Virus record (IMG/VR): IMGVR_UViG_3300006201_000003
Location: 64,095 to 128,094 of that record
From: a virus
Taxonomy: Duplodnaviria; Heunggongvirae; Uroviricota; Caudoviricetes
DNA: 64,000 nucleotides
Direction: 5' to 3' (one strand)
Shown here: positions 1-64,000 of the stretch, piece after piece
Layout of the letters: every line of letters begins with the position of its first letter
Numbering within the stretch: the stretch's first letter is position 1
Program-made: the position numbers and the translations under genes
Notes under the pieces: model-generated
Database searches by the model: none
Told to the model about the DNA's origin: nothing
What the model saw: only the letters and a program-made list of their open reading frames with translations

Positions 1-631
1 TCAAGGATTCACCAGTCCCACGCTCATAATAGTTGCAAAAATATCTGGCAGCGCTTTCGGCATCTGTGATTTCGCAAAAGGCGTCAAAACTGCCGCCAAA
101 GTATTCCATGTTAGTTTGGATGTTGCTCATTAAGTAATCAAGCTGGCCTGTAACATCCATTCCTTCAACAGACTGGTTGTAATATAGACTCCACTGACAT
201 AGGCCGTAATAGTCACTACCGTCCAGTGAGTAAATGTCCCATTGTAGATCGAGCGTCTGCCCACCGCACTCGGTCATCATATTGCCAAGGATGCCAGCGA
301 TAACAGGATCTGAAAGCCCTTGCTCATTCAAGTATTCATATACTGTGCCAGCAACGGCGTACTCAGATTTCAACCGTTCAGATTTAGGGGGGGGTGTAAT
401 CTGTTCGCTGGCAACCGCAATCTTGGGAACTTGATAGGCTTTATCGTAGGAAAATGTACTTGCAGTGACTCTATACAATGTCGGCTCTGCCTGACACATG
501 GTAGACTGCGGCGCTGGTTTCTGGATGCTCAAAATCGTAACAACAAAAATGGATACTATCACGCACAATGTTAGTGTGATTATTTCTGTTACATTTGCCG
601 GCCTATGGCCGGCTCGTCGCTTCGTCATCAT
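1..631 (-). CDS. Partial CDS continuing past the window start: membrane-anchored lytic transglycosylase (SLT)-like protein.
   Basis: Manual minus-strand translation is open from an ATG cluster at 631-637 to position 1. It has an N-terminal TM helix and a TECGG...GLCQWS motif resembling the SLT ES...GLMQ signature. RBS AAGAGGA lies upstream. A G8/C8 tract at 381-388 is in frame (encodes PPP). Confidence 0.45.
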   Translation of the reverse strand, partial: MMTKRRAGHRPANVTEIITLTLCVIVSIFVVTILSIQKPAPQSTMCQAEPTLYRVTASTFSYDKAYQVPKIAVASEQITPPPKSERLKSEYAVAGTVYEYLNEQGLSDPVIAGILGNMMTECGGQTLDLQWDIYSLDGSDYYGLCQWSLYYNQSVEGMDVTGQLDYLMSNIQTNMEYFGGSFDAFCEITDAESAARYFCNYYERGTGESL

Positions 632-683
632 TCGCATATCCTCTTTTCTTTGATTTAATTCGCCACTTTATGAAACACGAGTT

Positions 684-1061
684 TCATTCACTCTTTTTCT
701 GTTGATCTGCAAGACATTGATTGATATAATCACAGACCTCGCAGTATTCCCGCATAGCGTGTGCAAGCTGCTCCTGCTTTTCCTTTGGAAGTGTCTCTGC
801 GGTTTTTCCAAGCAACATTGTCATGTGGTCAAGCGGAATGGTCAAACTTCCAGTTGCAACAGATAAATTAGACTGCGGAAAGTATTTCTCATACGGTTGG
901 TTCATCCAATCGTGGAACCATTCTTCACGCTCAGAATTGATTGGAAACCACATAAGACCAAGTAGGGTTGCTTCAAAAAGAGGTTGCGGAAGAGTGCGCA
1001 GATATTCAAAGACAGTCATAGCATACACCTCAAAACTTAAACCCCTTGGTTTGATATCCAA
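684..1061 (-). CDS. Hypothetical protein.
   Basis: 125-aa ORF from the six-frame track; same orientation as neighbouring genes. Confidence 0.5.
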   Translation of the reverse strand: MDIKPRGLSFEVYAMTVFEYLRTLPQPLFEATLLGLMWFPINSEREEWFHDWMNQPYEKYFPQSNLSVATGSLTIPLDHMTMLLGKTAETLPKEKQEQLAHAMREYCEVCDYINQCLADQQKKSE

Positions 1062-1335
1062 GGCTCACTTTCTTCCACTCCGCTTTCAGAAGTGCTTTCA
1101 GCTCTGTAACAACACCATTACACATTTGCTTTGTTGCGCCAAGAACTTCATACTCACATAAGTAAGTGCGGTCTTCTGAAACACCAAAGCCTACATAGAT
1201 GCGTAGAGTGTCAGCCCATTCTATAATGGAGTCGATTGTTCTCTTGTGCTGTTCATAGTAGGCTTGGGCATCACCTACATTCTCTTCAAGAAGAAATGAG
1301 CCTCGCACATACTGCTGTTTTGCCATATAGTTCAC
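1030..1335 (-). CDS. Hypothetical protein (GTG start).
   Basis: 101-aa ORF, tightly packed with its neighbours. Confidence 0.45.
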
Positions 1336-1778
1336 CGTTTTCCAGTGGTGCCAAAACCACCACGATCAGCATTTCCCAGTGTTTCAACAGCCTCAAAAGA
1401 CAGCTGAGGTTGGTGCTTATCAATGCGGAACTGGCAGATGCGGTCGCCAACATGAATCACAGTATCACGCATAGCAATGGCGGGGAAGTACCATTGGTCA
1501 TTATCACCGCAGTAACTCTCGTCGATCATGCCAATATGGTTGGCCTGAATAATACCAAAGTTTTTGAAAGTGGAGCTACGCGGAATCATATATGCCTCAT
1601 AGCCAGTTGGGAGCTGCATAGCAACGCCCAAAGGAATCATCTTGAAATCGCCCTTCTTCATATCCACTTCCTCAGCAGCCCGAAGGTCAATCCAGTCGGA
1701 CTTCCCACCAATATACTGTAGCGGCTTAATTTTGTCGCTCAAATAACGAATCTTGATTGTCTCAGTCATATCAAGCAC
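1332..1778 (-). CDS. dut: dUTP diphosphatase.
   Basis: 148 aa; C-terminal [14 protein letters not shown] matches dUTPase motif V, and upstream motifs fit the dUTPase fold. Confidence 0.8.
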
Positions 1779-1782
1779 CTCC

Positions 1783-2268
1783 TTAAATTCTTGTTCTCTT
1801 CCAGAAATTTTTCATCTTATATGAAGAGTCCTTAGTGACATCCGCCGTGAAACACGGGAGCAATTCAAAATTCTCAGCGGCCTGTACGCTCGGAAACTCG
1901 ACCTCCGCATACATGAACTCGGTGTCACGCCCCTTATCGACATGGGAACATTCCAATTCCAGCCCGCCTGGAAGCTGATAGATACGAAAATCCTTTGTAA
2001 TGAATGGCTGTGTAATCATCTCTGCCATAGCGTAGAAGTGCTCCTTAGTAATATGGAACTCAACCTCTTGACGAACCAACTCTCCGTTGGACTTAATAGC
2101 GAGGAAGTACGCTACATCCTGACCGTTCACTGCGTTGCGCCGGATTCTGACCTCTGGATCAATGGACAGATAGGCTTGATAAACCTGGAACTCCTCTTTT
2201 AGAGGAAGATTGGTTGGAAATGAGTTAAGCAAAAACTTACGCTCAATTTCAATAAATTTGTCTTGCAT
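1783..2268 (-). CDS. CYTH-domain protein (triphosphate tunnel metalloenzyme / CyaB-like).
   Basis: 161 aa; the N-terminal IEIERKFLL is the CYTH ExExK signature. Confidence 0.65.
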
Positions 2269-2284
2269 TTTGGTATTACCTCGC

Positions 2285-2653
2285 TTATTTAGATTCTGCT
2301 GGTTCTTTCAGCCATGCGATAAATTCATCAACAAGCTCTGCTATTCTTGATTCATCCCATTCCACAAAGTCATCAAAGCTCATTGTCCCGATTGCGAATG
2401 CTTCTTTCACCCGTGTCAAATCATAGATATAGCTGTCACCGCAGCTTGCCCACTGACAAAAATAGTCCATCAGCATAGAACGCACTTCGTCTTCTTCTGC
2501 ATTTCGTAGTGCCTCTATATTGGTTTTTGGATCGAAGTCAACGCAAGCACGTGCTCTGTATGCGAAACAGCGTGATCCACGATACATTGCATCACAGCCA
2601 GATTTATTAACTGGGCAGTTCTCACAACCACCAGCATTTAGACCATTTCGCAT
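2285..2653 (-). CDS. Hypothetical Cys-rich protein.
   Basis: 122-aa ORF with multiple Cys pairs. Confidence 0.5.
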   Translation of the reverse strand: MRNGLNAGGCENCPVNKSGCDAMYRGSRCFAYRARACVDFDPKTNIEALRNAEEDEVRSMLMDYFCQWASCGDSYIYDLTRVKEAFAIGTMSFDDFVEWDESRIAELVDEFIAWLKEPAESK

Positions 2654-2662
2654 ATTGTCACC

Positions 2663-2860
2663 TCACGTTTCATCAGAGATGATTTCACAAATCTCAGCCA
2701 TAAAGCTCTGCCCATGCCCGTACCAACAGTTGTGTTCTGGCTTGTATAACCAGTCTCCGTAAATCTCTTGCTGGGGAAATTGCCGATTCTTGGGCGTGAT
2801 CCGCATTGTGCCACGGAACGCTTTATACCCTTCTACTTGAATCATGTAGCATCTCCTCAC
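2663..2860 (-). CDS. Hypothetical small protein.
   Basis: 65-aa ORF. Confidence 0.4.
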   Translation of the reverse strand: MRRCYMIQVEGYKAFRGTMRITPKNRQFPQQEIYGDWLYKPEHNCWYGHGQSFMAEICEIISDET

Positions 2861-2861
2861 A

Positions 2862-3389
2862 TCAGCCCAAATACTTTTTGAAAAATTCTTCCAATGTCAG
2901 CTTGTTTTGACGGGCAAGATCGACTGTGCAAGCGCATACATTTTTCTCAGTAGATACTCCAATCTCACTGACAAGATAAGAAATAATGTCTGGATATGTC
3001 CGCTCGCCAAAACATTGCTCAAAATCTTTTTCTGCTCCGTCGCATAATCCACGTTTATGGTCAGAGCAACTTTCTTTACACTCCTCAAGCCATAACAAAC
3101 GATTGCTTCCGTCCCAGGCAATCAATTTTTCGCCGTTGACAACATACTCTTGATCTGCGCAGCCAAGATTCGAGCCTTTGGCATATCTCCACCAGCCCCA
3201 ATCTTCTTTCCAATTATCATCTTTTACGGAACAGATTTTGTTAAAATCGTCCTCAGACAGTAGCCAGACTTGGTAATTTTCACGGTGACTATCTTTTGGG
3301 GGCTGGTAGTAATAAACGCATCTTGCAGACGCCAACTCAAGGCCATACACAGCGTTTGCAAACTTATCGCCCGCTAAAATTTCAACCAT
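2862..3389 (-). CDS. Hypothetical Cys/Trp-rich protein.
   Basis: 175-aa ORF. Confidence 0.5.
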   Translation of the reverse strand: MVEILAGDKFANAVYGLELASARCVYYYQPPKDSHRENYQVWLLSEDDFNKICSVKDDNWKEDWGWWRYAKGSNLGCADQEYVVNGEKLIAWDGSNRLLWLEECKESCSDHKRGLCDGAEKDFEQCFGERTYPDIISYLVSEIGVSTEKNVCACTVDLARQNKLTLEEFFKKYLG

Positions 3390-3404
3390 TTCTATATCCT
3401 CCTC

Positions 3405-3728
3405 CTATTCACACCGTACAAAATGCACAGTATTGAATTTCTGACCGGGGAACTCTTTAAGCCAGATGCTGGAGTACCAGCTACCAACACTAAGCGCTTC
3501 GACCTCATAAATCTGACCCGTTGTTAAAAGCCTCTTTGCCTGTTCAGAATCACTTTTCATACCGGCATCCAAATCCACCGCTCTAACCTTAGACCCACAC
3601 TCACAGTGCAGAACATCGGTCTGATCCTCTGCGCACTCGCTGCATACCCACTTAGTCCCATAGTCAAATGTGGTGCCATCAAGAACTTTCCCACATTTAG
3701 GGCAGGTGTTTTGCCAGGTTCCGTCCAT
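3405..3728 (-). CDS. Zinc-ribbon protein.
   Basis: 107 aa with CPKCG...CSEC and further Cys pairs. Confidence 0.5.
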   Translation of the reverse strand: MDGTWQNTCPKCGKVLDGTTFDYGTKWVCSECAEDQTDVLHCECGSKVRAVDLDAGMKSDSEQAKRLLTTGQIYEVEALSVGSWYSSIWLKEFPGQKFNTVHFVRCE

Positions 3729-3734
3729 ATTCTC

Positions 3735-4259
3735 TCACTCCTTATACAATGTAATTTGATTGTTGAAGATAGTCTTTTGAACATCAATGATGCGTTGATT
3801 GGCCGAGCCTCGCCAAACCAATTTGCGGTCTGCAAGTTCTTGTTTGAATGGGCCGTCCACGACCACATCGCAGTCAGCCAATAGGAACTTTTGGTTCTGG
3901 TGCTGTATATCTCTACACGGCAAAGCAAATACATCTTCCCATAGAAATCCCGTCCACAACCATGTGGTCTTCCCTCTGTCTCGTATGCGGCGGCAGAGTG
4001 ACGCCAACGCCATCATACCGTCAGCATTCTGACACAGTGGATCTCCGCCGAGTATCGACAGACCAGATATGGTAGGATCTGATACCATAGCAATGATTTT
4101 CTCAGCCGTTTCGTCAGTAAAATGTTCTCCGTACTCAAAGTCTTGAGCTTCTGGATTAAAACACCCAGGACAGTGTAAATTACACCCACTCACGAAGAGG
4201 GAGGTGCGGACTCCCTCTCCGTTTGCGATGTCATAGTTGCGGATAGCAGCGTAGTTCAT
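3735..4259 (-). CDS. nrdG: Anaerobic ribonucleoside-triphosphate reductase activating protein (radical SAM).
   Basis: 174 aa; CNLHCPGC is the CxxxCxxC radical-SAM motif. Its ATG overlaps the nrdD stop (ATGA). Confidence 0.85.
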   Translation of the reverse strand: MNYAAIRNYDIANGEGVRTSLFVSGCNLHCPGCFNPEAQDFEYGEHFTDETAEKIIAMVSDPTISGLSILGGDPLCQNADGMMALASLCRRIRDRGKTTWLWTGFLWEDVFALPCRDIQHQNQKFLLADCDVVVDGPFKQELADRKLVWRGSANQRIIDVQKTIFNNQITLYKE

Positions 4260-6568
4260 TTGTCTCCACCAAGATGGACAAACCGCTCCGCAATTTCCTG
4301 TGTCCGGCCTTGGTTCCAGTCATTCAGACCGATGTAACCACAAGTGCGGCGAGCAATGTTCATCTTGTTCTTGTCAGTGTTTCCGCAGTTTGGACATTTC
4401 CAGATCAACTTTCCACGTCCGTCATCAACAACTTCGATTTCCTTATCCCAGCCGCACACCTGGCAGTAATCGGACTTTGTGTTGATTTCAGCATACATAA
4501 TGTTGTTGTAGATGTACTTCAGCACTGACAGCACGGCGGGGATATTGTCGGAGAGATTCGCAACTTCGATATAGCTGATTGCACCGCCAGGGGACAGTCT
4601 CTGAAACTGAGACTCAAATTTCAACTTATCAAAAGCGTTGATATGCTCTGTAACATGGACATGATAGGAGTTTGTGATATATCCCTTATCTGTGATCCCC
4701 TCAATCACACCGAAACGCTTTTGCAAACACTTGGCAAATTTGTACGTAGTGGACTCGATGGGTGTTCCGTAAAGAGAGTAGTCAATGTCCTCAGCTGCTT
4801 TCCACTGTGCGCACTTATCGTTCATATACTGCATGACTTTGAGTGCAAACGGCTCACCATCAGGATCAGTATGGCTCTTGCCAGTCATTGCCTTTACGCA
4901 CTCATAAAGGCCAGCATACCCAAGCGAAATTGTGGAGTATCCACCGTGTAGCAGCTTGTCGATTGTTTCACCTTTCTGCAAGCGGGCCAAAGCACCGTAC
5001 TGCCAGTGGATAGGGGAGGCGTCAGAAACTGTGCCAGAAAGCCGCTCATGCCGAACTTGCAATACCTCGTGGCACAGCTCCAAGCGTTCCTCAAAGATTT
5101 CCCAAAAAGTATCAAACAGTGCTTGGATATCATCGTGATCCTCGCAGACCTGCCAAGTATGAAGCGCACTTAACGCAACATCAGGTAAATTGATAGTCAC
5201 AACGCCCTGGTTAAATCGCCCATAGTATTTGGGTCTATCTGACTGATAGTTTTTTGCGTTTGCAATGTTATCCCAGCCATTACCAGAACGATCAGGGGTT
5301 AAGAAACTACGACATCCCATGCAGGTATAACAGTCACCGCTACCCTCAACTTCGCCCTTAGACAGTTTGTATTCACGCATCTTTTTCTCAGAAATGTAGT
5401 CAGGGACAAGCCGTTTTGCAGAGCACTCAGCGCACAATTCCGTCAGATACCAGTATGGAGAATCTTCGGTAATATTGTCTTCCTCCAGTACATAGATAAG
5501 TTTTGGGAACGCTGGTGTGACCCACACACCTTTTTCGTTTTTTACTCCCTGGTAACGCTGCCGCACAGTCTCTTCAATCACCAAAGCAAGATCTTTCTTT
5601 GTCTGCGGATCGCTTGTTTCGCCCAAATACATGAACACAGTGATAAATGGTGCCTGACCGTTCGTGGTCATTAGTGTAATCACTTGATATTGGATTGTTT
5701 GTACGCCCTTTTCAATATCTTTACGAACTCGCCGTTCAGTAGTACGTTCAACATATTGGTTATAACTATTTGAACCAACAGCCAAAGAAATTTCACCAGC
5801 TTTAATACCATCGTTGAGTTCTTGTATGACCTCTTCTCGGATTGCCTGACGGCTCACTTCGACAAATGGAGCAAGGTGTGCTAATGAAATGGACTGCCCT
5901 CCATATTGGTTAGAAGCAACTTGCGCAATAATTTGGGTGGCAATGGTGCAAGCCGTGCTAAAAGAGTGGGGCTTTTCAATAAGCGTTCCACTAATTACGG
6001 TGTCGTTTTGGAGCATATCTTCGAGATTGACAAGACAGCAGTTGTGCATATGCTGCACAAAATAATCACTGTCATGGAAATGCAGAATGCCCTCTTCGTG
6101 CGCTTTAGTAATTTTCTCTGGCAGAAGCAAACAATCTGTTACATCACGGCTTACCTCACCAGCAATATAATCCCGTTGTGTCGAAAGAATCATGGGATTT
6201 TTATTTGAGTTTTCCTGAATAACTGTTTCATTTGTGCCGTCCGCAATAGAGAGAATTTTGTTGTAAAGAGAGGTGGCATTGCGCAAAAGTTCATGCTCAT
6301 ACCGATACTTGATATACGCCACCGCAACGATGTACTCGTGCTCTTTCATCAGTTCAATTTCAACATCGTCTTGGATTTCCTCAACCGAAATTGCACGATT
6401 GCGCCGCTGATAACGGCTATACAAACGATTAGAAATTCTCTTGGAAATCTCGTCTTTATCACCTACGGAACTGAGCTTTTCAACTTCTGTAAACGCTTTA
6501 ACGATGGCGTTTGTAATCTTGCTCTTGTCAAAGCTGACCTCTGTACCGTTTCGCTTAATTACAACCAT
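4256..6568 (-). CDS. nrdD: Anaerobic (class III) ribonucleoside-triphosphate reductase.
   Basis: 770 aa; C-terminal CPNCG Zn-ribbon and the glycyl-radical motif RRTCGYIG. Confidence 0.9.
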   Translation of the reverse strand: MVVIKRNGTEVSFDKSKITNAIVKAFTEVEKLSSVGDKDEISKRISNRLYSRYQRRNRAISVEEIQDDVEIELMKEHEYIVAVAYIKYRYEHELLRNATSLYNKILSIADGTNETVIQENSNKNPMILSTQRDYIAGEVSRDVTDCLLLPEKITKAHEEGILHFHDSDYFVQHMHNCCLVNLEDMLQNDTVISGTLIEKPHSFSTACTIATQIIAQVASNQYGGQSISLAHLAPFVEVSRQAIREEVIQELNDGIKAGEISLAVGSNSYNQYVERTTERRVRKDIEKGVQTIQYQVITLMTTNGQAPFITVFMYLGETSDPQTKKDLALVIEETVRQRYQGVKNEKGVWVTPAFPKLIYVLEEDNITEDSPYWYLTELCAECSAKRLVPDYISEKKMREYKLSKGEVEGSGDCYTCMGCRSFLTPDRSGNGWDNIANAKNYQSDRPKYYGRFNQGVVTINLPDVALSALHTWQVCEDHDDIQALFDTFWEIFEERLELCHEVLQVRHERLSGTVSDASPIHWQYGALARLQKGETIDKLLHGGYSTISLGYAGLYECVKAMTGKSHTDPDGEPFALKVMQYMNDKCAQWKAAEDIDYSLYGTPIESTTYKFAKCLQKRFGVIEGITDKGYITNSYHVHVTEHINAFDKLKFESQFQRLSPGGAISYIEVANLSDNIPAVLSVLKYIYNNIMYAEINTKSDYCQVCGWDKEIEVVDDGRGKLIWKCPNCGNTDKNKMNIARRTCGYIGLNDWNQGRTQEIAERFVHLGGDK

Positions 6569-7130
6569 TCAGATCCTCTCTTTCTGCAAACTCTTGCACC
6601 AGGGCATCAACATCGTCCCAAGTATCGGCACGTTGAACACCATACTTCTCAACATCTAAACCTCTATTGTGGGGGCGGTTAAACAAAATCTTGAAGTATT
6701 CGCCATTGAGAAGATTGTGAATCCCATCGTCAATCAGGATATCGCCACGAATCATTTGCTTATTGCTGGCAAAGATAATGTGCTCCCAGTCAAGGAAAGG
6801 AAACATTTCCAGAATCCGCTCAACCTTTACCTTGCAAGTGCGGTAGTCCGAAGCTGTGACCATATACAGCTGGTGGCCTTGGTCAAACCACTTCTGGAGC
6901 ACTCGCTGACTCCCTGGCATGGGTTCAAGGCTTTTCCACAACTCATCATCGTTGAGAACCCCAAAAATCTGTTGCTTCGTCAATGTTGGAAATGCCAAAG
7001 TCATATCCCAGTCTTTGATATCCTCAAATGAAACTCTTGTACCGTAACGCTCATTGATAAACTTGATCCAGCAATTCAACAGGTTCTCAGCCACATCATC
7101 AGCATCGAATAAAATCGTCAGCAGCTTCAT
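6555..7130 (-). CDS. HAD-family 5'(3')-deoxyribonucleotidase.
   Basis: 191 aa; N-terminal ILFDADDV is the DxD HAD motif, NT5C-like. Confidence 0.65.
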   Translation of the reverse strand: MKLLTILFDADDVAENLLNCWIKFINERYGTRVSFEDIKDWDMTLAFPTLTKQQIFGVLNDDELWKSLEPMPGSQRVLQKWFDQGHQLYMVTASDYRTCKVKVERILEMFPFLDWEHIIFASNKQMIRGDILIDDGIHNLLNGEYFKILFNRPHNRGLDVEKYGVQRADTWDDVDALVQEFAEREDLNGCN

Positions 7131-7669
7131 GTGTTTTCTCCTTTGATAGTAGTGCTCACAAATTCCTCAACAGCATCTTTAAGGTTTTCCAGAGTACCAC
7201 CATTGATAATTGTGGCGTCGTATGGGTAGTCATCCAATGCGGTTTCGGATGGATGCTTCTGTTGTTCTGCCGTTAGGGGAGAAGTAAAGTTAGGACGAAT
7301 CACCCGCAGCAGAATAGCATCCATGTTATGATGTTCAAAAATTTCATACTCGTTTGGAAAACGGCAGTCTGGCAAAAGTACATAGTCCCATGTGTCACAG
7401 AAGATCTCCAGGATGCTGACGATAAAGTTGGCCCAGTAATCAGGAGACTTAGCGCGAATCTTGTCGGTTCCAACATACTGAAGAAGCGTCCGTCCCTTTT
7501 CATCTTTTTTGCCGTCCCATCCAAAGAAAGTCTTGCAAACGTACTTGACCAAATCGCCAAAATGTGCAATCAGAACTTTATTGCCGTCGGCTGTCAGCTG
7601 CTCTTCCAGAATCTTCGCTGTGGTGTCTTTTCCATTTTGTGCTTTACCAGAAATGCAGATCACTTTCAT
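7127..7669 (-). CDS. Deoxynucleoside monophosphate kinase (T4 gp1-like).
   Basis: 180 aa; P-loop ISGKAQNGKDT; the N-terminus resembles T4 dNMP kinase. Confidence 0.65.
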   Translation of the reverse strand: MKVICISGKAQNGKDTTAKILEEQLTADGNKVLIAHFGDLVKYVCKTFFGWDGKKDEKGRTLLQYVGTDKIRAKSPDYWANFIVSILEIFCDTWDYVLLPDCRFPNEYEIFEHHNMDAILLRVIRPNFTSPLTAEQQKHPSETALDDYPYDATIINGGTLENLKDAVEEFVSTTIKGENT

Positions 7670-8295
7670 ACGCTCACCTCAATGTCGTCAAAGACCACGG
7701 GAATCAGCATTTGGAACTCTTTGAGAAGTGGGATCGCAACCTCACGCATCTGAGGATGAGCCGCCGGTGAAGTTCTGAGCTTAAAGAAATGCCGCCACTC
7801 ACGAAGGTTGGCCGTCATAACCACCTCAGTTTTGAGGCTGTTAGGGAGAACAGAGCGAGCTTCCTGCGGTTTTGCTCCTGCATGAATAAGTTGCAGATAC
7901 ATTTCTTCCGAATACTTCATACATTTGAACCACAACTGGTACTCCTCCGAATTTTTATCCCAGAAGCACGGCTCGATTACAGCGATCTCCTCTCCAAACT
8001 TACCCATGGAGTAGTTACAATAGCGTGTGCTCTCTTGGCAGTACGCCGCAATGCGGTGTCGAACGATCTCATGGCTAACACCGCGATCCACAATAAACTT
8101 CACTGTGATTTTCTCGTGTTCCAAAACAGCTTCATGCCCACGCTTGATGATACTGGCAACAAATTTCTCTGCACTCCCGTCTGTGATCTTGTCCTCAGAC
8201 TTGTAACAGACTCGTCCGGCTTCCTCGATTGATTTCAAGACTTCCGTACCATTAACTTGTGAAAGTACATGAAACCCCGCTTTGATAATCTTCAT
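7666..8295 (-). CDS. thyX: Flavin-dependent thymidylate synthase.
   Basis: 209 aa; HEIVRHRIAAYCQESTRY is the ThyX RHRxxSxxxxSxRY motif. Confidence 0.85.
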   Translation of the reverse strand: MKIIKAGFHVLSQVNGTEVLKSIEEAGRVCYKSEDKITDGSAEKFVASIIKRGHEAVLEHEKITVKFIVDRGVSHEIVRHRIAAYCQESTRYCNYSMGKFGEEIAVIEPCFWDKNSEEYQLWFKCMKYSEEMYLQLIHAGAKPQEARSVLPNSLKTEVVMTANLREWRHFFKLRTSPAAHPQMREVAIPLLKEFQMLIPVVFDDIEVSV

Positions 8296-8340
8296 TGATA
8301 CTCCTCCTTGATTTTGTTCGTTGCTTTATGAAAAGTTAGA

Positions 8341-11300
8341 CTACACCACGTAATCATAACCAATCAAATACCAGTAGCCCGTGCGCTCCTGCCTCACATC
8401 AGAGGCATAAATTACATCGAAGCGTTTAAGTGGCTTTTTGTCAAAGAGCCGACTACGAACTGTCAGTCTGGAAGTCTTTCCGCTACCAATAGATCTGGTC
8501 TGAAGAGCATACCCCCAAACTTCCTTGTTTGCTTTACTCTTTAGTGGAAAAACATCCATAATAACAAGTTTGCGCCGATCTTCTTTCTTGTCGGTTGTCA
8601 AATCAATGTAACCCAAATTTTCAAGCTGATCCTGCATTTTGCTTTTCAAGTCAAAATCTTGGATGTGCATATCTCTGACTACTTGCTCCATATGCCGAAG
8701 AAGTCCTGGCATATCCGTAAATGTGTAACTTTTAGCTGTTGCACCATTTTTGGCAATGTCGGTAGCGTACTGTGACACGATTGCTTCAACTTGTGGAGTC
8801 AACTTTTCTTTGGATATTTTCTTCATGGTGCCGTTCTTGAAGAAAGAGAACATTTCTACCATGCGAAGTAACTCTTTTGCGTTGCCGTACTCAATGAAAT
8901 AGTCAATTTTGACAAGTATATCTCTTTGGCGTGTGTCCAGGTGCGTCCGCTCATTCATAAGCTGAAGCAATTCCATAAACGATTTTGGCTTACCAGTCTC
9001 AGCCAGTTCATACAGCTCGTTTGCAACATCGGCGTTCATATATTTGACAGAGCTGATTCCCTTAGCAATTACCTTTTCCTCCTTGTTAAGCAGGTACTTA
9101 TCCTTTGAAAATCCGAAACGAGGAGGCACGATCTTGATGCCATAGAGTGTCGCAAGTTCATTACCATTCTTCACATCTTCCTCACCATTGGCATTGTTGA
9201 GGTATGCGGTGATAAATTCGTATGGGTGGTAGTACCGTAGGTAAGCGCAAAGATAACCAATCATGCAATATCCAACTGAATGGTTATAGCCAAACATATA
9301 GCTGGAAGCATCGCTTATGATCTGCAAAAATTCTTTTGCTTCCTGTTCTGCAATTTCTCTGGGCTGTGGTGACTTTTCACAATACCCATTTAGGATGTCA
9401 GGCAAAATTTTCTCCAAGTCCTCTGGCTTCTTACGGGCGATGGTACGCCGTGTATTGTCGGCATCAGAACCAGAGAAACCACAAATTTGCTGTAAAAATT
9501 TGATAACGTCCTCTTGGTAAATTAGGTATCCGTTATTATCTTTCAACAGCTCATCAATAAGAGCAGATGGGTTCTTGTGCGGCTTATGCTGCATGAGATC
9601 ATCACGATAGGACGCACCAGACGGACGAAGTGCTGCCGTAATTAAACTCATGTCAAAAATACTATGTGGTTCGTATTGTTTGAGCATTTGGAAAGCGAAG
9701 TCACCCTCAAACTGAAAGATTCCAACCGGAGAGCGGAGCATATCTTTCCATACTGCTTCGTCATTCCAGTTAATTTCATGGGACTTTGGATACGGCTTCC
9801 CCATTAGCTCATAAGCGTCTTTGACAATCTCAATGTTCTTCAGTCCAAGAATGTCATACTTGACCAAACTAACATCATGCACGCACTCCATATCAATCTG
9901 CAAGATTTCTTTGCCGTCAGAAATAAAGGTGCCATAATTATCTCGCAGAGTGATTGGACTTGCCACAATGCCGGCTGGGTGCATTGACTGGGAGATTGCC
10001 ACATCAAGCAAGCCATCGTAGTAGTAGAAAACATCTGGGTATTTCTTCCGTGCCGCATCCTCGTCTGCCTCGAACTCTTTTTTGATCGTTGCGCTGATTT
10101 TGCCAACCCACGGGTTTTTAGCAAAAATCTTTTCGTTTTCTTCTTTCAGTTTACTGTACTCTTTGGTAAACTGTTTGACCAGTTCTGCACGTGGAATGTC
10201 TTTCATACGACTGGGCAACATCAGATTCCCAGCCTCATCAAAGCAGTATGCAGAGAAACCGTCCCGTACATCACCAAATCTGATGGTGATGTTTTCATTT
10301 TTCAACATTTCTAATGCTTTTCGGAACCCTTTTTCATCGTGCTGGTGTTCTTTATTCCACTTTACACCTAATGCACGACAAATCTCGTCAATACAGCCTT
10401 TTGACTTGATTGTGCCGATAGCAAGAATAAATGCGGTGCGCTCCTGCCCAAAACGGTTGATAATGTAGTCGTAGACTAAATCACGTTGAGAAGGGGAAAC
10501 GTCAATATCAATGTCTCCGATTTCTTTTCTGTCCTCATTGCAAAAACGGGAGAAAACAGTGTGCCATGTCTCTGGGTTAAGATCTGTCGTATTGGACACA
10601 TAGGCCACGCGGGAGCCGCCACAGGAGCCGCGGTTAAAACCAATCGGGATACCATTCTCTTTACACCATGTTACCAACTCAGACATGAACAACATGAAGC
10701 CGGACATATCAATTTTATCGAATACACGGCATTCTTCGGCAATCGCCTCTTTGAACGGTTCTACCTGTTCAGGTGTAATAGCACCATCTGCAATTTTCGA
10801 TTGCAAGTTGTTATCCAGCACCTTATGCAACACCTCTCTGTCACGATCACCATAAAGTGGCGGATACTTGAAAGACGTGTCCAACTCAAAGGACTCAACA
10901 GATGCCGCCATACGATTGGTATTTTCGATTGCCTCAAGATAGATGCTTTCTGGAATAGCATCTTGCTTGGCGAACATCGCTACCAATTCTTCGTATGACT
11001 TGTAGGTAAGATCAAAACTGTCTTCGTCAGCAAATTCAATATGCTTTGACAGTTGCATGATACTCCTACACTCTGCTTTGTATTTGTTGAGACTATGTGT
11101 ATCAGTACCAGCAATCAGCGGAATACGGTAACGCTGAGACATATCTACCAGATGACGGTTGTACGCAATTTGCTCTGGATGATCGTGCGGCTGGATTTCC
11201 AGATAGTCATAGTGCTTCAAAATGCGTTCATATATCGGATGTCGAATACTCATTTTATTGAGTGGAGAGGCGAGACAAGCACTTATTTTGATGACGTTAT

Positions 11301-11952
11301 CTGAAAGACCAAGAAATTCGTCAAATGAAATCCTGGGTTTATAGTAAAAGTGATCATCACAAGTAGACCGACTAATCAACTCGTTCATTTCCTGAAGGCC
11401 GGCATAATTCTTAGCAATTAGGATTGTATGGTAGTTGTCACGTACCTTGTGCATCCCAGCTTCCATCAATTCTGTAAATCGCCGTTCCGCATAGTCATCT
11501 GGTTCGCATTGTGTATCGTCTTGCGTAATCGAGCCTAAATCTGGTTCTTCTTGATAGTTTGCTCTTTCCATTTCGGCAAGCAGGCGTTCAGCAAGAGCTT
11601 TTTGTTCACGATCTCTCTGAGCAGCCTCTTCCATTACTTGCCGCTGTATCTCTTTTTTATCAGGTGGAACCAAGAGGGCTTCTGTCAAATAAACTTCACA
11701 ACCGTGAAGATATTTTAGACCAGCTTTATCACAAGCCATCTTTTTTTCGATCCACTGATAGATGTTTCCATGCTCAGTAAAAGCAATCGCAGATTGCCCA
11801 AGTTCGACAGCACGAGCAATATAGTCTGAGAATTTTGTTGCGCTGTCAAGCAGAGACAGTTCGGTATGCAGGTGGTATACGGTATAGTTTTTATCGCTCA
11901 TATTGATTTCTCCTATTTCACGAACCATATTTGTATCGTCAACAAAACTCAC
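8341..11952 (-). CDS. dnaE: DNA polymerase III alpha subunit-like replicative polymerase (DnaE family).
   Basis: 1203 aa; N-terminal PHP domain (YHLHTELS...FTEHGN), then polymerase-core length and composition. Confidence 0.85.
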   Translation of the reverse strand: MSFVDDTNMVREIGEINMSDKNYTVYHLHTELSLLDSATKFSDYIARAVELGQSAIAFTEHGNIYQWIEKKMACDKAGLKYLHGCEVYLTEALLVPPDKKEIQRQVMEEAAQRDREQKALAERLLAEMERANYQEEPDLGSITQDDTQCEPDDYAERRFTELMEAGMHKVRDNYHTILIAKNYAGLQEMNELISRSTCDDHFYYKPRISFDEFLGLSDNVIKISACLASPLNKMSIRHPIYERILKHYDYLEIQPHDHPEQIAYNRHLVDMSQRYRIPLIAGTDTHSLNKYKAECRSIMQLSKHIEFADEDSFDLTYKSYEELVAMFAKQDAIPESIYLEAIENTNRMAASVESFELDTSFKYPPLYGDRDREVLHKVLDNNLQSKIADGAITPEQVEPFKEAIAEECRVFDKIDMSGFMLFMSELVTWCKENGIPIGFNRGSCGGSRVAYVSNTTDLNPETWHTVFSRFCNEDRKEIGDIDIDVSPSQRDLVYDYIINRFGQERTAFILAIGTIKSKGCIDEICRALGVKWNKEHQHDEKGFRKALEMLKNENITIRFGDVRDGFSAYCFDEAGNLMLPSRMKDIPRAELVKQFTKEYSKLKEENEKIFAKNPWVGKISATIKKEFEADEDAARKKYPDVFYYYDGLLDVAISQSMHPAGIVASPITLRDNYGTFISDGKEILQIDMECVHDVSLVKYDILGLKNIEIVKDAYELMGKPYPKSHEINWNDEAVWKDMLRSPVGIFQFEGDFAFQMLKQYEPHSIFDMSLITAALRPSGASYRDDLMQHKPHKNPSALIDELLKDNNGYLIYQEDVIKFLQQICGFSGSDADNTRRTIARKKPEDLEKILPDILNGYCEKSPQPREIAEQEAKEFLQIISDASSYMFGYNHSVGYCMIGYLCAYLRYYHPYEFITAYLNNANGEEDVKNGNELATLYGIKIVPPRFGFSKDKYLLNKEEKVIAKGISSVKYMNADVANELYELAETGKPKSFMELLQLMNERTHLDTRQRDILVKIDYFIEYGNAKELLRMVEMFSFFKNGTMKKISKEKLTPQVEAIVSQYATDIAKNGATAKSYTFTDMPGLLRHMEQVVRDMHIQDFDLKSKMQDQLENLGYIDLTTDKKEDRRKLVIMDVFPLKSKANKEVWGYALQTRSIGSGKTSRLTVRSRLFDKKPLKRFDVIYASDVRQERTGYWYLIGYDYVV

Positions 11953-12003
11953 AATACTGTTTGACTTGTGATTCTGCCTTTTCGGTACATGGTTTCGTGC
12001 TGA

Positions 12004-13977
12004 TTATTGATCGCTTGTTCTTCCGAATACCTCATCTTCACTGTCATCCTCTACCAGCTGCTGAGGTGGGAATGGAAGCGGAGTTGTGTATCGCCTCTTG
12101 TCCCAAGCGTATTGATAATCCAGTTCAGCCTCGGTTGTGAAAAACCGTCTGGACGGGCGATCATAAAATGTTTCAATGCTACGGCTTTCATAGCCAGTCA
12201 ATCGGTCTTTCAAGATGTCGAAGATAACATCCGCTTTAATTGGCTTAACTTTCCATCCACTTCCATTGAGCTTTGGGACGCCTTGGCGGTCAGACTCTTG
12301 CACACGGTAGAGGCTGATAATACGATGAGCAAGATCAATAATGGCCGAAATGCCCTGCACATCCATCTTGCTCAACCGACGCATCATGTCAATTTTGTGC
12401 GGATGTACTACCAAGATTACAACGACATTGAACTTCACAGCAAAAGCAATCAGATCCATAATAAAATCAGCCTGTTTGTCGTATTTATTGTTGTCGTTGC
12501 TCTCCAAGTTAATAGCTGTCAGGTTGTCAAGAATCAACAGCTTCGTCCCATACTTCCTTACCGAGTCCTCCATAGACTTCAAAAGGTCTGCTGACTTATT
12601 GGATTCTCCGTCCTGCCGAATATAGAGTCGCCCTCGGTAAAACTCGCTAATCGCTCTTTTTGCTTCCGGCGTCACCTTATAGAAGATAGAATCGTTGTAC
12701 TGACATTCCTTTACATTTCTCTGCCCCGCAAAGATGAAGTTCAACCAGTTTTTTGCCTGGAAATTTGGTAACTCACCAGAGAACAGATAGGCATTTTCAC
12801 CTCGATCCAGGCACTGACAAATCACTTGGTTCAAAAATGAGGACTTACCACTACCATTGATGCCTGTCACAATGTTTAGTGTTCCGTAAAACAGTTTCAT
12901 TAGATATCGGTCAAGGTTAGGAAGCCCTGTCGGAATGCCGTCAAGAGCGTCAAGGTCAATATCCTCAATATCAGAGAAGTCAACCACACCAGGAACAGGT
13001 GAGTCTTTGGCATCCAGAATAATTTCCATAACCTTTTCTTTCCCATAATAATAGAGGACTTCGTTGAGATCGTTTACGGAGTATTTGGTATTTGCGGCTT
13101 CATCCACATAAAATTGTGGGACTTCAACCACCTTTGTCCGCCAGCTGCCTAAACGGTAAATACACTCTTTCTGCATTTTAAGGCCAGCCTCATCATTGTC
13201 AGAACAGATAATAATGGAATCGAATTGTTCAAGAAAATCCCAGTTTTCTTCAATCCAATGAAAATTTGTGCTTCCAAGAGGAACGGATACGGCATTTGTA
13301 AAACCAGACTCGATTGCGGATAGACAATCTGGCTCACCTTCGCAGATCAACAAAGGGACAGTTGTATTGATACGATTCATATTAAACAGAAGCGGGGTTG
13401 TGTCTGCACCTTTTTGACACCAGCATTTGTTCTCGCCTTTTTTGACTTTTCTGGACGGGCGATATTTCACCATTGTCAACACATCGTTGGTGTCGTAGTA
13501 ATTGAAAACGGTGTTCCCCTCACTGTCCTGGCGCACATCGGCATAGTCTATCGTCTGTTGGCTAATCTTACGCTTCTGGAAGTATTCGTACACACGAGAC
13601 TTATCATCGCATATAACCTCTTTGGGGTATTGATACTGCCGTCGTGTCTTTACTCCAAGTTCACCGAAAGAATATGGCATACCGGCCAGATCGAAAAGTT
13701 TGCGGCACGCCTGGGCATATGTCATTCCTTTATACATCAGCACATCAAGAATGTCATAACTACGGGAACACGCCCCAAAGCATCTAAAATTGAATGCTTT
13801 TTTGTTATAAATGAAACTGGCGTGATCCTCTTGGTGAAACGGGCAGCAGCACTTCATATCACGCTCGTCATAATCAACAATGCCAAGCTCTTCTATGATA
13901 ATTCGAGCGTTATCATCACCGAGTTTTTCCTTGGCCTGCATAATTGCATCACGGTCGATTTGCACAGATAAAATCAC
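12004..13977 (-). CDS. Bifunctional DNA primase / DnaB-like helicase (T7 gp4-like).
   Basis: 657 aa; N-terminal CHC2 zinc finger (CCCPFH...C..C), TOPRIM (ICEGEPD) and a C-terminal Walker A (GINGSGKSSF). Confidence 0.85.
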   Translation of the reverse strand: MILSVQIDRDAIMQAKEKLGDDNARIIIEELGIVDYDERDMKCCCPFHQEDHASFIYNKKAFNFRCFGACSRSYDILDVLMYKGMTYAQACRKLFDLAGMPYSFGELGVKTRRQYQYPKEVICDDKSRVYEYFQKRKISQQTIDYADVRQDSEGNTVFNYYDTNDVLTMVKYRPSRKVKKGENKCWCQKGADTTPLLFNMNRINTTVPLLICEGEPDCLSAIESGFTNAVSVPLGSTNFHWIEENWDFLEQFDSIIICSDNDEAGLKMQKECIYRLGSWRTKVVEVPQFYVDEAANTKYSVNDLNEVLYYYGKEKVMEIILDAKDSPVPGVVDFSDIEDIDLDALDGIPTGLPNLDRYLMKLFYGTLNIVTGINGSGKSSFLNQVICQCLDRGENAYLFSGELPNFQAKNWLNFIFAGQRNVKECQYNDSIFYKVTPEAKRAISEFYRGRLYIRQDGESNKSADLLKSMEDSVRKYGTKLLILDNLTAINLESNDNNKYDKQADFIMDLIAFAVKFNVVVILVVHPHKIDMMRRLSKMDVQGISAIIDLAHRIISLYRVQESDRQGVPKLNGSGWKVKPIKADVIFDILKDRLTGYESRSIETFYDRPSRRFFTTEAELDYQYAWDKRRYTTPLPFPPQQLVEDDSEDEVFGRTSDQ

Positions 13978-14036
13978 CTCGATCCGTCTGGAAAGTCAGC
14001 CCACTTCCGTGGGCTTGACTTTACCAGGATTCAAGA

Positions 14037-14840
14037 TTAGAAACTAAAGCCGGGGAGCACGCCCGCCGACCAGGAGGCAATGCTATTGCTAGCGTCGCCG
14101 TTGGTGTACACATAACAGAAATGAGAGCTGGAGTTGTAACCGGCCGAACGAAGCCACTTATAGCAGCGCTCTCCATCTCCATCAAGAGCGAAGTATGGAA
14201 TATCTTCCAACCGGTAATATTCGTACCAACTACCCTCACCAGGAACTGAGTAAAACACCCGACCGTAAACCTCTTTCTCGCTGAGGATGAAAATACGGTC
14301 AACACTTTTGATAATCTCCTTGCTACAGTCACCCGCAGAAGCAAGTTTAATCACGGGGCGGATAACAGACTGCAACTCGTCAGAACAAAGTCCTAAGAAC
14401 TCTGAGTTAAGCCACTCCCTAAGATTGCTTGCATCCCAACCACCCTCGTTGGTGCAGTTCTTGTTGATGGGACGGTCATCTTTATATGCACGAACCATTT
14501 CCCATGTAAACGGAGCCTTGCCAGAGCCATCGGCCAGTTCGTCATGGTCAAACCCAATAATCCGGTACTCAGCATTAAAGCCGTTCTTCATGTGATCCGT
14601 CTTGACAGCTCCAAGAGCAATCTGCTGGCGAGCAAGCCCGCTTTGGCCGATGCCGTTCAATTCCCGCCAAGATAGATGGTTCAGATCGGTCAAAAGCTCT
14701 ACACTGGGTTTTTGAATTGTAGGAGCGACTGCAATATCTGATGGGCAACTGGAAATGAGCAAGCCAGAAGCATCCATGTCCACGGTGAAATTGATATGCT
14801 TACGCTGGGCAAGTTCCTCTTGTGTAATGAAAAAGTTCAT
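14037..14840 (-). CDS. Hypothetical protein.
   Basis: 267-aa ORF; no motif recognised. Confidence 0.5.
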   Translation of the reverse strand: MNFFITQEELAQRKHINFTVDMDASGLLISSCPSDIAVAPTIQKPSVELLTDLNHLSWRELNGIGQSGLARQQIALGAVKTDHMKNGFNAEYRIIGFDHDELADGSGKAPFTWEMVRAYKDDRPINKNCTNEGGWDASNLREWLNSEFLGLCSDELQSVIRPVIKLASAGDCSKEIIKSVDRIFILSEKEVYGRVFYSVPGEGSWYEYYRLEDIPYFALDGDGERCYKWLRSAGYNSSSHFCYVYTNGDASNSIASWSAGVLPGFSF

Positions 14841-14889
14841 ATTGTAGCTCCTTCTTTCAGTTCAAAATCTGTATGAAACCAGACTTTCA

Positions 14890-15660
14890 TTATAGAAATT
14901 CTTCGTACTCACACTCTGGTGCTACATCGCACAGGTGCTTGCAAAACCAGAAATCAAGGTTTGCGTACCAATCATCAGTCGCCGTAATCTTTTCAATAAG
15001 CCGTTTTGCCCATACTTCAACTTCCATCATACGCTCATATCGGAACGGCTCACAAATCCATGTCCCAGTGCGAAAGCAGTTGAACTCAAGATAATCTGGG
15101 TAACGATCATACAGCTGACTCACAGCGGAAGCATAGATGTAGAGCTGACGTTGGTATCTATCAAGTTCCAGATCAGAGAGTGTCGGTTTAGTACGGTTTG
15201 ATCTTGGTTTTAATGCCCTTGACTTATGATCGGTAATGTAAAGCCTACCGTTCTCATCCTCTGAAAGCACATCCAGAAACCCAACAAACCGATAACCAGC
15301 AAACTGGAATTGCATTTTGTCCTCTACCTTGATAATCTGGCGATCAGGGAACGACAGAGTTTTGAGATACTGCCGCCCCTGTTCCAGATAGCCCATATAG
15401 ATTTTGTGTGACGGAGCCTTGTCCGTGATATCATCAGTAAAATGTGATAGGTAGTAGGGAACCAGATCCTGCTTATTCAGAACGCCAGTTAGATATTGTT
15501 GAAGAATAGAGTGCATCAGGCTTCCGTATTGAGCGAAGAATTTCGACTGACCTTGGATATTGTAGATATATCGCTGGAGCCATAGATATGGACAATCTTC
15601 AAATGCTGTGAGACGTGAATAACTCCACTCCATAGGCTCAATTATTAGGTCATATCGCAT
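14890..15660 (-). CDS. PD-(D/E)xK exonuclease with C-terminal Cys cluster (Cas4/RecB-like).
   Basis: 256 aa; ITDHKS (D..K) nuclease motif; C-terminal CEP...CKHLCDVAPEC is a 4-Cys cluster. Confidence 0.7.
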   Translation of the reverse strand: MRYDLIIEPMEWSYSRLTAFEDCPYLWLQRYIYNIQGQSKFFAQYGSLMHSILQQYLTGVLNKQDLVPYYLSHFTDDITDKAPSHKIYMGYLEQGRQYLKTLSFPDRQIIKVEDKMQFQFAGYRFVGFLDVLSEDENGRLYITDHKSRALKPRSNRTKPTLSDLELDRYQRQLYIYASAVSQLYDRYPDYLEFNCFRTGTWICEPFRYERMMEVEVWAKRLIEKITATDDWYANLDFWFCKHLCDVAPECEYEEFL

Positions 15661-15670
15661 CTACTGCTCC

Positions 15671-16087
15671 TTAGAACGGAAGTTCGCCGTCGTCGCCCTC
15701 TTCTTCAGAAGTAGGCGGCGTAGATTTCTTTCCACTGGACTTGGCCGGTGCCGGAGCGTCGTTATCTCCGCCATTCTGCCCCTTGCTGCCACAGAACTCC
15801 ACACGGTCAGCCTTAATCTCCCAGGCGATGCGCTTATTGTCTTCCTTGTCAGTGTAGTGCCGGCTCTGCATCTCACCCTGCACCAGAATTTCCTGCCCCT
15901 TGGTAAAATACTTCGAGACGAACTCCGCAGTCTGCCGCCAGAACACCACAGAAAAGAAATCAGTCTCTTTGTCTTTTGAATAGGGGCGGTCAACCGCCAC
16001 ATTCACCGTACAAACAGCAGTGTCGGACTGAGTGCGGCGCAACTCAGGATCAGCCGTCAAACGGCCCTTGATGATGATACAGTTCAT
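15671..16087 (-). CDS. ssb: Single-stranded DNA-binding protein.
   Basis: 138 aa; OB-fold SSB pattern and an acidic C-terminal tail DDGELPF. Confidence 0.85.
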   Translation of the reverse strand: MNCIIIKGRLTADPELRRTQSDTAVCTVNVAVDRPYSKDKETDFFSVVFWRQTAEFVSKYFTKGQEILVQGEMQSRHYTDKEDNKRIAWEIKADRVEFCGSKGQNGGDNDAPAPAKSSGKKSTPPTSEEEGDDGELPF

Positions 16088-16830
16088 TCTTCATTGCCTC
16101 CCACAAATTTCTTAACCGCTTCCAAAACTTCGGTGGCGGTCTTCATATTGGTAACGATACGGTAATTGCCAGATGCCTTACCCTTGTCGTCCTTGACGTA
16201 TTTTTTGACCACAGCAGTCAGCTTGGTACGAGCGTCTTTCAGTTTCTCTTCATCCTGGATAGCATTCAGATAGCCAGACACCAACTCGTCAATCTCGTCG
16301 ATCATCGCTGTAACCAATGCACGCTCCTCTTCCTGTGCTACTTGGAGCTTCTTGCTACGCCAATTATCAGGGTCGTCATCGGGCGTGGCAATCTGGAAGA
16401 ACTTCAAAAGGAAGTAGCGATGGAGATAACTGAGGCCGCTGCCAACCGCTTGGCTTGCATCACTCTGTTGCCCAACAATCACCCACGGAACAACCAATGT
16501 ATCGTCGGGATTATCCAAGTTGATCCAGGTAAAGGTCATATCGGCCTTTACCAAAACCTCGTTGACGCTTTCCTCAATCCTCTTGCCGTCTTTTGCGTTC
16601 TTGATCTTCGTGTAGTTGTACGGGCTGACCTCTGCTGTCTGTGGCACGATGCCAGGATACAGAAGCACATGGTACTTATCCATACCAGCCGTCACACGGG
16701 CCAAAATTTCATCTTCGGACACATACTTGTAGTTGAAGCCACTCTTGTTTTTGCGGATAACTTCAACCATTTTCCTGATGCCAGCCAACTTTTGAATAAG
16801 GCTCAGGTCTTCGATTTTTACGTCTGCCAT
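16084..16830 (-). CDS. ssDNA annealing protein, ERF family (probable).
   Basis: The track ORF is 16084..16878; the likely start is ATG at 16830, preceded by AAGGAGG. The GFNYKYVS region resembles Erf. Confidence 0.55.
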   Translation of the reverse strand: MADVKIEDLSLIQKLAGIRKMVEVIRKNKSGFNYKYVSEDEILARVTAGMDKYHVLLYPGIVPQTAEVSPYNYTKIKNAKDGKRIEESVNEVLVKADMTFTWINLDNPDDTLVVPWVIVGQQSDASQAVGSGLSYLHRYFLLKFFQIATPDDDPDNWRSKKLQVAQEEERALVTAMIDEIDELVSGYLNAIQDEEKLKDARTKLTAVVKKYVKDDKGKASGNYRIVTNMKTATEVLEAVKKFVGGNEE

Positions 16831-16867
16831 GTTTCCTCCTTGATTTTGTTTGTTGTTATGCGAAATT

Positions 16868-17125
16868 TTAATCGTCACCGAATGATTTCAGCATAAAGCA
16901 AGAATCACAGAAATGCTCTCCGCTGGATTCAATTCTGACGTAATCGCCGGTTATTGCTTCTCCGCAGCCGTCACAAATGATTGTTTCTGCATAGGCACCA
17001 CCACAGAATGGACAACCACTGAATTTTTCATATGGTGGTGTATCCAGGCCATGCCGCTCCTCCCATTGTTTCGGTTCCTCAAAGGTTCTTCCACAGTCCA
17101 AGCAAGTATATCTATCTGGTGTCAA
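16868..17125 (-). CDS. Zinc-ribbon protein.
   Basis: 85 aa with four CxxC pairs. Confidence 0.5.
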   Translation of the reverse strand: MTPDRYTCLDCGRTFEEPKQWEERHGLDTPPYEKFSGCPFCGGAYAETIICDGCGEAITGDYVRIESSGEHFCDSCFMLKSFGDD

Positions 17126-17424
17126 TGTTTGACCACCTTCCAGACCGCAGTATTTCGAGTTGTGATAAGACTACGCCGTTTACCGACAACCTCAACCTTG
17201 CCGTCTTCTTTCAACTCTGTCAGACGTGGGCGAGTGAAGTTGGGATCAATGTACGGAATTTTCCCATCTTTAAGGAGCTGTTGTGCAACCTCTTCTGCTG
17301 TCATACCACCAGGATCGCCGTTTTCAAGTATGTTCAAAATGAGAGCCTTGCGGCTATCCCGTTTCGGTTTCACATTCTCATATGCTTCACGGCGATTTTT
17401 CAGTGTGATGCTCAATCGTATCAT
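17122..17424 (-). CDS. Putative winged-helix DNA-binding protein.
   Basis: 100-aa basic ORF. Confidence 0.4.
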   Translation of the reverse strand: MIRLSITLKNRREAYENVKPKRDSRKALILNILENGDPGGMTAEEVAQQLLKDGKIPYIDPNFTRPRLTELKEDGKVEVVGKRRSLITTRNTAVWKVVKH

Positions 17425-17511
17425 TCCTCTCTATCCGACAAATGCCGGTTTCTGTTGCTGTAATAGTTGGACAAATCCGCTACCACCCCCACAGCGCACT
17501 CGATAAAACCT

Positions 17512-19116
17512 TTACGGGTCGCCTGTCTGATCCTTACTTTCTCCATAAACAACCTCCGGCGGATTGCCATGATGCTGTGCTCTAAGTGTCGGGCAGTCTT
17601 GCCTAAGAGTACATTTCTTGTTGAGCCGTCCCTGTGGATCAATTACACCCTTGACCTTATACCATCCCGTCTTTGCTCCGCCACCGCCAGCTTCAGCTTT
17701 CAGAACACGGGCAACAGTTTCACTATCATATATTCGGTTGGCATCTCCGTTGTAGTCGTTGATATATCCAATCTGACGAAGATCATTGTCTTCGATGCTA
17801 TGATTTTGTTCGTCGCTAATTGGAGCATTATCAAATGTGGATAGCGCCTTTTCAAAAGCTCCAATGCCAGAAAAGAAAGAGCCAACCACAATATGCTCGA
17901 AAAGATACGGCATAGCCTGGTACAGTTCTCCCAGAATGGCACAAAGCACATCCACCACAATAGAGTTGCCGGCTTGCTTGTAAAGCTGGGAGCCACTACG
18001 ATCATTACCGCCATACAAGTTCTCATTCATAGCAGACTGAGCCTTGTAGAAATCTTCGTCGGAAAAACCCATGAGTCGCCAACATTCTTTTTGCGTGAGC
18101 TTCCGTACACGAAACGCTGGCTCTTTGATTCCAGATTCAATCACTCTCTTGTCCCCCCCCCATCAATAGTGCGAATTGTGCCGCAGACGCCATCTTTGAA
18201 GAAACGAACGCCCTCATCACATCGTTGTTCACATACGATTTTCATGTTTTTCAACTACCCCTGTCATTTGTTGATTTCCGAAACCTTTGTAGTCACGGGC
18301 CAGTAATGTTAAAGCTGTATCGCAGTACCCATCAAACTGGGTTCCTTTCTTACTCAGTTTTGCACCGGCAAGTGAGCAAGTCCCAACAGTGGCGGTCTGT
18401 GGAGCCTCTTCCACTGGTACGGACGGTATTACTGATTTGTCTGGCTGGGGGGGGGCGATCATGGCTGCTACCTTATCATTCGATAGGTAATAACGCTCGT
18501 CAACTTTCTCATCCAGCATATCTACCAGAGCACGCTTCAGTGGGATAGGAGTAGGGAATTTGAACTTTCCGTTATCCAGATCTTTTCTGATAATGACACA
18601 ATAGACACGCTCACGGTTCTGTGGAATCCCATAGTTTTTCGCATTCAGAACCTGCCAGTAGACATTGTAACCGTAATCTTCCAGTTCCTTGACAAAAAGA
18701 TCGAATGTGGAATGAAAACGAGAACCAACGATGTTTTTCACGTTCTCATAAATAGCAAAGCGCGGCTTCTTCTCTCTGAGGAAACGCAACCATTCAGCCA
18801 AAAGTGAAGAACGAGTTTTCTCGATATCTGTTGATCCGCAACTGGGGCAATGGTCACGCTTAGTATAGTGAGCTTCTAAGGGGTTGTAGGTGTGGCCGCA
18901 ATGCTTACAAGTCCATGCAGCCCCCCCCTGTTTGCCCGCTACACTGAAGTCCTGACAAGGGCTTCCACCGAACATGGTATTAAAGTCTGGCACCATCTTT
19001 TCATCGGCTTTGGTAATATCGCCAATGTTAAGTGCTGGATCAACACCATGCACGGCACAGTAACTTTCTGCTGCGTACTTATCAAACTCGCAGAAAAGGG
19101 CAGTTTTGAAATCCAA
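17512..19116 (-). pseudogene. C5-cytosine DNA methyltransferase-like gene, disrupted and rearranged.
   Basis: ORF1 (18229..19116, TTG start) begins at motif II (EFDKYA) with no motif I, then has motif IV GGSPCQDFSVAG, VI ENVKN, VIII PQNRER and a Zn-ribbon TRD. The continuation before motif IX (GTIRTIDGGG, aligning to HhaI ...SAYGGG) reads only in the +1 frame and needs G10 at the C9/G9 tract 18153-18161. ORF2 (17512..18144, GTG start) carries IX (RKLTQKECWRLMGF) and X (YKQAGNSIVV), then an extra motif I-like VVGSFFSGIGAF. Confidence 0.7.
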
Positions 19117-19132
19117 GGTTTACTACCTCCTT

Positions 19133-19183
19133 ATTATAGCGTATTTTCCCTCGCTTGTCAATGATTTTATTCGTTGCTAATGA
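19133..19183 (-). promoter_or_regulatory. Sigma70-consensus promoter (TTGACA-17-TATAAT) preceded by the leader-element copy TTAGCAACGAATAAAATCA, upstream of the MTase-like gene.
   Basis: The reverse complement reads TTAGCAACGAATAAAATCATTGACAAGCGAGGGAAAATACGCTATAATAAGGAGGTAGTAAACCTTG. Confidence 0.65.
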
Positions 19184-19193
19184 AAGAATAGTT

Positions 19194-19745
19194 TTATCCA
19201 GAAACGATTTTGTCAATCCCGATAATTCCAGCCAATTTTTCACCCAACTGCGTAGAAATTTCAGTGGAAATCTTTTGCTTGAGGTTCTTGGTGACATCTT
19301 CGACTGCTCGCTTGATTTGCCACTCCATGTCACTGTCGATACTCTTGTGAACAATATAATCAACCCGACTTTTGAAAGCGGGGTTGTAGCCGTTGTCCGG
19401 CTTCCCTTCCCGCGTGACAGGTTGCGTTAGGTATTTGTCGCAAGCCTCGGAAAGCAACTGTTTGACAGTGACCTGTGCCCTCGTTACTTCGCCCCAGCGA
19501 TCGGTGATATCCTTTGGAGTGTTGAAAAACTGCTGCATCATCAAATTGAGCCTTTTGTTGACCTCGTTTTCAACGTCCCGCATCTTATCGTTAAGAATTT
19601 TCTCCGCTTTCTCTTCAAGAGATTTGGTGATGTTGCCGCAAACTTTTTCGGTAATGCTGGAAAGAATCTCGTCCTTCAACTGCTGATCAATGTTTCCTTC
19701 TTCGTCCAGCCAATCCAAGTCAACGGTAATGCTGAATTTAGCCAT
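19194..19745 (-). CDS. Hypothetical protein.
   Basis: 183-aa ORF. Confidence 0.5.
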   Translation of the reverse strand: MAKFSITVDLDWLDEEGNIDQQLKDEILSSITEKVCGNITKSLEEKAEKILNDKMRDVENEVNKRLNLMMQQFFNTPKDITDRWGEVTRAQVTVKQLLSEACDKYLTQPVTREGKPDNGYNPAFKSRVDYIVHKSIDSDMEWQIKRAVEDVTKNLKQKISTEISTQLGEKLAGIIGIDKIVSG

Positions 19746-19763
19746 TATAAACCTCCATCGAAT

Positions 19764-20594
19764 TTAGAATGAGCACTCACACGGAAGGTTGTCATCGTCT
19801 TTGATGAGCTTTCGTGCTGCTGCCCAGAATTTTTGAGGCTTGGTTTTCTCAGTTGGTTGGAGTGCCTTTTCTTTGAGCTTGACAAATTCCACCTCGAAAT
19901 CTGACAGAAAACCTTGCTTTAAGATACTGTACCCAATCGCATTTTCAGCCAGCTTTGCCTTTTCCCATATTTCTGGGTAGAGACAATAGACAATAAACCA
20001 ATGCTGTTTGCCAGCCTTTAGGCAACCGATACAATTTGCGTGATTAAAAGTATCATAGGATCTCGGACGTTTAATCCCAACCTCTTCAATATTCTGAATC
20101 GTTCTGGATTCCCAGGTCAGAGGATACTCAGTCTGGTATCCCATCGCAGCCATAATGCCAACTCTTCGTTGAATGCGGTGCTGTTCGTTGGTATCAAAGC
20201 CATAGACAAGGGAGATGTCACTTCTGATCTCAGGAGGATTTACGGGATAGTGCTCGGACAACCATTTGTGGAACGGCTCAGTTTTCAGTCTGTTGGTACA
20301 GAGTGCGGTTGATTGTGCTCCACACTTGAACGCTTTGATTTCCATACATACATCAAACTGATCTTTGGCTTCCCATCCTGGCATATTAGCGTAAGTAATA
20401 GGAACTCCCAAATAATCCGAAACCTCATTTTTGAAACGCTTGATATCTGCGTCTTCGGTACGCGGGCAAAGATCGTGATTGAGCAACACTGTATTCTCCG
20501 CCCCATACCGTCTTACTACTTCCACGGCGGCGATCGCTGAAGAATGACCGCCAGAAAAACAAACAATGTGAATCATACCGACCACAACCATCAC
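19764..20594 (-). CDS. PP-loop superfamily ATP pyrophosphatase (QueC/PAPS-reductase-like).
   Basis: 276 aa; N-terminal VCFSGGHSSA is an SGGxxS PP-loop; C-terminal Cys cluster CIGC. Confidence 0.5.
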   Translation of the reverse strand: MMVVVGMIHIVCFSGGHSSAIAAVEVVRRYGAENTVLLNHDLCPRTEDADIKRFKNEVSDYLGVPITYANMPGWEAKDQFDVCMEIKAFKCGAQSTALCTNRLKTEPFHKWLSEHYPVNPPEIRSDISLVYGFDTNEQHRIQRRVGIMAAMGYQTEYPLTWESRTIQNIEEVGIKRPRSYDTFNHANCIGCLKAGKQHWFIVYCLYPEIWEKAKLAENAIGYSILKQGFLSDFEVEFVKLKEKALQPTEKTKPQKFWAAARKLIKDDDNLPCECSF

Positions 20595-20730
20595 TGGTTG
20601 AGGTCAACTGCCTAATCCTCCCAAGCTACTTACCATGTGGCCAAATAGGTCGCTTGGCATTCACGCTGTAACAGACAGCTTTACCATGCACTTATCAATC
20701 TTACATGAACCTGGTTTACCAGGATTGGTA

Positions 20731-20934
20731 TTATCTCCTCTCGTTTTTGTTAAAATATTTTTTGATGAAGTCAAGCATCTCATCTTCTTCTGGGAAGAAT
20801 GGATCTCGTTTCGTAGATTGCATTGCACTGAGAATATTTGACATCAGTTGACCAAATCGCCAATCTGGAGCATTTGTGGCCCAAATTTCCGCCAACTGGT
20901 AGCAAAACTCGTAAATGCGCTTTGGATCTCTCAC
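20731..20934 (-). CDS. Hypothetical small protein.
   Basis: 67-aa ORF. Confidence 0.4.
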   Translation of the reverse strand: MRDPKRIYEFCYQLAEIWATNAPDWRFGQLMSNILSAMQSTKRDPFFPEEDEMLDFIKKYFNKNERR

Positions 20935-20943
20935 ATCAACACC

Positions 20944-21342
20944 TCATTCCAAATAGGAAAGCTCTTGGCGAATATCGTCTGGCACGTTTCCGCTCCACAC
21001 ATATGAGTTCTCAAGAATAAAGTTGTTATAGGTAGCTTCTGTTTTGTTCGCCCGCATTTTAGCCTGCTCTGCCCAACTTTGTTTTTCCTTATTGTCGCTG
21101 TCTCTGTATTGCTCATAAGTCAGTCGATCGGCTTCATATGAGGAAATCATAGAGCGACAGGTGTCCTCCACCTTTTTACGGGTATTGTAATTAGTGGCAT
21201 CATCAACCTTTTGGACAGATCCAAACCACAAATTCCATGCAGCACGGCCAGCATGGGTGAAACTGACCCATGATCCAAACCCAATCATCATTGCCAGAAC
21301 TATGGATACTACAATGACGAGTTTCTTCTCTTCAGACGACAT
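20944..21342 (-). CDS. Membrane protein.
   Basis: 132 aa with an N-terminal TM helix. Confidence 0.5.
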   Translation of the reverse strand: MSSEEKKLVIVVSIVLAMMIGFGSWVSFTHAGRAAWNLWFGSVQKVDDATNYNTRKKVEDTCRSMISSYEADRLTYEQYRDSDNKEKQSWAEQAKMRANKTEATYNNFILENSYVWSGNVPDDIRQELSYLE

Positions 21343-21343
21343 A

Positions 21344-21925
21344 TCAGTTGTCCTCCTGAATCAGTACCGTAGGTGCGTCCAACTCAAACGGAATATCAGA
21401 ATACAGATAAATCCCCGTCCACTCAATATACTTGCCGTCTGGTGTGAAGAAGAAAATGCCATTATCGTTCTCGCCATAGGAACCGTCCACATCCGCAAGC
21501 TCCGTGTTGATAGTGTAATATCCAGGAGTACCACCACCGCCGTGTGTCTCTACATAATCCGGGCTGAGAAAGCTGTTCAGACTGGAAACCTTACCGTCCA
21601 CAATGAAGCGTCCAACAACTCCGCCAGCTTCTGTAAACAGAACAATATATCCCAGAGGCTTCTCCACGGCACAGGTCAAAGTATTGGCTTTTTCACGCTG
21701 ACCGTTTACCCAGTAGGATCGACGGATTAAATTGTAGCGCTCCAAGGAATAGTCGATATCTGTTGGCGTTTTCTGGCTGGATGTCAGCTTATCAGTAATC
21801 GTTTCAGTATCCTTAATATTGTTCTCTGAACCCTTGTTGTACCCGCCATCGACAGGCATGGAGCCGCAGGAGCACAGCGATGCAACCAACACAACGGACA
21901 GAATAAATGCAATAATCTTTTTCAT
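21344..21925 (-). CDS. Lipoprotein.
   Basis: 193 aa; signal peptide with lipobox LCSCGS. Confidence 0.6.
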   Translation of the reverse strand: MKKIIAFILSVVLVASLCSCGSMPVDGGYNKGSENNIKDTETITDKLTSSQKTPTDIDYSLERYNLIRRSYWVNGQREKANTLTCAVEKPLGYIVLFTEAGGVVGRFIVDGKVSSLNSFLSPDYVETHGGGGTPGYYTINTELADVDGSYGENDNGIFFFTPDGKYIEWTGIYLYSDIPFELDAPTVLIQEDN

Positions 21926-22052
21926 AGAAATTTCCTCACTTTCTTTGTTTATTCACATGATACACCGATATACTCAAGCACTTTCCGCATACCAAGGCCG
22001 TGTTCTTCCCACGGCCTCATGCAGTAATTCCAGAGTTTTGGATGTGTGATTT

Positions 22053-22904
22053 TTAGACGCTGGAAGCGGTTCGGAGACTTTTCCAAATGAGCGCCAAAGG
22101 CACAAAAGACACAGCCAGTACGATGCTCTCCTGTTGTCGTCCACCCCCCCCATCAGTCTTGACAATTTCACCATAGACTGGTGCATACGGAACTTTGTAA
22201 GTATAAAGATATTCAAGCACATCAGCCTCTGTCCAAAACGACATTGGCTGAGAACTTGGCTTTTTACCAGAGAAAGCATTGCATCCTTGCCGCAACCATG
22301 TAGATCGGCGGGATCTGCTCTCCTCTGTCATTGTGGCAATAATAGGATATCTGCCAGTTTCTTTTGCGTACTTCTTCATAGGTTTCTTCTTCATCACATC
22401 ACAACATCTGGAAGAAACCTTAAATGGTGCGTTCAGCAAATAGCACCACTTCTCACAGTTAAACTCTGATGGAGTCCCGTTACTCCGCATAATCTCTCCA
22501 TGCAGTTCTCTCCATCGAAACGATCCAGGCTTATGACCATACTCAACTGTGTTTGCTACACGCTTAGAGACAACAGGGTATCCATATACCTCAATGACCT
22601 TACGGAAATTCATTTCTGGTCGTACAACAGTCACGTTTTCACGGCTCATAGCAAACTGTCTGACCTCTGGAAATTCAAGACCAGTATCCGAAAACACAGC
22701 TGGTACATCTGGATAAATGCGCCTCACGATGTCAAGAAGTACAGTTGAGTCCTTCCCGCCTGAAAACGCGACATACACTTGCCCGTCATAGTGCTGATAC
22801 CATTCAATAATGCGGGCCGTGGTAATCTGGATTTTACGAGAGAGAGGCAGACGCTGCATCTCTTCCAGCTGTTCTTTGCTATGCAAAACGTCCGCCTCCT
22901 CCAT
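22053..22904 (-). CDS. PAPS reductase-like PP-loop ATPase, probably frameshifted at a homopolymer.
   Basis: AFSGGKDST PP-loop. After the G8/C8 tract at 22144-22151 the called frame gives a low-complexity tail. The frame reached with G9 reads GCVFCAFGAHLEKSPNRFQRLKITHPKLWNYC...EYIGVSCE, a plausible Cys-containing C-terminus ending near 21952. Confidence 0.65.
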   Translation of the reverse strand: MEEADVLHSKEQLEEMQRLPLSRKIQITTARIIEWYQHYDGQVYVAFSGGKDSTVLLDIVRRIYPDVPAVFSDTGLEFPEVRQFAMSRENVTVVRPEMNFRKVIEVYGYPVVSKRVANTVEYGHKPGSFRWRELHGEIMRSNGTPSEFNCEKWCYLLNAPFKVSSRCCDVMKKKPMKKYAKETGRYPIIATMTEESRSRRSTWLRQGCNAFSGKKPSSQPMSFWTEADVLEYLYTYKVPYAPVYGEIVKTDGGGGRQQESIVLAVSFVPLALIWKSLRTASSV

Positions 22905-22986
22905 AATTATTGTGATTGTTTAGAAGTTCCCACAGTATTGCCGCAACAACGAAGCAAGACACGATGAAAACTGCTCCATCCATAAA

Positions 22987-23415
22987 TTACTCCGTACCGT
23001 CTGTCAGTTGGGGTGACTCACCAGGAGCGGGAAGCTGAGGAGTCGCCGTTCCAAGCCAATGGTTAAGTACCTTGTTGTAGGTATTGTCATTACCCATAAA
23101 ACGCTTGAGCATAGCAGCCATCAGACCAGTCTCAGCACTGAACGTGTCTCCAGGCTGGCACTTCACCACCGTCTTGGAACCATCGTCCCAGTAGACGATA
23201 GTAGCTGGGCCGTTGAAAATCACACGCTCAACATTCGGTAGAGCAGGGTTATTCCGCATATGACGAACAGCGGCGTTCCATCCAGCGGTGAAACTGTTTT
23301 GATCAAGTCCAACCGTTACCTTCTTGGGGGGGGTATACGAACCCAACAAGCGAAGCAGATCGGCGTTTACAGGCTGCACCCTAACGCTCCACGGACTGAT
23401 GTGATTGTCTTTCAT
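22987..23415 (-). CDS. Hypothetical protein.
   Basis: 142-aa ORF; contains an in-frame G8 tract at 23325-23332. Confidence 0.5.
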   Translation of the reverse strand: MKDNHISPWSVRVQPVNADLLRLLGSYTPPKKVTVGLDQNSFTAGWNAAVRHMRNNPALPNVERVIFNGPATIVYWDDGSKTVVKCQPGDTFSAETGLMAAMLKRFMGNDNTYNKVLNHWLGTATPQLPAPGESPQLTDGTE

Positions 23416-23444
23416 TGCAATTTCCTCCTTAAATTCAGTGTTTT

Positions 23445-24383
23445 TTAGTGTGCGTGCAGGTCACAATCGTGCAAAATCATAACCTGCGACCAGATATCTT
23501 CACCAAGCAAATCCTTAAATTTTCTCTCAGTTTTGCTCGGATGATCTGACTTTTCCACAGCGAATGGTGCCATATGCCAGCGAATCAAAAGCGCAACCCT
23601 CAGCTGGTCATCCTTGGACAACAAATCAGCGGTGTGAGCAAAACTCTCATAGGCACCAACACGCTCGTGGTTGTAATAGTGGGCAATATCTGTGGGATTT
23701 CCCTTGCTGTCATGGAAAACCTTTGTAAACTCTTTTCCAATATCATGGAGTGCAACTGCTCGGCCAAGAGGAATATCGTTTGCCATATCAGAGTAGTTCT
23801 TGTCAAAATATTCATAGGCCGTCAACATATGCTGTCCAACCGTAAACTCATGGTGAGGGTTGTCGTGCTCCATACCAGCAAGGCGACTCAGCAGGAAGTT
23901 GATGTCGCCAATAAATGGGTCTACATTTTCGATCCAGATATCATCCCACCCCTCGGCTTTCATCGGAATGTCGATATTCTGATACATCCGATGAATTACA
24001 TTCTCAGGCACAGTGCGTTCACGATTGGCGTTATTCTCTACGCATTTAGAATACGGGGTTACCATAAAAACACAGACGGTTTTAAGGCCAGGAATATGCA
24101 GTCCTTTCACCTGTTGCAGAAAAACACGACGGCGCTTATAACTGATATTGGTAGCGTCATATACCACACTCAAGCCAATTTGCAAATCACGGATTACACG
24201 GTCGTGAAGAGTTTGAAACACCAATTCCTGCTGACTCTGATCATCCACATTGTTCAAAAGTTCCTCACGAATTGCGTCGCTGGAGTGGATGACCGCATGG
24301 GACAATTTGTTTTCCGCATACCAAGACTTTCCGCTTCCAGGAAGTCCAACCAGCATGAAGAAATATTGCGTTGACAGGTTCAA
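23445..24383 (-). CDS. Polynucleotide kinase (P-loop) fused to an HD-domain phosphohydrolase.
   Basis: 312 aa; Walker A GLPGSGKS; C-terminal HD motifs (LHDIGK ... HDCDLH). Confidence 0.75.
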   Translation of the reverse strand: MNLSTQYFFMLVGLPGSGKSWYAENKLSHAVIHSSDAIREELLNNVDDQSQQELVFQTLHDRVIRDLQIGLSVVYDATNISYKRRRVFLQQVKGLHIPGLKTVCVFMVTPYSKCVENNANRERTVPENVIHRMYQNIDIPMKAEGWDDIWIENVDPFIGDINFLLSRLAGMEHDNPHHEFTVGQHMLTAYEYFDKNYSDMANDIPLGRAVALHDIGKEFTKVFHDSKGNPTDIAHYYNHERVGAYESFAHTADLLSKDDQLRVALLIRWHMAPFAVEKSDHPSKTERKFKDLLGEDIWSQVMILHDCDLHAH

Positions 24384-24384
24384 A

Positions 24385-25185
24385 CTACTCTCCTCCTTGC
24401 AGTTCCATTAAGAAACATCGTTTAAGAATTTCTACTGTGGCCGTCTGCATCACTTCATTTGCGTGTTCGTTAATGCAAACAGGGGTTGTATCCATGTACT
24501 GCTGTTTATCAGCTTTCATAGAATCAACGGCTTCTTGCATAAGCCGACGCGCTTCTTCCAGAGAGTGACACCCACGTTTTACTTCTACAAGGTAATCGGC
24601 TTGTTTGCTAACCAAGCAATCGGAATATTTTTCGTCGGCCATGTAGCGTGTCATAAATTCACGCATCCGCAAAGCGTGATGGAGCTGCTTGGGATCGTAG
24701 CCAAACCGTTCAATCTTATCAATGGTTGCAGGATATGGATGCTCCATTGCTTTCTGTTTCTCTAATGCCATACCAAGAAGACAGCTCATCCCAGCATAAT
24801 TGTTATAGCGAGCAATGTCCTCTCTGGCGTCCCAAATAGGCTGGAACAAGTCGGCATAAATCGGATTGAGGATGTAATACGGAGTGAAAAGGATCTCGAC
24901 AAAATTCACATTCTGTTTGCGGATACACTCAAACATAAGCCTGATATCCTTAAAATCTACGTGTTCGTCATTCTCCATGATGTGAGTTGTGCTAACGGGT
25001 TTGTGGGTAAGTACAAAGTCGGAGAAACTGGGAAGCACGATTGCCTTTGTATCAATGTCGCTACTCTCATAGTCCAGGCCGTAGTTTTGAGAACCTTGTA
25101 AGAAAATTCCCAACCAATCCTGCCCAGATTCTCGTACAGCGTCCAAATGCTGCTGTAGCCGATTCATAATGCGGTCTTTATTCAT
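24385..25185 (-). CDS. Pol-beta superfamily nucleotidyltransferase (possible tRNA CCA-adding or minimal NTase).
   Basis: 266 aa; GSQNYG...SDIDT is the hG[GS]...DxD NTase signature. Confidence 0.6.
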   Translation of the reverse strand: MNKDRIMNRLQQHLDAVRESGQDWLGIFLQGSQNYGLDYESSDIDTKAIVLPSFSDFVLTHKPVSTTHIMENDEHVDFKDIRLMFECIRKQNVNFVEILFTPYYILNPIYADLFQPIWDAREDIARYNNYAGMSCLLGMALEKQKAMEHPYPATIDKIERFGYDPKQLHHALRMREFMTRYMADEKYSDCLVSKQADYLVEVKRGCHSLEEARRLMQEAVDSMKADKQQYMDTTPVCINEHANEVMQTATVEILKRCFLMELQGGE

Positions 25186-25504
25186 ATGGGCGCTCCTCCT
25201 TTCTCACACAATCTCTGAGAAGTCGTTGGTAAAGGGATGCGTCATAACTCTCCATATCGTCCCAGAACATCAAATGCTCTGAGGTGTATTCCTCTGTGAC
25301 ATCTCCACTCACATCATAAAGGCGTCCACCGATTTCCTGAACAAAGTGATTTTCCACAGGCTCGTACATCATATTGCCGCCAAACCGCTCTTGCAAAATG
25401 AAAGCAAACCAATAACAGCAGCCGTTAAGAAACACGTCCTTAGAGCCTTTGAAGTTCTGGATAAAGCCGAGAATTTCAGCTTTATCCATCGGTTGCCTCC
25501 ACAA
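25178..25504 (-). CDS. Hypothetical protein.
   Basis: 108-aa ORF overlapping both neighbours by a few nt, suggesting translational coupling. Confidence 0.5.
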   Translation of the reverse strand: MWRQPMDKAEILGFIQNFKGSKDVFLNGCCYWFAFILQERFGGNMMYEPVENHFVQEIGGRLYDVSGDVTEEYTSEHLMFWDDMESYDASLYQRLLRDCVRKEERPYE

Positions 25505-26921
25505 CCTCTTCCTGTGCCTCTTCCATATCAGGTGCAGCAGCGGTATCCTTAATCAATCCCTCAAGAGCCTTGAAAGAGAAATTTTTGTGCTTATAAGCAG
25601 CAAACTTTGGGCGATTGACAATGCGGCAAACAACACCTTCACGCACATGGGTTTTGCCTACGGGGTCAGGGCCGTCGTAGAAATCCTCAGCCAGCTTCTT
25701 TACATATTCGCCAGCATCCACCGCCTGGGGAGAACCCACATTATCAGGCAGTTGGAAGAGATCGGGAATGATTGTGCGGCAGAAGAGAGGTACACACTTG
25801 ACGCCCATCTGCTCACAGCGATAACGCATGAAGTCAGGCGAATACTCCACCACATCACCATCTTCGTTGGTCATAGTCATGCGGTAGACATAGAGATCGG
25901 ACTTCGGTACGGGGATAGAGGCCACTCCGCTCTCATCCATAACTGTTTTCTTTCCGGTTGGATCACAGCCATAACTGAAGAAAGTTGTTTTGCCGTACTG
26001 TTTGGTAAACTCCTTATCACCAATCTTGGCGTTGCTTCCAGGAGACATGATAGGTGTGCCATCGTCGGTGAAACCAACCACCTCGTAGTAGACCTCCTCA
26101 CCCTTGCGGAGTTTCCCTTCAAAGACCTTTGCGTGTTGCTCACGGAAAGAATTGCTTCCATAAAAGCCACCGTCGTAACCGTCAAGAACAACCCGCCTCG
26201 TACCAGTAACATATCCCCAGTCATAGATAGGCGTTCTCTTGATTCTGGCGCGGAGCCAATCAGGAGTTTTCTCGCTCTCAAACAGCCGCTTTTCCAAACC
26301 GTTTTTATATTGGTAGCCTTTGAGGATGGGAAGATAGCCGGTGCGCTGGCTGGTGCCGTGCATCTTCAGCGTAATCTCAACCAGATCGCCGTTATGGAAC
26401 GCAGACAAATTGTAGGCAAGCTGCTCTGTATCTGCGTGCTCCAAGAACAGAGGAGAGATTGGATCAGACTTCTTGCGGACACGGCTCCCGCCACGACCAC
26501 CACCAGCTGCTCGTTTGGCCTTTGGAATGTACTTCTCGCAAATTGTGACACCATTCAGCATTGTGATTGTGTCGCCCTCTTTGAGTTGTGTAGTGTCTGT
26601 AAAGCCATCCAGACAGCTAATAGGAAGAAACAAACCGTCACTCTTTTCTCCACGAAGTTTCAGGGCTTTGATGTTTCGCTTCTCAGGATCAAGATATCCA
26701 CCGGCAGGATCTCCGTTCTCATCCTTTCGCCGCAACAGGTCATTCTTTTGTGCAAACTCGACGCCAAGTTTTCCGTCTACCGGAAAGTAAACGCCAAGCT
26801 GGTTGGGGTCGGTGCCAAGATCCACGATTACCGTATTCCCGAAACACTCACCACACATCAGCCGATCAGCGTTGGTGTGCTTGCGCAGATTTTTAATTCT
26901 TGTAACATACGCACAGTACAT
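25482..26921 (-). CDS. ATP-dependent RNA ligase (Rnl2-like) with an N-terminal tRNA-binding OB domain.
   Basis: 479 aa; KHTNADRL resembles the tRNA_bind (Trbp111/EMAPII) HPNADKL motif; ligase motif I KMHGTS (cf. T4 Rnl2 KIHGTN), motif IV EGVV, motif V YKHK. Confidence 0.7.
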   Translation of the reverse strand: MYCAYVTRIKNLRKHTNADRLMCGECFGNTVIVDLGTDPNQLGVYFPVDGKLGVEFAQKNDLLRRKDENGDPAGGYLDPEKRNIKALKLRGEKSDGLFLPISCLDGFTDTTQLKEGDTITMLNGVTICEKYIPKAKRAAGGGRGGSRVRKKSDPISPLFLEHADTEQLAYNLSAFHNGDLVEITLKMHGTSQRTGYLPILKGYQYKNGLEKRLFESEKTPDWLRARIKRTPIYDWGYVTGTRRVVLDGYDGGFYGSNSFREQHAKVFEGKLRKGEEVYYEVVGFTDDGTPIMSPGSNAKIGDKEFTKQYGKTTFFSYGCDPTGKKTVMDESGVASIPVPKSDLYVYRMTMTNEDGDVVEYSPDFMRYRCEQMGVKCVPLFCRTIIPDLFQLPDNVGSPQAVDAGEYVKKLAEDFYDGPDPVGKTHVREGVVCRIVNRPKFAAYKHKNFSFKALEGLIKDTAAAPDMEEAQEEVVEATDG

Positions 26922-26982
26922 TCATTTTCACCTCTTTGATTTAATTCGTCGCTAAATGAAACATAAATTTTATGCAGTCTTA

Positions 26983-28110
26983 TCAATACATAGCCTTTAG
27001 CTTGTGCGCCACCTCTGCAATGGCCTGGGCCGTTTCCACCATTTCGTCTGCCGTGTTTTCATATCCCAACGAAATACGAACGGTTGATGCAACATCTTCA
27101 TCTGACAACCCAATTCCTTTCAGGACATGAGACAAACTTGCGTCCGATGCACTGCAAGCGGAACCAGCAGAAAGATAAATTTCTTTCTGATCCAGCAAAA
27201 GCAACAGAGCCTCGCTATTTACACTGGGAATGGTCAGACTGATAATGTTGTGTGTCCTTTTTTCAGCGGCGTTTTGCTTGTATTCTCCTGGCATCACCTT
27301 GTCCAGTTCTTTCAGCAAAACATATTCCTGCGTGTTCCACTTTTCGATTTGTCTGGGGAGCCGACTTGTGATGATTTCAGCGGCCTTACCAAGCCCCACG
27401 ATACCAGGAACATTATAGGTGCCGGCTCTTATACCGTGCTCCTGACCGCCTCCACTAATCAGAGATTCTTTCTGGACTCCGCTACGCACATAGAACACTC
27501 CGACACCAAACGGTGCGCCAAACTTGTGTCCGGACATGGAGAGGAAATCCACTCCGCACTTCTTCACGTCGATAGGTATATGGCCTGCCGCCTGCACAGC
27601 GTCTACATGAAGGAGTACGCTGTGCTTTTTACAAAGCTCTGCAATTTCCTCAACCGGATTGATTGTACCAATCTCATTGTTGATCCACATTACGGAAACC
27701 GCTTTGTGACAACAGAGATTTAACAGGCGGCTCAAATCTTCCAAATCCACGCTACCATCGGGCAAATTCTTTACATAGGACACCTCATGTGCCCAACTCT
27801 CAAGCGGATGCGTAACGGAATGATGCTCCAAGGGAGTTGTGATGACCCTCTCGCCAAGGATATGGCTGGCGAATGTGTTATTAGATTCTGTACCGCCTGA
27901 TGTAAAGAAAATTTCAGAGACATCGGCGTTAATCATTTTGGCAACCTTTTCACGAGCATCTTCAATGGCTCGAAAAGCGTTTACTCCTTGCGTGTGAATA
28001 CTGCTTGCGTTGCCAACATGATCTGGTTGGAACCAGGGAAGCATAGCCTCCAGAACCTCTGGAAACATAGGTGTCGTTGCTGCGTGGTCTAAGTAAATCA
28101 CGAATTGCAC
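26983..28110 (-). CDS. Class V aminotransferase / cysteine desulfurase (IscS/NifS-like).
   Basis: 375 aa; SGHKFGAPFGVG is the PLP-lysine motif SxHKxxGPxGxG. Confidence 0.8.
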   Translation of the reverse strand: MQFVIYLDHAATTPMFPEVLEAMLPWFQPDHVGNASSIHTQGVNAFRAIEDAREKVAKMINADVSEIFFTSGGTESNNTFASHILGERVITTPLEHHSVTHPLESWAHEVSYVKNLPDGSVDLEDLSRLLNLCCHKAVSVMWINNEIGTINPVEEIAELCKKHSVLLHVDAVQAAGHIPIDVKKCGVDFLSMSGHKFGAPFGVGVFYVRSGVQKESLISGGGQEHGIRAGTYNVPGIVGLGKAAEIITSRLPRQIEKWNTQEYVLLKELDKVMPGEYKQNAAEKRTHNIISLTIPSVNSEALLLLLDQKEIYLSAGSACSASDASLSHVLKGIGLSDEDVASTVRISLGYENTADEMVETAQAIAEVAHKLKAMY

Positions 28111-28192
28111 TCCTCTCTGTAAAAGAGGCTCAGACCGTAGACAGCCAGTGCGCTATACTATCGTTCTGAGCCTCCTTTGATTTCGTTCGTCG

Positions 28193-29803
28193 TTATTCAC
28201 CAACAACAGGGCGCAATGCGTCCTCAATGGGCTGATATCGCTCCGTGTTCAAAGTCTCAAGCAAGCACTCGTAGGGATCGAGCTTGCCGCTCATCACCAT
28301 CTTGGCGATATTGACAGAGAAGCCGCTGACCAGAGCAACGCCCATATCGTTCTCCTTGACAGGAATCGTCTCGCTACGGCTGGCAACATTCCAGAACACC
28401 AGACGAGGCATCTTGTATCCAGCCTGTTCGTACTTCCGCTTGATCTCGTCGAACAGTCTGGCGTTCGGTCTGCTTGTGTTGTACCCCCAGCGATCTCTGG
28501 ACGGCGCTCCACAGCTGGCGCAGGAGTCAAACTCCATGTCGGAAATGATAAGTACATTGGCGGGAAGTTCGCTCTGATCCATGTGCTTGGAGATTGCCGT
28601 GTTCAAGATGAGGTCAAAGACGGCCTCCACATTGGTGTTTGCTCCAGCGTGGCACTCATGGACGATTCTCAACCGCTCATAGAGGTTCTTGCCATTTGAC
28701 AAGTCAATCAGCTCTGGGCGATCAGAGAAAGTGATATACTGATCCTTGAACTGACCAGAAGAACGCTCGGCAAAATAGATTGCGAGTGCGTTCGCTACCT
28801 CCAAGGGGCGGGCCGTGCTACCAGGGAGCGTTACCCATGTCATGCTCCCGCTGTCGTCCTGGACAACAATCGTGTTGCCGCAACCCTGCACGGTATCCGG
28901 CAAGTTACTCCAAAGAGCCTCCAGCGTAGCATCTACACTGTTTGTACGGCGGTACTTGTTCACGATATCGTGAGGGAATAGCGTGCCGGCGTTAATCTTG
29001 GCGTCACCGCTCTCCACACGCTCCAAAAACTCACGCCGCCGCTCAGTGTCATGGCGGAGAAAAGCATCGTTGTAAATCAGGTTAGCACGGGAGGGGACAC
29101 GCTGATAGTCAATTCCATCCCACGTCTGAGAAGACATCTGCTGCTCAACCACGACCAGATAGCGGGACAAATCTGCCAGCGTGTGCTGGTAATCACGCTC
29201 CGTCATATTTAGACCACTCCGCAAAAGCTGCCCATATCTGCGGGTCTGCTTGGAAGATGTCTTACATCTGGGCATCCACTTTGCAAGCAAAGAGATAGGC
29301 TTCTTCTCCTTGTAGCCACGCATATCATCGTGGAGTTGAGTGCCTACCAACTCAATCACCTTGTCGGCCAACGGAGTATCCAGCAAACACCAGAGATCGT
29401 CCCAGCGGCCATACTCAGGCACCAGAGATAAAACTGGAGCGACATACTCAGGGAAGTCATTCGCCATCGGCACCATGCAGGTACGGAACAGCCGCCGCTC
29501 ACCAAGTCCACCACGCACATCGCGGGCGAAGAACAGCCACTTCATGGCCGTCACCTTATCCTCAAAGAACGCCTTGGTGAAACGCTTGGAGATATCATAC
29601 TCCGAAGCATTACGGAGAGATGCGACCGCAAAGTTGAGATCCAGTAGGGAACGACCCGTGGTACGGTAGCCAACTGCTCCATTTTCGGTTACGGATACAT
29701 TATCAGCTCCATTGACGAGCGTATCCTTGATACCATCCATAAAGTTACTCATTTTTCTCTTACCTCCTAATAAATTTTGAGATACCTGGAACACCTTAAC
29801 CAC
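28193..29803 (-). CDS. vWA-domain protein, possibly TROVE/Ro60-like (DUF2828-like).
   Basis: 536 aa; MIDAS motif VVQDDSGSMT in the C-terminal half. Size and layout resemble Ro60/TROVE-type proteins. The vWA call is firmer than the TROVE call. Confidence 0.45.
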   Translation of the reverse strand: MVKVFQVSQNLLGGKRKMSNFMDGIKDTLVNGADNVSVTENGAVGYRTTGRSLLDLNFAVASLRNASEYDISKRFTKAFFEDKVTAMKWLFFARDVRGGLGERRLFRTCMVPMANDFPEYVAPVLSLVPEYGRWDDLWCLLDTPLADKVIELVGTQLHDDMRGYKEKKPISLLAKWMPRCKTSSKQTRRYGQLLRSGLNMTERDYQHTLADLSRYLVVVEQQMSSQTWDGIDYQRVPSRANLIYNDAFLRHDTERRREFLERVESGDAKINAGTLFPHDIVNKYRRTNSVDATLEALWSNLPDTVQGCGNTIVVQDDSGSMTWVTLPGSTARPLEVANALAIYFAERSSGQFKDQYITFSDRPELIDLSNGKNLYERLRIVHECHAGANTNVEAVFDLILNTAISKHMDQSELPANVLIISDMEFDSCASCGAPSRDRWGYNTSRPNARLFDEIKRKYEQAGYKMPRLVFWNVASRSETIPVKENDMGVALVSGFSVNIAKMVMSGKLDPYECLLETLNTERYQPIEDALRPVVGE

Positions 29804-29905
29804 TTTTGCTGTACGTGTTCAGAGATGTGCCCGTCTCTCCGAGCTGTCACCATTTTATCGTTAAATAGGGTGGGAGGAAACGATGGTTTACGTTCCCCTA
29901 TATTG

Positions 29906-30023
29906 TACGGCAGGTAGGATTTGAACCTACGATTGGCGGTTTGGCTTTTTACCTTGCTGTTAGTGAAACTGTAACATTTCACATTTCATTGACCGCTGTG
30001 TTTAACCACTTCACCACTACCGC
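29906..30023 (-). ncRNA. tRNA-like RNA with ~45-nt insert in the anticodon loop (element 1).
   Basis: T arm GTAGG-TTCAAAT-CCTAC; a 7-bp acceptor pairs (with 2 GU); anticodon stem GCGGT/ACCGC flanks a 51-nt loop containing the hairpin GTGAAA...TTTCAC and the conserved TCACTAACAGCAAGGT. No encoded CCA. Confidence 0.5.
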
Positions 30024-30028
30024 ATAGA

Positions 30029-30143
30029 TGCCAGGGGTGGGACTCGAACCCACGACCACGGGATTAAAATTCCTTAAAACATTGCTGTGAGCGTTTCATA
30101 AGATACGCATTGATACGTGCTCTATCCACTGAGCTACCCTGAC
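30029..30143 (-). ncRNA. tRNA-like RNA with insert (element 2).
   Basis: Acceptor GTCAGGG/CCCTGGC, D arm GCTCAGTGGATAGAGC, T arm GTGGG-TTCGAGT-CCCAC; a ~40-nt extra segment carries the hairpin GCGT...ACGC plus TCACAGCAATG. No encoded CCA. Confidence 0.5.
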
Positions 30144-30356
30144 GTTTTGCTTGTCTTTCCAAGCTGTCACAACCCAGTTCAAGATATTTGGGCTGATTAT
30201 CTGGCGCTTGATTTCAGAACAGACATAAGCGTGCCCAAAGCCCTGCCCCTATCCGCTTCTCGGTGGGAACGGAATCCACTTGCGCCTTTTCGTCCGCAAC
30301 CACGCCGGCTTGTTTCTTAGCGACTCGAAAGGATACCGGAAAACAAAGGAGTCTGA

Positions 30357-30470
30357 TGCGGAGAATAGGACTCGAACCTACGACACATAGCCTCCATTTA
30401 ACCTTGCTGTTAGTGAGAACGAAATGTTCCACATTTTATACCATCGCTCTACCGACTGAGCTATCTCCGC
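30357..30470 (-). ncRNA. tRNA-like RNA with insert (element 3).
   Basis: Perfect 7-bp acceptor GCGGAGA/TCTCCGC, D arm GCTCAGTCGGTAGAGC, T arm GTAGG-TTCGAGT-CCTAT; anticodon stem ATGGT/GCTAT (GU pairs) around a 48-nt loop with the hairpin GTGGAAC...GTTCTCAC and CTCACTAACAGCAAGGT. Confidence 0.55.
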
Positions 30471-30475
30471 ATATT

Positions 30476-30525
30476 CGGGACGCATTGTTGTTTCTTAAAA
30501 TTTCAGAATGACTTGCTGTTAGCGT
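30476..30525 (-). repeat. Stem-loop element GGGACGC-[TAACAGCAAG...]-GCGTCCC immediately 5' of tRNA-like element 3, followed by GAATAT.
   Basis: 7-bp inverted repeat flanking a ~36-nt loop that begins with TAACAGCAA. A homologous element sits at 31130-31195. Confidence 0.6.
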
Positions 30526-30806
30526 CCCATAGTTTCATATTTCAAAGGAGCCAGTCAAATATATTTCTGTTTGGATGCGAACTTAGGGCTTGTCTCGTAC
30601 TTTATTCATTGCAGAGCCTCCTCAACTGCGTTCCGATTCTGCCGCACTCATGTGGGCGGATCACATTTTGAAACCTTGTGGGGCATCGCCCCCCCCCACT
30701 TGTTGCAACCGGTCTACATTTACAGATACAACTTCTTAAATGGTCTGGTCACGTGCTCTATTCATGGCACGTACCTCCTTCCTAAGAATCAGTATGGTGG
30801 CTATTA

Positions 30807-30923
30807 TGGGAACTGACGGAGTTGAACCGCCAAGGAAAAGATTTCAAGTCTTTTTTTATAATGAAGATTGCTGTATGTGTCCGCCACCCGCTACACAGAT
30901 TGGCCTGACCACCGGACGTTCCC
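30807..30923 (-). ncRNA. Possible fourth tRNA-like RNA with insert (element 5).
   Basis: T arm GGCGG-TTCAACT-CCGTC; acceptor 6/7 pairs (GGGAACG/AGTTCCC); an internal ACAGCAATC motif follows the hairpin TGTGT...ACACA. Length 117 nt like the others. The D arm is unclear. Confidence 0.3.
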
Positions 30924-31011
30924 ATGTTGCCGCACTTACACGGCAGTAGTGGTCTTTTCCCACCGTCAAGAAAGGGGTTTGCAATGTACGCAATGCCGCT
31001 CACCACACGGC

Positions 31012-31101
31012 TGGCGGAGTGGGTGGGACTCGAACCCACACACCCTTTCGGGCTACTGACGGTTTAGCAAACCGTTGTCTTACCATTAGACTTACCACTC
31101 C
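31012..31101 (-). tRNA. tRNA-Ser(GCU), type II with long variable arm, CCA encoded.
   Basis: Acceptor GGAGTGG/CCACTCC, anticodon arm ACGGT-TTGCTAA-ACCGT (anticodon GCT), long V arm, T arm GTGGG-TTCGAGT-CCCAC, and 3' GCCA. Confidence 0.85.
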
Positions 31102-31129
31102 ATATTCGGCGGTTGCTAACCGCCACGAG

Positions 31130-31195
31130 ACGCATTTTAACGTGATGAATTAAATGTTCATTGTTTTGTTAAAGTTGCTGTTAGCGTCTCAAACC
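31130..31195 (-). repeat. Stem-loop element GAGACGC-[TAACAGCAAC...]-GCGTCTC 5' of tRNA-Ser, followed by hairpin GGCGG-TTAGCAA-CCGCC and GAATAT.
   Basis: Same architecture as 30476-30525: conserved loop start TAACAGCAA, and GAATAT immediately before the tRNA 5' end. Confidence 0.6.
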
Positions 31196-31206
31196 AAATG
31201 GCTCTT

Positions 31207-31524
31207 TTATTCAGAAATTGAGCCGGAGTCCTCTGTACTTAGGAGCTTGGTGAAATTATTGATGATAGCCGCATTGCCCTGGCGCTGTTTGGACATAGCT
31301 TCTCGCGTCTTCGCCAGATCAGCCGCATAGGTGTCAATCTCTCCCATAGCGTCGTCAATCTGTTGATTGATAAGCTCCAGACGATTGATAGTGCGTGTCA
31401 CAAGCTCGACAGCATCATCCGCCTGCTGCGCAAGCCGATCAACCTCCTGCTGTTTCTCCCGCAAAATGTCATGGGATGCCGTATTGGTTTTCTTACTGTT
31501 GAACGCCATATCGTTCCTCCTCAA
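31207..31524 (-). CDS. Coiled-coil hypothetical protein.
   Basis: 105-aa ORF. Confidence 0.5.
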   Translation of the reverse strand: MRRNDMAFNSKKTNTASHDILREKQQEVDRLAQQADDAVELVTRTINRLELINQQIDDAMGEIDTYAADLAKTREAMSKQRQGNAAIINNFTKLLSTEDSGSISE

Positions 31525-32453
31525 TTCACACCTGGGATGGTGACAATGGAGCCAGAACCAGATACGGTAGGCATCTTACCATCCCACTGCTCATACTTAA
31601 TCTTCTCAATCAGCTCAGAAGTAAGGGAGGCGGCAATCACTCTGTTTGCCTCTGCCTCAGCTTCGGCAGCAATCCGCAACACCTCAGCATCTGCATTTGC
31701 CTTAACCAATGCTGTCTGCGCTTGAATCTCTGCGGCTTCCTTGTCCTTCTCCGCCTGGATCATGGCAACTTCCTTATCTTTGTTGGCCTGAATCTTAGCA
31801 GTCTGCGCCTCAATATTCGCAAGTTCAAGCTCCTGCTGAGCGGTTACTTTCTTTTGGATCGCCGCAGCAGTCTCAGCGTCCACAGAGATGTCGGTGAAGT
31901 TCACCGTGTCAATAATAATGCCATACTTGTCGAACTTCTCCTTGAGGTAAAGATCAAGCTCCGCATTGATAGTTGTACGCTGATCGCCAAAGATGTCCGT
32001 AACAGGATAGTTAGCACTGACCTCCTGAGTCCATGCGATAATCTTGGGCTTGATGAATGTGTCCTTGATCTCTTCGCCGGACTTTCCCTTGAATGTTACG
32101 AATGTTTCAGCCACTCGTGCCTCATCGAAACGATAGGAGAACTCCAAATTTACCCGAACCGTTTTGCCGTCAGAAGTAGGGATACTGAAGCTCTCATCGG
32201 TCTTGCTGTCGCCCTTTTCGTCAGAGGTCAGATAGCTTTGCTCAATACCGATTGAGTATGTCGTGACTTTCTTGGTAGGTGCGACCAGATGCCAACCTTG
32301 GGAAAGAACCTCACCGTCAACGCCGCCGTTCATGTTGTAGACGACGCCGACATACCCTGCCGGCACACGACTGGTACAGAACAGTGCCAAAATGATACTT
32401 CCAAAGATTGCGATTGCAAGGACGATTGCTCCGATGAAACCTTTTCTTCTCAT
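31521..32453 (-). CDS. SPFH/band-7 (prohibitin-like) membrane protein.
   Basis: The track ORF is 31521..32474; the likely ATG is 32453, after GGAGGT. N-terminal TM, SPFH-like core and a coiled-coil C-terminal repeat (EAQTAKIQANKDKE). Confidence 0.7.
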   Translation of the reverse strand: MRRKGFIGAIVLAIAIFGSIILALFCTSRVPAGYVGVVYNMNGGVDGEVLSQGWHLVAPTKKVTTYSIGIEQSYLTSDEKGDSKTDESFSIPTSDGKTVRVNLEFSYRFDEARVAETFVTFKGKSGEEIKDTFIKPKIIAWTQEVSANYPVTDIFGDQRTTINAELDLYLKEKFDKYGIIIDTVNFTDISVDAETAAAIQKKVTAQQELELANIEAQTAKIQANKDKEVAMIQAEKDKEAAEIQAQTALVKANADAEVLRIAAEAEAEANRVIAASLTSELIEKIKYEQWDGKMPTVSGSGSIVTIPGVN

Positions 32454-32470
32454 TGTGTATTTTACCTCCG

Positions 32471-32638
32471 TCAATGTTTATTTGCTGTGTCTTCATCGCT
32501 TGGGTCTTCCTCGTCCATTGCGTCCTTTGCATCCTTGATTAGCCGTCCAACAAACTTGCCGAGCGGTTTGAATGCGAAAGATAGCAGCACCCACAGCACA
32601 GCCGCAAACACAAAGACTAAGAAAATGAATACTGGCAA
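32471..32638 (-). CDS. Small membrane protein (~55 aa) upstream of the SPFH gene.
   Basis: Manual ORF LPVFIFLVFVFAAVLWVLLSFAFKPLGKFVGRLIKDAKDAMDEEDPSDEDTANKH with a TTG start; the preceding C8/G8 tract (32645-32652) could serve as a G-rich SD. Below the track's 60-aa cutoff. Confidence 0.4.
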   Translation of the reverse strand: MPVFIFLVFVFAAVLWVLLSFAFKPLGKFVGRLIKDAKDAMDEEDPSDEDTANKH

Positions 32639-32710
32639 CTCTTACCCCCCCCATTTGAATACATTGATTTTATTCGTCATTATACTAACCTTAAAGTGGC
32701 TTCTGCCACT

Positions 32711-33646
32711 TTAAGAGTGTAGCTGTTTATACAGCGCATAGTCTCTCAACCGTTCACGATGAGGCTTCCGAAGATCTTTTTCGTTTTTACCAATCAGATT
32801 CTCACAGAATACCTCCGACGCAAATTCGACATTTTCCAAATCAAAGTTAGAACTTTCCTGTTCCAGCATATACGCCCGATAGAAAATTCCCGACTGTCTG
32901 GCTGTGTCGAACTTTAACGAATACTCGTGATTTGAATATTTGTCCATCCGACTGAGACTGGCCCGCATCTGAAAGACCGTTACTTTGGAGCTATCTTCTG
33001 TCCGAATAAGGTTTTCCGAGTACACATACTTCCGAAAGATACGGCCTCTACCTTGAGACTCAAATCCCTCTGCATCCCGTAGATGAGTTAGCAACTCGGT
33101 TACGAAATACGGCATTTCAATTTTTACACCGTCAAGAACAATTCCGTCATCACATACAGCTGTCTTTGGAAGTGTAAGAATCTGTTCCTCAGTTAAACCG
33201 AACCAGGCCAGATAAAGGACTGCGCTTGGGACATCAAACACAGAATCGTCAATTCTGTTCGCCGCAAAAACCGTATCTTCGATAGCGGCCCGCAGATGGT
33301 CTAAATCTTTGAAGTAAGTGATACGTGCCGATTTTGAACTAATGCTCAGATCTTCCGCCATCACACTTGACAAAATTTCTTCCTGCTCCTTTTGGAGTTC
33401 GCCATGAGCAATCATATAGCGAACATAGTAAAGGACAGCCTTTTTATCGTTGAAAAATGTGCTGGACTTCTTCACTAACATGGAGTTAAAAAGTTCTACA
33501 TACTCATCTTTGGTATATCCTTCGTCCAAAGTCTTTCCAGTGCTTTTCTCAAACGCCAAAACCTTATTCCATGTTTTAGTGAATTGCTTTTGCTGAGGGA
33601 ATGAAGCGTATCCTTCATTTTGATCCGTGAAGAAGTTCTCTCTCAT
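32711..33646 (-). CDS. Hypothetical protein.
   Basis: 311-aa ORF, followed by the terminator hairpin AAGTGGCTTCTGCCACTT at 32693-32712. Confidence 0.5.
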   Translation of the reverse strand: MRENFFTDQNEGYASFPQQKQFTKTWNKVLAFEKSTGKTLDEGYTKDEYVELFNSMLVKKSSTFFNDKKAVLYYVRYMIAHGELQKEQEEILSSVMAEDLSISSKSARITYFKDLDHLRAAIEDTVFAANRIDDSVFDVPSAVLYLAWFGLTEEQILTLPKTAVCDDGIVLDGVKIEMPYFVTELLTHLRDAEGFESQGRGRIFRKYVYSENLIRTEDSSKVTVFQMRASLSRMDKYSNHEYSLKFDTARQSGIFYRAYMLEQESSNFDLENVEFASEVFCENLIGKNEKDLRKPHRERLRDYALYKQLHS

Positions 33647-33762
33647 GGCATCCTCCGTCTCCCTCCAATGTGTTCCGTGTCATTATACTACCACAAGACG
33701 TTCCCGTTGTCAATAGCAAACAACAAAATCATTGAAAAACTTTTTTGGGAGGCTACCACGGC

Positions 33763-34218
33763 TTATTCCAGCAATCGTTGTGATATATAAGCCATATCCT
33801 TAGCAGGTAGAGATCGTAACATCTTCAACAGTTTCTGAGAATCCTTGACCATTTGCCTCCATCCCATGTAGTGAGCTTCCCAGAAACCGTGCCAGTAACG
33901 ATCAAGGCCAGTTTCACTTTGCTCATAAAGCCTATCGAGCAAAGCAATGATCTCTTCATTGGTAGCCTCCAAGGGCCGACGAACTCTCCCATTCTCCTTA
34001 TCAACGACCAAAACCACTCTTGCGCCCTGCACAGGCTGGACGTTAATATGGAGGAAAGCGCTGGACGCTGAGGACATCTGCTCTGGGAGAGTGCCGTTAT
34101 ACGGAAGCATGATGTCCTGTGTATCTGAGCTGCGTAATTTTACAGCACCAGCGTCCAGCTCGAAGCCACCAAAGTCTTCGACCAAACTATTGACGATTCT
34201 CATTTTGCACTCCTCCAA
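33763..34218 (-). CDS. Hypothetical protein.
   Basis: 151-aa ORF, divergent from the XRE gene. Confidence 0.45.
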   Translation of the reverse strand: MEECKMRIVNSLVEDFGGFELDAGAVKLRSSDTQDIMLPYNGTLPEQMSSASSAFLHINVQPVQGARVVLVVDKENGRVRRPLEATNEEIIALLDRLYEQSETGLDRYWHGFWEAHYMGWRQMVKDSQKLLKMLRSLPAKDMAYISQRLLE

Positions 34219-34235
34219 TGTTTTATAATTTTTGG

Positions 34236-34360
34236 GTTGACTAAACCGAAAACGTGTGATACAATATCAGCGATATCACGATAGTTTTCGTGTCTGGTGC
34301 TTACTATACCAGCATTTATGCGTGTTGTCAAGGGGTTATCACGCACTTTTTCGTGATATG
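34236..34360 (+). promoter_or_regulatory. Sigma70-type promoter (TTGACT-17-TACAAT) plus operator palindromes upstream of the XRE repressor gene.
   Basis: TTGACTaaaccgaaaacgtgtgaTACAAT at 34236-34264; palindrome TATCACGcactttttCGTGATA at ~34337-34358, with a related half-site pair near 34270-34292. Confidence 0.6.
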
Positions 34361-34387
34361 ATAAATTTTCTGTTTGGGGGTTGTGTT

Positions 34388-34753
34388 ATGGACTCTATCA
34401 TTTTCACAAGGATTAAAGAATTGTGTGCTGAGAATGAGATCACAGTCAACAAACTGGAAACTGAACTTGGAATGAGCCAGTATTCCATTGGGCGGTGGAA
34501 AAACGCCACCTGCCCAACCATTGACAAGATCTCAAAAATTGCAAAATACTTTGGTGTTTCCATAGATTACATTGTAGGCGCAACCGATATCCGCACCCCA
34601 ATCGACACTGTTATGCGAGATCAAGACTTTGTTTCCTTGCAGCGGGCAAGAGAACGAATGACAGATCGTGACAAAAACCGCATGATGGCAATGCTGAAGA
34701 TTGGCTTTGACTACGCTTTTTCCGATGAACAGTCCAAAAAATCGGACAGCTAA
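34388..34753 (+). CDS. XRE-family helix-turn-helix transcriptional regulator (repressor-like).
   Basis: HTH_3 pattern (LETELGMSQYSIGRWKN....ISKIAKYFGVSIDYIVG). The likely ATG is 34388; the track ORF starts at 34256. Confidence 0.75.
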   Translation: MDSIIFTRIKELCAENEITVNKLETELGMSQYSIGRWKNATCPTIDKISKIAKYFGVSIDYIVGATDIRTPIDTVMRDQDFVSLQRARERMTDRDKNRMMAMLKIGFDYAFSDEQSKKSDS

Positions 34754-34815
34754 TATGGTATAATGGTTACTCACGAAGAGTTTTCAATCCACGTAATTCA
34801 GGAGGGGAGGTCTAA

Positions 34816-35415
34816 ATGGTCAGAACTGTGTTCATACAGCGTAAAGTATTGGAGCTGTACCGACTCATGGGCACGATTTCATATCCTATCCAGCCAGAAG
34901 AGATAATCTCCTATCTTCCTCAGCAATGTCGTATCATATCCTATCAGAAAATGGCAGAGCTGAACCAATGTTCCATACAGGATGTTTCCGTCCTATGCAA
35001 AAGTAATTCTGGCGCAACTCATTACGATGTGGAACAGAGCCGCTATCTGATTCTCTACAACGCTTCTATGAATCCTGGTCGAGTTTTATGGACACTTTGC
35101 CACGAGATCGGCCACATCTGTATTGGGCATCTTGAGATGATCGAGGAAGCAGATATAGCCTATACAGACTGGCGAGAACCCTACGACCAGTTTGAAAGCG
35201 AGGCAGACTATTTTGCGTGGAACCTCATTGCACCATTGCCAATCATGCGAGAGCTTGGTATCCGTTCTGCTTCAGAGATTCAATCCGTTTTTGGAATGTC
35301 ATCTCAGGCCACAGCACTACAATACGATCGTTATGTGAAGTGGTGTAGAGGCCATATCAAAACAGCTTGGGAAAACAATATGCTACGAGAGTTCCGCCAG
35401 AAATACCATGACTGA
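34816..35415 (+). CDS. ImmA/IrrE-family zinc metallopeptidase.
   Basis: 199 aa; HEXXH motif LCHEIGHICIGH. The classic XRE-ImmA pairing; the terminator hairpin GCCGCCC...GGGCGGC follows at 35421-35455. Confidence 0.7.
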   Translation: MVRTVFIQRKVLELYRLMGTISYPIQPEEIISYLPQQCRIISYQKMAELNQCSIQDVSVLCKSNSGATHYDVEQSRYLILYNASMNPGRVLWTLCHEIGHICIGHLEMIEEADIAYTDWREPYDQFESEADYFAWNLIAPLPIMRELGIRSASEIQSVFGMSSQATALQYDRYVKWCRGHIKTAWENNMLREFRQKYHD

Positions 35416-35456
35416 TTGAGGAAGCCGCCCTTTTTCGAGGGCGGCTTTTCTTACCC

Positions 35457-38400
35457 TCAGTTAATTGTCTGCTCTCCCCATGAGATATGGAAGTTTCCGT
35501 CTTTGTCCATATCACGAGACATAAGTAATCCCATCAAATCATAGTCAACACCAAAACGTGTGTATATCTCATCCAGGTCAACATCCTCCCCTTTCATAAA
35601 CAGATTCAATTTCTCTTTTGCTAACACCATTTGCATCTGATTTGACTCAATACTTCCAGAATAGGTTACAAAGTAGATGTCTTTCCAATCCGTAGAGGTA
35701 AATCGGACAAATCTCATATAGAATTGACTCATCCGTGCGTTATTGAAGTGCAGTTCAGGTATGATAACCTTGTTCACAAACTCGAAGTTGACAGAGGACG
35801 GGAGACACTGTTGAGTACAGAGCAAAATCCCGTTTCTGCTCTCTTTTAACGTCTTCTTCAGTTTCCGCCGTCCGGCTAATGTGGTAGTCGATCCTGTCAC
35901 CACAAACAGTTTTCGATCTGGAAAACGATTACGAATTGCGTCCGCATACGCCTCTACAACTACCTTGTGACGCACACCAACAACGGCCACCTCATTAGGC
36001 CAGCCAGCCAACATATCACAGACTTTACGAATTTTCACAGGTTCCAGATCGCTGTCATATTCATCTACTGTGTTTGGAGCGGCAGAAATACGCAACAGTA
36101 AAGTAATCTGCTGAATCAACGCCATCATGCTATCCTTGCGACTATTCCCAGTCAGGGCAAAGTACCGCTGCCGAATAGAGTAGAACTCTTCAACAGCTTT
36201 TTTGTAGACTTCCCGTTCCATAGGAGAGAATGAGACGGTAGTTTGGTGTATACGTCTAATTTCCCGTCCTGTGATCTCAGCAAATGTCCGTGTAATAACG
36301 GAGTAGGACAAGAGTTTGTTCAGTGCATCCGCATTGAATATATCCTGATTTTTCTTACCCACTCCAAAAACTGTGATCTTCTCCGGCAAATGAGACTCCG
36401 AAAATAGTGTATATCCAGGCTTATAAGCGGGAATCGGGCATCCGAAATAAGGGTTGTTGCTAAAATTCAGAAATTCCTCACCATTCGAGTCTTTTTCATA
36501 CCAATAAAGATTCTCAGCCCATGAAAGCATATTGTGAGAATTGTTATAGAGCAGTTCCAGTTGTGGAGCACTCTCCGCAATGTTATTTCTTGTGATGGTG
36601 CCAGTCATTTCCAGCTTAAACTGCACACGACGGAAACAGGACAACATAGCCTTTGTACGCTTGCTGTTAGGGTTCGTGATTTCATCACTCTCATCAAATA
36701 CAAGACACACCTTTTGGTTACGCTGCTTGATATGGCGCTTGATCTGTTTCTGATACTTGGAAACCATATTAAGGGTAATAATAACAAACTCTCCATCCTG
36801 CACAGCGTCCAGATCAGAAAGGCGGCGAATCATACGATAGGGAATAGGGCGTCCATCAATACTGTAATTAGGTAGCACCAAATCCCAGTTATTCTTGATA
36901 GAGATGGCCGTGGATACTACCCAAACATTTCTTGCTCCCTGATAAATCATCCGATATCGTCCAGTGATGATGCCGGCCAGCGTTTTGCCGCCACCTTGCT
37001 CCCATTGTAGCAGATGGTAGTGTTTCTGAAGAATGAGGTTCAAATCGTGCTTCTGTGTATCATTTGGGCAAATCAATTCTTCATTTTCAGCGTCGTAGAT
37101 AGCGAACTCTTCCAAATAGCGGGAAATGTCCGCCCGTTCTATCATTTCAGAGAATGGCATTGTCTCCCGTTCATAGTCACGCTGCTTGCGGCGAAGCATT
37201 CGCACATACTGTCCGTACTCCTGTGGTGGGTTCCCAGTTTCCTCCATGCTGACTACAATATCTGTGATAGGAACTGGCTGTTTCATCGTATCCGACATGG
37301 AGCGACGAGCTTTGGAGCTGTATCCCTTGTAAACAAGGTTATAATCCTGCTTGACCAACCGCACAATGTCTTGGCTTGGCTTCTTGTTCTGAGAGCGGAT
37401 CACACGCCGCAGATAGGCCAGCACTTTTGCCTCTGTAATGCGCACCTTTGCCCATTCCTCAGCTTTCATATCCTTTGGCTGTTCCTGGTGCTGAAATTTG
37501 TAAAGGTACTCTTGGCACTTAGCGTATTTCTCTACCAGTTTAGGATTTTTCCTAATATGGTACAACATCTTCCGAACATTGTACTCAAAAGTGTTAGAAC
37601 TTCCACCCAAAGAGGCCAGCTTGATACGGGCGCTGTTCTGTTGTTTCAACATTTTTGCAGGCGCTATGATTTTTTCCTTAGTATAGTCCAACAGATCGAC
37701 GGCGTTATCCAAGTTGTTCATCTGGGCGTCACAGGCCAACCGATAAGAGCCGCTGGTTTCCTCACCATCCATTCGTTTCTGCCAAAACATCACTTTTGTT
37801 AAATAATTGGTTACACCAAGATGTTTGAATGCACCAGCCATAATTTCAATTTGTCCCAAAAAAGAAAAGTGCTTCTCCATTTCTACGATTTTCTGCTTAT
37901 CCATGTAGTCATCGGATAGGAACTGTGCTGGGACAACAATCGCCATAATACCCATAGGCTTCAACAACTCTGCCGCTTTCATGCAATAGTACATTTGACT
38001 GATATACTCAGTCCCATCTACATCCCATTTTAGGTTGAATGGAGGATTACCAACCACATAGTCGAAGCGCATATCGGGCTGGTAGAAACGGATATCCCGA
38101 TGTTCCAAGTTTGCGGTGGGGTAGAGGTAATGCGCAACCTTATGAGATTTGATATCCAGCTCGCAACCGTAGAAGTTGGCCTCCAGCGGCACGAAGTTAC
38201 AGAAGTTTGCCATTCCAGAAGTAAGGTCGGCCACCGTTTCATCCAGTGCGGGAGAAATGGCTTCCATGATGAACTGGCATAGGGCAGGCGGCGTAAAGAA
38301 CTGTCCGTTCTCAATCTCTTTCTTGGCCTCCGAAAACTCATGGTAGTTTGCGAAGTCAGAGCGCTTCAAGCCGTGTAGTCCACCGTCACCAGTGTAGGCG

Positions 38401-38540
38401 TTATAAATATCCTCACAAGTAATCCCAGATTGCTCGGCCAAGTCCTGCTCCACCAGATAGAGGATCTTATCGTTTAGTTCCTGACGGGATTCCTGTGGAA
38501 TAATCTCATTGTGAAATGCGTATTTCATTCTGATATTCAC
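35457..38540 (-). CDS. N6-adenine DNA methyltransferase fused to an SF2 (SNF2/DEAD-like) helicase; DarB-like.
   Basis: 1027 aa; N-terminal MTase motifs (DLTSGMANF; VVGNPPFNL = NPPF); C-terminal Walker A QGGGKTLAG and motif II VFDESDE. Confidence 0.75.
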   Translation of the reverse strand: MNIRMKYAFHNEIIPQESRQELNDKILYLVEQDLAEQSGITCEDIYNAYTGDGGLHGLKRSDFANYHEFSEAKKEIENGQFFTPPALCQFIMEAISPALDETVADLTSGMANFCNFVPLEANFYGCELDIKSHKVAHYLYPTANLEHRDIRFYQPDMRFDYVVGNPPFNLKWDVDGTEYISQMYYCMKAAELLKPMGIMAIVVPAQFLSDDYMDKQKIVEMEKHFSFLGQIEIMAGAFKHLGVTNYLTKVMFWQKRMDGEETSGSYRLACDAQMNNLDNAVDLLDYTKEKIIAPAKMLKQQNSARIKLASLGGSSNTFEYNVRKMLYHIRKNPKLVEKYAKCQEYLYKFQHQEQPKDMKAEEWAKVRITEAKVLAYLRRVIRSQNKKPSQDIVRLVKQDYNLVYKGYSSKARRSMSDTMKQPVPITDIVVSMEETGNPPQEYGQYVRMLRRKQRDYERETMPFSEMIERADISRYLEEFAIYDAENEELICPNDTQKHDLNLILQKHYHLLQWEQGGGKTLAGIITGRYRMIYQGARNVWVVSTAISIKNNWDLVLPNYSIDGRPIPYRMIRRLSDLDAVQDGEFVIITLNMVSKYQKQIKRHIKQRNQKVCLVFDESDEITNPNSKRTKAMLSCFRRVQFKLEMTGTITRNNIAESAPQLELLYNNSHNMLSWAENLYWYEKDSNGEEFLNFSNNPYFGCPIPAYKPGYTLFSESHLPEKITVFGVGKKNQDIFNADALNKLLSYSVITRTFAEITGREIRRIHQTTVSFSPMEREVYKKAVEEFYSIRQRYFALTGNSRKDSMMALIQQITLLLRISAAPNTVDEYDSDLEPVKIRKVCDMLAGWPNEVAVVGVRHKVVVEAYADAIRNRFPDRKLFVVTGSTTTLAGRRKLKKTLKESRNGILLCTQQCLPSSVNFEFVNKVIIPELHFNNARMSQFYMRFVRFTSTDWKDIYFVTYSGSIESNQMQMVLAKEKLNLFMKGEDVDLDEIYTRFGVDYDLMGLLMSRDMDKDGNFHISWGEQTIN

Positions 38541-38734
38541 TCCGTTCGTTGATTTAATTCGTCGCTATGAAATGAATTTGGGTGAGGCTTTTGAACGGAT
38601 GCCTCCCAGAACCGTGCCACTATTCTTATTGCAAAGAAATTGTATGGTTTGCTAACCACACAGACCCATAAAGTCCGATTTTGTCGCCGCTATCCTTGTT
38701 TTCTTTGAGATACAGATAAATCGTATTTTCTAAC

Positions 38735-39061
38735 CTAACTACCTTCTTTTTTCAGATGTCTCCATTTTGTTACACAATCCCCAAACAAGGGGCAAACACG
38801 TGAGCACGGATAAGTCACCTTCTTAGAACTGTCCATCAGACACGCCATTTCCGGTGATGACTGCTCCAGATTTCTCTCGCTTTGATGGAGTGGATCTGCA
38901 TATTCCAACTGGCAATAATTCACTCGTGCAGCCCATTCAGCGTGGGCAAAGAATACTACTGCTTTTCCGTTGTCATCCCGAACAAAAATGCACATTGTAC
39001 GTAAATTTCTGCCTTGTGGTGATGTATACAGTAGCTTGTCACCAAACTTAAACTTATCCAT
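38735..39061 (-). CDS. Hypothetical protein.
   Basis: 108-aa ORF. Confidence 0.45.
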   Translation of the reverse strand: MDKFKFGDKLLYTSPQGRNLRTMCIFVRDDNGKAVVFFAHAEWAARVNYCQLEYADPLHQSERNLEQSSPEMACLMDSSKKVTYPCSRVCPLFGDCVTKWRHLKKEGS

Positions 39062-39287
39062 TCGGTTTATCCTCCATCAATATACCCCAACGCTTAATCT
39101 GAATCACAGCTCCTTCTTTTGTAGAAGCTCCTGCCGTTCGGTGCCCACATTCCTTATTGCAACAAGCACCGCAATACACAAGACGCCGCTGTTTGCCATG
39201 CCCAATATAAAATGGACTGACTACAACACTGCTTCCACAGTATTTGCAACGGCCAATCTCGTTTTTGAGAATCCGTCTCATAGTCAC
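39054..39287 (-). CDS. Zinc-ribbon protein.
   Basis: 77 aa; CKYCGS...CGACCNKEC. Confidence 0.45.
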   Translation of the reverse strand: MTMRRILKNEIGRCKYCGSSVVVSPFYIGHGKQRRLVYCGACCNKECGHRTAGASTKEGAVIQIKRWGILMEDKPNG

Positions 39288-39308
39288 TATCCCTTCCTAA
39301 TAAAAGGT

Positions 39309-39584
39309 TTATTTTATCCTGCGGTTAAGTTCGTCCAAAAGCTCCTTGGTAGAGAACTTTGACAACTGTACGTCATTTAGATTTTTTGTGTCCACACTAT
39401 GTTGCGGAGTATGGTCATCTCTATCTGGAATTTCTTCGATACAGTTAGGTACACTTTCATATGTGAATCCACATTTCTTGCAATGCGTTTCCATCTGACC
39501 GTAAAACCCAAAACCACCAAGATGATGTTGGGTAACATTCCCACATTTAGGACATCTGGTTTTAGCAAAAGAACTCATTTTCAT
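39309..39584 (-). CDS. Zinc-ribbon protein.
   Basis: 91 aa; CPKCGN...CKKCG. Confidence 0.5.
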   Translation of the reverse strand: MKMSSFAKTRCPKCGNVTQHHLGGFGFYGQMETHCKKCGFTYESVPNCIEEIPDRDDHTPQHSVDTKNLNDVQLSKFSTKELLDELNRRIK

Positions 39585-39651
39585 TATCCTTTCTATAAAA
39601 GATTTGTTTTATCTAAAAGACTCCTTTTTATCACCCAATCCCTCAGAAAAT

Positions 39652-39987
39652 TTATTTTGCCGCTTTATTATGACACTGTTTCCAATACTCCTCGAAGGTA
39701 AGCCCTTCATCAGTTTCCCATACGTCCATAACCCGTCCGTTTTTGTACTCGTACACATCGAACAGATTGTAGTCCACAGCATCGTTGAGCAAGTCGCTGT
39801 CTGCAATAGCGTCCGCAAGACGAACGGCCTGGTCAATATTCTGAACAGGGAAGACTGTCTCCCGTCCATTCCGAATATAGAGAAGTGCGAGTTTTGCCTT
39901 GACCATCGTAAATCCTCCTTGATTTCTTGAATAAATGTAGGTTTGATGTTGCAATTTACAAAGCAATGGGATCTCTAAGAAAGACAT
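39652..39987 (-). CDS. Hypothetical protein.
   Basis: 111-aa ORF. Confidence 0.45.
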   Translation of the reverse strand: MSFLEIPLLCKLQHQTYIYSRNQGGFTMVKAKLALLYIRNGRETVFPVQNIDQAVRLADAIADSDLLNDAVDYNLFDVYEYKNGRVMDVWETDEGLTFEEYWKQCHNKAAK

Positions 39988-40192
39988 GGACGAACTCGGA
40001 GTCTCTCACATCATCTCCTGGAAACGCTTGCAGGAATACCTTTTCAACACTGGTGATATCGTCCCAGCGGTTATCATTATTCCTGACAGCAGACTTGATA
40101 TCGTCCACATTTGCCCAAGACTTTGCCACAACATATGTGGCGGCGGTGTGCCTCCATGTAACTTTATAGAGCGCGAAAAGTTCAGACTTCAT
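39956..40192 (-). CDS. Hypothetical protein.
   Basis: 78-aa ORF. Confidence 0.4.
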   Translation of the reverse strand: MKSELFALYKVTWRHTAATYVVAKSWANVDDIKSAVRNNDNRWDDITSVEKVFLQAFPGDDVRDSEFVHVFLRDPIAL

Positions 40193-40271
40193 ATTATTTC
40201 ATCCTTTTTCAATCATAATGAAATGGGAGATTGATGCCTCCATTATAATTACAGGCAATATCCGTTATCTG

Positions 40272-40661
40272 CTAACCTATGACTTCAATTTTTCCACCAA
40301 GATCCTTTTCGCTTTGAGTGAGCAGCTTTTCCGAAAAGCCATTTGCATATCTAAGAGAATCATCCCGCACTCTAACAAGCTGGAACATAGTACAAATGCG
40401 TTCCGATAGACTGGGATCATTCAAGGCGTACTGATGAAAGAGCTGCCGAAGATCAAATCCTGGTTTATCCGCATTGTTAAGGTAGTCGTACAGTGCCTCC
40501 AGTAAGATAGACTCCATCAATCTGCCCTTGTAATCCTCCTTTGGACAAGCACACTCATGGCTCATATATGCGGCGATACCCTCCAAAGGGGTATCGCCAA
40601 CACCGTCCAGATTACAATGGCCTTTACAGCACATGATGATGTTGCACGTTCTCTGTTCCAT
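40272..40661 (-). CDS. Hypothetical Cys-rich protein.
   Basis: 129-aa ORF. Confidence 0.5.
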   Translation of the reverse strand: MEQRTCNIIMCCKGHCNLDGVGDTPLEGIAAYMSHECACPKEDYKGRLMESILLEALYDYLNNADKPGFDLRQLFHQYALNDPSLSERICTMFQLVRVRDDSLRYANGFSEKLLTQSEKDLGGKIEVIG

Positions 40662-40664
40662 AGT

Positions 40665-41027
40665 TCAACTTGCCTCCTTCCAAATCGAAAGCGCCTCGTC
40701 CAGAAAAGCCCCAGGTGTTCCATCTACAATCCCGTAGGTCTGATCTTTCACACCAATTTCCGCATGGGAACGAACAAGGTGTAGCTTTGTAGCAGGGAGT
40801 TCCATACCGATGGAAGAGTGGTAAAGTCCGTTGATAATGGCGAGCGCCTGCAAAAATCCACCCAAGGTAGAAACATTTTTCAAACCATCCAGAATTTCCG
40901 CCCAGTTCTTTTCACAGGAATCGTTTGACCCCATCCGTTCCATCTCCTCTTTGTCTCCATTGATCTCCTCGGAGACATAGTAGGTTCCACGCTCAGGAAT
41001 ACAGAAGTAAATCTGCCGCCGTGTCAT
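40665..41027 (-). CDS. Hypothetical protein.
   Basis: Likely start MTRRQIY at 41027 after GGAGGTG; the track ORF extends to 41222 but overlaps the upstream gene. Confidence 0.45.
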   Translation of the reverse strand: MTRRQIYFCIPERGTYYVSEEINGDKEEMERMGSNDSCEKNWAEILDGLKNVSTLGGFLQALAIINGLYHSSIGMELPATKLHLVRSHAEIGVKDQTYGIVDGTPGAFLDEALSIWKEAS

Positions 41028-41040
41028 ATTAGCACCTCCA

Positions 41041-41610
41041 TTACATTCTGATTGGGAGAACATATCCGATAGCGTATTCGTTGTTCTCCATCCAGTCCTT
41101 TGGAAACACCAGAAGAGAACAGAATGGGCTGTGCTGGCTATACCTTCCAATATAGAACATAGCTCCTGGGCCAATAGCCTCTGCCACATCCACCAGATAG
41201 CGGGGGTTATAGAACCCCTCAACCGTTCCGCCGCTGTTGTTCTGTGCGGACAACTTCACGGGAACTGCGCCTGTCTTTTCGGTCTTTCCATACCTCCAAG
41301 GTTTAGCCTGCTGTTTCCATTCTTTGATATGGTCAGCAGTGACAGTTAGTGTTCGGAAATGGTCGTAGTCCTCAAAGTCCTTCCGTACCAAGTCATACAG
41401 CCCATCCATGCGCTCCGCATCCACCATTCCATCTGGCTTATCGCAAAAGGCCACAGCCACATATCCGTCCGTGACAACATAGCGGTTACGGCTCGGATGG
41501 ACACCAGCAATCCGTGGAATAGACTCTTTCCCGTCTTGCTTCTTCAGTTCAATCTGATGAGCCTCACGGTCAACGATCCGCTGTAATGCGGCCAACTGTT
41601 TCTTTGTCAT
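41041..41610 (-). CDS. Hypothetical protein.
   Basis: Start MTKKQL at 41610 after GAGGAGG. Confidence 0.5.
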   Translation of the reverse strand: MTKKQLAALQRIVDREAHQIELKKQDGKESIPRIAGVHPSRNRYVVTDGYVAVAFCDKPDGMVDAERMDGLYDLVRKDFEDYDHFRTLTVTADHIKEWKQQAKPWRYGKTEKTGAVPVKLSAQNNSGGTVEGFYNPRYLVDVAEAIGPGAMFYIGRYSQHSPFCSLLVFPKDWMENNEYAIGYVLPIRM

Positions 41611-42572
41611 GCTACTTTCCTCCTCATACACTGTTCCACAAACTCCTGAACATAAGCGGCGTTTCTGAACTTGATATCCACTCGCCCATTTTTGAACAGT
41701 TTAATAAACTTGACTTTCTCCATATTGTTGATAGGAAATTCGTTGTGTTTGACATTATAACCTTGAAGGTCGGGGAACCAAAGCCGCCCTTCACTCATAC
41801 GTCCACACTCGTACCATGCCAAAGCGTCCAAAAGCGTTTTCAAATCTTCGTCCGCTTTCCACTCCGGCCCCCAGCTCCACCGATCATCGCAGGAACACCA
41901 GCTTCCAGTTAAGCGGAGCGTATCGTTCTTAATTTCAAACCGCTCCTTTCCGTCGTCCCACCTGTTATGGCAACATTTCCAAGTGCGTTCCAGGAACTCG
42001 TTCATGGCCTGCTCCTGGAAAGAGAATCCACCCAACTGGACGAAAATCTCATCCACAATCTGCTCATAGCGGAGCGGGAGCGTCCGAAGCGTTGTGTTAT
42101 ACGCAGTTTTCTCAGCCTTATATGCAGCCATTTTTCCCTGAAAGGCGTCAACCTCATCATCGCTCATGTTCCTGTATCCACCCCAGGGAAGTTTAGGCTC
42201 TTTCGGAGCGACAGGAATCAGATGTTCCAGAATTTCGTGGCTGTCCAATTCCACATTATATTTGCGGCTGAAATACTGGACGATTACGGAAACGAAAGTT
42301 CTATTCCGCTCCTCCATAACTCGATACACCTTGTCCTCATCACAGCTGAAACCATCGCCGCTCATATAGGGGTTGTAGAAATGGTCATCGTCCACGGCGA
42401 GAATTGTCAACTGCTCACTCTCACCAGCAATCATCAGATCGGCAATCTTCTGGAGTGCTGGCCCAGACTTGTCAAACGCATCCTGGTGACGGAGGCAAAA
42501 CGCCTTATCCTCCTCGGAAATTCTGTTATCCGCCTTGATCTCCACGGATGCGAACTTGTTAAGCAGACTCAT
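41607..42572 (-). CDS. Hypothetical protein.
   Basis: 321-aa ORF. Confidence 0.5.
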   Translation of the reverse strand: MSLLNKFASVEIKADNRISEEDKAFCLRHQDAFDKSGPALQKIADLMIAGESEQLTILAVDDDHFYNPYMSGDGFSCDEDKVYRVMEERNRTFVSVIVQYFSRKYNVELDSHEILEHLIPVAPKEPKLPWGGYRNMSDDEVDAFQGKMAAYKAEKTAYNTTLRTLPLRYEQIVDEIFVQLGGFSFQEQAMNEFLERTWKCCHNRWDDGKERFEIKNDTLRLTGSWCSCDDRWSWGPEWKADEDLKTLLDALAWYECGRMSEGRLWFPDLQGYNVKHNEFPINNMEKVKFIKLFKNGRVDIKFRNAAYVQEFVEQCMRRKVA

Positions 42573-43278
42573 CTAATCTCTCCTCACTTTCATCACTCTG
42601 TACTCCGCTCAAAACCTTTTCCAGATTGGCGGACGTGACAGTTGTAAACAAATCCTCCAAAATGCGAGGGCTGTACGTCCTTGTTTCCAAATGGTCGTGA
42701 TACTTAGTTATCTGACCTTGCAGGTTCATCAGACTGGATACAGTACCAGATTTATGGATAATTCCAAGCATATCGCAAATATCCTTGCACTGACGGCGGC
42801 GCTGACGAATTTCCTGTAACGACTTGTAGAGCTTGAATCCATCTACAACATTGACGTTGGAAAATTCAATCTTGTGAAGCATATCCTCCTGCGCCTTGTC
42901 CGCCACACGGACTTGATCTGCGTAATATGCAAGCAACACCCGCATAATCCGTCCTGTTTCGTACATTTGCCCAACCAAATCGGGCAGAGAATCCAGATAC
43001 TTGTTTGCCTGATCCTCAGTGATTTCATCACTAACACCAGTGCTACCACTCCCTACACCAACAGGGGTGCTCTTCCCATCACACGGCAGAATTTCCATCT
43101 CAGCCTTACCATACTGACCTTTGACTGCGTTATTGAAGTTCGTCTGCATGAAGTTATCCACTTTTGTCCGATCACTAAAGCGGTGAGCCTTGTTCTCATC
43201 CACCCAGACCGCCTCATTCTTTTTGGCAATCAGAGAAAGGTATTTTCCAGTGAGCATATTGCGAATTACGTACTGCAA
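42559..43278 (-). CDS. Hypothetical protein.
   Basis: 239-aa ORF. Confidence 0.5.
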   Translation of the reverse strand: MQYVIRNMLTGKYLSLIAKKNEAVWVDENKAHRFSDRTKVDNFMQTNFNNAVKGQYGKAEMEILPCDGKSTPVGVGSGSTGVSDEITEDQANKYLDSLPDLVGQMYETGRIMRVLLAYYADQVRVADKAQEDMLHKIEFSNVNVVDGFKLYKSLQEIRQRRRQCKDICDMLGIIHKSGTVSSLMNLQGQITKYHDHLETRTYSPRILEDLFTTVTSANLEKVLSGVQSDESEERLDESA

Positions 43279-43398
43279 AATTATTCCTCCTTTAATACCG
43301 CCGTACCACCATGTCAGCGTACTTATCCGCTTTGTGCTTTAGATAGGCGTCATAAGCCAATTTTCCAACCGTCAAAATCACGCCAAAGATAATCTCCA

Positions 43399-44238
43399 TC
43401 AGCTCCATACCTCCTTGTGCTCTACAAGATACATAGCAAAGTCAAATTCTGTTTTGCTAACCTTATAGCTGAGATTTTCTCTGACCAAGTGATATTCTGT
43501 TCTGGGTTTGCTCTGCTTCGGCTCCCACTTGTTTCCATACAAGTTGGTCACGCCGTCCTCTTGCCTCGGCATCCATCCATCTTTGATGGACTGAATCACG
43601 AACTCCCGACGAGTCATCACTTTACCATCACAGCGGATAAGAGAGCCAAGAACGGCGTCCACTTTTCCAAAACGCAGCGGAGTCATAGTGTCCACCCAGC
43701 CAAGGTACTTGGCCTTAATCGCTTCCAGTTCCACCTGCTGGCGTGCTTTCTCCGCAGATTCCTTTTCTTCCAGGGCACGGCGACGTTCCGCCTCCTCAGC
43801 CTCTTTGTGAGCATAGTAGTTCAAGCGATGCTGGGAGTAGCGTTCGGCGGCGGCACGGTCAAACTGACGGAAGAACTCAATATCAGCAGCGCCGATAAAT
43901 TTACCCTGTTCCATCAGCTCATTCAGCCCCAGATACATATGCCTTGCACTATCAATCTGACAGCGACGCATAACATCTGCAACCTGCTCCACGGTGTACC
44001 GTTCTGGGTGCGCCATTCTCTGGAACATCAGGCCGTCCGACTTATCATCGAAAAAGACAACCAGGTTAAACAGGAGATCACCACGCTCGTTCTTCGTTTC
44101 CTTGGTTTTGTAGAGCGAACCTATCACGTTCTGCACCTCATACCAGTGGCGCACAACCTTATTGCTGTTCTTGCCGTACTGGATTACGCGGCGGCGCTTA
44201 AATGGGGTTTCAATCTTATCCAGCGTCATCACAATCAC
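43399..44238 (-). CDS. Hypothetical protein with a central coiled-coil.
   Basis: 279-aa ORF. Confidence 0.5.
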   Translation of the reverse strand: MIVMTLDKIETPFKRRRVIQYGKNSNKVVRHWYEVQNVIGSLYKTKETKNERGDLLFNLVVFFDDKSDGLMFQRMAHPERYTVEQVADVMRRCQIDSARHMYLGLNELMEQGKFIGAADIEFFRQFDRAAAERYSQHRLNYYAHKEAEEAERRRALEEKESAEKARQQVELEAIKAKYLGWVDTMTPLRFGKVDAVLGSLIRCDGKVMTRREFVIQSIKDGWMPRQEDGVTNLYGNKWEPKQSKPRTEYHLVRENLSYKVSKTEFDFAMYLVEHKEVWS

Positions 44239-44337
44239 TCCTTAATTTTATTCGCCATTACAAGAAACTCATAGGGTGAGGCTTTGTTTAGCGGAGCATC
44301 CCAGACCGCCCTATATTTATAGAACAGAATAAAACCG

Positions 44338-44619
44338 TTATTTGCTAACCGCTTCCTTAAAAAGTCGTCTTGAATCAAACAACACTTCTCTTCCATCATC
44401 GGTCATCTGCGATGCCGACCAGTGAAACGAACTCCGTGAAAGTCCAGCCAGATATGCCATACGGCCCAAGAGACGGATTGCTTCATCCCTACCTATTGGT
44501 TTACCATCCAATTCATACCTGGTTTTGGCACTGTGGGTAGCTTCCTCAATCTGCGGGAAGTCCCGCTCGGTGTAACCCCAGCTGAAAAGCAGATCCTTGT
44601 CTTTCTTGGTCAGCTTCAT
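44338..44619 (-). CDS. Hypothetical small protein.
   Basis: 93-aa ORF; first of the promoter-cassette series. Confidence 0.45.
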   Translation of the reverse strand: MKLTKKDKDLLFSWGYTERDFPQIEEATHSAKTRYELDGKPIGRDEAIRLLGRMAYLAGLSRSSFHWSASQMTDDGREVLFDSRRLFKEAVSK

Positions 44620-44683
44620 TTCGATACCCCCAACTCAAATTTGTTGTATTTCCATTACTATTACAGGAGAAATGCCGGCTGTG

Positions 44684-45439
44684 CTAACCGGCTTTCTCCA
44701 TGTTCCAAAAAATTCGCAGGATGTCTTTATCGTCCAGACGATAGCCGTACCTTCTGGCACGTTCCTTCATAAAGAACGGTCTGCCATTTTCGCTGACGAT
44801 CCTACCCTTCATCGGGGGACACGGAATGGAAATTGCTCCACCAGATGGTGCAAAGCTGACCCGCTTCCCGATCAGGCTCTCCGCAACCGCATCAGCGTCC
44901 GCCTTGATCTTCGCATCGTCCAGCACAACTTCGTACTGAACTGTGACCTCGATGTTTTCATCGTTCTGGAACTGGCCGATAATCTGCATAACACTGTCGT
45001 ACACCTTGCGCTGTTTCTCCACAGACTGCGAATTGTTGAAATTCAGCGTAAAGTAGGAATAGTCACGTCCAGACAGAGCACCGCGCATGGAGTTATAGAA
45101 GTCGTTGCACCAGAAGAACAAATCCCAATCATCCGACTTGAAGAGTGTCAGATCATGGTCTTTGTTGTACTGATAGCACCAGTGCTTCTCTCCAATGGCC
45201 TGCATTACCCGCTCCATGTGGTTACTCCGCATCTGAGCAGACTTTGCGCAGATGTCGTCCCACTCCTGAACGCTCATATCAGACGGGCCAGGACGCTTAC
45301 GGTTTGCCTCCAGCTGCTCCTCCGTATAGACGAACTGGAACCGCAGGCTTCGTACTCTCTCGTGTCCGTAGCCACGGGCGGCAAACTCTCTATCGGAACT
45401 TTGAATATAAGAGCGATTATGTTTGATTTCCATTATCAA
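44684..45439 (-). CDS. Hypothetical protein.
   Basis: 251-aa ORF with a cassette promoter upstream. Confidence 0.5.
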   Translation of the reverse strand: MIMEIKHNRSYIQSSDREFAARGYGHERVRSLRFQFVYTEEQLEANRKRPGPSDMSVQEWDDICAKSAQMRSNHMERVMQAIGEKHWCYQYNKDHDLTLFKSDDWDLFFWCNDFYNSMRGALSGRDYSYFTLNFNNSQSVEKQRKVYDSVMQIIGQFQNDENIEVTVQYEVVLDDAKIKADADAVAESLIGKRVSFAPSGGAISIPCPPMKGRIVSENGRPFFMKERARRYGYRLDDKDILRIFWNMEKAG

Positions 45440-45526
45440 TTCCTCCTCAAAATTCGTGTCCTATTACTATTACAAAAAAAGGGTAGAGGTTTGCTAACCT
45501 CTACCCCAAAACTTTTTATGTTGTTA

Positions 45527-45772
45527 TTAGTCATACTTAAAGTTCTCACGTCCGATGTACTCACCGCCTGCGTAGTCCTCATCAACATAGCCGGAGTACC
45601 AGACCAGATCACCGTGCTGCTCCGTCAGCTTGTCCAGCCTTTCTATGCAATCACTCTCGTCGTTGCCGCCGACTGTCACCTCAAAGTTGTCCGCAAATCG
45701 TCCACACATTCTGAACGGCTCCAGAACGGCACTCTTAATGTCGGAAATGGTATTGTAATAGATCATGGTCAC
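45527..45772 (-). CDS. Hypothetical small protein.
   Basis: 81-aa ORF. Confidence 0.45.
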   Translation of the reverse strand: MTMIYYNTISDIKSAVLEPFRMCGRFADNFEVTVGGNDESDCIERLDKLTEQHGDLVWYSGYVDEDYAGGEYIGRENFKYD

Positions 45773-45780
45773 ACTCTCCT

Positions 45781-45996
45781 AAATCTCACTTTTGTAAACG
45801 GTAAAGTCGTACCCGCCCGCAGGGATTTCCTCTACCCAGGGCAGGCAGGTGTTATCGCCGCCATATTTATCCCAGGCAGTCCGCTCCGCCGTGTCCGCAT
45901 CAGGGGCAAACACGACGCCACAGCGTTTCCCGATGTGCGCTCATGTCCGATTATGACATACAACCATGCAAAAGAAATAAGCCTTTTTCTCCATGA
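45781..45996 (-). CDS. Small ORF with an in-frame TGA (codon 18): MEKKAYFFCMVVCHNRT*AHIGKRCGVVFAPDADTAERTAWDKYGGDNTCLPWVEEIPAGGYDFTVYKSEI.
   Basis: Manual translation; RBS GTGAGGT 7 nt upstream of the ATG at 45996; TGA at 45943-45945; no alternative start with an RBS after the TGA. Not in the track because of the stop. Confidence 0.4.
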
Positions 45997-46009
45997 TGAA
46001 ACCTCACTT

Positions 46010-46264
46010 TCATACATCCAATTCCATAAATACCAGCTTCGCAGCCGCTTTGCTATCCACAAAGTCCAGAATGGAACCGTCCGCCGTGATACAGCACCAT
46101 GTCCCAGCGGGTGCTCGTGTTTCGACTCCTTTTCCAGTATACTGTAAGATATCCAGGCGTTCCAGCTCTTCTACCGGCCCAGCCATTCCCAGCAACTTAC
46201 CGTCGTCCGTCCGATACCGCCGAATCTCCGTGTCTTTGATTCTTTTAATAATCATTACAAACAC
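46010..46264 (-). CDS. Hypothetical small protein.
   Basis: 84-aa ORF with a cassette promoter upstream. Confidence 0.45.
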   Translation of the reverse strand: MFVMIIKRIKDTEIRRYRTDDGKLLGMAGPVEELERLDILQYTGKGVETRAPAGTWCCITADGSILDFVDSKAAAKLVFMELDV

Positions 46265-46344
46265 CTCCTATTTTAATTACAAACCGCTTTGCATTTTTGC
46301 TAACCAAAAAATACGGGCGGGAAAATTTTCCCGCCCGTTCCATA

Positions 46345-47277
46345 TTACACACCAGCACCAACCAGGAGAGAGGCCATCTTGTCCATCATTGCGTGGCCGT
46401 CCATGATGCGACCCCAGTTATTCTCACGATAGTTGGCCGTCTGACGGCGGGGTGCATTGTGGGACACCATATCACTCATGGCATTCAGCGCTCCCCATAC
46501 GGTGCCCTTGAATTTGAGGATGTCCGGGGCGAAGTAGCAGATCATGTACTCGTCCTTCACCTTCTCAGCGTTCCGCTTCTCGCGGTCGCTCATATCCTCC
46601 GTGACGGGGAACATCTCATCCAGAATGGCCTTGATACGCTCATCGGTAATGCTGGTGTTAGCCATCTGGTCAGCGTACTCACCCAGTTTGACCATATACT
46701 TGTTTGCCATATCCAGACAGACACGCGCCTCGTGGAGCTTGGACTGGATATCGCCGGTATGCCGCACAGCCCAGGCACGTTTTGCGGTGCTCATGGCAAA
46801 GTTGAGCGTGTTGTTACAGACCACCCGAATGGGCGTCATGCAGACGCGGATAGCACCGCTCCCGTCGTGGGTATTGGAGAAACACAGGTAAGGCTCTGTC
46901 TTGTCCCCAACGATCTCCGTATCAGGCAACTTCGCTAACAGCCAGATTTTCTTGCCGCCTTGGAGACTTCCCGCCGTCTCGTAGTGAACCTCGCCGTCAA
47001 TCAGGGAGTCCGTAAAAGCGAACGCTTCCACATTCTGGACAATCTTGTAGCGGTCGGTCACGACACCCAGCACAGCGCCATCGCTGCTCCGTACATTGGC
47101 CTTGTAGTTGGCGATCTTTGCCCCGCCGCAGACCTGGATGTTCTTCTTGTCTACCGTCCAGTCCAGACCGGCCAGCCGTAGCGCATCGGCGCTGGTGGGA
47201 GCCTCCTCCACCATAGTCCCCAGACCGTGCCAGGGCTTCTCACGGACGTACATCATAGTTTCAACATTAGCAGCCAT
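46345..47277 (-). CDS. DUF932 / phage-plasmid-like protein (TIGR03299-like).
   Basis: 310 aa; the N-terminal EKPWHGLGT matches the characteristic PWHGLG motif of that family. Confidence 0.55.
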   Translation of the reverse strand: MAANVETMMYVREKPWHGLGTMVEEAPTSADALRLAGLDWTVDKKNIQVCGGAKIANYKANVRSSDGAVLGVVTDRYKIVQNVEAFAFTDSLIDGEVHYETAGSLQGGKKIWLLAKLPDTEIVGDKTEPYLCFSNTHDGSGAIRVCMTPIRVVCNNTLNFAMSTAKRAWAVRHTGDIQSKLHEARVCLDMANKYMVKLGEYADQMANTSITDERIKAILDEMFPVTEDMSDREKRNAEKVKDEYMICYFAPDILKFKGTVWGALNAMSDMVSHNAPRRQTANYRENNWGRIMDGHAMMDKMASLLVGAGV

Positions 47278-47356
47278 TTTGCAAACCTCCTAAATTTTAT
47301 GTGGTGATTTTGTTGTGAATACCTACATTGTTATTACAGCGCCGAAATAGCACTTG

Positions 47357-47806
47357 CTAACCATTGCCATAAACTTTTTCCACCATTGGCAATAGCTCTT
47401 TGCGCCACTTATAAAAATCAGACACGAAACCTACAACCACATCCTGCGGAACTTCGTCATCCTTAATTTCTTTTTCAATGCCGCCGTTGCTATCTTTCCA
47501 ATCTCCCATACGGACATCCAGATACCAAGAAAGACTTTCTACCTCGGCGTTGAACCACAGCTCATCACAAAGCTGGCAGATAGCCTCCAACGTCCATCCA
47601 TTCTCTTTGCAGGCCAGCCAGTCATTCTCGGTAAAGCCCATCACGGAACCCACACTCCCGTGGTAGTCTTGGATAGCCCAAGGCAAGCCCTCATCAGTAA
47701 ACTTCCAGTCCAGCTTGCCATAGCGCCGCTGATACTCAGCCTTGGTTTCCGCAATCTTATCTCTCAAATTGTTCATTTGCGCACCTCCTATTATAATCAC
47801 AGACAA
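47357..47806 (-). CDS. Hypothetical protein.
   Basis: 149-aa ORF. Confidence 0.5.
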   Translation of the reverse strand: MSVIIIGGAQMNNLRDKIAETKAEYQRRYGKLDWKFTDEGLPWAIQDYHGSVGSVMGFTENDWLACKENGWTLEAICQLCDELWFNAEVESLSWYLDVRMGDWKDSNGGIEKEIKDDEVPQDVVVGFVSDFYKWRKELLPMVEKVYGNG

Positions 47807-47828
47807 AATCTATCGTTTGCTAACCAGT

Positions 47829-48191
47829 TTACTCAATCCAGACATCTTCCACGCCAAAAGAATATCGGATGAACTTTCCACCCACCGCACTAACGGTCAC
47901 AAGATCAGCCTTATTCATAATCGAAGTCAACATAGCAGTTTCATCTTTATCAAAGGTGGAAACGATTTTTACATCCAAAGAAATCAATGCGTTTCGCTCG
48001 TACTTGTTAGGTTTAATCTCTTCCAGCCGCAAAACATCGTCGCACAGCTGCAAAAAGTCGGTTAGATCTGTCTTGATCTCCTGATACAGTTTCAGCTTGG
48101 CAAAATCTGCACGCTGCCCGTCAAAATTCTCATTACGTTCTATCATCTCGGACAATTCCTCCTGGGAATGGATATCAAACGGTTCTTTCAT
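47829..48191 (-). CDS. Hypothetical protein.
   Basis: Start MKEPFDIH at 48191 after AAGGAGGA. Confidence 0.5.
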   Translation of the reverse strand: MKEPFDIHSQEELSEMIERNENFDGQRADFAKLKLYQEIKTDLTDFLQLCDDVLRLEEIKPNKYERNALISLDVKIVSTFDKDETAMLTSIMNKADLVTVSAVGGKFIRYSFGVEDVWIE

Positions 48192-48204
48192 CGCACTTCC
48201 TCCT

Positions 48205-48642
48205 TTACCACACATTCCGCCAGCCAGGAGAATTGACCAGCTCATTCAACTCAGCCTCTTTTCGGTCAGCCTCGTCCTCCTCTCCGTCGTCAGGAAAGCT
48301 GGATACGTCCAGATCGTACACATCGGGGTACACATCGGCGTTAGCGTAGATATTCTGAACCAAACCACCCTTGACCTCTACGGCCATCTGCACATCCAAA
48401 TTGTGCTCCTCAATGCGCCAGGATTCCACATCGTCACCGTCGCGGATCACAGCGCCATCCTCGCGGCACTCGCACTCGTCATCGCTATTATGCTCCTTGG
48501 AAGTATAATCCCAATCTTTGACCGTCTCCTGCCAGTCGGCCCGCATAGCATCCAACGCAGCCTGTTTATCCGTAAACGGCTTCACATTGCAGCCCCAGGC
48601 AGCATCGGTATCCTGCTCGTGAATCAGAATGTAAATTTTCAT
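48205..48642 (-). CDS. Hypothetical acidic protein.
   Basis: 145-aa ORF. Confidence 0.5.
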   Translation of the reverse strand: MKIYILIHEQDTDAAWGCNVKPFTDKQAALDAMRADWQETVKDWDYTSKEHNSDDECECREDGAVIRDGDDVESWRIEEHNLDVQMAVEVKGGLVQNIYANADVYPDVYDLDVSSFPDDGEEDEADRKEAELNELVNSPGWRNVW

Positions 48643-48752
48643 AGTTAATTCCTCCTTGTTGTTTTGTGGCCTATATTGTAATTACAGAGAGAAGAAGATA
48701 TTTGCTAACCATTCAAATAAAAAAAGCCCACCGTTTTCGGTGGGCTTATCCA

Positions 48753-49289
48753 TCATGCGACAGCAGAGTACAGACGGGCACGGGAATTAGAGGCTGGTGC
48801 ATACGACGCTTCGCCATTTGAAAAGACACTGGTACACACAAGTTCCTCAAATCCATAGCGTTGTGCCAACTTCGCCATCCAGCGGTTGATCTTCCGCACC
48901 TCGGCGGCGTACTTCCGATAGGCCACACTTCGGCAGCAATCAAAGTAGTAGTGGCACTCATCGTTGTCGTAGTCGTAGTCCTTTAAGTCATGCTCAGTAT
49001 CCACGATAAATTGAACACCGGAATAGTAGCCGTTCTTCATGGACAATTTGTGGAACAAAAGCTCACGGTTAAACTCATCCATCTCGGCGGTGATCTCATC
49101 CCAATCCATAGAACAGGCAAAGCCGTCGAACTAATAGCCGCTTTCCAGCTCGTCTGTCTCACAGAACTCGCAGACCTCGTTCTCTATGTCCTGAATCGCA
49201 CCGCACACAGGGCAGCGTTTGACCTCGGCCATATAGTTTTTAGCGAACAGAGGGAAGTCCCTCATTATCTCAAAATTCATAGCGCTCAT
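48753..49289 (-). CDS. Zn-ribbon ORF (49131..49289, 52 aa) in frame with the downstream 118-aa ORF (48753..49109) across a single TAG.
   Basis: RBS GGAGGT before the ATG at 49289; translation ...CPVCG...CEFC...ELESGY-TAG-FDGFACSMDWDEITAEMDEF.... The ATG at 49109 has no recognisable SD. Confidence 0.4.
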
Positions 49290-49407
49290 AGCTCGAACCT
49301 CCATCAAAAATTTGTTGTGAAACTCTCTACATTCTATTTACAGCCGAAAATCGGAATCTGCTAACCATAAAGAAAAGTTTTTCAGGAAAAAAGAATGGGG
49401 ATAGGGT

Positions 49408-49650
49408 TTAATCCCCATCCCCAAACTGCTCATCTTCAATTTCCTGGATCATGGAGAAAACCTCGTGGGCAGCGCTCTCCATCTCTTTGATCGACCTGGT
49501 GGCATAGGCACATTTTTCTTTCAGTGCATCCGCCTCAGCCGCCAGCAGCTCCTGGACAAATTCAAGTGCTTCACTCGTGTCATCGTCCATTATCAGGAGC
49601 GTATTATGTTTCTGTTTGATCTCATCAAACTTATCTTTTGTCATATACAT
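49408..49650 (-). CDS. Hypothetical small protein.
   Basis: 80-aa ORF. Confidence 0.45.
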   Translation of the reverse strand: MYMTKDKFDEIKQKHNTLLIMDDDTSEALEFVQELLAAEADALKEKCAYATRSIKEMESAAHEVFSMIQEIEDEQFGDGD

Positions 49651-49664
49651 TTCCGTTTCCTCCC

Positions 49665-49898
49665 TTAAAAATCAAGTCCAGTGATCTTCAAAAGTACGTT
49701 GTAGAGCACACGGTAGTAATCACAGTTGTACGGGTTTTGTGCCGTGGCCTTGAGCTGATACAAAGCATCAGATACGGCCTCGTGAAGTGCCTTAGTATCC
49801 TCCACATCGGAACCCAGATCGGACAACTCGATCAGCTTCGCTGCAATGTCATCGCAGTCGTAGTAAGCGGCCTCGTGATACTTCTTCAATTCTTCCAT
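49665..49898 (-). CDS. Hypothetical small protein.
   Basis: 77-aa ORF. Confidence 0.45.
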   Translation of the reverse strand: MEELKKYHEAAYYDCDDIAAKLIELSDLGSDVEDTKALHEAVSDALYQLKATAQNPYNCDYYRVLYNVLLKITGLDF

Positions 49899-50021
49899 AT
49901 TTCTCCTTGTCCTCCTTTTTTTTGTTGGCCGATGCCTATTATATTTACAAGCCGATTCGTATTCTTGCTAACCAGTCCAGAAAATAAAATAGGGGGGTGA
50001 GCTAATGCCCTCCCCAAAATT

Positions 50022-50294
50022 TCAGCTTGCCAGCTCTTTCAACTCATTCCCGTCAAACCTCCTGTTGTACGGCCTGTTTCCACCGACAATCACCATGCAG
50101 AATTGCCGATACTCAACGCCGTTGATCTCTTTCAACTCCTCCTCGGAAATCCGATACCAGAAATGCCCACGCTTCGGCGTTTCCTTGTAGTGCTTCAGCA
50201 TAGCCTCCTGTGCCTGCTCCACCGTGGAGAAATCCCCGATGTCCACAGTCTTGCCGGTTTTCGTCGATCTCGTCACATGAAATACCTTTTTCAT
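50022..50294 (-). CDS. Hypothetical small protein.
   Basis: 90-aa ORF. Confidence 0.45.
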   Translation of the reverse strand: MKKVFHVTRSTKTGKTVDIGDFSTVEQAQEAMLKHYKETPKRGHFWYRISEEELKEINGVEYRQFCMVIVGGNRPYNRRFDGNELKELAS

Positions 50295-50304
50295 AACGCA
50301 TCCC

Positions 50305-50477
50305 CCTTAATAAATCACAATGTCCTTGGTAAACAGCATCCACATCCCAAGAGGAGCCAGCAGAACCACAGCCGTGGCGTCCTGATCTTCTGGAGTTGTG
50401 CCAGTAGAACACAGCCACAGCACAAAAGCGCAGATAACCAGCAACGCCAGCCCCATCAATTTCTGCTCTATCCGCTT
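50305..50477 (-). CDS. Small membrane protein (~57 aa).
   Basis: Manual ORF (L)NKRIEQKLMGLALLVICAFVLWLCS...IVIY after GGAGGAAAATAAA; below the track cutoff. Confidence 0.35.
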
Positions 50478-50498
50478 ATTCAATTTATTTTCCTCCTA

Positions 50499-50711
50499 TC
50501 AATATTTGATCTCGATGCGCTTGTTTCCAGTGTCCAGCGCACGGTTCAGCTTATCAGCGATAGCTGTCAGCTGCTCCGATCTCAGAGCCGACAACGATGC
50601 CTCTATACCAGATGTGCGACGGGAATGTGTATTGTAATACTCAGCCGTCAGCTTGATTGCATCCAGCGTCCAGGCCACTTCATTTTTTGTGAACGATTGC
50701 ATCGTGTCCAC
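50499..50711 (-). CDS. Hypothetical small protein.
   Basis: 70-aa ORF preceded by the leader element. Confidence 0.45.
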   Translation of the reverse strand: MDTMQSFTKNEVAWTLDAIKLTAEYYNTHSRRTSGIEASLSALRSEQLTAIADKLNRALDTGNKRIEIKY

Positions 50712-50791
50712 CTCCTATTACCATTATACAATGATTTTATTCGCCGCTAACCACAAAATGAAAAGGCGGGGAGAAAACTCCCCGCCTCCAA

Positions 50792-51151
50792 TCAGTCTTT
50801 TAAGTCATCCCTATTGTTGCTACCATGCTCGATCTCAAAATTATCTCCAACACGATCACCACCAGGGAACCGATAAATCGGGATGCCTTTTGACTCCTCA
50901 TACTGGAACCGGCCAATGTACTCGCCGCACTTGATATACAGCGGATACTTCTGCTTTACCAGCTCATAGCACCGGGCCAGTTCCTCACCCAAAGGTTTCT
51001 CATACTCGATATAGCCCCATGCGTCACAGTTTGCATCATAGCACGGTGCCCGCTCATCAAAGTTGACAATCTCCAGAATACGATTGCCAACTGGCTTCGG
51101 AAAACTACCAGGAGTGACCGGACGTTGAGAAGAATAATAACGATAGCTCAT
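50792..51151 (-). CDS. Hypothetical protein.
   Basis: Start MSYRYY after the cassette promoter and AGGAGGTG. Confidence 0.5.
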   Translation of the reverse strand: MSYRYYSSQRPVTPGSFPKPVGNRILEIVNFDERAPCYDANCDAWGYIEYEKPLGEELARCYELVKQKYPLYIKCGEYIGRFQYEESKGIPIYRFPGGDRVGDNFEIEHGSNNRDDLKD

Positions 51152-51249
51152 AATCGCACCTCCTATTTTTATTACAGCCACGCGCCCACATTTGCTAACC
51201 ATTCTAAAAAATAAAAACGGGACGCTACTGAATGTGGCGTCCCGTTCAA

Positions 51250-51459
51250 TCAGAAATTCAAGTCCGTGTTGCCCATCCGCTTCTGGTGACAATACCAGTT
51301 CAGCATCATCACAAAGTCCCCAGGGGAGATAGTGTACTCGCTATCACAGCCTACATTCCCGTCACGGTCAGGAGCTTCCCAAGTTGTGACGCTCACCGGA
51401 CCATCCGGTTCAGACTGCTCCAACTTGATTGTCCGTCCATTGTTTACCTTAAACTCCAT
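51250..51459 (-). CDS. Hypothetical small protein.
   Basis: 69-aa ORF. Confidence 0.45.
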   Translation of the reverse strand: MEFKVNNGRTIKLEQSEPDGPVSVTTWEAPDRDGNVGCDSEYTISPGDFVMMLNWYCHQKRMGNTDLNF

Positions 51460-51471
51460 AGCATCCTCCCA

Positions 51472-51960
51472 TTAAGAAATAATATCTTCGTCCAGATAGA
51501 CAAACCCGATATGAATAGAATCCATGCAGGCGGTGTTGCCCTCGCCCAGCTTGTCCATCAACTTTTCCAGCGCCTGCCGCTTATCCTCAGCAGAGATCAG
51601 GAACCCACGGCTCCCGCCGTTTGTAAACTGAACCACAATGGAATATTGCGGGATGTAGGCGTCATCATCCTCCTGCAGCCGTTCCTCACGGGTCATGCCG
51701 TCTACGATATCCTTGCCGCAGGAAGGACAGGCACAGAACGAATCCCCGCCGATCTCCTCATCATCGTCATGCAGCACATCGTTGGAGAACCACTCACCGC
51801 AGGCTTCGCACTGGATAATCTTGTGCTGGTCAACGGAATAGTCGTGGCAGCTCTCGCACTCCACATATTTCTTGCCAGGGATGCCAGAATTTATGGTATA
51901 AGCCAGATCACCGTTCTCATCGTCCCAAATAGGTTTTCCGCAAGTTTTGCAAATTTTCAT
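51472..51960 (-). CDS. Zinc-finger protein with multiple CxxC.
   Basis: 162 aa; CKTCG, CESC, CEAC, CACPSCG. Confidence 0.55.
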   Translation of the reverse strand: MKICKTCGKPIWDDENGDLAYTINSGIPGKKYVECESCHDYSVDQHKIIQCEACGEWFSNDVLHDDDEEIGGDSFCACPSCGKDIVDGMTREERLQEDDDAYIPQYSIVVQFTNGGSRGFLISAEDKRQALEKLMDKLGEGNTACMDSIHIGFVYLDEDIIS

Positions 51961-52017
51961 TTTGAAACACCTCCTATTTATATTACAGTGGCATAGCCAT
52001 ATTTGCTAACCAGTATC

Positions 52018-52302
52018 TTAAATTTCAATCCACCAGTCAGGAGCAATATACAAGGCACCATCAAGCTCAACCATGCCATAGCTATCCAGCTCATCCCACG
52101 GCCACATGATACGAATTTGTATCCAGACCTTATTTCCACATCCATCAATTATCATTACATCAAAGGTGTTCTTTGTGAATCCCCAGTTGGAAATTTCAAC
52201 CTGGACTACTTCATGCGTTACCGTTCCGTCTGTTAGGAAAACAGATTTTCCAGCGTTCAGAGCTTCCGTCACAGCGGTACAAATTTGCTTTGCGTTTTTC
52301 AT
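52018..52302 (-). CDS. Hypothetical protein.
   Basis: Start MKNAKQ after AGGAGGTG. Confidence 0.5.
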   Translation of the reverse strand: MKNAKQICTAVTEALNAGKSVFLTDGTVTHEVVQVEISNWGFTKNTFDVMIIDGCGNKVWIQIRIMWPWDELDSYGMVELDGALYIAPDWWIEI

Positions 52303-52377
52303 GTTGGCACCTCCTATTGTATTTACAAAAGGAAAAGAAAAAAGGCGGGCCAGTGTTTCCACCAGTCCGCCAAATCT

Positions 52378-52698
52378 CTATACTTCCAACCCACGACTGA
52401 ATTTTTCCTGGTCAACCACGCAGCAGATTGCGCTCATAGCGTCCATATACTCCATAGACTTATCAAATGCCTCTTTATCGTGGTCGCGCTGGTATTTCTC
52501 ACGCATCGTATCACTCCACCGCCCATAGAGCATAACCACAACGTCGCGGATGTTTTGAAGCTCAATATTATTTCTGGTCTTGACTTCCAGAACAGTGTTA
52601 ATTGTTTCCATCTCAGACGCATTAACGATGCCTCGCTCTGCCGGCGTATATTTGTCCCGCAGTTCCATGATAGCATGATAGTCAGTTTTTGTTGTCAT
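52378..52698 (-). CDS. Hypothetical protein.
   Basis: Start MTTKTDYH after GGAGGTG. Confidence 0.5.
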   Translation of the reverse strand: MTTKTDYHAIMELRDKYTPAERGIVNASEMETINTVLEVKTRNNIELQNIRDVVVMLYGRWSDTMREKYQRDHDKEAFDKSMEYMDAMSAICCVVDQEKFSRGLEV

Positions 52699-52731
52699 AT
52701 TGAACACCTCCATTGATATTACAGTCGAAAA

Positions 52732-53247
52732 TTAACTATTGCTAACCTTTTCCAAAATAAATTTATGACTATGGCATTTACAGCAGTAAAACCGTGTTGA
52801 ATCAGGGTTTACTTCCAACTCCTTTACAATGCCAGCTTTCCGCTGATACCGGCTTACGCTACCACAGCCCCGACAGATCACTTTATACTTGTAAACACTA
52901 TCCACCTCGTCAAAGTTCTCACAACGCTTTGCGTTGCATCCGAACCGCAACGCCGCCCGTTTCCACACAGCGTCGTGGCCGTGGTGATGATTATATGTCA
53001 ATGTCACATAGGCATGGGCATACTCGTGACGCACGACGTTCAAGATATGTTCCATCGTGCCACGCGCTAAAAGGCGTTTCGCAAAAACCAGTTCCTTTAT
53101 CTGATACTTTCTCCGCTCGTAGCAGTAACGGCATGATCCCCAGCCTTTCGTCATCCTGGAAGAGATACGCACTGGAATGTTTCTGGTGTCCAGACCAGAG
53201 ATTTTATCCAGCCGACGCATTTCATCATATATAATGTTCATGTCCAT
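52732..53247 (-). CDS. SprT-like zinc metallopeptidase.
   Basis: GWGSCRYC...RHEYAHAYV (HExxH) fits the SprT/Wss1-like fold; start MDMNII at 53247. Confidence 0.6.
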   Translation of the reverse strand: MDMNIIYDEMRRLDKISGLDTRNIPVRISSRMTKGWGSCRYCYERRKYQIKELVFAKRLLARGTMEHILNVVRHEYAHAYVTLTYNHHHGHDAVWKRAALRFGCNAKRCENFDEVDSVYKYKVICRGCGSVSRYQRKAGIVKELEVNPDSTRFYCCKCHSHKFILEKVSNS

Positions 53248-53342
53248 ATCGACACCTCCCATTATTATTACATGGGGCATTGAATATTTGCTAACCGGCA
53301 AAATAAAAAAATGGGGAGAGGTTTAATCCTCTCCCCGCCAGC

Positions 53343-53642
53343 TCATGCGGTGATCTGCGCCCGCTCCGCACCGGCCTTGGCTTTCCGCTTCTGCTCCTGT
53401 GCCTCCTTGCGGGACTTCGCAGCCCTCGCCGCCCACCGGCTCGCCCGCTTGGGGTCGCGGTGGAGCGCCCTGGCCTTGGCCGTCTGCTCCTCGCCCCAGC
53501 TCGGTACACCAGCGGCGCGGTGGCGGCGGTACTCCGCCTTGGTGATCTCCACAGAGTTGTCCAGCACGGTGGCACCGGTCTTGTCCACGTGCGCAACGTA
53601 CTTCTTACCGTTCCGCTCACCGATCATGTAAATCTTGCTCAT
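53343..53642 (-). CDS. Basic Ala/Arg/Lys-rich small protein encoded in a GC-rich island.
   Basis: 99-aa ORF with its own promoter motif and RBS; the local GC is far above the window average, so all three frames are open. Confidence 0.45.
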   Translation of the reverse strand: MSKIYMIGERNGKKYVAHVDKTGATVLDNSVEITKAEYRRHRAAGVPSWGEEQTAKARALHRDPKRASRWAARAAKSRKEAQEQKRKAKAGAERAQITA

Positions 53643-53736
53643 CTTGTAGCCCTCCGTTTATGATTTTTTATTTGGGATGCCTCCCATTATAAATAACAAT
53701 AGGGGAGACGGTCTTGCTAACCATCTCCCCTAATTT

Positions 53737-54168
53737 TTATTTTTCCTCACACCAGGCCATCTTACGGCAAGTGCTCTTATAGTGCTGCCTCATCCACACA
53801 TCTCCAATCTGAAGAAATTTTGCCAGCCGTTCTTTATCGCCCCGATTCATCCAACACGTATAATTTTTATTGTCCCAGCGACCGTTGTGGCGCTCCTTGC
53901 GCTGCATAGACTTCACAGCGGCGATCAACAGCGTCTGGTCAATGTCCAGCATGGCGCAGATGTCCGACAGAATCCAGGCGCTCCGGTTATAGCGCTCAGA
54001 CAGCTCGCCCAGCCGATATGCCTCCGAACCGCCCAGCGACGGAATCCACAGCATCGTATCAGGCATATAGCCCTTTGCCTTGCGGATTTCCAGATTGTAC
54101 CTTCTAACCTCTTCCTCCGCTTCCAGCAAATCACAAACGATGCCAACCAGCTTTTCAATATCGTACAT
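53737..54168 (-). CDS. Hypothetical protein.
   Basis: 143-aa ORF. Confidence 0.5.
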   Translation of the reverse strand: MYDIEKLVGIVCDLLEAEEEVRRYNLEIRKAKGYMPDTMLWIPSLGGSEAYRLGELSERYNRSAWILSDICAMLDIDQTLLIAAVKSMQRKERHNGRWDNKNYTCWMNRGDKERLAKFLQIGDVWMRQHYKSTCRKMAWCEEK

Positions 54169-54289
54169 AACAGTACCTCCGTCAAAAATTTGTGGCCTCT
54201 ATTCTTATTACAGCGCTTCCTATGTATTTGCTAACCACTCAGAAAAAATAAAATTGGAGAGGGTTGGTTTACGACTCTCTCCATAAAAC

Positions 54290-54697
54290 TCAATTCCACT
54301 CAGGAAAACGAAACGGCGTCCCGCTCCCAGGCTTGTCAATGTCAATAGAGAATTTGACCACCCTTGTTTCCTTGAACTGCTTTAGCAGACCGTTCCGTAG
54401 GGCGGCAAACTCCGCATAGTCCTCGACGGTAAAAGCACCATTGTCGATCATCTCCTGCTGAGACACCACCCAGCCGCTTCCAGATAAAAGGCTATCCATT
54501 TTTAGATTGTCTGAAATATAAACCAGAGAATCGTCCGAATTGTCATAATGGCCCGCGTTATCATAGTTTTCCCGCTTGCCCAGATATACACGCTCCACAC
54601 CTTGTCCCCAGGGCTTGTCTCGATCAAACTGGCACAGCGAAACATATCCTTCATAATTGCTCATAATCGCCGCCTGAAATTCCACAATCTTCTTCAT
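54290..54697 (-). CDS. Hypothetical protein.
   Basis: 135-aa ORF. Confidence 0.5.
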   Translation of the reverse strand: MKKIVEFQAAIMSNYEGYVSLCQFDRDKPWGQGVERVYLGKRENYDNAGHYDNSDDSLVYISDNLKMDSLLSGSGWVVSQQEMIDNGAFTVEDYAEFAALRNGLLKQFKETRVVKFSIDIDKPGSGTPFRFPEWN

Positions 54698-54839
54698 GCC
54701 AAACCTCCTTATATGTGATGGGTTGAATTTTCAATAATTCTTCAATCGTCCCGCACCTCAGAATCTCTTGATTTTTCGCCTCGATCTCTTTGGCCTCTGC
54801 CTCAGTGATTTCTCGGCATCCGACAAAATATTGTCTCAA
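54651..54839 (-). CDS. Hypothetical small protein (TTG start).
   Basis: 62-aa ORF after TAGGAGG. Confidence 0.4.
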   Translation of the reverse strand: MRQYFVGCREITEAEAKEIEAKNQEILRCGTIEELLKIQPITYKEVWHEEDCGISGGDYEQL

Positions 54840-54925
54840 TATCTCGCCTCCTATTATTACAGACGATTATCTGCATTTGCTAACCACAAAATAAGTTTTG
54901 GCCGGGATTTCTCCCGGCCTCCACT

Positions 54926-55681
54926 TTACAGATTAGCCTCCCGCAGATACTCCCGCCGTGCGGCCCAGTATGCTTTCCTTTGCGCTTCCGTAAAATGCAG
55001 CTCATCAAAATACTGCTCTACCTCGTTGTCATCGTCGCCGTGATACTGGATATTTCCAAACGCACCCAGGGTATCATAGTCCGCCTGCCAGTTGATTGCG
55101 TACTCATGGTTTGCCATCTCGTACTTAAAGGCGGATTTCCAATAGTCAAAATTGTCGTCTACAGCGTTCCGTGCCGCTTCCAACAACTCGAAAAGCGCAT
55201 TGTGTTCCTGCACAAACTCGGCATTGGTATAGTATGCAAAACAGATAGGGTTGAAAATCATCTTGTCAATCTTTTCATTCCGTTCCGCCTGCTCCTGTTC
55301 CGTACCTCCGCAAAACATGGAGATGTGATCCTCCTGCATTCCGTAGTAATTCCGTAGATAATACTCTCGGCGGTGGTAGTCGGTATAGTCCGACAGGGGA
55401 GCGGCGATCTCCTCCGGCGTAAAGAGGATGTTCCGCATTTTCTGCAAATACACATCCCGCAGCTGCTCCTGCGTCGCTCTTCTCCACTGATGATGCAGCT
55501 CGTAATCGTTCGCATGGTAGATGTGATGCCCGTTTTTGAACACCAGACAACTATATCCGAAGTAGCCGCCGAAGTCTACCAGGTAAATCGTATGTCCTTT
55601 TACGTCCAGCGTTTCCAGCGCAATAGCAGCGGCCTCCGCCTCCGTCATGGCCTGGATGTCGTCGATCATGTATTCTTTCAT
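54926..55681 (-). CDS. Hypothetical protein.
   Basis: Start MKEYMIDD after AGGAGGTG. Confidence 0.5.
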   Translation of the reverse strand: MKEYMIDDIQAMTEAEAAAIALETLDVKGHTIYLVDFGGYFGYSCLVFKNGHHIYHANDYELHHQWRRATQEQLRDVYLQKMRNILFTPEEIAAPLSDYTDYHRREYYLRNYYGMQEDHISMFCGGTEQEQAERNEKIDKMIFNPICFAYYTNAEFVQEHNALFELLEAARNAVDDNFDYWKSAFKYEMANHEYAINWQADYDTLGAFGNIQYHGDDDNEVEQYFDELHFTEAQRKAYWAARREYLREANL

Positions 55682-56003
55682 TTTGTAGCACCTCCTATTG
55701 TTATAACAGTCAGAAAACACACTTTGCTAACCAAAACAAAAAAAGCGGGCCAGTTCCGACCCGCTTGTGTTTAATCATCCAGTTGCTCAATTTTGATTTT
55801 GTAATCAGTTCCATTCTTGCGCATATAGCACGTATCATTATCACCATCCAGAATTTTGAATCCATGTCTCATCAGCTCTTGTTCAATAATGCTGAAAATT
55901 TCATTCATATATAGCACCTCCTATTGGAAATACAGAATAAAGCGTATATTTGCTAACCACTACAAAAAAGATGCTGGAGATTTCTCCCCAGCATCCACCG
56001 CGT

Positions 56004-56315
56004 TTATCTGATCTGTTCATCCAGAATAGCATCATAATAATCATACTCGTCACCGAAAACATCTCCATGCGTCCGAAATTCCTCCAGAACCGTGAAAATG
56101 TCGTTAATCACATCCTCAATGTCTACATTTTTTATAAACTCACCAGGCGTTTCATCTTCAGCCGTCTGGCCTCCAAAATAGAACCAGTATTCACCGATAG
56201 CGCACACTGTTCCCGTTTCAATGCCAGCCTCGACGTTCCCAGGCTCCGTAACAAACCGGATAATCCCCTGGGAGATACCCTTGCGAATTTTTTCCTTTGT
56301 TATCATCATCAGCAC
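56004..56315 (-). CDS. Hypothetical protein.
   Basis: 103-aa ORF. Confidence 0.5.
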   Translation of the reverse strand: MLMMITKEKIRKGISQGIIRFVTEPGNVEAGIETGTVCAIGEYWFYFGGQTAEDETPGEFIKNVDIEDVINDIFTVLEEFRTHGDVFGDEYDYYDAILDEQIR

Positions 56316-56398
56316 CTCCTATTCTTATTACACGGCAAGAAACAAATCTGCTAACCATAAAATAAAAAAGCCAGGGATTCTCGTCCCTGGCTTCCTTC

Positions 56399-56593
56399 TC
56401 AACTATTCTTAATAATGTTATTCAACTCATCCATCAGCTTGTGGGCACAGCACTCACACAAGGTAATCTCTCCATCATGCGAATCACACGCCCAGAAAAC
56501 TTTCAGCGCTCCATCGTGGGATACCTCCACAGCAGCCTCAGCATCACAAACCACACAGTAGTAACTGCCCTTCGGAACACGCACAACTTTCAT
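56399..56593 (-). CDS. Small Cys-rich protein.
   Basis: Start MKVVRV; CVVC...C...CECC. Confidence 0.45.
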   Translation of the reverse strand: MKVVRVPKGSYYCVVCDAEAAVEVSHDGALKVFWACDSHDGEITLCECCAHKLMDELNNIIKNS

Positions 56594-56714
56594 TATGTAT
56601 ACCTCCAAAAAAAATAAAGTGTTATTTTGCAGCCTCTATTCTTATTACAACTCCAAAATAGACTTTGCTAACCACAAAAAAAAGAAAGCGGCGGGAATAC
56701 TCCCGCCGCAAGTG

Positions 56715-57047
56715 TTAAACCGCCAGACTGATCTTGATTGCATTATCCACACGTTCCTGCGTCCGTTCGTCGATCTGTCCCAGATAATTTCCAAGTCTCC
56801 GCTTATCAATCGTCCGTATCTGTTCCAGCTCTGCAAAAGACGACCGTTGCAAGCAATCCAACATAACGTGCGTTGGGAACCTCGCCTTGTGCATCCGACT
56901 ACTAATCGGGGCGATGATAACAGTAGGCGCATGGTAATTCCCTTTGTCATTCTGAATCACCAGCACCGGCCTAAACCCGCCTTGCTCGCATCCATCCGTT
57001 GCAACGGAAAGATCGGCCATGTAGATGTCTCCACGTTTGATTGTCAT
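56715..57047 (-). CDS. MazF/PemK-family endoribonuclease toxin-like protein.
   Basis: MTIKRGDIYMADLSVATDGCEQGGFRPVLVIQNDKGNYHAPTVIIAPISS matches the PemK/MazF pattern. Confidence 0.7.
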   Translation of the reverse strand: MTIKRGDIYMADLSVATDGCEQGGFRPVLVIQNDKGNYHAPTVIIAPISSRMHKARFPTHVMLDCLQRSSFAELEQIRTIDKRRLGNYLGQIDERTQERVDNAIKISLAV

Positions 57048-57061
57048 TATGTAGCCTCCTC

Positions 57062-57298
57062 TCAGATCACATTGAATTGAACTCGCGGGCACTCAATCCT
57101 ATTGCACCAGCTATCCGCGTGCGCCTCGTCCGCTGCCTGCATCTTCGGGATATACGCTCCATCGTCCACCTCGAAAATAGCAATCCAGCCGTCATTCATG
57201 GTAGCAAAAGCGTAGTCGATCCCGTTGAAGTGCTTCCGCACCACATTCCCCGTTCCGTTCTCCGAAACCCACTTATCAAATCCGTTCCTATCCAGCAT
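57062..57298 (-). CDS. Hypothetical small protein.
   Basis: 78-aa ORF immediately upstream of the MazF-like gene; not MazE-like by eye. Confidence 0.4.
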   Translation of the reverse strand: MLDRNGFDKWVSENGTGNVVRKHFNGIDYAFATMNDGWIAIFEVDDGAYIPKMQAADEAHADSWCNRIECPRVQFNVI

Positions 57299-57452
57299 TA
57301 TGTAGCCCTCCTTATTTTTTTCGGGATGTCTCCCGTTCTATTGATATAACAGTAAAAAATCAGCCCCTGCTAACCATTCCAAAAAACTTTTTTGCCGTTC
57401 GTAAAACAAAAAACGGCGGAAAGAACACCCTTCCGCCGTTTCATGTTATCCG

Positions 57453-57806
57453 TTACACTTCCCTATAAACGCAGCCCGTCCAAACCTGTTCCGTTGTTCC
57501 AGGGCATCCGTCAACCGCCCGTCCAAGCCGCTTGCAATGCCAGCAAATTCCATTGAGCTTTTCCAGCCCGCCCAGCCAATCCACAGACCGAATATAGTCA
57601 CAGATGTCCGGATTATAGTCCTGCTCCAGAATGTACTTGCAAAGCGCCTCCTGAACGTCCGCATTTTTTCTTCCGTTCATCGCCCGCATGATCTCGCCGC
57701 CTATGTAGTATCCGAAAACTGACGCCTCTTTCATGCAGTAGTTGTAGAAGTCTTTTGCGTTGTACGGCTCGCCGTCTTTACGGTCAAGAATCCTATCCAC
57801 AATCAT
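57453..57806 (-). CDS. Hypothetical protein.
   Basis: Start MIVDRIL after GGAGGT. Confidence 0.5.
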   Translation of the reverse strand: MIVDRILDRKDGEPYNAKDFYNYCMKEASVFGYYIGGEIMRAMNGRKNADVQEALCKYILEQDYNPDICDYIRSVDWLGGLEKLNGICWHCKRLGRAVDGCPGTTEQVWTGCVYREV

Positions 57807-57892
57807 TTTGAATACCTCCATTGATTTTCGTTATGGCCTCTGTTATAATTACAGCCAAGAAGATACACTTGCTAACCAAAGGAGAAGAGAAA

Positions 57893-58267
57893 ATGAAAAG
57901 ATTATTTTATGCTTTATTATCCGTCTTGCTCCTGTTTGGCCTGGTGGGATGCTCCAGCGATGAATCCCTGAATGAGAAAGAGAAATTTGTATGTGATGCA
58001 ATTTCCGACAATCTCCAAAATGTCACCAGCATAGAAGTCCAAAGCGGCACGGTATCCGATGATAGAGCCTATTTGACGATCTCATATATTGATGAGTCCG
58101 GCGAAACGATAACCGGCCAGTATAAAGTGACAGCCTCCGCCGTTACGGATATATCAACCATAGACGAAAAGCCAACAACACTTGCCCGCCATCTTGAAAT
58201 GTCCACCATGACCAGCGACGATCTTGACTATTCCAAAATTTCCGCATATCTGAACAGCGAAAAATGA
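57893..58267 (+). CDS. Lipoprotein on the opposite strand.
   Basis: RBS AAGGAGAAGAG; signal peptide with lipobox LVGCSS; a plus-strand TTGATT-16-TATAAT promoter at 57820-57848; a bidirectional terminator at 58268-58300. Confidence 0.65.
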   Translation: MKRLFYALLSVLLLFGLVGCSSDESLNEKEKFVCDAISDNLQNVTSIEVQSGTVSDDRAYLTISYIDESGETITGQYKVTASAVTDISTIDEKPTTLARHLEMSTMTSDDLDYSKISAYLNSEK

Positions 58268-58302
58268 AAAAGCGGCGGGAGTATTCCCGCCGCCGTTCCA
58301 TA

Positions 58303-64000: not shown

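Follow-up and report, generated by a model that had tools for sequence, protein, structure and literature searches.

Natural circular permutation of DNA (cytosine-5) methyltransferases is possible because the N- and C-termini lie close together in the fold. The described natural cases were all opened in the variable region, such that motifs IX and X come before motifs I-VIII ("Type H") (PMC5944983). Topologies opened between motifs I and II have been obtained only by engineering and were reported to be absent from REBASE; in M.MpeI, complementation occurs between the engineered fragments [TRD-IX-X-I-II] and [III-VIII], and opening near the N-terminus gives active permutants (PMC5944983). M.AquI's two subunits, alpha and beta, represent a division into two polypeptides within the variable/TRD region. 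Phage C5 enzymes with tandem TRD-like modules are found in the Bacillus phages SPR, phi3T, rho11s, and H2; these are single chains with the canonical motif order and no hypermutable tracts, and the work of Trautner and Noyer-Weidner reportedly describes inactive "pseudo-domains" in such multispecific methyltransferases.

Repeat slippage in the reading frame switches methyltransferases in the Type III mod phasevarions and in Type II genes of Helicobacter, and in Neisseria the poly-G tract of NgoAV hsdS alters specificity by truncating the specificity domain. Such phase-variable methyltransferases of bacteria are chromosomal, occur in pathogens, and usually have a single tract. For phages, poly-G tracts in the receptor-binding proteins of Campylobacter phages are hypermutable homopolymers that produce mixed progeny (Sorensen 2021). 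T2 agt and T4 rIIA are also phage contingency loci, and T2 agt is a DNA-modification enzyme used for defence evasion (PMC12633550).

In this work, we analyzed a 64,000-nucleotide stretch of a Caudoviricetes virus (positions 64,095 to 128,094 of the IMG/VR record IMGVR_UViG_3300006201_000003; hereafter the window) and found a putative C5-methyltransferase locus with two main genes, ORF1 and ORF2. Similar to M.BssHII, M.Alw26I, M2.Eco31I, M.Esp3I, and M2.BsaI, motif X is ahead of motif I in this locus. Unlike the Type H enzymes, the locus is opened between motifs I and II, and only motif I and helix A are at the C-terminus; with its N-terminus between motifs I and II, it is therefore not a BssHII-type (Type H) member. 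In composition, Mpe[280-61] is nearly equal to ORF2 and Mpe[62-279] to ORF1, and this engineered pair is active (PMC5944983); M.AquI shares the position of the division. Compared with M.AquI and M.MpeI, the locus combines a split with permutation, overlapping +1-frame genes, and variable TRD content at the ORF2 start, and its assembly is predicted. Compared with the Bacillus phage enzymes, some modules are located after motif I and there is a tract per module, the specificities being putative; a decayed module C is comparable to the pseudo-domains. In contrast to the bacterial phase-variable methyltransferases, this is a gut Clostridia prophage gene with 3-7 tracts that encodes a C5 enzyme, and it differs from the known phage contingency loci in its enzyme class, its temperate gut phage, its many tracts, and a possible module-by-module action. 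Our literature search covered a limited collection and either may be described elsewhere, but it returned no phase-variable phage C5-methyltransferase and none of the I/II permutation type.

Organization of the locus

The features found in the window are as follows.

19116-17421, minus strand: putative C5-cytosine methyltransferase locus, read as one enzyme with motif order II-VIII, TRD, IX, X, I
19133..19161, minus strand: sigma-70-type promoter TTGACA-17 nt-TATAAT, 12/12 consensus positions
about 19125-19132, minus strand: ribosome-binding site AAGGAGG downstream of the promoter, read directly
18229..19116, minus strand: ORF1, 295 aa, TTG start, with motifs II, IV (PCQ), VI (ENV), and VIII (QNRER) and TRD module 1
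18829..18915, minus strand: zinc-ribbon insertion (WTCKHCGH...CPSCGS; CxxC...CxxC) at the position of M.HhaI residues 92/94
18141..18245, minus strand: 5' part of ORF2 in the +1 frame, TRD module 2, MKIVCEQRCDEGVRFFKDGVCGTIRTIDGGG, a 34-aa mini-ORF in the window
18137..18232, minus strand: third-frame ORF, 31 aa, the GTG of which overlaps the ORF1 stop (GTGA)
17512..18144, minus strand: ORF2 body, 210 aa from GTG 18144, with motifs IX, X, and I, an acidic linker, and modules A and B
18111-18064, minus strand: motif IX, in ORF2
17988-17944, minus strand: motif X (YKQAGNSIVV), in ORF2
17889-17842, minus strand: motif I (FFSGIGAF; VVGSFFSGIGAFEKAL), aligned with M.HhaI residues 17-30
17778-17653, minus strand: TRD-like module A, from a by-eye alignment with the M.HhaI TRD (GERIYSTRGIAITLSAYGGGIFAKTGGY)
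17652-17545, minus strand: TRD-like module B, in ORF2 after module A
17421..17546, minus strand: ORF3 remnant in the +1 frame, with a separate GGAGG and ATG, encoding TRD-like module C (MEKVRIRQATRKGFIEC...)

An earlier note on this DNA had described ORF1 as starting at motif II behind a perfect sigma70 promoter and as carrying PCQ, ENV, motif VIII, and a zinc ribbon. All of this agrees with our direct reading and alignment with M.HhaI: the N-terminus is motif II (FCEFDKYAAESY), followed by PCQDFS, YENVKN, and QNRER, and TRD module 1 includes ..TALTLLARDYKGFGNQQMTGVVE. PF00145 matched ORF1 (E=3e-48, profile positions 80-211); motifs I, IX, and X are missing from this protein, which is identical on 9 contigs. 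The zinc ribbon has weak Pfam zinc-ribbon matches and forms a gap in the M.HhaI alignment, and its Cys residues are invariant among 50 homologues.

The ATG of ORF2 is located 14 nt ahead of the ORF1 stop. Its 5' segment (MKIVCEQRCDEGVRFFKDGVCGTIRTIDGGG) ends just past a G9 run, and one added G would join it to DKRVIES... of the ORF2 body, as the earlier note had anticipated. Consistent with this, the 5' part (dN/dS 0.03) and the body are uninterrupted in contigs with G10, in which intact ORF2 has 244-247 aa, and a 247-aa gene was called in L001, L002, and L003. In the window, the GTG start at 18144 overlaps the stop of the mini-ORF (GTGA), and a stop/start overlap is kept in 10/10 sequence types. 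In the G8 phase, the third-frame ORF extends through motifs IX-X-I to 239 aa; a 239-aa gene with a 4-nt ORF1 overlap was called in L092 and L093.

The ORF2 body matched PF00145 profile positions 273-322. The note had also listed motifs IX and X in ORF2, then a motif I-like and a motif II-like segment. The motif I-like segment, VVGSFFSGIGAFEKAL, is motif I itself, but what follows is two TRD-like modules and then a decayed third rather than motif II. A second methyltransferase downstream was considered and rejected, as no further motif II-VIII set exists and the sequence downstream resembles TRDs. We could recognize five TRD-like modules (T1, T2, A, B, and C), module types are swapped among relatives, and in the 25 representative loci mapped, a separate tract lies in or next to every TRD-type module. 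The position after motif I, where modules A to C are placed, is presumably far from the DNA cleft in the M.HhaI fold. In the window, module C has decayed: alignment with L021 and L010 shows that 56 nt between GGATTTGTC repeats are deleted, and its G tract is interrupted (GGGGGTGG).

Motif order and enzyme identity

The presence of the PF00145 motifs IV, VI, VIII, I, and X identifies the locus as a DNA (cytosine-5) methyltransferase of predicted activity. The comparisons below indicate a circular permutation of the enzyme with its opening between motif I/helix A and motif II, giving the order II-VIII, TRD, IX, X, I. When motif I was put before ORF1, this un-permuted construct aligned with M.HhaI residues 17-92 in a PDB sequence search as a single segment in which the joint has a 2-residue gap, and the Pfam score increased from about 199 to 211 bits (the motif I stretch is not displayed in the table). 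The permuted motif content proposed in the earlier note is that of one enzyme, and the order is common to all 50 aligned homologues (53-70% identity), in which the motif I residues S-F-S-G-G-A-E are invariant at the C-terminus. The X-I junction was found in 146 clusters (50% identity, E<=1e-10), and intact single-chain permuted members exist, namely, P0006 (394 aa) and P0003 (509 aa). The AlphaFold model of P0006, which is 65% identical to the window protein, has a pTM of 0.81, with a C-terminal strand (363-368) and helix (371-386) at pLDDT of about 90-95. The top Foldseek matches of this model are M.HhaI (E about 1e-18), which supports the overall fold and not the position of the permuted strand.

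The ORF1/ORF2 junction

The end of ORF1 is overlapped by a +1-frame ATG or TTG behind GGAG in 57/58 loci. The ORF1 stop lies 4-20 codons past ..TGV, and different TRD modules follow the ORF2 start. At least six different junction sequences occur among the relatives, and in L022 a natural ORF2 begins at motif IX without a TRD. Because this junction with its own ribosome-binding site is kept in 57/58 relatives, the enzyme is split into two separately translated polypeptides, with the division in the variable region as in M.AquI. ORF2 is full-length in only about 12/57 relatives.

These observations modify the interpretation of the locus as having two compensating frameshifts. Only one is real, since the change from ORF1 to the +1 frame is a conserved stop/start overlap with a Shine-Dalgarno sequence in 57/58 relatives. 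The possibility raised in the note that homologues share the two-ORF organization therefore holds for the ORF1/ORF2 junction but not for the tract at 18153-18161. The four TGA codons reported in the intervening ORF1-frame stretch are present but not significant, as they result from out-of-frame reading of TRD module 2. Stop-codon recoding was accordingly rejected, since the module there is conserved and coding in a different frame from these TGAs.

Variation and conservation of the homopolymeric tracts

ORF1 and ORF2 contain three tracts.

18921..18928, minus strand: tract 1, G8 on the coding strand, GG of AGKQGGA just past motif IV, in-frame length G8
18447..18455, minus strand: tract 2, C9 on the coding strand, IAPPQ between motif VIII and TRD1, in-frame length C9
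18153..18161, minus strand: tract 3, G9 on the coding strand (C9 on the plus strand), the run flagged earlier, in-frame length G10

Tracts 1 and 2, inside ORF1, are absent from the earlier note. Frames were assigned by direct three-frame reading and motif maps; some tblastn alignments bridged short out-of-frame stretches, among them that of the window itself, which was given in a single frame. Among 66 relatives, tract 1 is G8 in 40, G9 in 12, G7 in five, G6 in two, and absent in seven, with tblastn frame breaks at query residues 61-66. Tract 2 is C9 in 28 relatives, C8 in 23, C10 in three, C7 in four, and other lengths in four; the C8 state, found for example in L091 and L021, shortens ORF1 to 228 aa with loss of TRD1. 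Both ORF1 tracts are in frame in only 17/66 relatives. Relatives carry 3-7 tracts per locus, mostly 7-10 bases long, and isolate genomes, one of them complete, also have the tracts, with varying lengths.

For tract 3, the statistics rest on about a dozen contigs: G10 in L001, L002, L003, L006, and L021, G9 in the window, L004, L005, and L088, and G8 in L087, L091, L092, and L093. A plain-pattern metagenome scan for this tract found only two contigs and one IMG/VR contig, and a pattern scan of the metagenomes with a variable gap around the tract gave no match. All three lengths occur among contigs with 94-100% identity outside the tract, and also among contigs separated by 0-7 substitutions across up to 6 kb. 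Between L001 and the window there is no substitution and a single indel, at tract 3, in 6 kb. The earlier suggestion of a slip-strand phase of a phase-variable methyltransferase is supported by these lengths in near-identical contigs and by the restoration of ORF2 at G10. The phasotypes of the close clade (tracts 1/2/3) are 8/9/9, 8/9/10, 8/8/10, 9/8/8, 8/8/8, 9/9/8, and 8/9/8.

In 44 pairs that are at least 99% identical (179 kb aligned), we found 477 mismatches, 69 tract indels, and nine other indels, such that 69/78 indels are in tracts, and about a third of the tract comparisons between near-identical loci differ; these are differences between assemblies and not within one population. The tracts are thus hypermutable, their length changing much more rapidly than the neighbouring sequence. 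No variation was seen among 5-7 close relatives at three further G/C8 tracts of the window.

G/C runs of at least eight bases are strongly over-represented in the window, with nine observed and 0.10 expected under an order-2 Markov model (about 90-fold; maximum of one in 100 simulations), while runs of 6-7 bases number one compared to four expected. GGG makes up only 12% of the Gly codons. The tracts are held at the same codons down to about 71-78% ORF1 amino-acid identity, and they are still kept in the comparisons with L007 and L010, in which synonymous sites are at or beyond saturation. This combination of over-representation and conservation against codon bias indicates that the tracts are maintained by selection. 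With dN/dS of 0.03-0.17 in all segments, each calculated in its own frame, every segment is also under strong purifying selection.

Proposed mechanism and alternative explanations

Based on these patterns, we consider it likely that the locus encodes one permuted, split, and tract-bearing C5 methyltransferase of a temperate phage of gut Oscillospiraceae and serves as a contingency locus, for which the window represents the tract-3 out-of-frame phase. The tracts would slip during replication, each one-base change shifting the frame, and a phage population would therefore be a mixture of phasotypes. ORF1 encodes the catalytic core and TRD1, ORF2 encodes TRD2, motifs IX, X, and I, and modules A and B, and the vestigial ORF3 corresponds to module C; ORF1 and ORF2 are overlapping, apparently translationally coupled genes. 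In the all-in-frame state (G8/C9/G10), the two proteins are predicted to assemble into an active enzyme that methylates the phage DNA and possibly the lysogen DNA. The G9 of tract 3 in the window lacks one base for this state, and TRD2 would therefore be cut off as a 34-aa peptide. Motifs IX-X-I could then be produced only via re-initiation at the overlapping GTG 18144; otherwise, ORF1 alone has no AdoMet-binding motifs I and X and the enzyme would be off. Such switching probably serves as bet-hedging, as hosts may vary in their methylation-sensitive and methylation-dependent restriction.

With a simple all-or-none switch, the enzyme would be off in most genomes, which is odd under strong purifying selection. 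In a tentative alternative, the switches are module-specific: tract 1 is the master, tract 2 controls TRD1, tract 3 controls TRD2, and IX-X-I is always made by termination-reinitiation, resulting in a multispecific methylase with varying target sequences. One or more tracts are out of frame in most genomes, although all segments are under purifying selection, and the tract in or beside every TRD-type module of the 25 mapped loci fits such a role. An ORF for IX-X-I is available in all tract-3 phases (from ATG 18245 in G10, GTG 18144 in G9, and GTG 18232 in G8), each start codon overlapping the preceding stop, and the overlap after tract 3 takes the form GTGA, TGATG, or TAATG across the ten sequence types. 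The natural ORF2 of L022, which lacks a TRD, is also consistent with this reading. However, the overlap is created by the Val codon of a peptide, RV(I/M)E, that is itself conserved, the ten sequence types are not independent, other module types are without a comparable start close to the tract, re-initiation is a prediction from sequence, and the specificity of each module is an assumption of the reading. Its full form, a combinatorial epigenetic switchboard in which each recognition module has its own tract, the AdoMet-binding half is translated in every phase, and slippage alters which sequences are methylated, is possible but rather doubtful.

Bridging of the frames at the RNA or ribosome level, by transcriptional slippage or programmed +1 frameshifting that yields a full-length protein whatever the tract length, is unlikely. 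The ORF1-to-ORF2 and ORF2-to-ORF3 junctions are both +1, and RNA polymerase can slip on runs of 9-10 identical bases. However, slippage of bacterial polymerases is weaker on G/C runs than on A/T runs, the junctions share no common slippery motif (at least six junction sequences, each with a start codon and Shine-Dalgarno), and length variation was observed directly at the DNA level. It is very unlikely that G9 and the other length differences are homopolymer sequencing or assembly errors in a gene with fixed tracts and a continuous ORF2. Long G/C homopolymers are indeed prone to sequencing error, and the G9 and G10 contigs derive from a single series of consecutively numbered JGI samples. Against this, about a third of tract comparisons differ, compared with the nine other indels in 179 kb, the same tracts vary across JGI, ENA, Logan, and IMG/VR assemblies as well as in genomes of cultured isolates, G9 is found in three 100% identical contigs, and the conservation of the tracts against codon usage and their about 90-fold enrichment would be left unexplained. 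Finally, the locus could be a decaying pseudogene, i.e., the rearranged or fused double methyltransferase that the earlier note offered as its second interpretation, gathering frameshifts. The decay of module C in the window (56-nt deletion and broken tract) and the out-of-frame tract in most relatives fit this explanation, which is nevertheless extremely unlikely. There is a single copy per motif, colinear with M.HhaI once un-permuted, the permuted order is a family trait with the intact single-chain members P0006 and P0003, and dN/dS is 0.03-0.17 throughout. Moreover, the indels are confined to the tracts and not scattered, and are therefore reversible.

Distribution and biological implications

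The relatives are prophages of gut Oscillospiraceae. Cultured lysogens are available, namely, Dysosmobacter segnis BX15, Hominicoprocola fusiformis CLA-AA-H269, and strain CCNA10. A DNA search of the locus against 50,697 GenBank phage records returned no match.

The locus is an apparent natural case of an I/II-opened and split C5-methyltransferase, a design previously engineered only and reported absent from nature. A DNA-modification gene with 3-7 tracts in a clade of prophages of common gut Oscillospiraceae would widen phage bet-hedging beyond a few model and Campylobacter phages, so as to include temperate phages of the gut. If the tracts switch methylation or specificity, they would influence phage host range and the changes that prophages cause in the host epigenome, and this would have a bearing on how "frameshifted" methylase genes in metagenomes are read. 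If the switchboard were true, one prophage genotype could give rise to many methylation patterns, which may allow the phage to cross hosts with different restriction and methyl-dependent defences.

Organization of the Locus

The methyltransferase gene is split into ORF1 and ORF2, with the following features:

19161-19133, minus strand: promoter TTGACA-17-TATAAT, a perfect match
between promoter and ORF1, minus strand: ribosome-binding site AAGGAGG
19116-18229, minus strand: ORF1, TTG start, 295 aa
18921-18928, minus strand: tract 1, G8 in ORF1
18447-18455, minus strand: tract 2, C9 in ORF1
18153-18161, minus strand: tract 3, a G9 run (C9 on the plus strand)
18144-17512, minus strand: ORF2, with motifs IX, X, and I, then an acidic linker and two modules resembling target-recognition domains (TRDs)

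ORF1 begins N-terminally with motif II FCEFDKYAAESY and contains PCQDFS, a CxxC...CxxC zinc ribbon, YENVKN, QNRER, and a TRD-like end TALTLLARDYKGFGNQQMTGVVE; its Pfam match to PF00145 (E=3e-48) covers profile positions 80-211 only. A +1-frame ATG located 14 nt upstream of the ORF1 stop opens MKIVCEQRCDEGVRFFKDGVCGTIRTIDGGG, and this reading frame terminates directly after tract 3. In ORF2, motifs IX RVRKLTQKECWRLMGF, X QLYKQAGNSIVVDVL, and I VVGSFFSGIGAFEKAL occur in that order. Re-reading the sequence confirmed the earlier note on ORF1, the +1-frame segment, the G9 run, and the ORF2 motifs, except that the segment after motif I is TRD-like rather than motif II-like, and that tracts 1 and 2 had been overlooked.

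Circular Permutation

When the C-terminal piece of ORF2 (..FFSGIGAFEKALSTFDN) was moved ahead of ORF1 (DFKTALFCEFDKYAAESY..), this un-permuted construct aligned with M.HhaI residues 17-92 as one single segment, LFAGLGGFRLALESCGAE--CVYSNEWDKYAQEVY through to GFPCQAFSISGKQKG. The chain break therefore falls after motif I/helix A and before motif II. Intact single-chain homologs with identical motif order were found (P0006, 394 aa; P0003, 509 aa; P0002, P0004, P0027, and P0055), and an alignment of 50 homologs (53-70% identity) shows no variation in the motif I residues at the C-terminus. The AlphaFold model of P0006 (pTM 0.81; pLDDT about 90-95 for the C-terminal strand and helix) has M.HhaI as its best fold match. 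A search for the X-I junction among 1.84 billion representatives yielded 146 clusters at 50% identity (E<=1e-10). These comparisons show that the locus encodes one predicted enzyme in circularly permuted order and that this order is a family trait. Three other family members (P0031, P0034, and P0089) carry Hint_2/intein-splicing domains and represent intein-containing versions.

According to Slaska-Kiss et al. (2018; PMC5944983), every natural permuted C5-methyltransferase has its opening in the variable region, which puts IX and X before I-VIII, and other permuted topologies were obtained by engineering only; in contrast, the break here follows motif I/helix A. No description of this topology in nature was found in the literature searched.

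A Conserved Gene Boundary Between ORF1 and ORF2

Among 58 relatives with a recognizable end of the first TRD (TRD1), 57 have an ORF1 stop 4-20 codons past ..TGV that is overlapped by a +1-frame ATG or TTG. The overlapping ORF2 start typically lies 5-26 nt 5' of this stop, and the GGAG upstream of it comes from the T-G-V codons. At least six different sequences occur at the junction. The N-terminal TRD modules of ORF2 also differ by phage (MKIVCEQR.., MSKRYIIPAAIRGRY.., MVQKKILRYERTPYAKQIRK.., ..NPQRGRVYDPSG.., and MNNVIFSTPPVSYCIDANYYKG..), and ORF2 of the related locus L022 begins straight at motif IX. The passage from ORF1 to the +1 frame, read previously as the first of two frameshifts, is thus a gene boundary and neither a mutation nor a conserved slippery site. 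These patterns indicate a split enzyme. M.AquI is a natural split enzyme. Engineered M.MpeI fragments [TRD-IX-X-I-II] and [III-VIII], which complement each other, have almost the composition of ORF2 and ORF1 (PMC5944983).

In some relatives (P0008, P0009, P0051, and L010 upstream of nt 3001), a small N6-adenine methylase gene (NPPF/NPPY motif) lies 5' of ORF1 and reads into it with no intervening stop, and gene callers consequently merge the two. An LPPPPV stretch in one such fusion is a possible further C tract.

Length Variation of G/C Tracts

Contigs with identical ORF1 (0-7 substitutions from the window over up to 6 kb) have G10 at tract 3 in L001, L002, L003, and L006, and G9 in L004 and L005; in the G10 state, ORF2 is called as a 247-aa gene. 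A look-up via a neighboring gene, a route with no bias toward any methylase state, gave tract 1/2/3 lengths of 8/9/10 (twice), 8/8/8, 9/9/8, and 8/9/8, and further close contigs have 8/8/10 and 9/8/8. The in-frame state is 8/9/10.

In a wider survey of 80 IMG/VR loci and 68 genome loci, relatives with at least about 70% identity have 3-7 G/C tracts, mostly of 7-10 bases at conserved positions, and those at about 50% identity mostly have none. Among 66 relatives, tract 1 is G8 in 40, G9 in 12, and G7 in 5; tract 2 is C9 in 28, C8 in 23, C7 in 4, and C10 in 3. A map of 25 representative loci places one tract inside or adjoining each TRD-type module and a further tract behind motif IV. Across 44 pairs that are at least 99% identical (179 kb aligned), we counted 477 substitutions, 69 G/C-tract indels, and 9 other indels. 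The window has nine G/C runs of at least 8 (0.10 expected), fewer runs of 6-7 than expected, and a GGG share of only 12% among Gly codons. Sequencing error does not explain the excess of tract indels between assembled loci or of long runs. The second proposed frameshift is a hypermutable tract, which is one of several.

Six more G/C runs of 8-9 lie off the locus (387-394, 22144-22151, 23326-23333, 30689-30697, 32645-32652, and 60378-60385). These include one located some 30 codons 5' of the stop in a PAPS-reductase-like gene, one inside an uncharacterized 142-aa ORF, one 7 nt 5' of a 55-aa ORF, and one in non-coding DNA between tRNAs. Of the four runs compared among 5-7 close relatives (22144-22151, 23326-23333, 30689-30697, and 32645-32652), only 30689-30697 varied (G9 in five, G8 in one). 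An A6 run at a gene boundary (23441-23446, minus strand) is A5 in 3/10 close relatives, and an A7 run in the tRNA region (30851-30857, minus strand) is A6 in 1/7; therefore, variation is not wholly limited to G/C runs.

Selective Constraint and Lost Switches

After normalizing tract lengths, dN/dS against relatives was 0.03-0.05 in the ORF1 core, 0.07-0.17 in TRD1, 0.03-0.09 in the second TRD (TRD2), and 0.04-0.14 in IX-X-I. For the linker with modules A and B, it was about 0.10-0.14 in the L007 and L010 comparisons, closer relatives differing at merely 2-3 sites. By these ratios, every segment is under constraint in its own frame, and this holds also for segments 3' of out-of-frame tracts.

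Module C, again in the +1 frame, has its own GGAGG-ATG (ORF3; 17421-17546). Compared with L021 and L010, a 56-nt stretch between two GGATTTGTC repeats is missing from it, a deletion shared with L001, and a G-to-T change interrupts its G tract; module C is thus decayed in the window. For GGGG in module A, the window uses mixed codons (ggc ggt ggc gga) at the place where relatives have a G7-G9 tract. Therefore, some switches are locked or lost in this strain.

Predicted Phase and Mechanism

In the window, tracts 1 and 2 are in frame and tract 3 is one G short; neither motif I nor motif X is present in ORF1 by itself. Most cautiously, the locus is read as a contingency-locus methylase, predicted to be in its tract-3 off phase. 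The earlier suggestion of a phase-variable methyltransferase is supported by the variable tract 3, and its alternative, a rearranged or fused double methyltransferase turned pseudogene, is contradicted by the single copy of each motif and by dN/dS of 0.03-0.17 over all segments.

A pure all-or-none switch fits poorly because full-length ORF2 occurs in only about 12/57 relatives and both ORF1 tracts are in frame in only 17/66. Every tract-3 phase offers an ORF spanning IX-X-I, with a start codon overlapping the preceding stop:

18245, minus strand: ATG start in the G10 phase
18144, minus strand: GTG start within GTGA in the G9 phase
18232, minus strand: GTG start within GTGA at the ORF1 stop in the G8 phase (called as a 239-aa gene in the related loci L092 and L093)

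This overlap after tract 3 is conserved in 10/10 sequence types, and the L022 ORF2 is a natural version without the N-terminal TRD. Therefore, the tracts may toggle individual recognition modules, a possibility that we rate as less likely than not.

Host and Phage Context

Close relatives are prophages in Dysosmobacter segnis BX15, Hominicoprocola fusiformis CLA-AA-H269, Clostridiales bacterium CCNA10, and Oscillospiraceae MAGs; one close contig is labeled human gut metagenome. The window also encodes an ImmA/HTH lysogeny pair, ERF, SSB, and the following:

8341-11952, minus strand: DnaE-type DNA polymerase III alpha (PHP, NTPase, and finger domains)
12004-13977, minus strand: primase-helicase fusion
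4256-6568, minus strand: anaerobic ribonucleotide reductase NrdD

That the phage encodes its own replicase could have a bearing on tract slippage. Adjoining the lysogeny module is a 1027-aa ORF (35457-38540, minus strand) with an N6-adenine methylase domain (N6_Mtase/Eco57I-like) and a ResIII helicase domain, which gives the phage another large gene of DNA-modification or restriction-like type. Three Rfam tRNA matches (43-50 bits; 29906-30023, 30029-30143, and 30357-30470, minus strand) are 114-118 nt long, about 40 nt above normal, and receive no ARAGORN call; they adjoin a normal tRNA-Ser (GCT; 31012-31101) and possibly represent tRNAs that contain insertions or introns.

In bacteria, phase variation of methylases is well documented. 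Among phages, contingency loci have been described from Campylobacter phages (Sorensen, 2021) and from T2 and T4, including the DNA-modifying agt (PMC12633550). No description of a phase-variable phage C5-methyltransferase was found in the literature searched. Based on its sequence, the locus is predicted to combine known kinds in a gut prophage, namely, a permuted C5-methyltransferase, a split C5-methyltransferase, and a repeat-tract phase-variable methylase.

What the first reader, a model, noticed from the sequence alone, without database searches (positions are those of the whole stretch)
23445..29803. Phage-borne RNA healing/sealing island next to the tRNA-like array.
Six consecutive co-oriented genes sit directly downstream of the tRNA-like array:
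- 23445-24383: a polynucleotide kinase fused to an HD phosphohydrolase (the healing enzyme);
- 24385-25185: a Pol-beta NTase, a candidate for CCA addition, since the four tRNA-like genes lack encoded CCA;
- 25178-25504: a small coupled ORF;
- 25482-26921: an Rnl2-type RNA ligase whose N-terminus carries the tRNA-binding OB-domain signature KHTNADRL;
- 26983-28110: a cysteine desulfurase;
- 28193-29803: a 536-aa vWA/MIDAS protein of Ro60/TROVE-like size.

The kinase/phosphatase-plus-ligase combination is the T4 Pnk/Rnl logic for repairing anticodon-nuclease damage, and also the enzymology of tRNA splicing. The layout is also reminiscent of the bacterial rsr-yrlA-rtcBA (Ro60/Y RNA/RNA ligase) locus, here with an Rnl2-type ligase in place of RtcB. 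Both analogies are from established knowledge; the link to this locus is my inference. With the desulfurase and two PP-loop ATPases nearby (19764-20594, 22053-22904), tRNA thiolation is also possible.
Basis: partly seen in the sequence, partly recalled or inferred. Interest (0 to 1): 0.8.

Follow-up and report, generated by a model that had tools for sequence, protein, structure and literature searches.

The report
Phage RNA-repair island with Ro-like RNP
A gut phage carries an RNA-repair gene set (end-healing enzyme, nucleotide adder, RNA ligase) next to a Ro60-like protein, and that protein family is consistently accompanied by a conserved family of small Y-RNA-like and tRNA-like RNAs that I did not find in Rfam 15 or the papers I could search.

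Summary
All six ORFs exist at the stated coordinates, co-oriented on the minus strand.

**Protein identities**
- Bacterial-Pnkp-type 5'-kinase fused to an HD phosphoesterase.
- A divergent RlaP-like Pol-beta nucleotidyltransferase, not a CCA enzyme.
- A YunG-like small protein.
- An Rnl5-like (DraRnl/NgrRnl) RNA ligase with an N-terminal tRNA-binding-type OB domain.
- A NifS/IscS-type cysteine desulfurase.
- A DUF2828/DUF7788 protein whose predicted fold matches only Ro60/TROVE proteins over its full length.

**The unit is larger than reported.** Upstream lie an SPFH/Band-7 gene and a seven-element RNA array: tRNA-Ser, two hairpins and four tRNA-like RNAs.

**Main new result.** The six non-tRNA elements share one module, a roughly 6-bp covarying helix flanked by AUG and CNN-ACAGCAA.
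- It is either stand-alone or grafted into the anticodon arm.
- It lies same-strand beside DUF2828 genes in 66/73 viral and at least 52/80 genomic loci.
- It also occurs in cultured Staphylococcus, Listeria, Bacillus and Enterococcus phages, and in chromosomal Lachnospiraceae loci that lack repair genes.
- It gives no Rfam match here. A related locus holds a sub-threshold YrlA-like form.

**Reading.** A Ro60/Y-RNA-like RNP coupled, in this phage clade, to tRNA heal-and-seal repair. Protein–RNA binding and function are inferred.

The parts
31521..32474 (-). SPFH/Band-7 membrane protein (317 aa), the upstream scaffold-type gene of the block.
   Evidence: Pfam Band_7 7.4e-27. PHROG 200 4.5e-62. 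Kept next to the DUF2828 gene in L001-L003, L013, L017-L023 and other loci. Mycobacteriophage Calm shows the same pairing, annotated 'band-7-like membrane protein' and 'Ro-like RNA binding protein'.
31207..31524 (-). 105-aa predicted coiled-coil protein, start overlapping the end of the Band-7 gene by 4 nt. Function unknown.
   Evidence: ORF. No significant Pfam hit. Conserved in the same position in L001-L013, L066 and L074-L084.
31125..31192 (-). Y-RNA-like hairpin A. It has a terminal stem GAGACG/CGUCUC, a junction CUAACAGCAA ... AAUG, and an inner hairpin with the 7-nt loop CAUUUAA. It ends 23 nt before tRNA-Ser.
   Evidence: Covariance model R1: 59.2 bits, E 7e-12. Motif found. Sequence read.
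31012..31101 (-). tRNA-Ser(GCU), a class II tRNA with encoded CCA.
   Evidence: ARAGORN. Rfam tRNA 59 bits. Clean cloverleaf fold, z -4.4.
30806..30923 (-). tRNA-like RNA 'class X'. It has an acceptor stem and a T arm. A helix plus the motif CAUACAGCAA sits where the D-arm region would be, and an anticodon-like hairpin with loop CUUGAAA follows.
   Evidence: Partial R1 hit at 30822-30885, E 0.012. Orthologues in seven loci show covariation in the acceptor stem and T arm (A5). The Rfam tRNA model does not call it.
30531..30806 (-). Conserved non-coding stretch between class X and hairpin B. It has predicted long-range pairing and contains a 9-codon mini-ORF (30736-30765, MNRARDQTI) behind an AGGAGG sequence.
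   Evidence: 74-79% DNA identity to L001/L075/L012. RNAalifold consensus with few compensatory changes (A7). Its role is unresolved.
30475..30530 (-). Y-RNA-like hairpin B. It has a terminal stem GGGACG/CGUCCC and a junction CUAACAGCAA ... AAUG. It ends 4 nt before tRNA-like 1.
   Evidence: R1: 37.2 bits, E 1.6e-6. Sequence read.
30357..30470 (-). tRNA-like RNA class 1. Acceptor, D and T arms are canonical. The 7-nt anticodon loop is replaced by a 48-nt insert: AAAUG, a hairpin, CACUAACAGCAA, then ...UGGAG.
   Evidence: Rfam tRNA 49.8 bits with a 48-nt insertion. Orthologues in L001, L006, L012, L017 and L066 keep the module while the linkers vary.
30144..30356 (-). Conserved non-coding stretch with three or four predicted hairpins. 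Unknown RNA.
   Evidence: 84.6% identity to the L001 group. The 3' 108 nt are 83% identical in the L004/L076 group. RNAalifold finds 10 pairs with compensatory changes (A6).
30029..30143 (-). tRNA-like RNA class 2. The anticodon arm is replaced by AAUG, a hairpin, CUCACAGCAA and further sequence ending ...AAUCC.
   Evidence: Rfam tRNA 43.4 bits with a 55-nt insertion. Partial R1 hit at 30058-30099. Orthologues listed.
29906..30023 (-). tRNA-like RNA class 3. The anticodon loop is replaced by AAAUG, the hairpin UGAAAU/GUUUCA, CUAACAGCAA and further sequence ending ...AGCCAA. It lies about 100 nt upstream of the Ro-like gene.
   Evidence: Rfam tRNA 47.2 bits with a 50-nt insertion. The embedded helix covaries across 21 sequences (A8).
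28193..29803 (-). Ro60-like protein (Pfam DUF2828 + DUF7788): a helical repeat domain followed by a vWA domain with a MIDAS site. The probable start is M18 at 29752.
26983..28110 (-). Class-V PLP cysteine desulfurase of the NifS/IscS/DndA type.
   Evidence: Pfam Aminotran_5 6.9e-80. NCBIfam NifS 361 bits, DndA 294, IscS 284, all below the equivalog cut-offs.
25482..26921 (-). ATP-dependent RNA ligase, Rnl5-like: an N-terminal tRNA-binding-type OB domain plus a nucleotidyltransferase domain carrying insertions.
25178..25504 (-). YunG-like small protein (108 aa), overlapping both neighbouring genes. Function unknown.
   Evidence: Pfam Phage_YunG-like 1.6e-10. Kept between the ligase and the NTase in relatives.
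24385..25185 (-). Pol-beta-superfamily nucleotidyltransferase, a divergent RlaP-like clade.
   Evidence: Pfam RlaP 18.1 bits against a cut-off of 23. 5 of 38 family members hit RlaP, best E 9.7e-6, and no other family recurs. PHROG 388 1.3e-17. GS...DxD is invariant.
23445..24383 (-). Bifunctional end-healing enzyme: an N-terminal P-loop polynucleotide 5'-kinase and a C-terminal HD phosphohydrolase.
   Evidence: CthPnkp kinase 4gp7, 5.6e-13. The P-loop, SxDxxR, DATN and RxR motifs and the HD residues H178, H185, H213-D214, H235, H239, H271 and D308 are conserved across homologues of 36-99% identity.
22987..23415 (-). Conserved 142-aa ORF that travels with the block. Function unknown.
   Evidence: No Pfam or PHROG hit. 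Found in the same position in L001-L013 and L074-L079.

Best explanation
The locus is a phage RNA-repair and RNA-surveillance island built around a Ro60-like ribonucleoprotein. It runs on the minus strand from about 32474 to 23445.

**Shown by sequence and fold**
- Two scaffold-type proteins: an SPFH/Band-7 protein and a DUF2828/DUF7788 protein with a Ro60-like helical-repeat + vWA/MIDAS fold.
- An array of small RNA genes.
- A Pnk-HD end-healing enzyme, an RlaP-like nucleotidyltransferase and an Rnl5-like RNA ligase. The ligase needs 3'-OH/5'-PO4 ends and carries a tRNA-binding-type OB domain.
- Six of the seven RNAs share one module: a roughly 6-bp covarying helix flanked 5' by AUG and 3' by CNN-ACAGCAA.
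- The module appears in two arrangements in the window. In one it closes a hairpin that often carries an anticodon-stem-loop mimic. In the other it replaces the anticodon loop of an otherwise canonical tRNA body.
- In a related locus the module bounds a permuted, YrlA-type tRNA-like domain.

**Inferred**
1. The Ro-like protein binds this module, as Ro60 binds the conserved Y RNA stem.
2. The tRNA-like or anticodon-like part of each RNA then tethers the ring to tRNA-binding partners, or presents a tRNA mimic.
3. When host anticodon nucleases or other ribotoxins cut tRNAs during infection, Pnk-HD converts 2',3'-cyclic-PO4/5'-OH ends to 3'-OH/5'-PO4.
4. The RlaP-like enzyme restores a nucleotide that was trimmed off.
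5. The ligase seals the nick in the still base-paired anticodon stem-loop.
6. RNase P cleavage at the adjoining tRNA 5' ends probably releases the hairpin RNAs.

The cysteine desulfurase is a conserved passenger with no assigned step.
For: **Gene identities and catalytic motifs:**

**Ro60-like fold**
- Foldseek gives only four hits at E<=1e-3, and all are Ro60/TROVE proteins.

**RNA module and its association with the gene**
- The 10-nt pattern YWAACAGCAA gives 5 matches in the window against 0.81 expected.
- In 73 viral loci there are 225 same-strand against 18 opposite-strand motifs. 194 lie within 2 kb upstream of the DUF2828 start, and 66/73 loci have at least one.
- Covariance model R1 gives 155 hits at E<=0.01 in 1.41 Mb, all on the gene's strand.
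- In 80 independent genome loci, 63 of 65 R1 hits are on the gene's strand and 136 of 141 same-strand motifs lie next to the gene.

**Covariation**
- Terminal stem: 6/6 pairs show double changes. The inner hairpin, which was not selected for, is 80% paired against 33-49% in slid controls.
- Embedded helix: 92.7% paired against 35-50% in controls, with 6/6 pairs compensatory.

**Other support**
- A YrlA-topology variant scores 42.7 bits on Rfam YrlA in its tRNA-like part but not in the Ro-binding stems.
- 28 of 67 inner loops fit the anticodon-loop pattern YUNNNRN, and CUUUUAA is the commonest.
- Gene order is kept in L001-L013, L070 and L074-L079.
- The same RNA sits beside the homologous gene in Staphylococcus phage 6ec, Bacillus phage Thrax3, Listeria phage P100plus and Enterococcus phage VRE9_3.

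**Precedents**
- Phage phiLo Ro60 has two Y-like RNA genes just upstream of its gene and binds them (PMC12135203).
- RlaP adds 1-2 NMP to damaged RNA 3' ends (PMC12776372).
- Band-7 and Ro modules with tRNA-like RNAs have been described in repair operons (Burroughs & Aravind 2016, as quoted in bioRxiv 10.1101/312249 and PMC7824862).
Against: - No binding, expression or enzymatic data exist. All links between parts rest on adjacency and homology.
- The stems used for the covariation counts were partly pre-selected for pairing.
- The ligase is missing in close relatives L008, L012 and L079.
- In most loci with 45-65% protein identity, and in a chromosomal Lachnospiraceae locus, the Ro-like gene and its RNAs occur without Pnk, RlaP or ligase. 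The RNP therefore does not depend on the repair enzymes.
- No nuclease target is identified.
- The RlaP assignment is below Pfam's threshold.
- The consensus scans found no more promoter- or terminator-like sites than expected from shuffles, and none within the RNA array on the genes' strand.
Confidence: 0.6

Rival explanations
1. There are two independent modules that merely sit side by side. The Ro-like protein and its RNAs form an autonomous RNP, for example for RNA quality control, tRNA surveillance, or as a decoy or sponge for host tRNA-targeting nucleases. This RNP is unrelated in action to the Pnk-HD / RlaP / ligase repair cassette. Both cluster with tRNA genes only because phages group their RNA-metabolism genes.
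For: - DUF2828 plus RNA occurs without any detectable repair gene within 6-10 kb in most distant loci.
- It also occurs in a chromosomal Lachnospiraceae context among GerA, ABC transporter, PNP, cytidine deaminase, MiaB-like and CinA genes.
- The ligase has been lost in L008, L012 and L079.
- In cultured phages the gene's constant neighbour is a tRNA array, not a ligase.
- Anticodon-loop mimics fit a decoy role.
Against: - In the window's clade the order Ro-like / desulfurase / ligase / YunG / RlaP / Pnk-HD is kept from 98% down to about 71% protein identity, and overlapping genes suggest one operon.
- Other lineages pair the family with a different ligase (RtcB in Listeria phage P100) or with RlaP/Rnl/Pnk (L056-L059, L099, L133). 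Repeated independent pairing is typical of functional coupling.
- The cellular rsr-yrlA-rtcBA operon is a precedent (bioRxiv 10.1101/312249).
Confidence: 0.28
2. The ACAGCAA elements are cis-acting signals rather than trans-acting RNAs. They could be an autoregulatory operator in the DUF2828 mRNA leader, or processing or termination punctuation within the tRNA operon.
For: - The copy nearest the gene usually lies 30-150 nt upstream of the start codon, on the same strand.
- RNA-binding proteins often bind mimics of their targets in their own leaders (general knowledge).
Against: - Copies are frequently multiple (2-7) and lie up to 2 kb upstream, separated from the gene by tRNAs.
- Copies also occur downstream of the gene: Staphylococcus phage 6ec, L113, L116, L133, L152.
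- The module is grafted into complete tRNA-like bodies and into a YrlA-type permuted tRNA. A leader operator does not explain that.
- The module carries no U-tract of the kind found in terminators.
Confidence: 0.08
3. The three long tRNA-like genes are intron-bearing pre-tRNAs. The heal-and-seal enzymes splice them into functional phage tRNAs after an endonuclease removes the insert.
For: - The inserts sit in the anticodon arm of otherwise canonical tRNAs.
- Kinase/phosphoesterase plus ligase is also the enzymology of protein-catalysed tRNA splicing (established knowledge).
Against: - ARAGORN places the supposed introns at non-canonical and mutually inconsistent positions (33/34, 31/32, 38/39) and gives implausible anticodons, including a 'stop'.
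- Orthologues keep the module but not any anticodon-loop sequence. The linkers vary in length and sequence.
- The same module exists as free-standing hairpins, and in genomes that lack ligase and kinase.
- No splicing endonuclease gene was found in the block.
Confidence: 0.04

Closest known systems
Ro60 (Rsr/TROVE) with Y RNA / YrlA ribonucleoproteins, including the bacterial rsr-yrlA-rtcBA operon and Thermus phage phiLo Ro60 with Yrl1/Yrl2
   Same: - The predicted fold is a helical repeat domain plus a C-terminal vWA/MIDAS domain.
- One to several small RNA genes lie on the same strand just beside the protein gene, as in phiLo (PMC12135203).
- The RNAs have a terminal 5'/3' stem with a conserved junction and a variable effector part.
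- tRNA-like domains are attached through the anticodon-stem position. One related element has the permuted YrlA topology and matches the tRNA-like half of Rfam YrlA.
- The family is linked to RNA ligase genes.
   Different: - There is no sequence-profile match to TROVE. The Pfam families are DUF2828/DUF7788.
- The conserved RNA element is AUG / helix / CNN-ACAGCAA, not the Y RNA bulged helix or the CGAA motif. The Rfam Y_RNA and YrlA models do not match the stems.
- In the window the tRNA-like RNAs are not permuted. The acceptor ends are free and the protein-binding module is closed by a hairpin.
- The ligase is an ATP-dependent Rnl5-like enzyme rather than RtcB.
[quoted passage not shown]
   Same: - All the syntactic elements are present and co-oriented: ligase, RlaP-like NTase, Pnk-HD, Band-7, a Ro-like protein and tRNA-like RNAs.
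- The co-occurrence of Band-7 with Ro-type components is noted in bioRxiv 10.1101/312249.
- Phage occurrences are described in PMC7824862.
   Different: - I could not read the 2016 paper. I therefore cannot say whether DUF2828 or these RNAs were included in it.
- b7a-tRNA is described as strongly resembling an authentic tRNA. The RNAs here carry a 44-55-nt module or are plain hairpins.
- A cysteine desulfurase and a YunG-like protein are additional members.
Phage T4 Pnkp + Rnl1 repair of PrrC-cleaved tRNA-Lys (plus T4 NrdC.11, an RlaP)
   Same: - The same logic applies: a phage-encoded 5'-kinase/3'-phosphatase plus an ATP-dependent RNA ligase that needs 3'-OH/5'-PO4 ends.
- RlaP is also present in T4 (PMC12776372).
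- The commonest inner loop of the hairpin RNAs is the tRNA-Lys(UUU) anticodon loop CUUUUAA.
   Different: - The phosphatase is of the HD type, not HAD.
- The kinase is closest to bacterial Pnkp.
- The ligase is Rnl5-like, not Rnl1.
- T4 has no Ro-like protein or Y-like RNAs.
- The host nuclease here is unknown.
Rnl5 ligases (Deinococcus DraRnl, Naegleria NgrRnl)
   Same: - An N-terminal OB domain followed by the nucleotidyltransferase domain.
- Motifs I, III, IV and V are present.
   Different: - It is 479 aa against about 340 aa, with low-confidence inserts at 135-170 and 242-256.
- The HMM score is far below the equivalog cut-off (37.5 against 151).
Runella slithyformis HD-Pnk type end-healing enzymes (named from my own knowledge; not checked here)
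   Same: An HD phosphoesterase fused to a P-loop polynucleotide kinase in one polypeptide.
   Different: The domain order is reversed, with the kinase N-terminal. In PHROG 6931 the kinase matches profile positions 183-337 of 343, that is, C-terminal.

Membership tests
Ro60/TROVE protein family | Match to the TROVE sequence profile (Pfam PF05731) or to the sequences of solved Ro60 structures. | tested here: not met
   Pfam lists only DUF2828 and DUF7788 at E<=0.01. A 43-sequence profile finds no Ro60 chain among PDB sequences at E<=10.
Ro60/TROVE protein family | Ro60 architecture: a helical (HEAT-like) repeat domain plus a C-terminal vWA domain with a MIDAS site. | tested here: met
Ro60-Y RNA RNP | One or more cognate small RNA genes adjacent to the protein gene. 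| tested here: met
   R1 hits and the motif lie same-strand beside the gene in 66/73 viral and at least 52/80 genomic loci. They also occur in four cultured Firmicutes phages.
Ro60-Y RNA RNP | The Y RNA signature helix (Rfam Y_RNA / YrlA models; CGAA-type bulged stem). | tested here: not met
   No Y_RNA or YrlA hit at E<=1 in window 29700-31600. In L045 the YrlA model matches only the tRNA-like half, at 42.7 bits against a gathering score of 69, and the stems are mismatched.
Ro60-Y RNA RNP | Direct, specific binding of the protein to the RNA. | not testable with these tools
   Needs EMSA, RIP-seq or a structure.
RlaP (PF10127) nucleotidyltransferases | Score above the Pfam gathering threshold, together with the Pol-beta GS...DxD catalytic signature. 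| tested here: inconclusive
   The score is 18.1 bits against a cut-off of 23. 5 of 38 family members reach E<=0.01, best 9.7e-6, and no other family recurs. The catalytic signature is invariant. There is no PDB sequence match.
CCA-adding enzyme (class II tRNA nucleotidyltransferase) | Match of the NTase to the PolyA_pol/CCA head-domain profile. | tested here: not met
   No such Pfam or NCBIfam hit for 24385-25185. The only CCA-enzyme similarity in the island is the HD domain of the neighbouring Pnk-HD protein (TIGR02692, E 1e-3).
Rnl5 (DraRnl/NgrRnl) RNA ligases | N-terminal OB domain plus an NTase domain carrying motifs I, III, IV and V, with no C-terminal domain. | tested here: met
Rnl2 (T4 Rnl2) RNA ligases | NTase domain followed by the Rnl2-specific C-terminal helical domain. 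| tested here: not met
   Only the NTase core aligns: 181 of 316 residues of 2hvq, and 176 of 1s68. The sequence match is limited to residues about 324-390. The extra domain is N-terminal and is an OB fold.
Polynucleotide kinase-phosphatase end-healing enzymes | P-loop 5'-OH polynucleotide kinase with a catalytic Asp and Arg, plus a fused 2',3'-phosphoesterase. | tested here: met
   CthPnkp kinase domain 4gp7 at E 5.6e-13. TIGR04075 at 1.3e-16. GxPxSGK, SxDxxR, DATN and RxR are conserved, as are the HD residues. The HD assignment rests on motifs and weak HMM hits (about 1e-3). Activity was not tested.
Intron-containing tRNA genes | An insert at the canonical 37/38 position that leaves a conserved 7-nt anticodon loop. 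| tested here: not met
   ARAGORN -i gives positions 33/34, 31/32 and 38/39 with inconsistent anticodons. The linkers are not conserved among orthologues.
[quoted passage not shown] | A tRNA-like gene adjacent to a Band-7 gene within a repair operon. | tested here: inconclusive
   A Band-7 gene lies upstream of the array, with the 105-aa ORF 31207-31524 between them. The array opens with hairpin A, tRNA-Ser and then tRNA-like X. No b7a-tRNA model or sequence was available for comparison.

The most novel reading that the evidence does not exclude
DUF2828/DUF7788 proteins define a second, widespread Ro60-like RNP class in Firmicutes, their phages and possibly beyond.

Its cognate RNAs form an uncatalogued modular family. 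One protein-binding module (helix + AUG / ACAGCAA) is fused either to an anticodon-stem-loop mimic or to a tRNA body that lacks its anticodon loop.

The RNP would then display 'half-tRNA' baits. These could act as decoys or sensors for host anticodon nucleases, or as adaptors or guides that bring broken tRNAs to the ligase, RlaP and Pnk-HD.

The probability given is for the first part: a real, previously undescribed protein-RNA pairing. The specific decoy or guide mechanism is much less certain, at about 0.15.
Probability: 0.45. Interest if true: 0.85.

Novelty: new variant of a known kind. Interest (0 to 1): 0.72.

Why it matters
- **An unanswered question about a common phage gene.** Ro60/Y RNA particles are conserved from bacteria to humans, yet their bacterial and phage roles are still unclear. 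The DUF2828 'Ro-like RNA binding protein' is annotated in at least 710 GenBank phage genomes. These include FelixO1-like coliphages, KVP40, Listeria P100/A511-type phages, and staphylococcal, enterococcal and Bacillus phages. I found no RNA partner for it in Rfam 15 or in the papers I could search.
- **What a defined RNA partner would give.** A covarying RNA module that tracks the gene would provide a testable binding site. It would explain why the gene sits next to tRNA arrays. It would also correct annotation: in Enterococcus phage VRE9_3 one copy lies within a stretch annotated as a tiny CDS.
- **Experimental reach.** The family becomes accessible in cultured phage-host pairs.
- **Relevance to phage-host conflict.** Pairing with a complete heal / nucleotide-restore / seal enzyme set in this gut-phage clade bears on how phages escape tRNA-cleaving defences. 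The tRNA-fragment mimicry suggests a way to recognise, or act as a decoy for, anticodon nucleases.

Tried and rejected
- **Megablast against GenBank phages.** Region 23445-32474 gave no match, so there is no close cultured relative.
- **Rfam.** Gathering and E-value searches found only tRNA in the array.
- **Sequence profile against PDB.** The Ro-like protein profile found nothing. The Ro60 link needed a predicted structure.
- **RlaP-like protein against PDB sequences.** Nothing found.
- **ARAGORN with introns allowed.** Positions and anticodons were inconsistent, so the intron reading was rejected.
- **Simple stem test.** Best 6-bp partner near the motif was only moderately discriminating: 65% against 28% at random positions. 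I replaced it with a covariance model and slid-partner controls.
- **Promoter and terminator scan.** At or below chance, so uninformative.
- **Literature.** No paper mentions the motif other than as primer sequence. No relevant paper mentions DUF2828. Burroughs & Aravind 2016 and the Sim et al. 2020 review are not held. Prior description there cannot be excluded.
- **R1 in other phage lineages.** Not significant in KVP40, E. coli typing phage 1 or mycobacteriophage Calm (E 0.13-0.39). The module as modelled may be Firmicutes-specific, or divergent elsewhere.
- **The ACAGCAA match at 36661.** It lies inside the helicase gene and is conserved there as coding sequence. I treated it as chance.
- **CCA-adding role for the NTase.** Rejected (see membership test).
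- **Desulfurase-based tRNA thiolation.** No supporting test was available. NifS, DndA and IscS score similarly.

Full report
**1. The observation**

The six ORFs exist exactly as listed, all on the minus strand, with overlaps or gaps of at most about 80 nt. They follow, in the direction of transcription, four Rfam tRNA hits at 29906-31101.

The window is a phage replication and nucleotide-metabolism region. It encodes NrdD, a DNA polymerase, a primase-helicase, an exonuclease, a C5 methyltransferase and a helicase. A 98%-identical locus lies on a 117-kb IMG/VR viral contig (L013). No cultured phage is close at the DNA level.

**2. The proteins**

*23445-24383.* The N-terminal half is a P-loop polynucleotide kinase.
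- Pfam AAA_33 scores 2e-18, NCBIfam bacterial Pnkp 1.3e-16, and the C. thermocellum Pnkp kinase domain 4gp7 5.6e-13.
- The C-terminal half carries the HD-superfamily metal ligands. They are conserved in 17 homologues of 36-99% identity.
- It shows weak similarity to the HD domains of CCA-adding enzymes and of Cas3.

*24385-25185.* This is a Pol-beta nucleotidyltransferase with an invariant GS...DxD signature.
- RlaP is the only Pfam family it or its relatives hit. The score is below the family cut-off: 18.1 against 23 bits, with 5 of 38 members matching.
- RlaP enzymes add one or two nucleotides to damaged RNA 3' ends (PMC12776372).

*25178-25504.* A YunG-like small protein.

*25482-26921.* This is an RNA ligase (PHROG 968, 6.7e-62).
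- Its first 195 residues match the Deinococcus DraRnl model TIGR02306.
- Motifs I (K186-M-H-G), III, IV and V are invariant.
- It is therefore Rnl5-like in architecture, not Rnl2-type.

*26983-28110.* A NifS/IscS/DndA-like cysteine desulfurase.

*28193-29803.* Pfam assigns it to DUF2828 + DUF7788, with an invariant MIDAS motif.

**3. The Ro-like protein**

No sequence profile links this protein to TROVE. A model built from 43 homologues has pLDDT 77.9 and pTM 0.71.

- Foldseek returns only four hits at E<=1e-3, and all are Ro60/TROVE proteins.
- GenBank annotators already call homologues 'Ro-like RNA binding protein' or 'RNA-binding protein'.

**4. The unit is larger than reported**

Upstream, on the same strand, lie an SPFH/Band-7 gene (31521-32474) and a 105-aa coiled-coil ORF. 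The RNA array follows. It holds seven elements, not four:
- hairpin A (31125-31192);
- tRNA-Ser(GCU) with encoded CCA;
- a degenerate tRNA-like 'class X' (30806-30923);
- hairpin B (30475-30530);
- three tRNA-like genes in which a 48-55-nt insert replaces the 7-nt anticodon loop.

Two further stretches, 30144-30356 and 30531-30806, are conserved at 74-85% DNA identity and are predicted to be structured.

**5. A shared RNA module**

All six non-tRNA elements contain C-N-N-ACAGCAA directly 3' of a helix. The opposite strand of that helix is preceded by AUG.

- In hairpins A and B the helix is the terminal 5'/3' stem.
- In the tRNA-likes a small loop closes the helix, and the module joins the tRNA body through the anticodon stem.
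- The two arrangements are circular permutations of one another.

Evidence for association with the gene:
- The 10-nt pattern YWAACAGCAA is over-represented in the window, with 5 matches against 0.81 expected.
- In 73 viral loci encoding DUF2828 homologues (36-98% identity), the motif occurs 225 times on the gene's strand and 18 times on the other strand. 194 copies lie within 2 kb upstream of the start codon, and 66 of 73 loci have at least one.
- A covariance model built from 48 stand-alone hairpins (R1) gives 155 hits at E<=0.01 in 1.41 Mb, all on the gene's strand.
- In 80 independent genome-derived loci, 63 of 65 R1 hits are on the gene's strand and 136 of 141 same-strand motifs adjoin the gene.
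- Loci I first scored as negative mostly carry variants that differ only in the three bases before ACAGCAA.

Evidence for structure:
- Terminal stem: all six pairs show double substitutions.
- Inner hairpin, which was not used for selection: 80% paired against 33-49% in slid controls, and all four pairs are compensatory.
- Embedded helix: 92.7% paired against 35-50% in controls, with 6 of 6 pairs compensatory.
- Caveat: the terminal and embedded helices were pre-filtered for pairing. The strand and position statistics and the CM E-values are the unbiased evidence.

**6. tRNA mimicry**

- 28 of 67 inner hairpins have 7-nt loops that fit the anticodon-loop pattern YUNNNRN. The commonest is CUUUUAA, the tRNA-Lys(UUU) loop.
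- The tRNA-like classes keep their acceptor, D and T arms but have no conserved anticodon loop.
- In L045 the module bounds a permuted tRNA-like domain. That domain scores 42.7 bits (E about 1e-7) on Rfam YrlA across the T arm, closed acceptor and D arm, but not on the Ro-binding stems.
- The family therefore spans three topologies, including the YrlA one, and has its own protein-side module.
- No Rfam family matches the module. No paper in the searchable library mentions it.

**7. Distribution**

- The full order orf311 / (Band-7) / coiled-coil / RNAs / Ro-like / desulfurase / ligase / YunG / RlaP-like / Pnk-HD / orf142 / PAPS-reductase-like is kept in L001-L013 and L070. It is also kept in genome contigs of Oscillospiraceae and Clostridiaceae, for example Hominicoprocola fusiformis and Dysosmobacter segnis (L074-L079). 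Ro-like protein identity falls to about 71% across these loci.
- Band-7 is absent in some of these loci. The ligase is absent in L008, L012 and L079.
- At 45-65% identity, usually only the Ro-like gene and its RNAs remain. Band-7, the desulfurase, RlaP or a ligase are sometimes within 10 kb.
- One Lachnospiraceae locus is plainly chromosomal and has no repair genes.
- Homologues occur in 710 GenBank phage records, and in the seven cultured-phage loci I examined the gene usually lies at or near a tRNA array. Listeria P100plus has RtcB 1.3 kb downstream. Mycobacteriophage Calm has a Band-7 gene 1 kb upstream.
- R1 finds the module next to the gene in Staphylococcus phage 6ec (E 3.5e-8), Bacillus phage Thrax3 (three copies), Listeria P100plus and Enterococcus VRE9_3. 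In VRE9_3 one copy lies within a stretch annotated as a tiny CDS.
- R1 does not find it significantly in KVP40, a FelixO1-like coliphage or mycobacteriophage Calm.

**8. Most likely mechanism**

The components, their motifs, their order and the RNA-gene association are shown. The steps below are inferred.

1. The Ro-like protein binds the helix/ACAGCAA module, as Ro60 binds the Y RNA stem.
2. The tRNA-like or anticodon-like moiety tethers the particle to tRNA-binding partners, or mimics a tRNA.
3. After ribotoxin cleavage of tRNAs, Pnk-HD makes 3'-OH/5'-PO4 ends, the RlaP-like enzyme replaces a trimmed nucleotide, and the Rnl5-like ligase seals the nick.
4. RNase P cleavage at the adjoining tRNA 5' ends would free the hairpins. 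Hairpin A ends 23 nt before tRNA-Ser and hairpin B ends 4 nt before tRNA-like 1.

I put about 0.6 on this combined reading. I put about 0.75 on the RNP part alone.

**9. Rivals**

- The RNP and the repair cassette are functionally independent neighbours (about 0.28). Their frequent separation favours this. Repeated independent pairing with different ligases argues against it.
- The elements are cis-regulatory or processing signals (about 0.08). Multiple distant copies, downstream copies and grafting into tRNA bodies argue against it.
- The long tRNA-likes are intron-bearing pre-tRNAs (about 0.04). ARAGORN's inconsistent placements and the unconserved linkers argue against it.
- The desulfurase and the two PAPS-reductase-like genes have no tested link to RNA. 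Fe-S supply or nucleic-acid sulfur modification are equally open.

**10. Novelty and limits**

- RNA-repair operons combining ligase, RlaP, kinase/phosphatase and Ro or Band-7 scaffolds are a known, computationally defined kind. Phage Ro60 with adjacent Y-like RNAs has been demonstrated (PMC12135203). As an island, this is a new member of that kind.
- What appears new is the cognate RNA family of the DUF2828-type Ro-like proteins, its modular topologies, and its breadth.
- I could not read Burroughs & Aravind 2016, so prior description cannot be excluded.
- Everything functional is inference from sequence, predicted structure and gene neighbourhood.

Noticed in passing
window 30736-30765 (-), within 30531-30806: A 9-codon mini-ORF (MNRARDQTI) sits 6 nt behind an AGGAGG sequence. 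It is kept with mostly conservative or synonymous changes in L001 (MSRARDQTI) and L012 (GTG start, NRVRDQTI). The same bases are also predicted to form a long helix with a downstream segment. It is unclear whether this is a peptide, a leader or only RNA structure.
   Followed up: partly
window 30144-30356 (-): A 213-nt non-coding stretch between tRNA-like 1 and tRNA-like 2. It is 84.6% identical to the L001 group, and its 3' 108 nt are 83% identical in the L004/L076 group. Several hairpins are predicted and 10 pairs show compensatory changes. There is no Rfam match. It may be another small RNA of the array.
   Followed up: partly
window 19764-20594 and 22053-22904 (-), with 22987-23415: Two PAPS-reductase-like (PP-loop) genes and a 142-aa ORF of unknown function stay downstream of the island in all close relatives. 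Together with the desulfurase they could form a sulfur-transfer or nucleic-acid-modification module, but nothing links them to RNA.
   Followed up: partly
window 17512-18144 and 18229-19116 (-): A C5 cytosine DNA methyltransferase appears split across two ORFs separated by 84 nt. The upstream ORF holds the N-terminal motifs and a zinc-ribbon insert. The downstream ORF holds the C-terminal motifs (Pfam positions 273-322). It could be a frameshift, a split gene or an intervening element.
   Followed up: no
L008, L012, L079 (relatives of the window): The RNA ligase gene is missing between the desulfurase and the YunG-like gene, while the RlaP-like and Pnk-HD genes remain. In L013 (98% relative) and L010 the ligase match covers only about 920 nt. 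The ligase is the most dispensable part of the block.
   Followed up: partly
L098 5400-7570 (Lachnospiraceae MAG): A DUF2828 gene with three upstream ACAGCAA motifs lies among ordinary chromosomal genes: GerA, an ABC transporter, a purine nucleoside phosphorylase, a cytidine deaminase, a MiaB-like methylthiotransferase, PgsA and CinA. The RNP is also a cellular feature, not only a phage one.
   Followed up: partly
L155 5856-5972 (Enterococcus phage VRE9_3, PP680569.1): An R1 hit (5885-5952, E 4e-4) 50 nt upstream of the DUF2828 gene lies within a stretch annotated as a 38-aa hypothetical CDS with no PHROG. Two more copies sit in the tRNA array. This is probably a mis-annotated small RNA.
   Followed up: partly
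L154 5925-6000 (Vibrio phage KVP40): Just upstream of the KVP40 DUF2828 gene there is a T-arm-like sequence CACGGGUUCAAAUCCGUG, overlapping a TTTACA-N17-TATAAT promoter-like site. UUACAGCAA follows in the leader. No terminal stem was found (R1 E 0.31). It may be a divergent or reduced form of the module in a T4-like phage.
   Followed up: partly
window 36661-36670 (-): A fifth exact CTAACAGCAA lies inside the 1027-aa helicase/methyltransferase gene and is conserved there as coding sequence in L001. R1 scores it at E 0.35. It is judged a chance match.
   Followed up: yes
L107, L108, L093-L095, L120-L130 (Lachnospiraceae loci): Loci that lacked the strict motif carry variants such as AAAGACAUAG-ACAGCAA and AAAAGCUCGU-ACAGCAA. 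The invariant core is ACAGCAA plus the preceding helix. A broader model would raise the association figures.
   Followed up: partly

What the first reader, a model, noticed from the sequence alone, without database searches (positions are those of the whole stretch)
29906..31195. Array of four ~115-nt tRNA-like genes with a conserved ~45-nt module at the anticodon-loop position, beside one canonical tRNA-Ser.
tRNA-Ser(GCU) at 31012-31101 folds canonically and encodes CCA. Four other elements (29906-30023, 30029-30143, 30357-30470, 30807-30923) have good acceptor stems, D arms and T arms (GTTCGAGTC / GTTCAAATC) but are all 114-118 nt long and lack encoded CCA.

In each, the anticodon stem can still be paired (for example ATGGT/GCTAT, GCGGT/ACCGC), but it encloses a 45-50-nt loop. 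That loop holds a short hairpin whose stem differs between copies yet stays paired (GTGGAAC/GTTCTCAC versus GTGAAA/TTTCAC versus GCGT/ACGC). The hairpin is followed by a conserved (TA)ACAGCAA(G)G. The same TAACAGCAA begins the loops of two free-standing stem-loops (30476-30525, 31130-31195) that sit immediately 5' of tRNA genes and are followed by GAATAT.

The inserts are far too short for bacterial group I tRNA introns. They could be (a) short tRNA introns removed by an endonuclease and rejoined by the adjacent kinase/phosphatase/ligase genes, (b) YrlA-like tRNA-mimic Y RNAs partnering with the adjacent TROVE/vWA-like protein, or (c) decoys for host anticodon nucleases. I cannot decide between these from sequence alone.
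Basis: seen in the sequence. Interest (0 to 1): 0.88.

Follow-up and report, generated by a model that had tools for sequence, protein, structure and literature searches.

The report
Phage tRNA-shaped partners of Ro60-like protein
The four over-long "tRNA genes" are most likely not intron-bearing tRNAs but tRNA-shaped partner RNAs (analogues of Y RNAs) of the Ro60-like protein encoded next door, and they belong to a large RNA family, absent from Rfam, that sits beside that protein in hundreds of phages, including Felix O1 and Listeria phage P100.

Summary
On the minus strand, three 114-118-nt elements pass the Rfam tRNA model with a 48-55-nt insert. A fourth is a looser tRNA-like RNA. All four inserts carry a covarying hairpin followed by YA-ACAGCAA.

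The same module (helix P1 plus NN-ACAGCAA) also closes three free-standing stem-loops in the window. Across related phages it is about 10-fold enriched, strand-specifically, next to the adjacent DUF2828 gene. The predicted fold of that gene's protein matches TROVE/Ro60 structures.

In relatives the module encloses anticodon-arm mimics, or whole circularly permuted tRNA-like domains with a closed acceptor stem. Those permuted forms have the YrlA (bacterial Y RNA) topology and give sub-threshold hits to the Rfam YrlA model. Window element A, permuted in silico, aligns collinearly with one of them (89 of 118 identical).

Several results argue against spliced, decoding tRNAs:
- Anticodon triplets vary freely on conserved bodies.
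- The Gly-like type lacks U33.
- No insert-less alleles exist among the loci held.
- The RNA ligase cluster is not a constant neighbour.

Best reading: these are Y-RNA-like tRNA mimics of a divergent phage Ro60, circularly permuted relative to YrlA. This is a new variant of a known kind. Binding to the protein is inferred, not shown.

The parts
29906..30023 (-). Element A. A tRNA-shaped RNA with a tRNA-Gly-like body. Its order is: acceptor stem, D arm, GCGGT, P1 hairpin (29963-29982), TA-ACAGCAA (29954-29960), the remnant GCCAA, ACCGC, T arm, acceptor stem. No CCA is encoded and there is no U33.
   Evidence: Rfam tRNA 47.2 bits with a 50-nt insert. Orthologues keep GCC/UCC plus AA directly before the 3' strand of the anticodon stem. 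After in-silico circular permutation it aligns collinearly with the natural permuted element L164 3470-3600 (89 of 118 identical).
30029..30143 (-). Element B. A tRNA-shaped RNA with a Lys/Asn-like body. The module (P1 hairpin 30091-30108, TC-ACAGCAA 30082-30088) interrupts the 5' strand of the anticodon stem (CG | module | GGA). An intact loop, GGA-ATTTTAA-TCC-CG (30061-30073), follows it.
   Evidence: Rfam tRNA 43.4 bits. All 12 distinct orthologous bodies carry the insert. The triplet varies between UUU, GUU, GCU, UGU and UGA on the same body.
30357..30470 (-). Element C. A tRNA-shaped RNA. Its order is: ATGGT, P1 hairpin (30413-30432, 7 bp with a bulge), TA-ACAGCAA (30404-30410), ATGGAG, GCTAT. 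Relatives have the loop A/TTGGGGA (Pro GGG-like); the window copy is one base shorter.
   Evidence: Rfam tRNA 49.8 bits; comparison with relatives.
30807..30923 (-). Element D. A looser tRNA-like RNA with an acceptor stem (6 of 7 pairs) and a T arm but no canonical D arm. It has a P1 hairpin with a G-rich loop (30876-30897), T-ACAGCAA (30868-30874), and an intact anticodon-like arm AAAGA-CTTGAAA-TCTTT (30837-30853).
   Evidence: Partial Rfam tRNA match of 18.9 bits. Compensatory changes in the acceptor stem and T stem against L084. The triplet is hypervariable among orthologues: UGA, GCA, GUA, GGU, GGA, UAG.
31127..31190 (-). Free-standing module T1a: GAGACGC-TA-ACAGCAA, cargo, GCGTCTC. The cargo contains an anticodon-arm-like hairpin TGAA-CATTTAA-TTCA. 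It is followed by hairpin 31108-31124 and GAATAT, then tRNA-Ser.
   Evidence: Sequence. Fold -22.1 kcal/mol, z = -2.97. The same architecture occurs in 368 distinct modules elsewhere.
30477..30528 (-). Free-standing module T1b: GGGACGC-TA-ACAGCAA, 29-nt cargo, GCGTCCC. It is followed by GAATAT and element C.
   Evidence: An orthologue in L084 keeps the P1 pairing.
29789..29820 (-). Minimal module T1c: GAACAC-GT-ACAGCAA, 11-nt cargo, GTGTTC. It lies 36 nt upstream of the start codon of the Ro60-like gene.
   Evidence: An equivalent module just upstream of the gene is present in most related loci.
31012..31101 (-). Canonical tRNA-Ser(GCU) with encoded CCA. It is part of the same array.
   Evidence: ARAGORN; Rfam 59 bits.
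28193..29752 (-). Ro60-like protein gene (Pfam DUF2828 + DUF7788, PHROG 850 'RNA-binding protein'). The likely true start is the ATG at 29752, giving 519 aa. This is the presumed protein partner of the RNAs.
   Evidence: Pfam hits 1e-44 and 2e-34. PHROG hit 5e-138. AlphaFold2 model with pLDDT 78; top Foldseek hits are TROVE/Ro60 structures 9kop, 9l5y and 2nvo over the full length, E 2e-8 to 5e-6.
23445..26921 (-). RNA-repair genes downstream in this lineage: RNA ligase (25482-26921), RlaP-like nucleotidyltransferase (24385-25185) and polynucleotide-kinase-like P-loop protein (23445-24383).
   Evidence: Pfam and PHROG hits. Adjacent to the Ro-like gene in only 12-14 of 73 related loci.
31521..32474 (-). 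SPFH/Band-7 protein gene upstream of the array. The same Band-7, tRNA, Ro-like order is seen in Mycobacterium phage Lumos.
   Evidence: Pfam 7e-27.

Best explanation
The array encodes small structured RNAs that partner the adjacent Ro60-like (DUF2828) protein. They are functional analogues of Y RNAs.

The shared module is a helix (P1) whose one strand is followed directly by a single-stranded NN-ACAGCAA. This plays the part that the terminal stem with its GNCGAA/CGAA motif plays in known Y RNAs: it is the protein-binding platform (inferred). The rest of each RNA is a tRNA-derived 'cargo'. The cargo can be a bare anticodon-arm mimic, a T-arm-like hairpin or a whole tRNA-like domain.

In relatives the tRNA-like domain is enclosed by P1, with the acceptor stem closed by a loop. 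That is the YrlA topology. In this window the same design is circularly permuted. The ends sit at the acceptor stem as in a real tRNA, so RNase P, RNase Z and the CCA-adding enzyme could process it (inferred). P1 is closed into a hairpin that sits in or beside the anticodon arm.

The RNAs are probably cut out of one long transcript together with tRNA-Ser, bind the Ro-like ring, and use their tRNA-like part to engage tRNA-binding factors. Candidates are host PNPase, as in known Ro/Y RNA complexes, the phage's own RNA-repair enzymes, or host anticodon nucleases. All of these steps are inferred.

They are not ordinary decoding tRNAs, and the inserts are not introns.
For: SHOWN: the protein partner.
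- The DUF2828 model matches TROVE/Ro60 crystal structures over its full length.
- Homologues in mycobacteriophages are annotated 'Ro-like RNA binding protein'.

SHOWN: linkage of the module to the gene.
- In 73 phage loci chosen only by the protein, ACAGCAA occurs 407 times on the gene's strand and 39 times on the other (about 41 expected per strand). Copies are concentrated within about 2 kb of the gene. In 68 loci from bacterial genomes the counts are 193 and 29.
- A scan using only the RNA pattern gave more than 120 loci. Of 42 modules with at least 2.5 kb on both sides, 24 had a DUF2828 gene in the stretch held. The gene was on the same strand in 70 of 70 cases.
- The motif also lies beside the gene in Felix O1, Listeria phage P100 and Mycobacterium phage Lumos.

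SHOWN: RNA structure.
- The free base of P1 covaries in 126 of 126 pattern matches.
- An exact 6-mer partner for the arm preceding NN-ACAGCAA is found in 37% of cases against 2.5% for shuffled arms.
- The hairpin form covaries in 34 tRNA-embedded copies.

SHOWN: one design in several topologies.
- L164 2375-2510, L164 3470-3600, Lumos and Felix O1 carry P1-ACAGCAA enclosing T arm, closed acceptor stem and D arm.
- These hit Rfam YrlA at 42.7, 27.7 and 39.3 bits, with E down to 1e-7.
- Window element A, rotated to open in P1, aligns with L164 3470-3600 at a score of 115-123. The unrotated sequence scores 45.5 and the median over all rotations is 80.

SHOWN: not ordinary tRNAs.
- ARAGORN finds none of the four without intron mode, and its intron mode gives incoherent isotypes.
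- B-type and D-type bodies carry many different triplets, including Ser anticodons on bodies without a long variable arm.
- The A type has CA, CC, TT, CG, TC or GA at positions 32-33.

FROM LITERATURE.
- Y RNAs lie within 4 kb of Ro60 on the same strand. Each species has several, one with a tRNA-like domain and others that are simple hairpins. M. smegmatis YrlA is cut by RNase P and receives CCA (PMC4201824).
- A phage Ro60 binds two adjacent Y-like RNAs and host PNPase (PMC12135203).
- Ro60-like gp130 of the Felixounavirus Bas63 counters the Ppl defence system. Its authors guessed that some adjacent 'tRNAs' are Y RNAs (PMC11482910).
Against: - No binding or expression data exist for these RNAs. 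The link to the protein is genomic only.
- The known Ro-binding motif (GNCGAAN0-1G / CGAA) is absent.
- The window elements give no YrlA hit even at E <= 10, and the permuted relatives stay below YrlA's gathering score of 69 bits.
- Of the 42 modules with ample flanks, 18 have no DUF2828 gene in the stretch held, so linkage is strong but not absolute.
- Bas63 gp130 works when moved alone into T7 (PMC11482910), so the protein does not strictly need these RNAs for that phenotype.
- B-type and C-type elements would give perfectly canonical anticodon arms if the module were excised. A-type and C-type keep a constant anticodon identity (Gly, Pro) across relatives. Both facts fit tRNA function after processing.
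Confidence: 0.6

Rival explanations
1. Unusual tRNA genes. The module marks the exon junction of intron-containing genes (this window) and circularly permuted genes (relatives). A phage or host endonuclease would recognise P1/ACAGCAA, and the phage kinase and RNA ligase would join the halves to give functional tRNAs. This would parallel the bulge-helix-bulge system of archaea and the permuted tRNA genes of the red alga Cyanidioschyzon.
For: - Complete tRNA bodies with covarying acceptor, D and T stems.
- Removing the module from the B type restores a perfect 5-bp stem plus 7-nt loop. Removing it from C-type relatives restores a canonical Pro-like loop.
- A-type and C-type keep Gly and Pro anticodons across relatives.
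- RNA ligase, RlaP-like and kinase genes lie just downstream in this lineage.
- The same junction element in 'intron' and 'permuted' forms is the pattern seen with BHB motifs (my own knowledge of that literature).
- Unexplained short introns have been reported in Lak megaphage tRNAs (bioRxiv 10.1101/356790).
Against: - The A type lacks U33 after any simple excision.
- ARAGORN's intron mode gives contradictory solutions: Glu-CUC, stop-UUA and His-AUG.
- The module is common where there is nothing to splice: minimal stem-loops, anticodon-arm-only cargo, and tandem copies in front of the gene.
- Some permuted forms have only a 5-bp closed acceptor stem (L164 3470-3600).
- Ser anticodons sit on bodies without a long variable arm, and triplets change freely on constant bodies.
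- No insert-less allele of any body was found.
- Ligase and kinase genes are adjacent in only 12-14 of 73 related loci, and no splicing endonuclease is recognisable nearby.
Confidence: 0.13
2. Anticodon-arm decoys or sensors. The RNAs exist mainly to display mimics of host anticodon stem-loops. These mimics would soak up, or report the activity of, host tRNA-cleaving defence nucleases. The P1/ACAGCAA module (with or without the Ro-like protein) would serve only to stabilise or deliver them. This can coexist with the main explanation as its functional content.
For: - 45% of 368 free-standing modules carry a hairpin with a 7-nt YU-NNN-R-N loop, against 13% of shuffled cargo. The commonest loop is CTTTTAA, which looks like Lys-UUU. 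Others are CTTGAAA, CTGTTAA and CTGCAAA.
- The triplet is hypervariable between close relatives while the scaffold is conserved. L137 and L138 differ by one base, UGU against UGA.
- The neighbourhood encodes RNA-repair enzymes.
- A Felixounavirus Ro60-like protein is a defence counter (PMC11482910).
- tRNA-Lys, Tyr, Asn, Ser and Cys are known targets of anticodon nucleases and VapC/MazF toxins (my own knowledge).
Against: - No experimental link exists.
- Many modules carry no anticodon-like hairpin (55%).
- The A type shows only a half loop.
- The defence countered by gp130 (Ppl) is proposed to be a DNase, not a tRNase, and gp130 acts without the RNAs in T7 (PMC11482910).
Confidence: 0.2
3. 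Cis-acting processing or regulatory signals. On this reading the P1/ACAGCAA stem-loops are spacer structures that guide host RNases in cutting the polycistronic tRNA transcript, or they are a 5'-UTR operator that controls translation of the Ro-like gene. They would not be independent RNAs.
For: - Modules sit between tRNAs and are often followed by GAATAT and a tRNA 5' end.
- One copy lies 36 nt upstream of the gene's start codon.
- No sigma-70-like promoter or terminator lies inside the array.
Against: - The same 7-nt motif is kept in phages of Actinobacteria, Firmicutes and Proteobacteria, whose processing RNases differ. This points to a phage-encoded partner.
- Modules also lie downstream of the gene.
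- Modules are embedded inside tRNA-like bodies, where a spacer role makes no sense.
Confidence: 0.07

Closest known systems
YrlA / bacterial and phage Y RNAs (Rfam RF02553; Chen et al. 2014, PMC4201824)
   Same: - Encoded within a few kb of a Ro60-type gene, on the same strand.
- Several per genome: one kind with a tRNA-like domain (T arm, D arm, acceptor-like stem) and others that are simple hairpins.
- A terminal helix next to a conserved single-stranded motif on its 5' strand.
- Relatives of the window elements have exactly the YrlA order (stem, T arm, closed acceptor stem, D arm, stem) and hit the YrlA model at E down to about 1e-7.
   Different: - The motif is NN-ACAGCAA, not GNCGAAN0-1G.
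- The protein is a DUF2828-type Ro60 relative with no Pfam TROVE hit at E <= 0.01.
- All matches are below Rfam's gathering score, and the window elements give none.
- The window's four RNAs are circularly permuted relative to YrlA: open acceptor end, protein-binding helix closed into a hairpin.
- Many members keep a canonical 7-nt anticodon-like loop, which YrlA lacks.
Thermus phage phiLo Ro60 with Yrl1/Yrl2 (PMC12135203; PDB 9KOP, 9L5Y)
   Same: - A phage-encoded Ro60 ring with two small RNAs encoded just upstream.
- A 5'-3' stem flanking an internal loop that holds the conserved motif.
- This protein is the best structural match to the window protein's model.
   Different: - That system uses the CGAA motif and a recognisable TROVE protein.
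- Binding to the protein and to host PNPase was shown there by experiment. Nothing is shown for the ACAGCAA family.
Bas63 (Felixounavirus) gp130, a Ro60-like counter of the Ppl defence system (PMC11482910)
   Same: - A Ro60-like protein encoded directly upstream of a tRNA array, as for the DUF2828 gene of Felix O1.
- The authors speculated that some of the neighbouring 'tRNAs' are Y RNAs.
   Different: - No RNA was identified in that work. Here the candidate RNAs and their motif are defined: Felix O1 copies at L313 5222, 5389, 5843 and 5930.
- I inferred that gp130 is the orthologue of the DUF2828 gene from genus and synteny. I did not check it by sequence.
Intron-containing, split and circularly permuted tRNA genes joined at a bulge-helix-bulge motif (archaea; Cyanidioschyzon merolae). 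This comparison rests on my own knowledge, not on a search here.
   Same: One junction element is shared by 'interrupted' and 'permuted' versions of the same tRNA-like body. Insert positions vary (26/27, 28/29, 31/32, 32/33).
   Different: - No BHB geometry is evident and no splicing endonuclease gene was found.
- Products would often be non-canonical.
- The element also occurs without any tRNA halves.
'Enigmatic' short introns in Lak megaphage tRNAs (bioRxiv 10.1101/356790)
   Same: Over-long phage tRNA-like genes that bacterial tRNA finders miss.
   Different: - Lak inserts show presence/absence polymorphism between genomes. That polymorphism defined their excision points.
- No such polymorphism exists here.
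- No link to a Ro-like gene or to an ACAGCAA motif was reported for the Lak inserts. I did not compare their sequences.

Membership tests
Y RNA (functional class: RNA partner of a Ro60-type protein) | Encoded close to (within about 4 kb of) a Ro60 orthologue and on the same strand | tested here: met
   All seven module copies in the window lie within 1.5 kb upstream of the Ro60-like gene, on the same strand. Family-wide, the strand counts are 407 against 39, and the gene is on the same strand in 70 of 70 cases. The protein's Ro60 likeness rests on a fold match.
Y RNA (functional class: RNA partner of a Ro60-type protein) | Helix formed by the RNA's two ends, next to an internal loop carrying a conserved motif on the 5' strand | tested here: met
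   Free-standing modules: the P1 free base covaries in 126 of 126 matches, and ACAGCAA starts 2 nt after the 5' strand. In the window's four long elements the helix is present but closed into a hairpin, which is a circular permutation.
Y RNA (functional class: RNA partner of a Ro60-type protein) | Conserved Ro-binding sequence GNCGAAN0-1G (bacteria) or GGUCCGA (animals) | tested here: not met
   The invariant sequence is ACAGCAA. Any relation to GNCGAA is speculative.
Y RNA (functional class: RNA partner of a Ro60-type protein) | Physical binding to the Ro60 protein, and stability that depends on it | not testable with these tools
   Needs RIP/CLIP, EMSA, or northern blots in a mutant lacking the protein.
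YrlA (Rfam RF02553) | Score at or above the family's gathering threshold (69 bits) | tested here: not met
   The window gives no YrlA hit at E <= 10. Permuted relatives score 42.7, 27.7 and 39.3 bits.
YrlA (Rfam RF02553) | tRNA-like domain in the order T arm, closed acceptor-like stem-loop, D arm, flanked by the terminal stem | tested here: inconclusive
   Met in relatives (L164, Lumos, Felix O1). The window elements have the same parts in circularly permuted order.
Ro60 / TROVE protein family (for the neighbouring gene) | Sequence match to Pfam TROVE (PF05731) | tested here: not met
   Only DUF2828 and DUF7788 are reported at E <= 0.01. phmmer against PDB sequences finds no Ro60.
Ro60 / TROVE protein family (for the neighbouring gene) | Fold: alpha-helical repeat ring followed by a von Willebrand A domain | tested here: met
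   The four best Foldseek hits are Ro60/TROVE structures aligned over about 506 columns (E 2e-8 to 5e-6, TM 0.40-0.49). The following hits are vWA domains on the C-terminal part. Model pLDDT is 78.
Ordinary decoding tRNA gene | Cloverleaf with a 5-bp anticodon stem and a 7-nt loop (U33, purine 37), detectable by standard tRNA finders | tested here: not met
   ARAGORN finds only tRNA-Ser. The Rfam model matches A, B and C only by skipping 50-55 nt. The A type has no U33, and D has no D arm.
Ordinary decoding tRNA gene | Anticodon and body (identity elements) evolve together | tested here: not met
   B-type body carries UUU, GUU, GCU, UGU and UGA. D-type body carries UGA, GCA, GUA, GGU, GGA and UAG. 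Ser anticodons occur without a long variable arm.
tRNA gene with an intron (group I, or protein-spliced at 37/38 or a BHB motif) | Group I intron core, or an insert at a position that gives a canonical mature anticodon arm in every copy | tested here: not met
   No intron family in Rfam at E <= 10. The inserts are 48-55 nt. ARAGORN's intron mode is incoherent. The B type would be canonical after excision but the A type would not. I did not search for BHB geometry with a dedicated tool.
tRNA gene with an intron (group I, or protein-spliced at 37/38 or a BHB motif) | Insert-less alleles or spliced products exist | tested here: inconclusive
   No insert-less allele among 564 canonical-length tRNAs in the loci held. 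The best match of the two halves is 88% identical and comes from an unrelated phage. Spliced RNA cannot be tested here.

The most novel reading that the evidence does not exclude
Phages of many bacterial phyla carry a ribonucleoprotein counter-defence system. A Ro60-like ring protein would be loaded with a fast-evolving repertoire of small RNAs that display mimics of host anticodon arms, or of whole tRNAs, on a common P1/ACAGCAA handle. The particle would act as a programmable decoy, sensor or repair platform against host tRNA-cleaving immune nucleases. The 'anticodon' of each RNA would set which nuclease, or which damaged tRNA, it engages. In this lineage it would work with the adjacent ligase, kinase and nucleotidyltransferase.
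Probability: 0.2. Interest if true: 0.88.

Novelty: new variant of a known kind. Interest (0 to 1): 0.72.

Why it matters
Ro60 and Y RNAs are conserved from bacteria to humans, but their roles in bacteria and phages are still poorly understood.

- **Concrete RNA candidates.** This work gives a sequence-and-structure signature (a helix plus NN-ACAGCAA) for the RNA partners of a very large, divergent branch of Ro60-like proteins. A single search returned more than 8000 protein clusters, and 711 cultured-phage records carry a homologue.
- **Tractable phages.** The signature is present in Felix O1-type coliphages and Salmonella phages, Listeria phage P100 and mycobacteriophages. In one of these groups the protein has just been shown to defeat a bacterial defence system, and its RNA partners were only guessed at.
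- **Natural circular permutation.** The same tRNA mimic exists with tRNA-like ends and with Y-RNA-like ends. This should help dissect which part of a Y RNA does what.
- **Annotation.** These loci should not be recorded as tRNA genes with introns or as tRNA pseudogenes.
- **Possible arms race.** The freely changing anticodon-like loops raise the testable idea that these RNAs take part in the contest over tRNA cleavage.

Tried and rejected
- **Known RNA families.** Rfam 15 was searched at gathering and at E <= 10 on the window and on 20 related loci. Nothing matches the module. Only tRNA and sub-threshold YrlA appear.
- **Canonical or loop introns.** ARAGORN's intron mode gave Glu-CUC, stop-UUA and His-AUG with different intron positions. 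I rejected these as artefacts.
- **Promoter reading.** ACAGCAA, or its complement TTGCTGT (which resembles a MotA box or -35 element), could have been a promoter. I rejected this because the motif is on the transcribed strand inside structured RNAs, P1 covaries, the motif is confined to this region of the 64-kb window, and no sigma-70-like sites are predicted.
- **Small self-cleaving ribozyme.** There is no Rfam hit, and only about 7 invariant bases with free-form cargo. I judged this unlikely.
- **Mobile mini-element or tRNA pseudogenes disrupted by insertion.** I rejected this because both the tRNA stems and the insert hairpin covary under selection, and no empty sites exist.
- **First permissive helix test.** Allowing 7 of 7 pairs with G-U within 200 nt had a 36% false-positive rate. 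I replaced it with stricter tests.
- **A 14-mer scan of viral contigs.** This returned mostly chance hits. Only three loci were true relatives.
- **Phage K long non-coding RNAs near tRNAs.** I checked one of these for expression evidence. It is not next to a DUF2828 gene in the stretch examined.
- **Sequence search of the protein against PDB.** This found nothing useful.
- **Literature.** Searches on DUF2828 gave only unrelated plant papers. The Annual Review on bacterial Ro60 could not be read.

Full report
**1. What is in the sequence**

All elements lie on the minus strand.
- ARAGORN finds one gene in the whole 64-kb window: tRNA-Ser(GCU) at 31012-31101.
- The Rfam tRNA model also matches 30357-30470 (element C, 49.8 bits), 29906-30023 (A, 47.2 bits) and 30029-30143 (B, 43.4 bits). 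Each match covers the full model and skips 48-55 nt at the anticodon arm.
- The fourth element (D, 30807-30923) gives only a partial 18.9-bit match. It has an acceptor stem with 6 of 7 pairs, a T arm and an intact anticodon-like arm, but no canonical D arm.
- Only tRNA-Ser encodes CCA.
- Every insert contains a short hairpin followed by YA-ACAGCAA. The pattern YWMACAGCAA occurs 7 times in the window against 1.6 expected, and 5 of those lie within 29.9-31.2 kb.
- The same motif opens the loop of stem-loops at 31127-31190 and 30477-30528.

D is a weaker tRNA mimic than described. In B and D the insert lies in the 5' strand of the anticodon stem (B) or upstream of that stem (D), not inside the loop, so a complete 7-nt loop follows it.

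**2. The neighbouring protein is Ro60-like**

- ORF 28193-29803 probably starts at the ATG at 29752, giving 519 aa, the same length as its homologues.
- It matches Pfam DUF2828 and DUF7788 and PHROG 850, 'RNA-binding protein'.
- It gives no sequence hit to solved structures.
- An AlphaFold2 model built on 34 homologues (pLDDT 78) has Ro60/TROVE structures as its four best Foldseek matches over the full length. These are 9kop and 9l5y (Thermus phage phiLo Ro60) and 2nvo (Deinococcus Rsr), with E from 2e-8 to 5e-6. The following hits are vWA domains.
- Homologues occur in 711 cultured-phage records. In mycobacteriophages they are annotated 'Ro-like RNA binding protein'.

Downstream in this lineage lie a class-V aminotransferase, an RNA ligase, an RlaP-like nucleotidyltransferase, a kinase and a PAPS-reductase-like protein. 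Upstream lies an SPFH/Band-7 protein.

**3. The module belongs to a large family tied to that gene**

- A syntenic relative (L084) has orthologues of all four elements, with compensatory changes in the stems.
- Using only the protein as bait, I collected 73 phage loci with 36-98% protein identity. ACAGCAA occurs 407 times on the gene's strand and 39 times on the opposite strand, where about 41 are expected per strand. Most copies lie within 2 kb of the gene.
- In 68 loci from bacterial genomes, mostly Oscillospiraceae, Lachnospiraceae and other Clostridia, the counts are 193 and 29.
- Conversely, a scan using only an RNA pattern (AAAGACNCNNACAGCAA, 25-55 nt, GTCTTG) returned more than 120 viral loci, where about 6 would be expected by chance by my estimate.
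- In all 126 matches the unconstrained base of the 5' arm is complementary to the unconstrained base of the 3' arm. This establishes a closing helix, which I call P1.
- Of 42 modules with at least 2.5 kb on both sides, 24 have a DUF2828 gene in the stretch held. The gene is on the same strand in 70 of 70 cases, usually 10-1000 nt downstream and sometimes just upstream.
- The RNA ligase, RlaP and kinase genes are adjacent in only 12-14 of the 73 loci. The Ro-like gene is therefore the only constant neighbour.
- The module is also present in classical phages. Felix O1 has four copies between the tRNAs that follow the gene. Listeria phage P100 has three tandem copies between a TTGACA promoter-like site and gp165. 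Mycobacterium phage Lumos has three copies just after its Ro-like gene.
- No Rfam family matches the module.

**4. One design, three topologies**

*Free-standing modules.* These have the form 5'-P1a, NN-ACAGCAA, cargo, P1b-3', with a median length of about 65 nt. I found 368 distinct examples in the loci held.
- 45% of cargos contain a hairpin with a 7-nt YU-NNN-R-N loop, against 13% for shuffled cargo.
- The commonest loops are CTTTTAA (which looks like Lys-UUU), T-loop-like TTCRANT, CTTGAAA, CTGTTAA and CTGCAAA.

*Permuted tRNA-like cargo.* In some relatives the cargo is a whole tRNA-like domain in permuted order: variable region, T arm, acceptor stem closed by a 6-nt loop, D arm.
- Examples are L164 2375-2510 and 3470-3600, the middle module of Lumos, and the fourth module of Felix O1.
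- This is the published topology of YrlA, the tRNA-like bacterial Y RNA (PMC4201824).
- The Rfam YrlA model matches these elements over its full length at 42.7, 27.7 and 39.3 bits (E down to about 1e-7). These scores are below the gathering score of 69. The agreement lies in the tRNA-like core and not in the outer stem.

*The window's four long elements.* These are the circular permutation of that design: 5' half of the tRNA, P1b, loop, P1a, NN-ACAGCAA, 3' half of the tRNA.
- This explains why the strand that precedes NN-ACAGCAA pairs downstream in free-standing modules and upstream in the tRNA-embedded ones.
- Direct test: element A, rotated so that it opens within P1, aligns collinearly with L164 3470-3600. 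There are 89 identical positions out of 118 and a score of 115-123. The unrotated sequence scores 45.5 and the median over all rotations is 80.
- In 34 tRNA-embedded copies, RNAalifold recovers the acceptor, D and T stems and the P1 hairpin. 95.9% of cells are paired against about 44% with slid partners, 0 of 500 shuffles reach the observed values, and every P1 pair shows double changes.

**5. Why not introns in decoding tRNAs**

- ARAGORN's intron mode gives incoherent solutions.
- The Gly-like A type keeps GCC/UCC plus AA next to the 3' strand. After any simple excision its positions 32-33 would be CA, CC, TT, CG, TC or GA, so U33 is missing.
- B-type bodies, which are nearly identical across phages, carry UUU, GUU, GCU, UGU or UGA. 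D-type bodies carry UGA, GCA, GUA, GGU, GGA or UAG. Ser anticodons occur on bodies without the long variable arm that seryl-tRNA synthetase needs. The synthetase rule is from my own knowledge.
- Two copies have 8-nt loops.
- All 12 distinct B-type bodies carry the insert. No body of any type has an insert-less counterpart among 564 canonical-length tRNAs in the loci held. This contrasts with the Lak megaphage introns, which are polymorphic (bioRxiv 10.1101/356790).
- The module is abundant where there are no exons at all.

Some facts still favour processing into tRNAs. B-type and C-type relatives would have perfectly canonical anticodon arms without the module. A-type and C-type keep their Gly and Pro identities. 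The permuted-plus-interrupted pattern recalls the bulge-helix-bulge systems of archaea and Cyanidioschyzon. I keep this rival at about 0.13.

**6. Most likely mechanism**

Shown:
- A Ro60-fold protein gene is next to the array.
- A covarying helix-plus-motif module is tied to that gene.
- tRNA-derived cargo occurs in three interconvertible topologies.
- The relatives resemble YrlA.

Inferred by analogy with characterised Ro/Y systems:
- The protein binds P1/ACAGCAA, as Ro60 binds the terminal stem and the 5'-strand motif of Y RNAs.
- The RNAs are released from a long transcript by tRNA-processing enzymes. No promoter-like or terminator-like sites lie inside the array. M. smegmatis YrlA is cut by RNase P and receives CCA (PMC4201824).
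- The tRNA-like part recruits tRNA-binding or RNA-binding partners. A phage Ro60 with its two Y-like RNAs binds host PNPase (PMC12135203).

A recent preprint showed that the Ro60-like gp130 of the Felixounavirus Bas63 counters the Ppl defence system. Its authors guessed that some adjacent 'tRNAs' might be Y RNAs (PMC11482910). The modules found here in Felix O1 are concrete candidates. gp130 also works alone in T7, so the RNAs are not needed for that phenotype.

The hypervariable anticodon-like loops suggest, but do not show, a role as decoys, sensors or adaptors in conflicts over tRNA cleavage.

**7. Comparison and novelty**

By function and architecture this is a Y-RNA/YrlA-type system. By strict membership it is not YrlA:
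- The window elements give no hit, and relatives are below threshold.
- The GNCGAA motif is absent.
- The protein does not match Pfam TROVE.

I found no description of the ACAGCAA module, of its link to DUF2828 proteins or of the permuted topology, either in Rfam 15 or in the literature I could search. I rate it a new variant of a known kind, with interest 0.72. It is widespread, it is present in tractable model phages, and it bears directly on an open question: what do phage and bacterial Ro60 particles do? The central binding claim remains untested.

Noticed in passing
window 30736-30765 (-) and 30583-30609 (-): Two tiny ORFs lie inside the RNA array, between elements D and C. They encode MNRARDQTI* and MNKVRDKP*, and each has a strong GGAGG ribosome-binding site 6-8 nt upstream. 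MN(K/R)xRDKP is kept in relatives L120, L123, L128, L131 and L132. They could be leader or sensor peptides rich in Asn, Lys, Arg and Asp codons.
   Followed up: partly
window 30147-30168 (-) and 29827-29848 (-); L084 about 7930-7955 and 9420-9445: A second recurring hairpin has the form (G)ACAG-[CTYGG-ARAGA-CRRG]-CAA and lies just upstream of the tRNA-like elements. It reads like the ACAGCAA motif with a small hairpin inserted between its G and C.
   Followed up: no
window 30144-30356 (-): An intergenic stretch of about 210 nt between elements C and B has no module and no convincing ORF. By eye it looks largely conserved in L084 (9228-9440); I did not compute an identity. It may be another structured RNA.
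   Followed up: no
L314 (Listeria phage P100) 1968-2519: A near-threshold match to ROOL RNA (86 bits against a gathering score of 99.1, E 3e-16) sits in the same tRNA array, about 1 kb upstream of the three ACAGCAA modules and the Ro-like gene gp165. This hints that large ornate RNAs, tRNAs and Y-like RNAs share one genomic neighbourhood.
   Followed up: no
window 26983-28110 (-) and 22053-22904 (-): A class-V aminotransferase (cysteine-desulfurase-like, Pfam 7e-80) lies directly after the Ro-like gene. A PAPS-reductase/PP-loop protein with a weak HNH-like stretch flanks the RNA-repair genes. Together they could be a sulfur-transfer pair for tRNA or DNA thiolation. The desulfurase is adjacent in 19 of 73 related loci.
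   Followed up: partly
L131 3462-3580 and L169 3484-3610: Two B-type relatives have 8-nt anticodon-like loops (CTTTTTAA and CTTTGTAA). The close pair L137 and L138 differ by a single base in the triplet (UGU against UGA).
   Followed up: no
window 30357-30470 (-), loop region about 30381-30386: The window's element C has ATGGAG where relatives have A/TTGGGGA. This is a one-base shorter loop that leaves no canonical 7-nt loop with U33.
   Followed up: partly
window 36661-36670 (-): One further exact CTAACAGCAA lies inside the 1027-aa methyltransferase/helicase ORF (35457-38540). It is probably a chance occurrence, but I did not check it for a P1 helix.
   Followed up: no
L315 (Mycobacterium phage Lumos) 1268-4949; window 28193-32474: The gene order Band-7/SPFH protein, tRNA(s), Ro-like protein is shared between a mycobacteriophage and this Clostridia-associated phage. 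An SPFH gene is present within 4 kb in 18 of 73 related loci.
   Followed up: partly
window 30925-30948 (+): The only terminator-like site in the region is on the opposite (plus) strand, between element D and tRNA-Ser. On the minus strand the same bases form the leader hairpin TGCCG...CGGCA just before element D.
   Followed up: no
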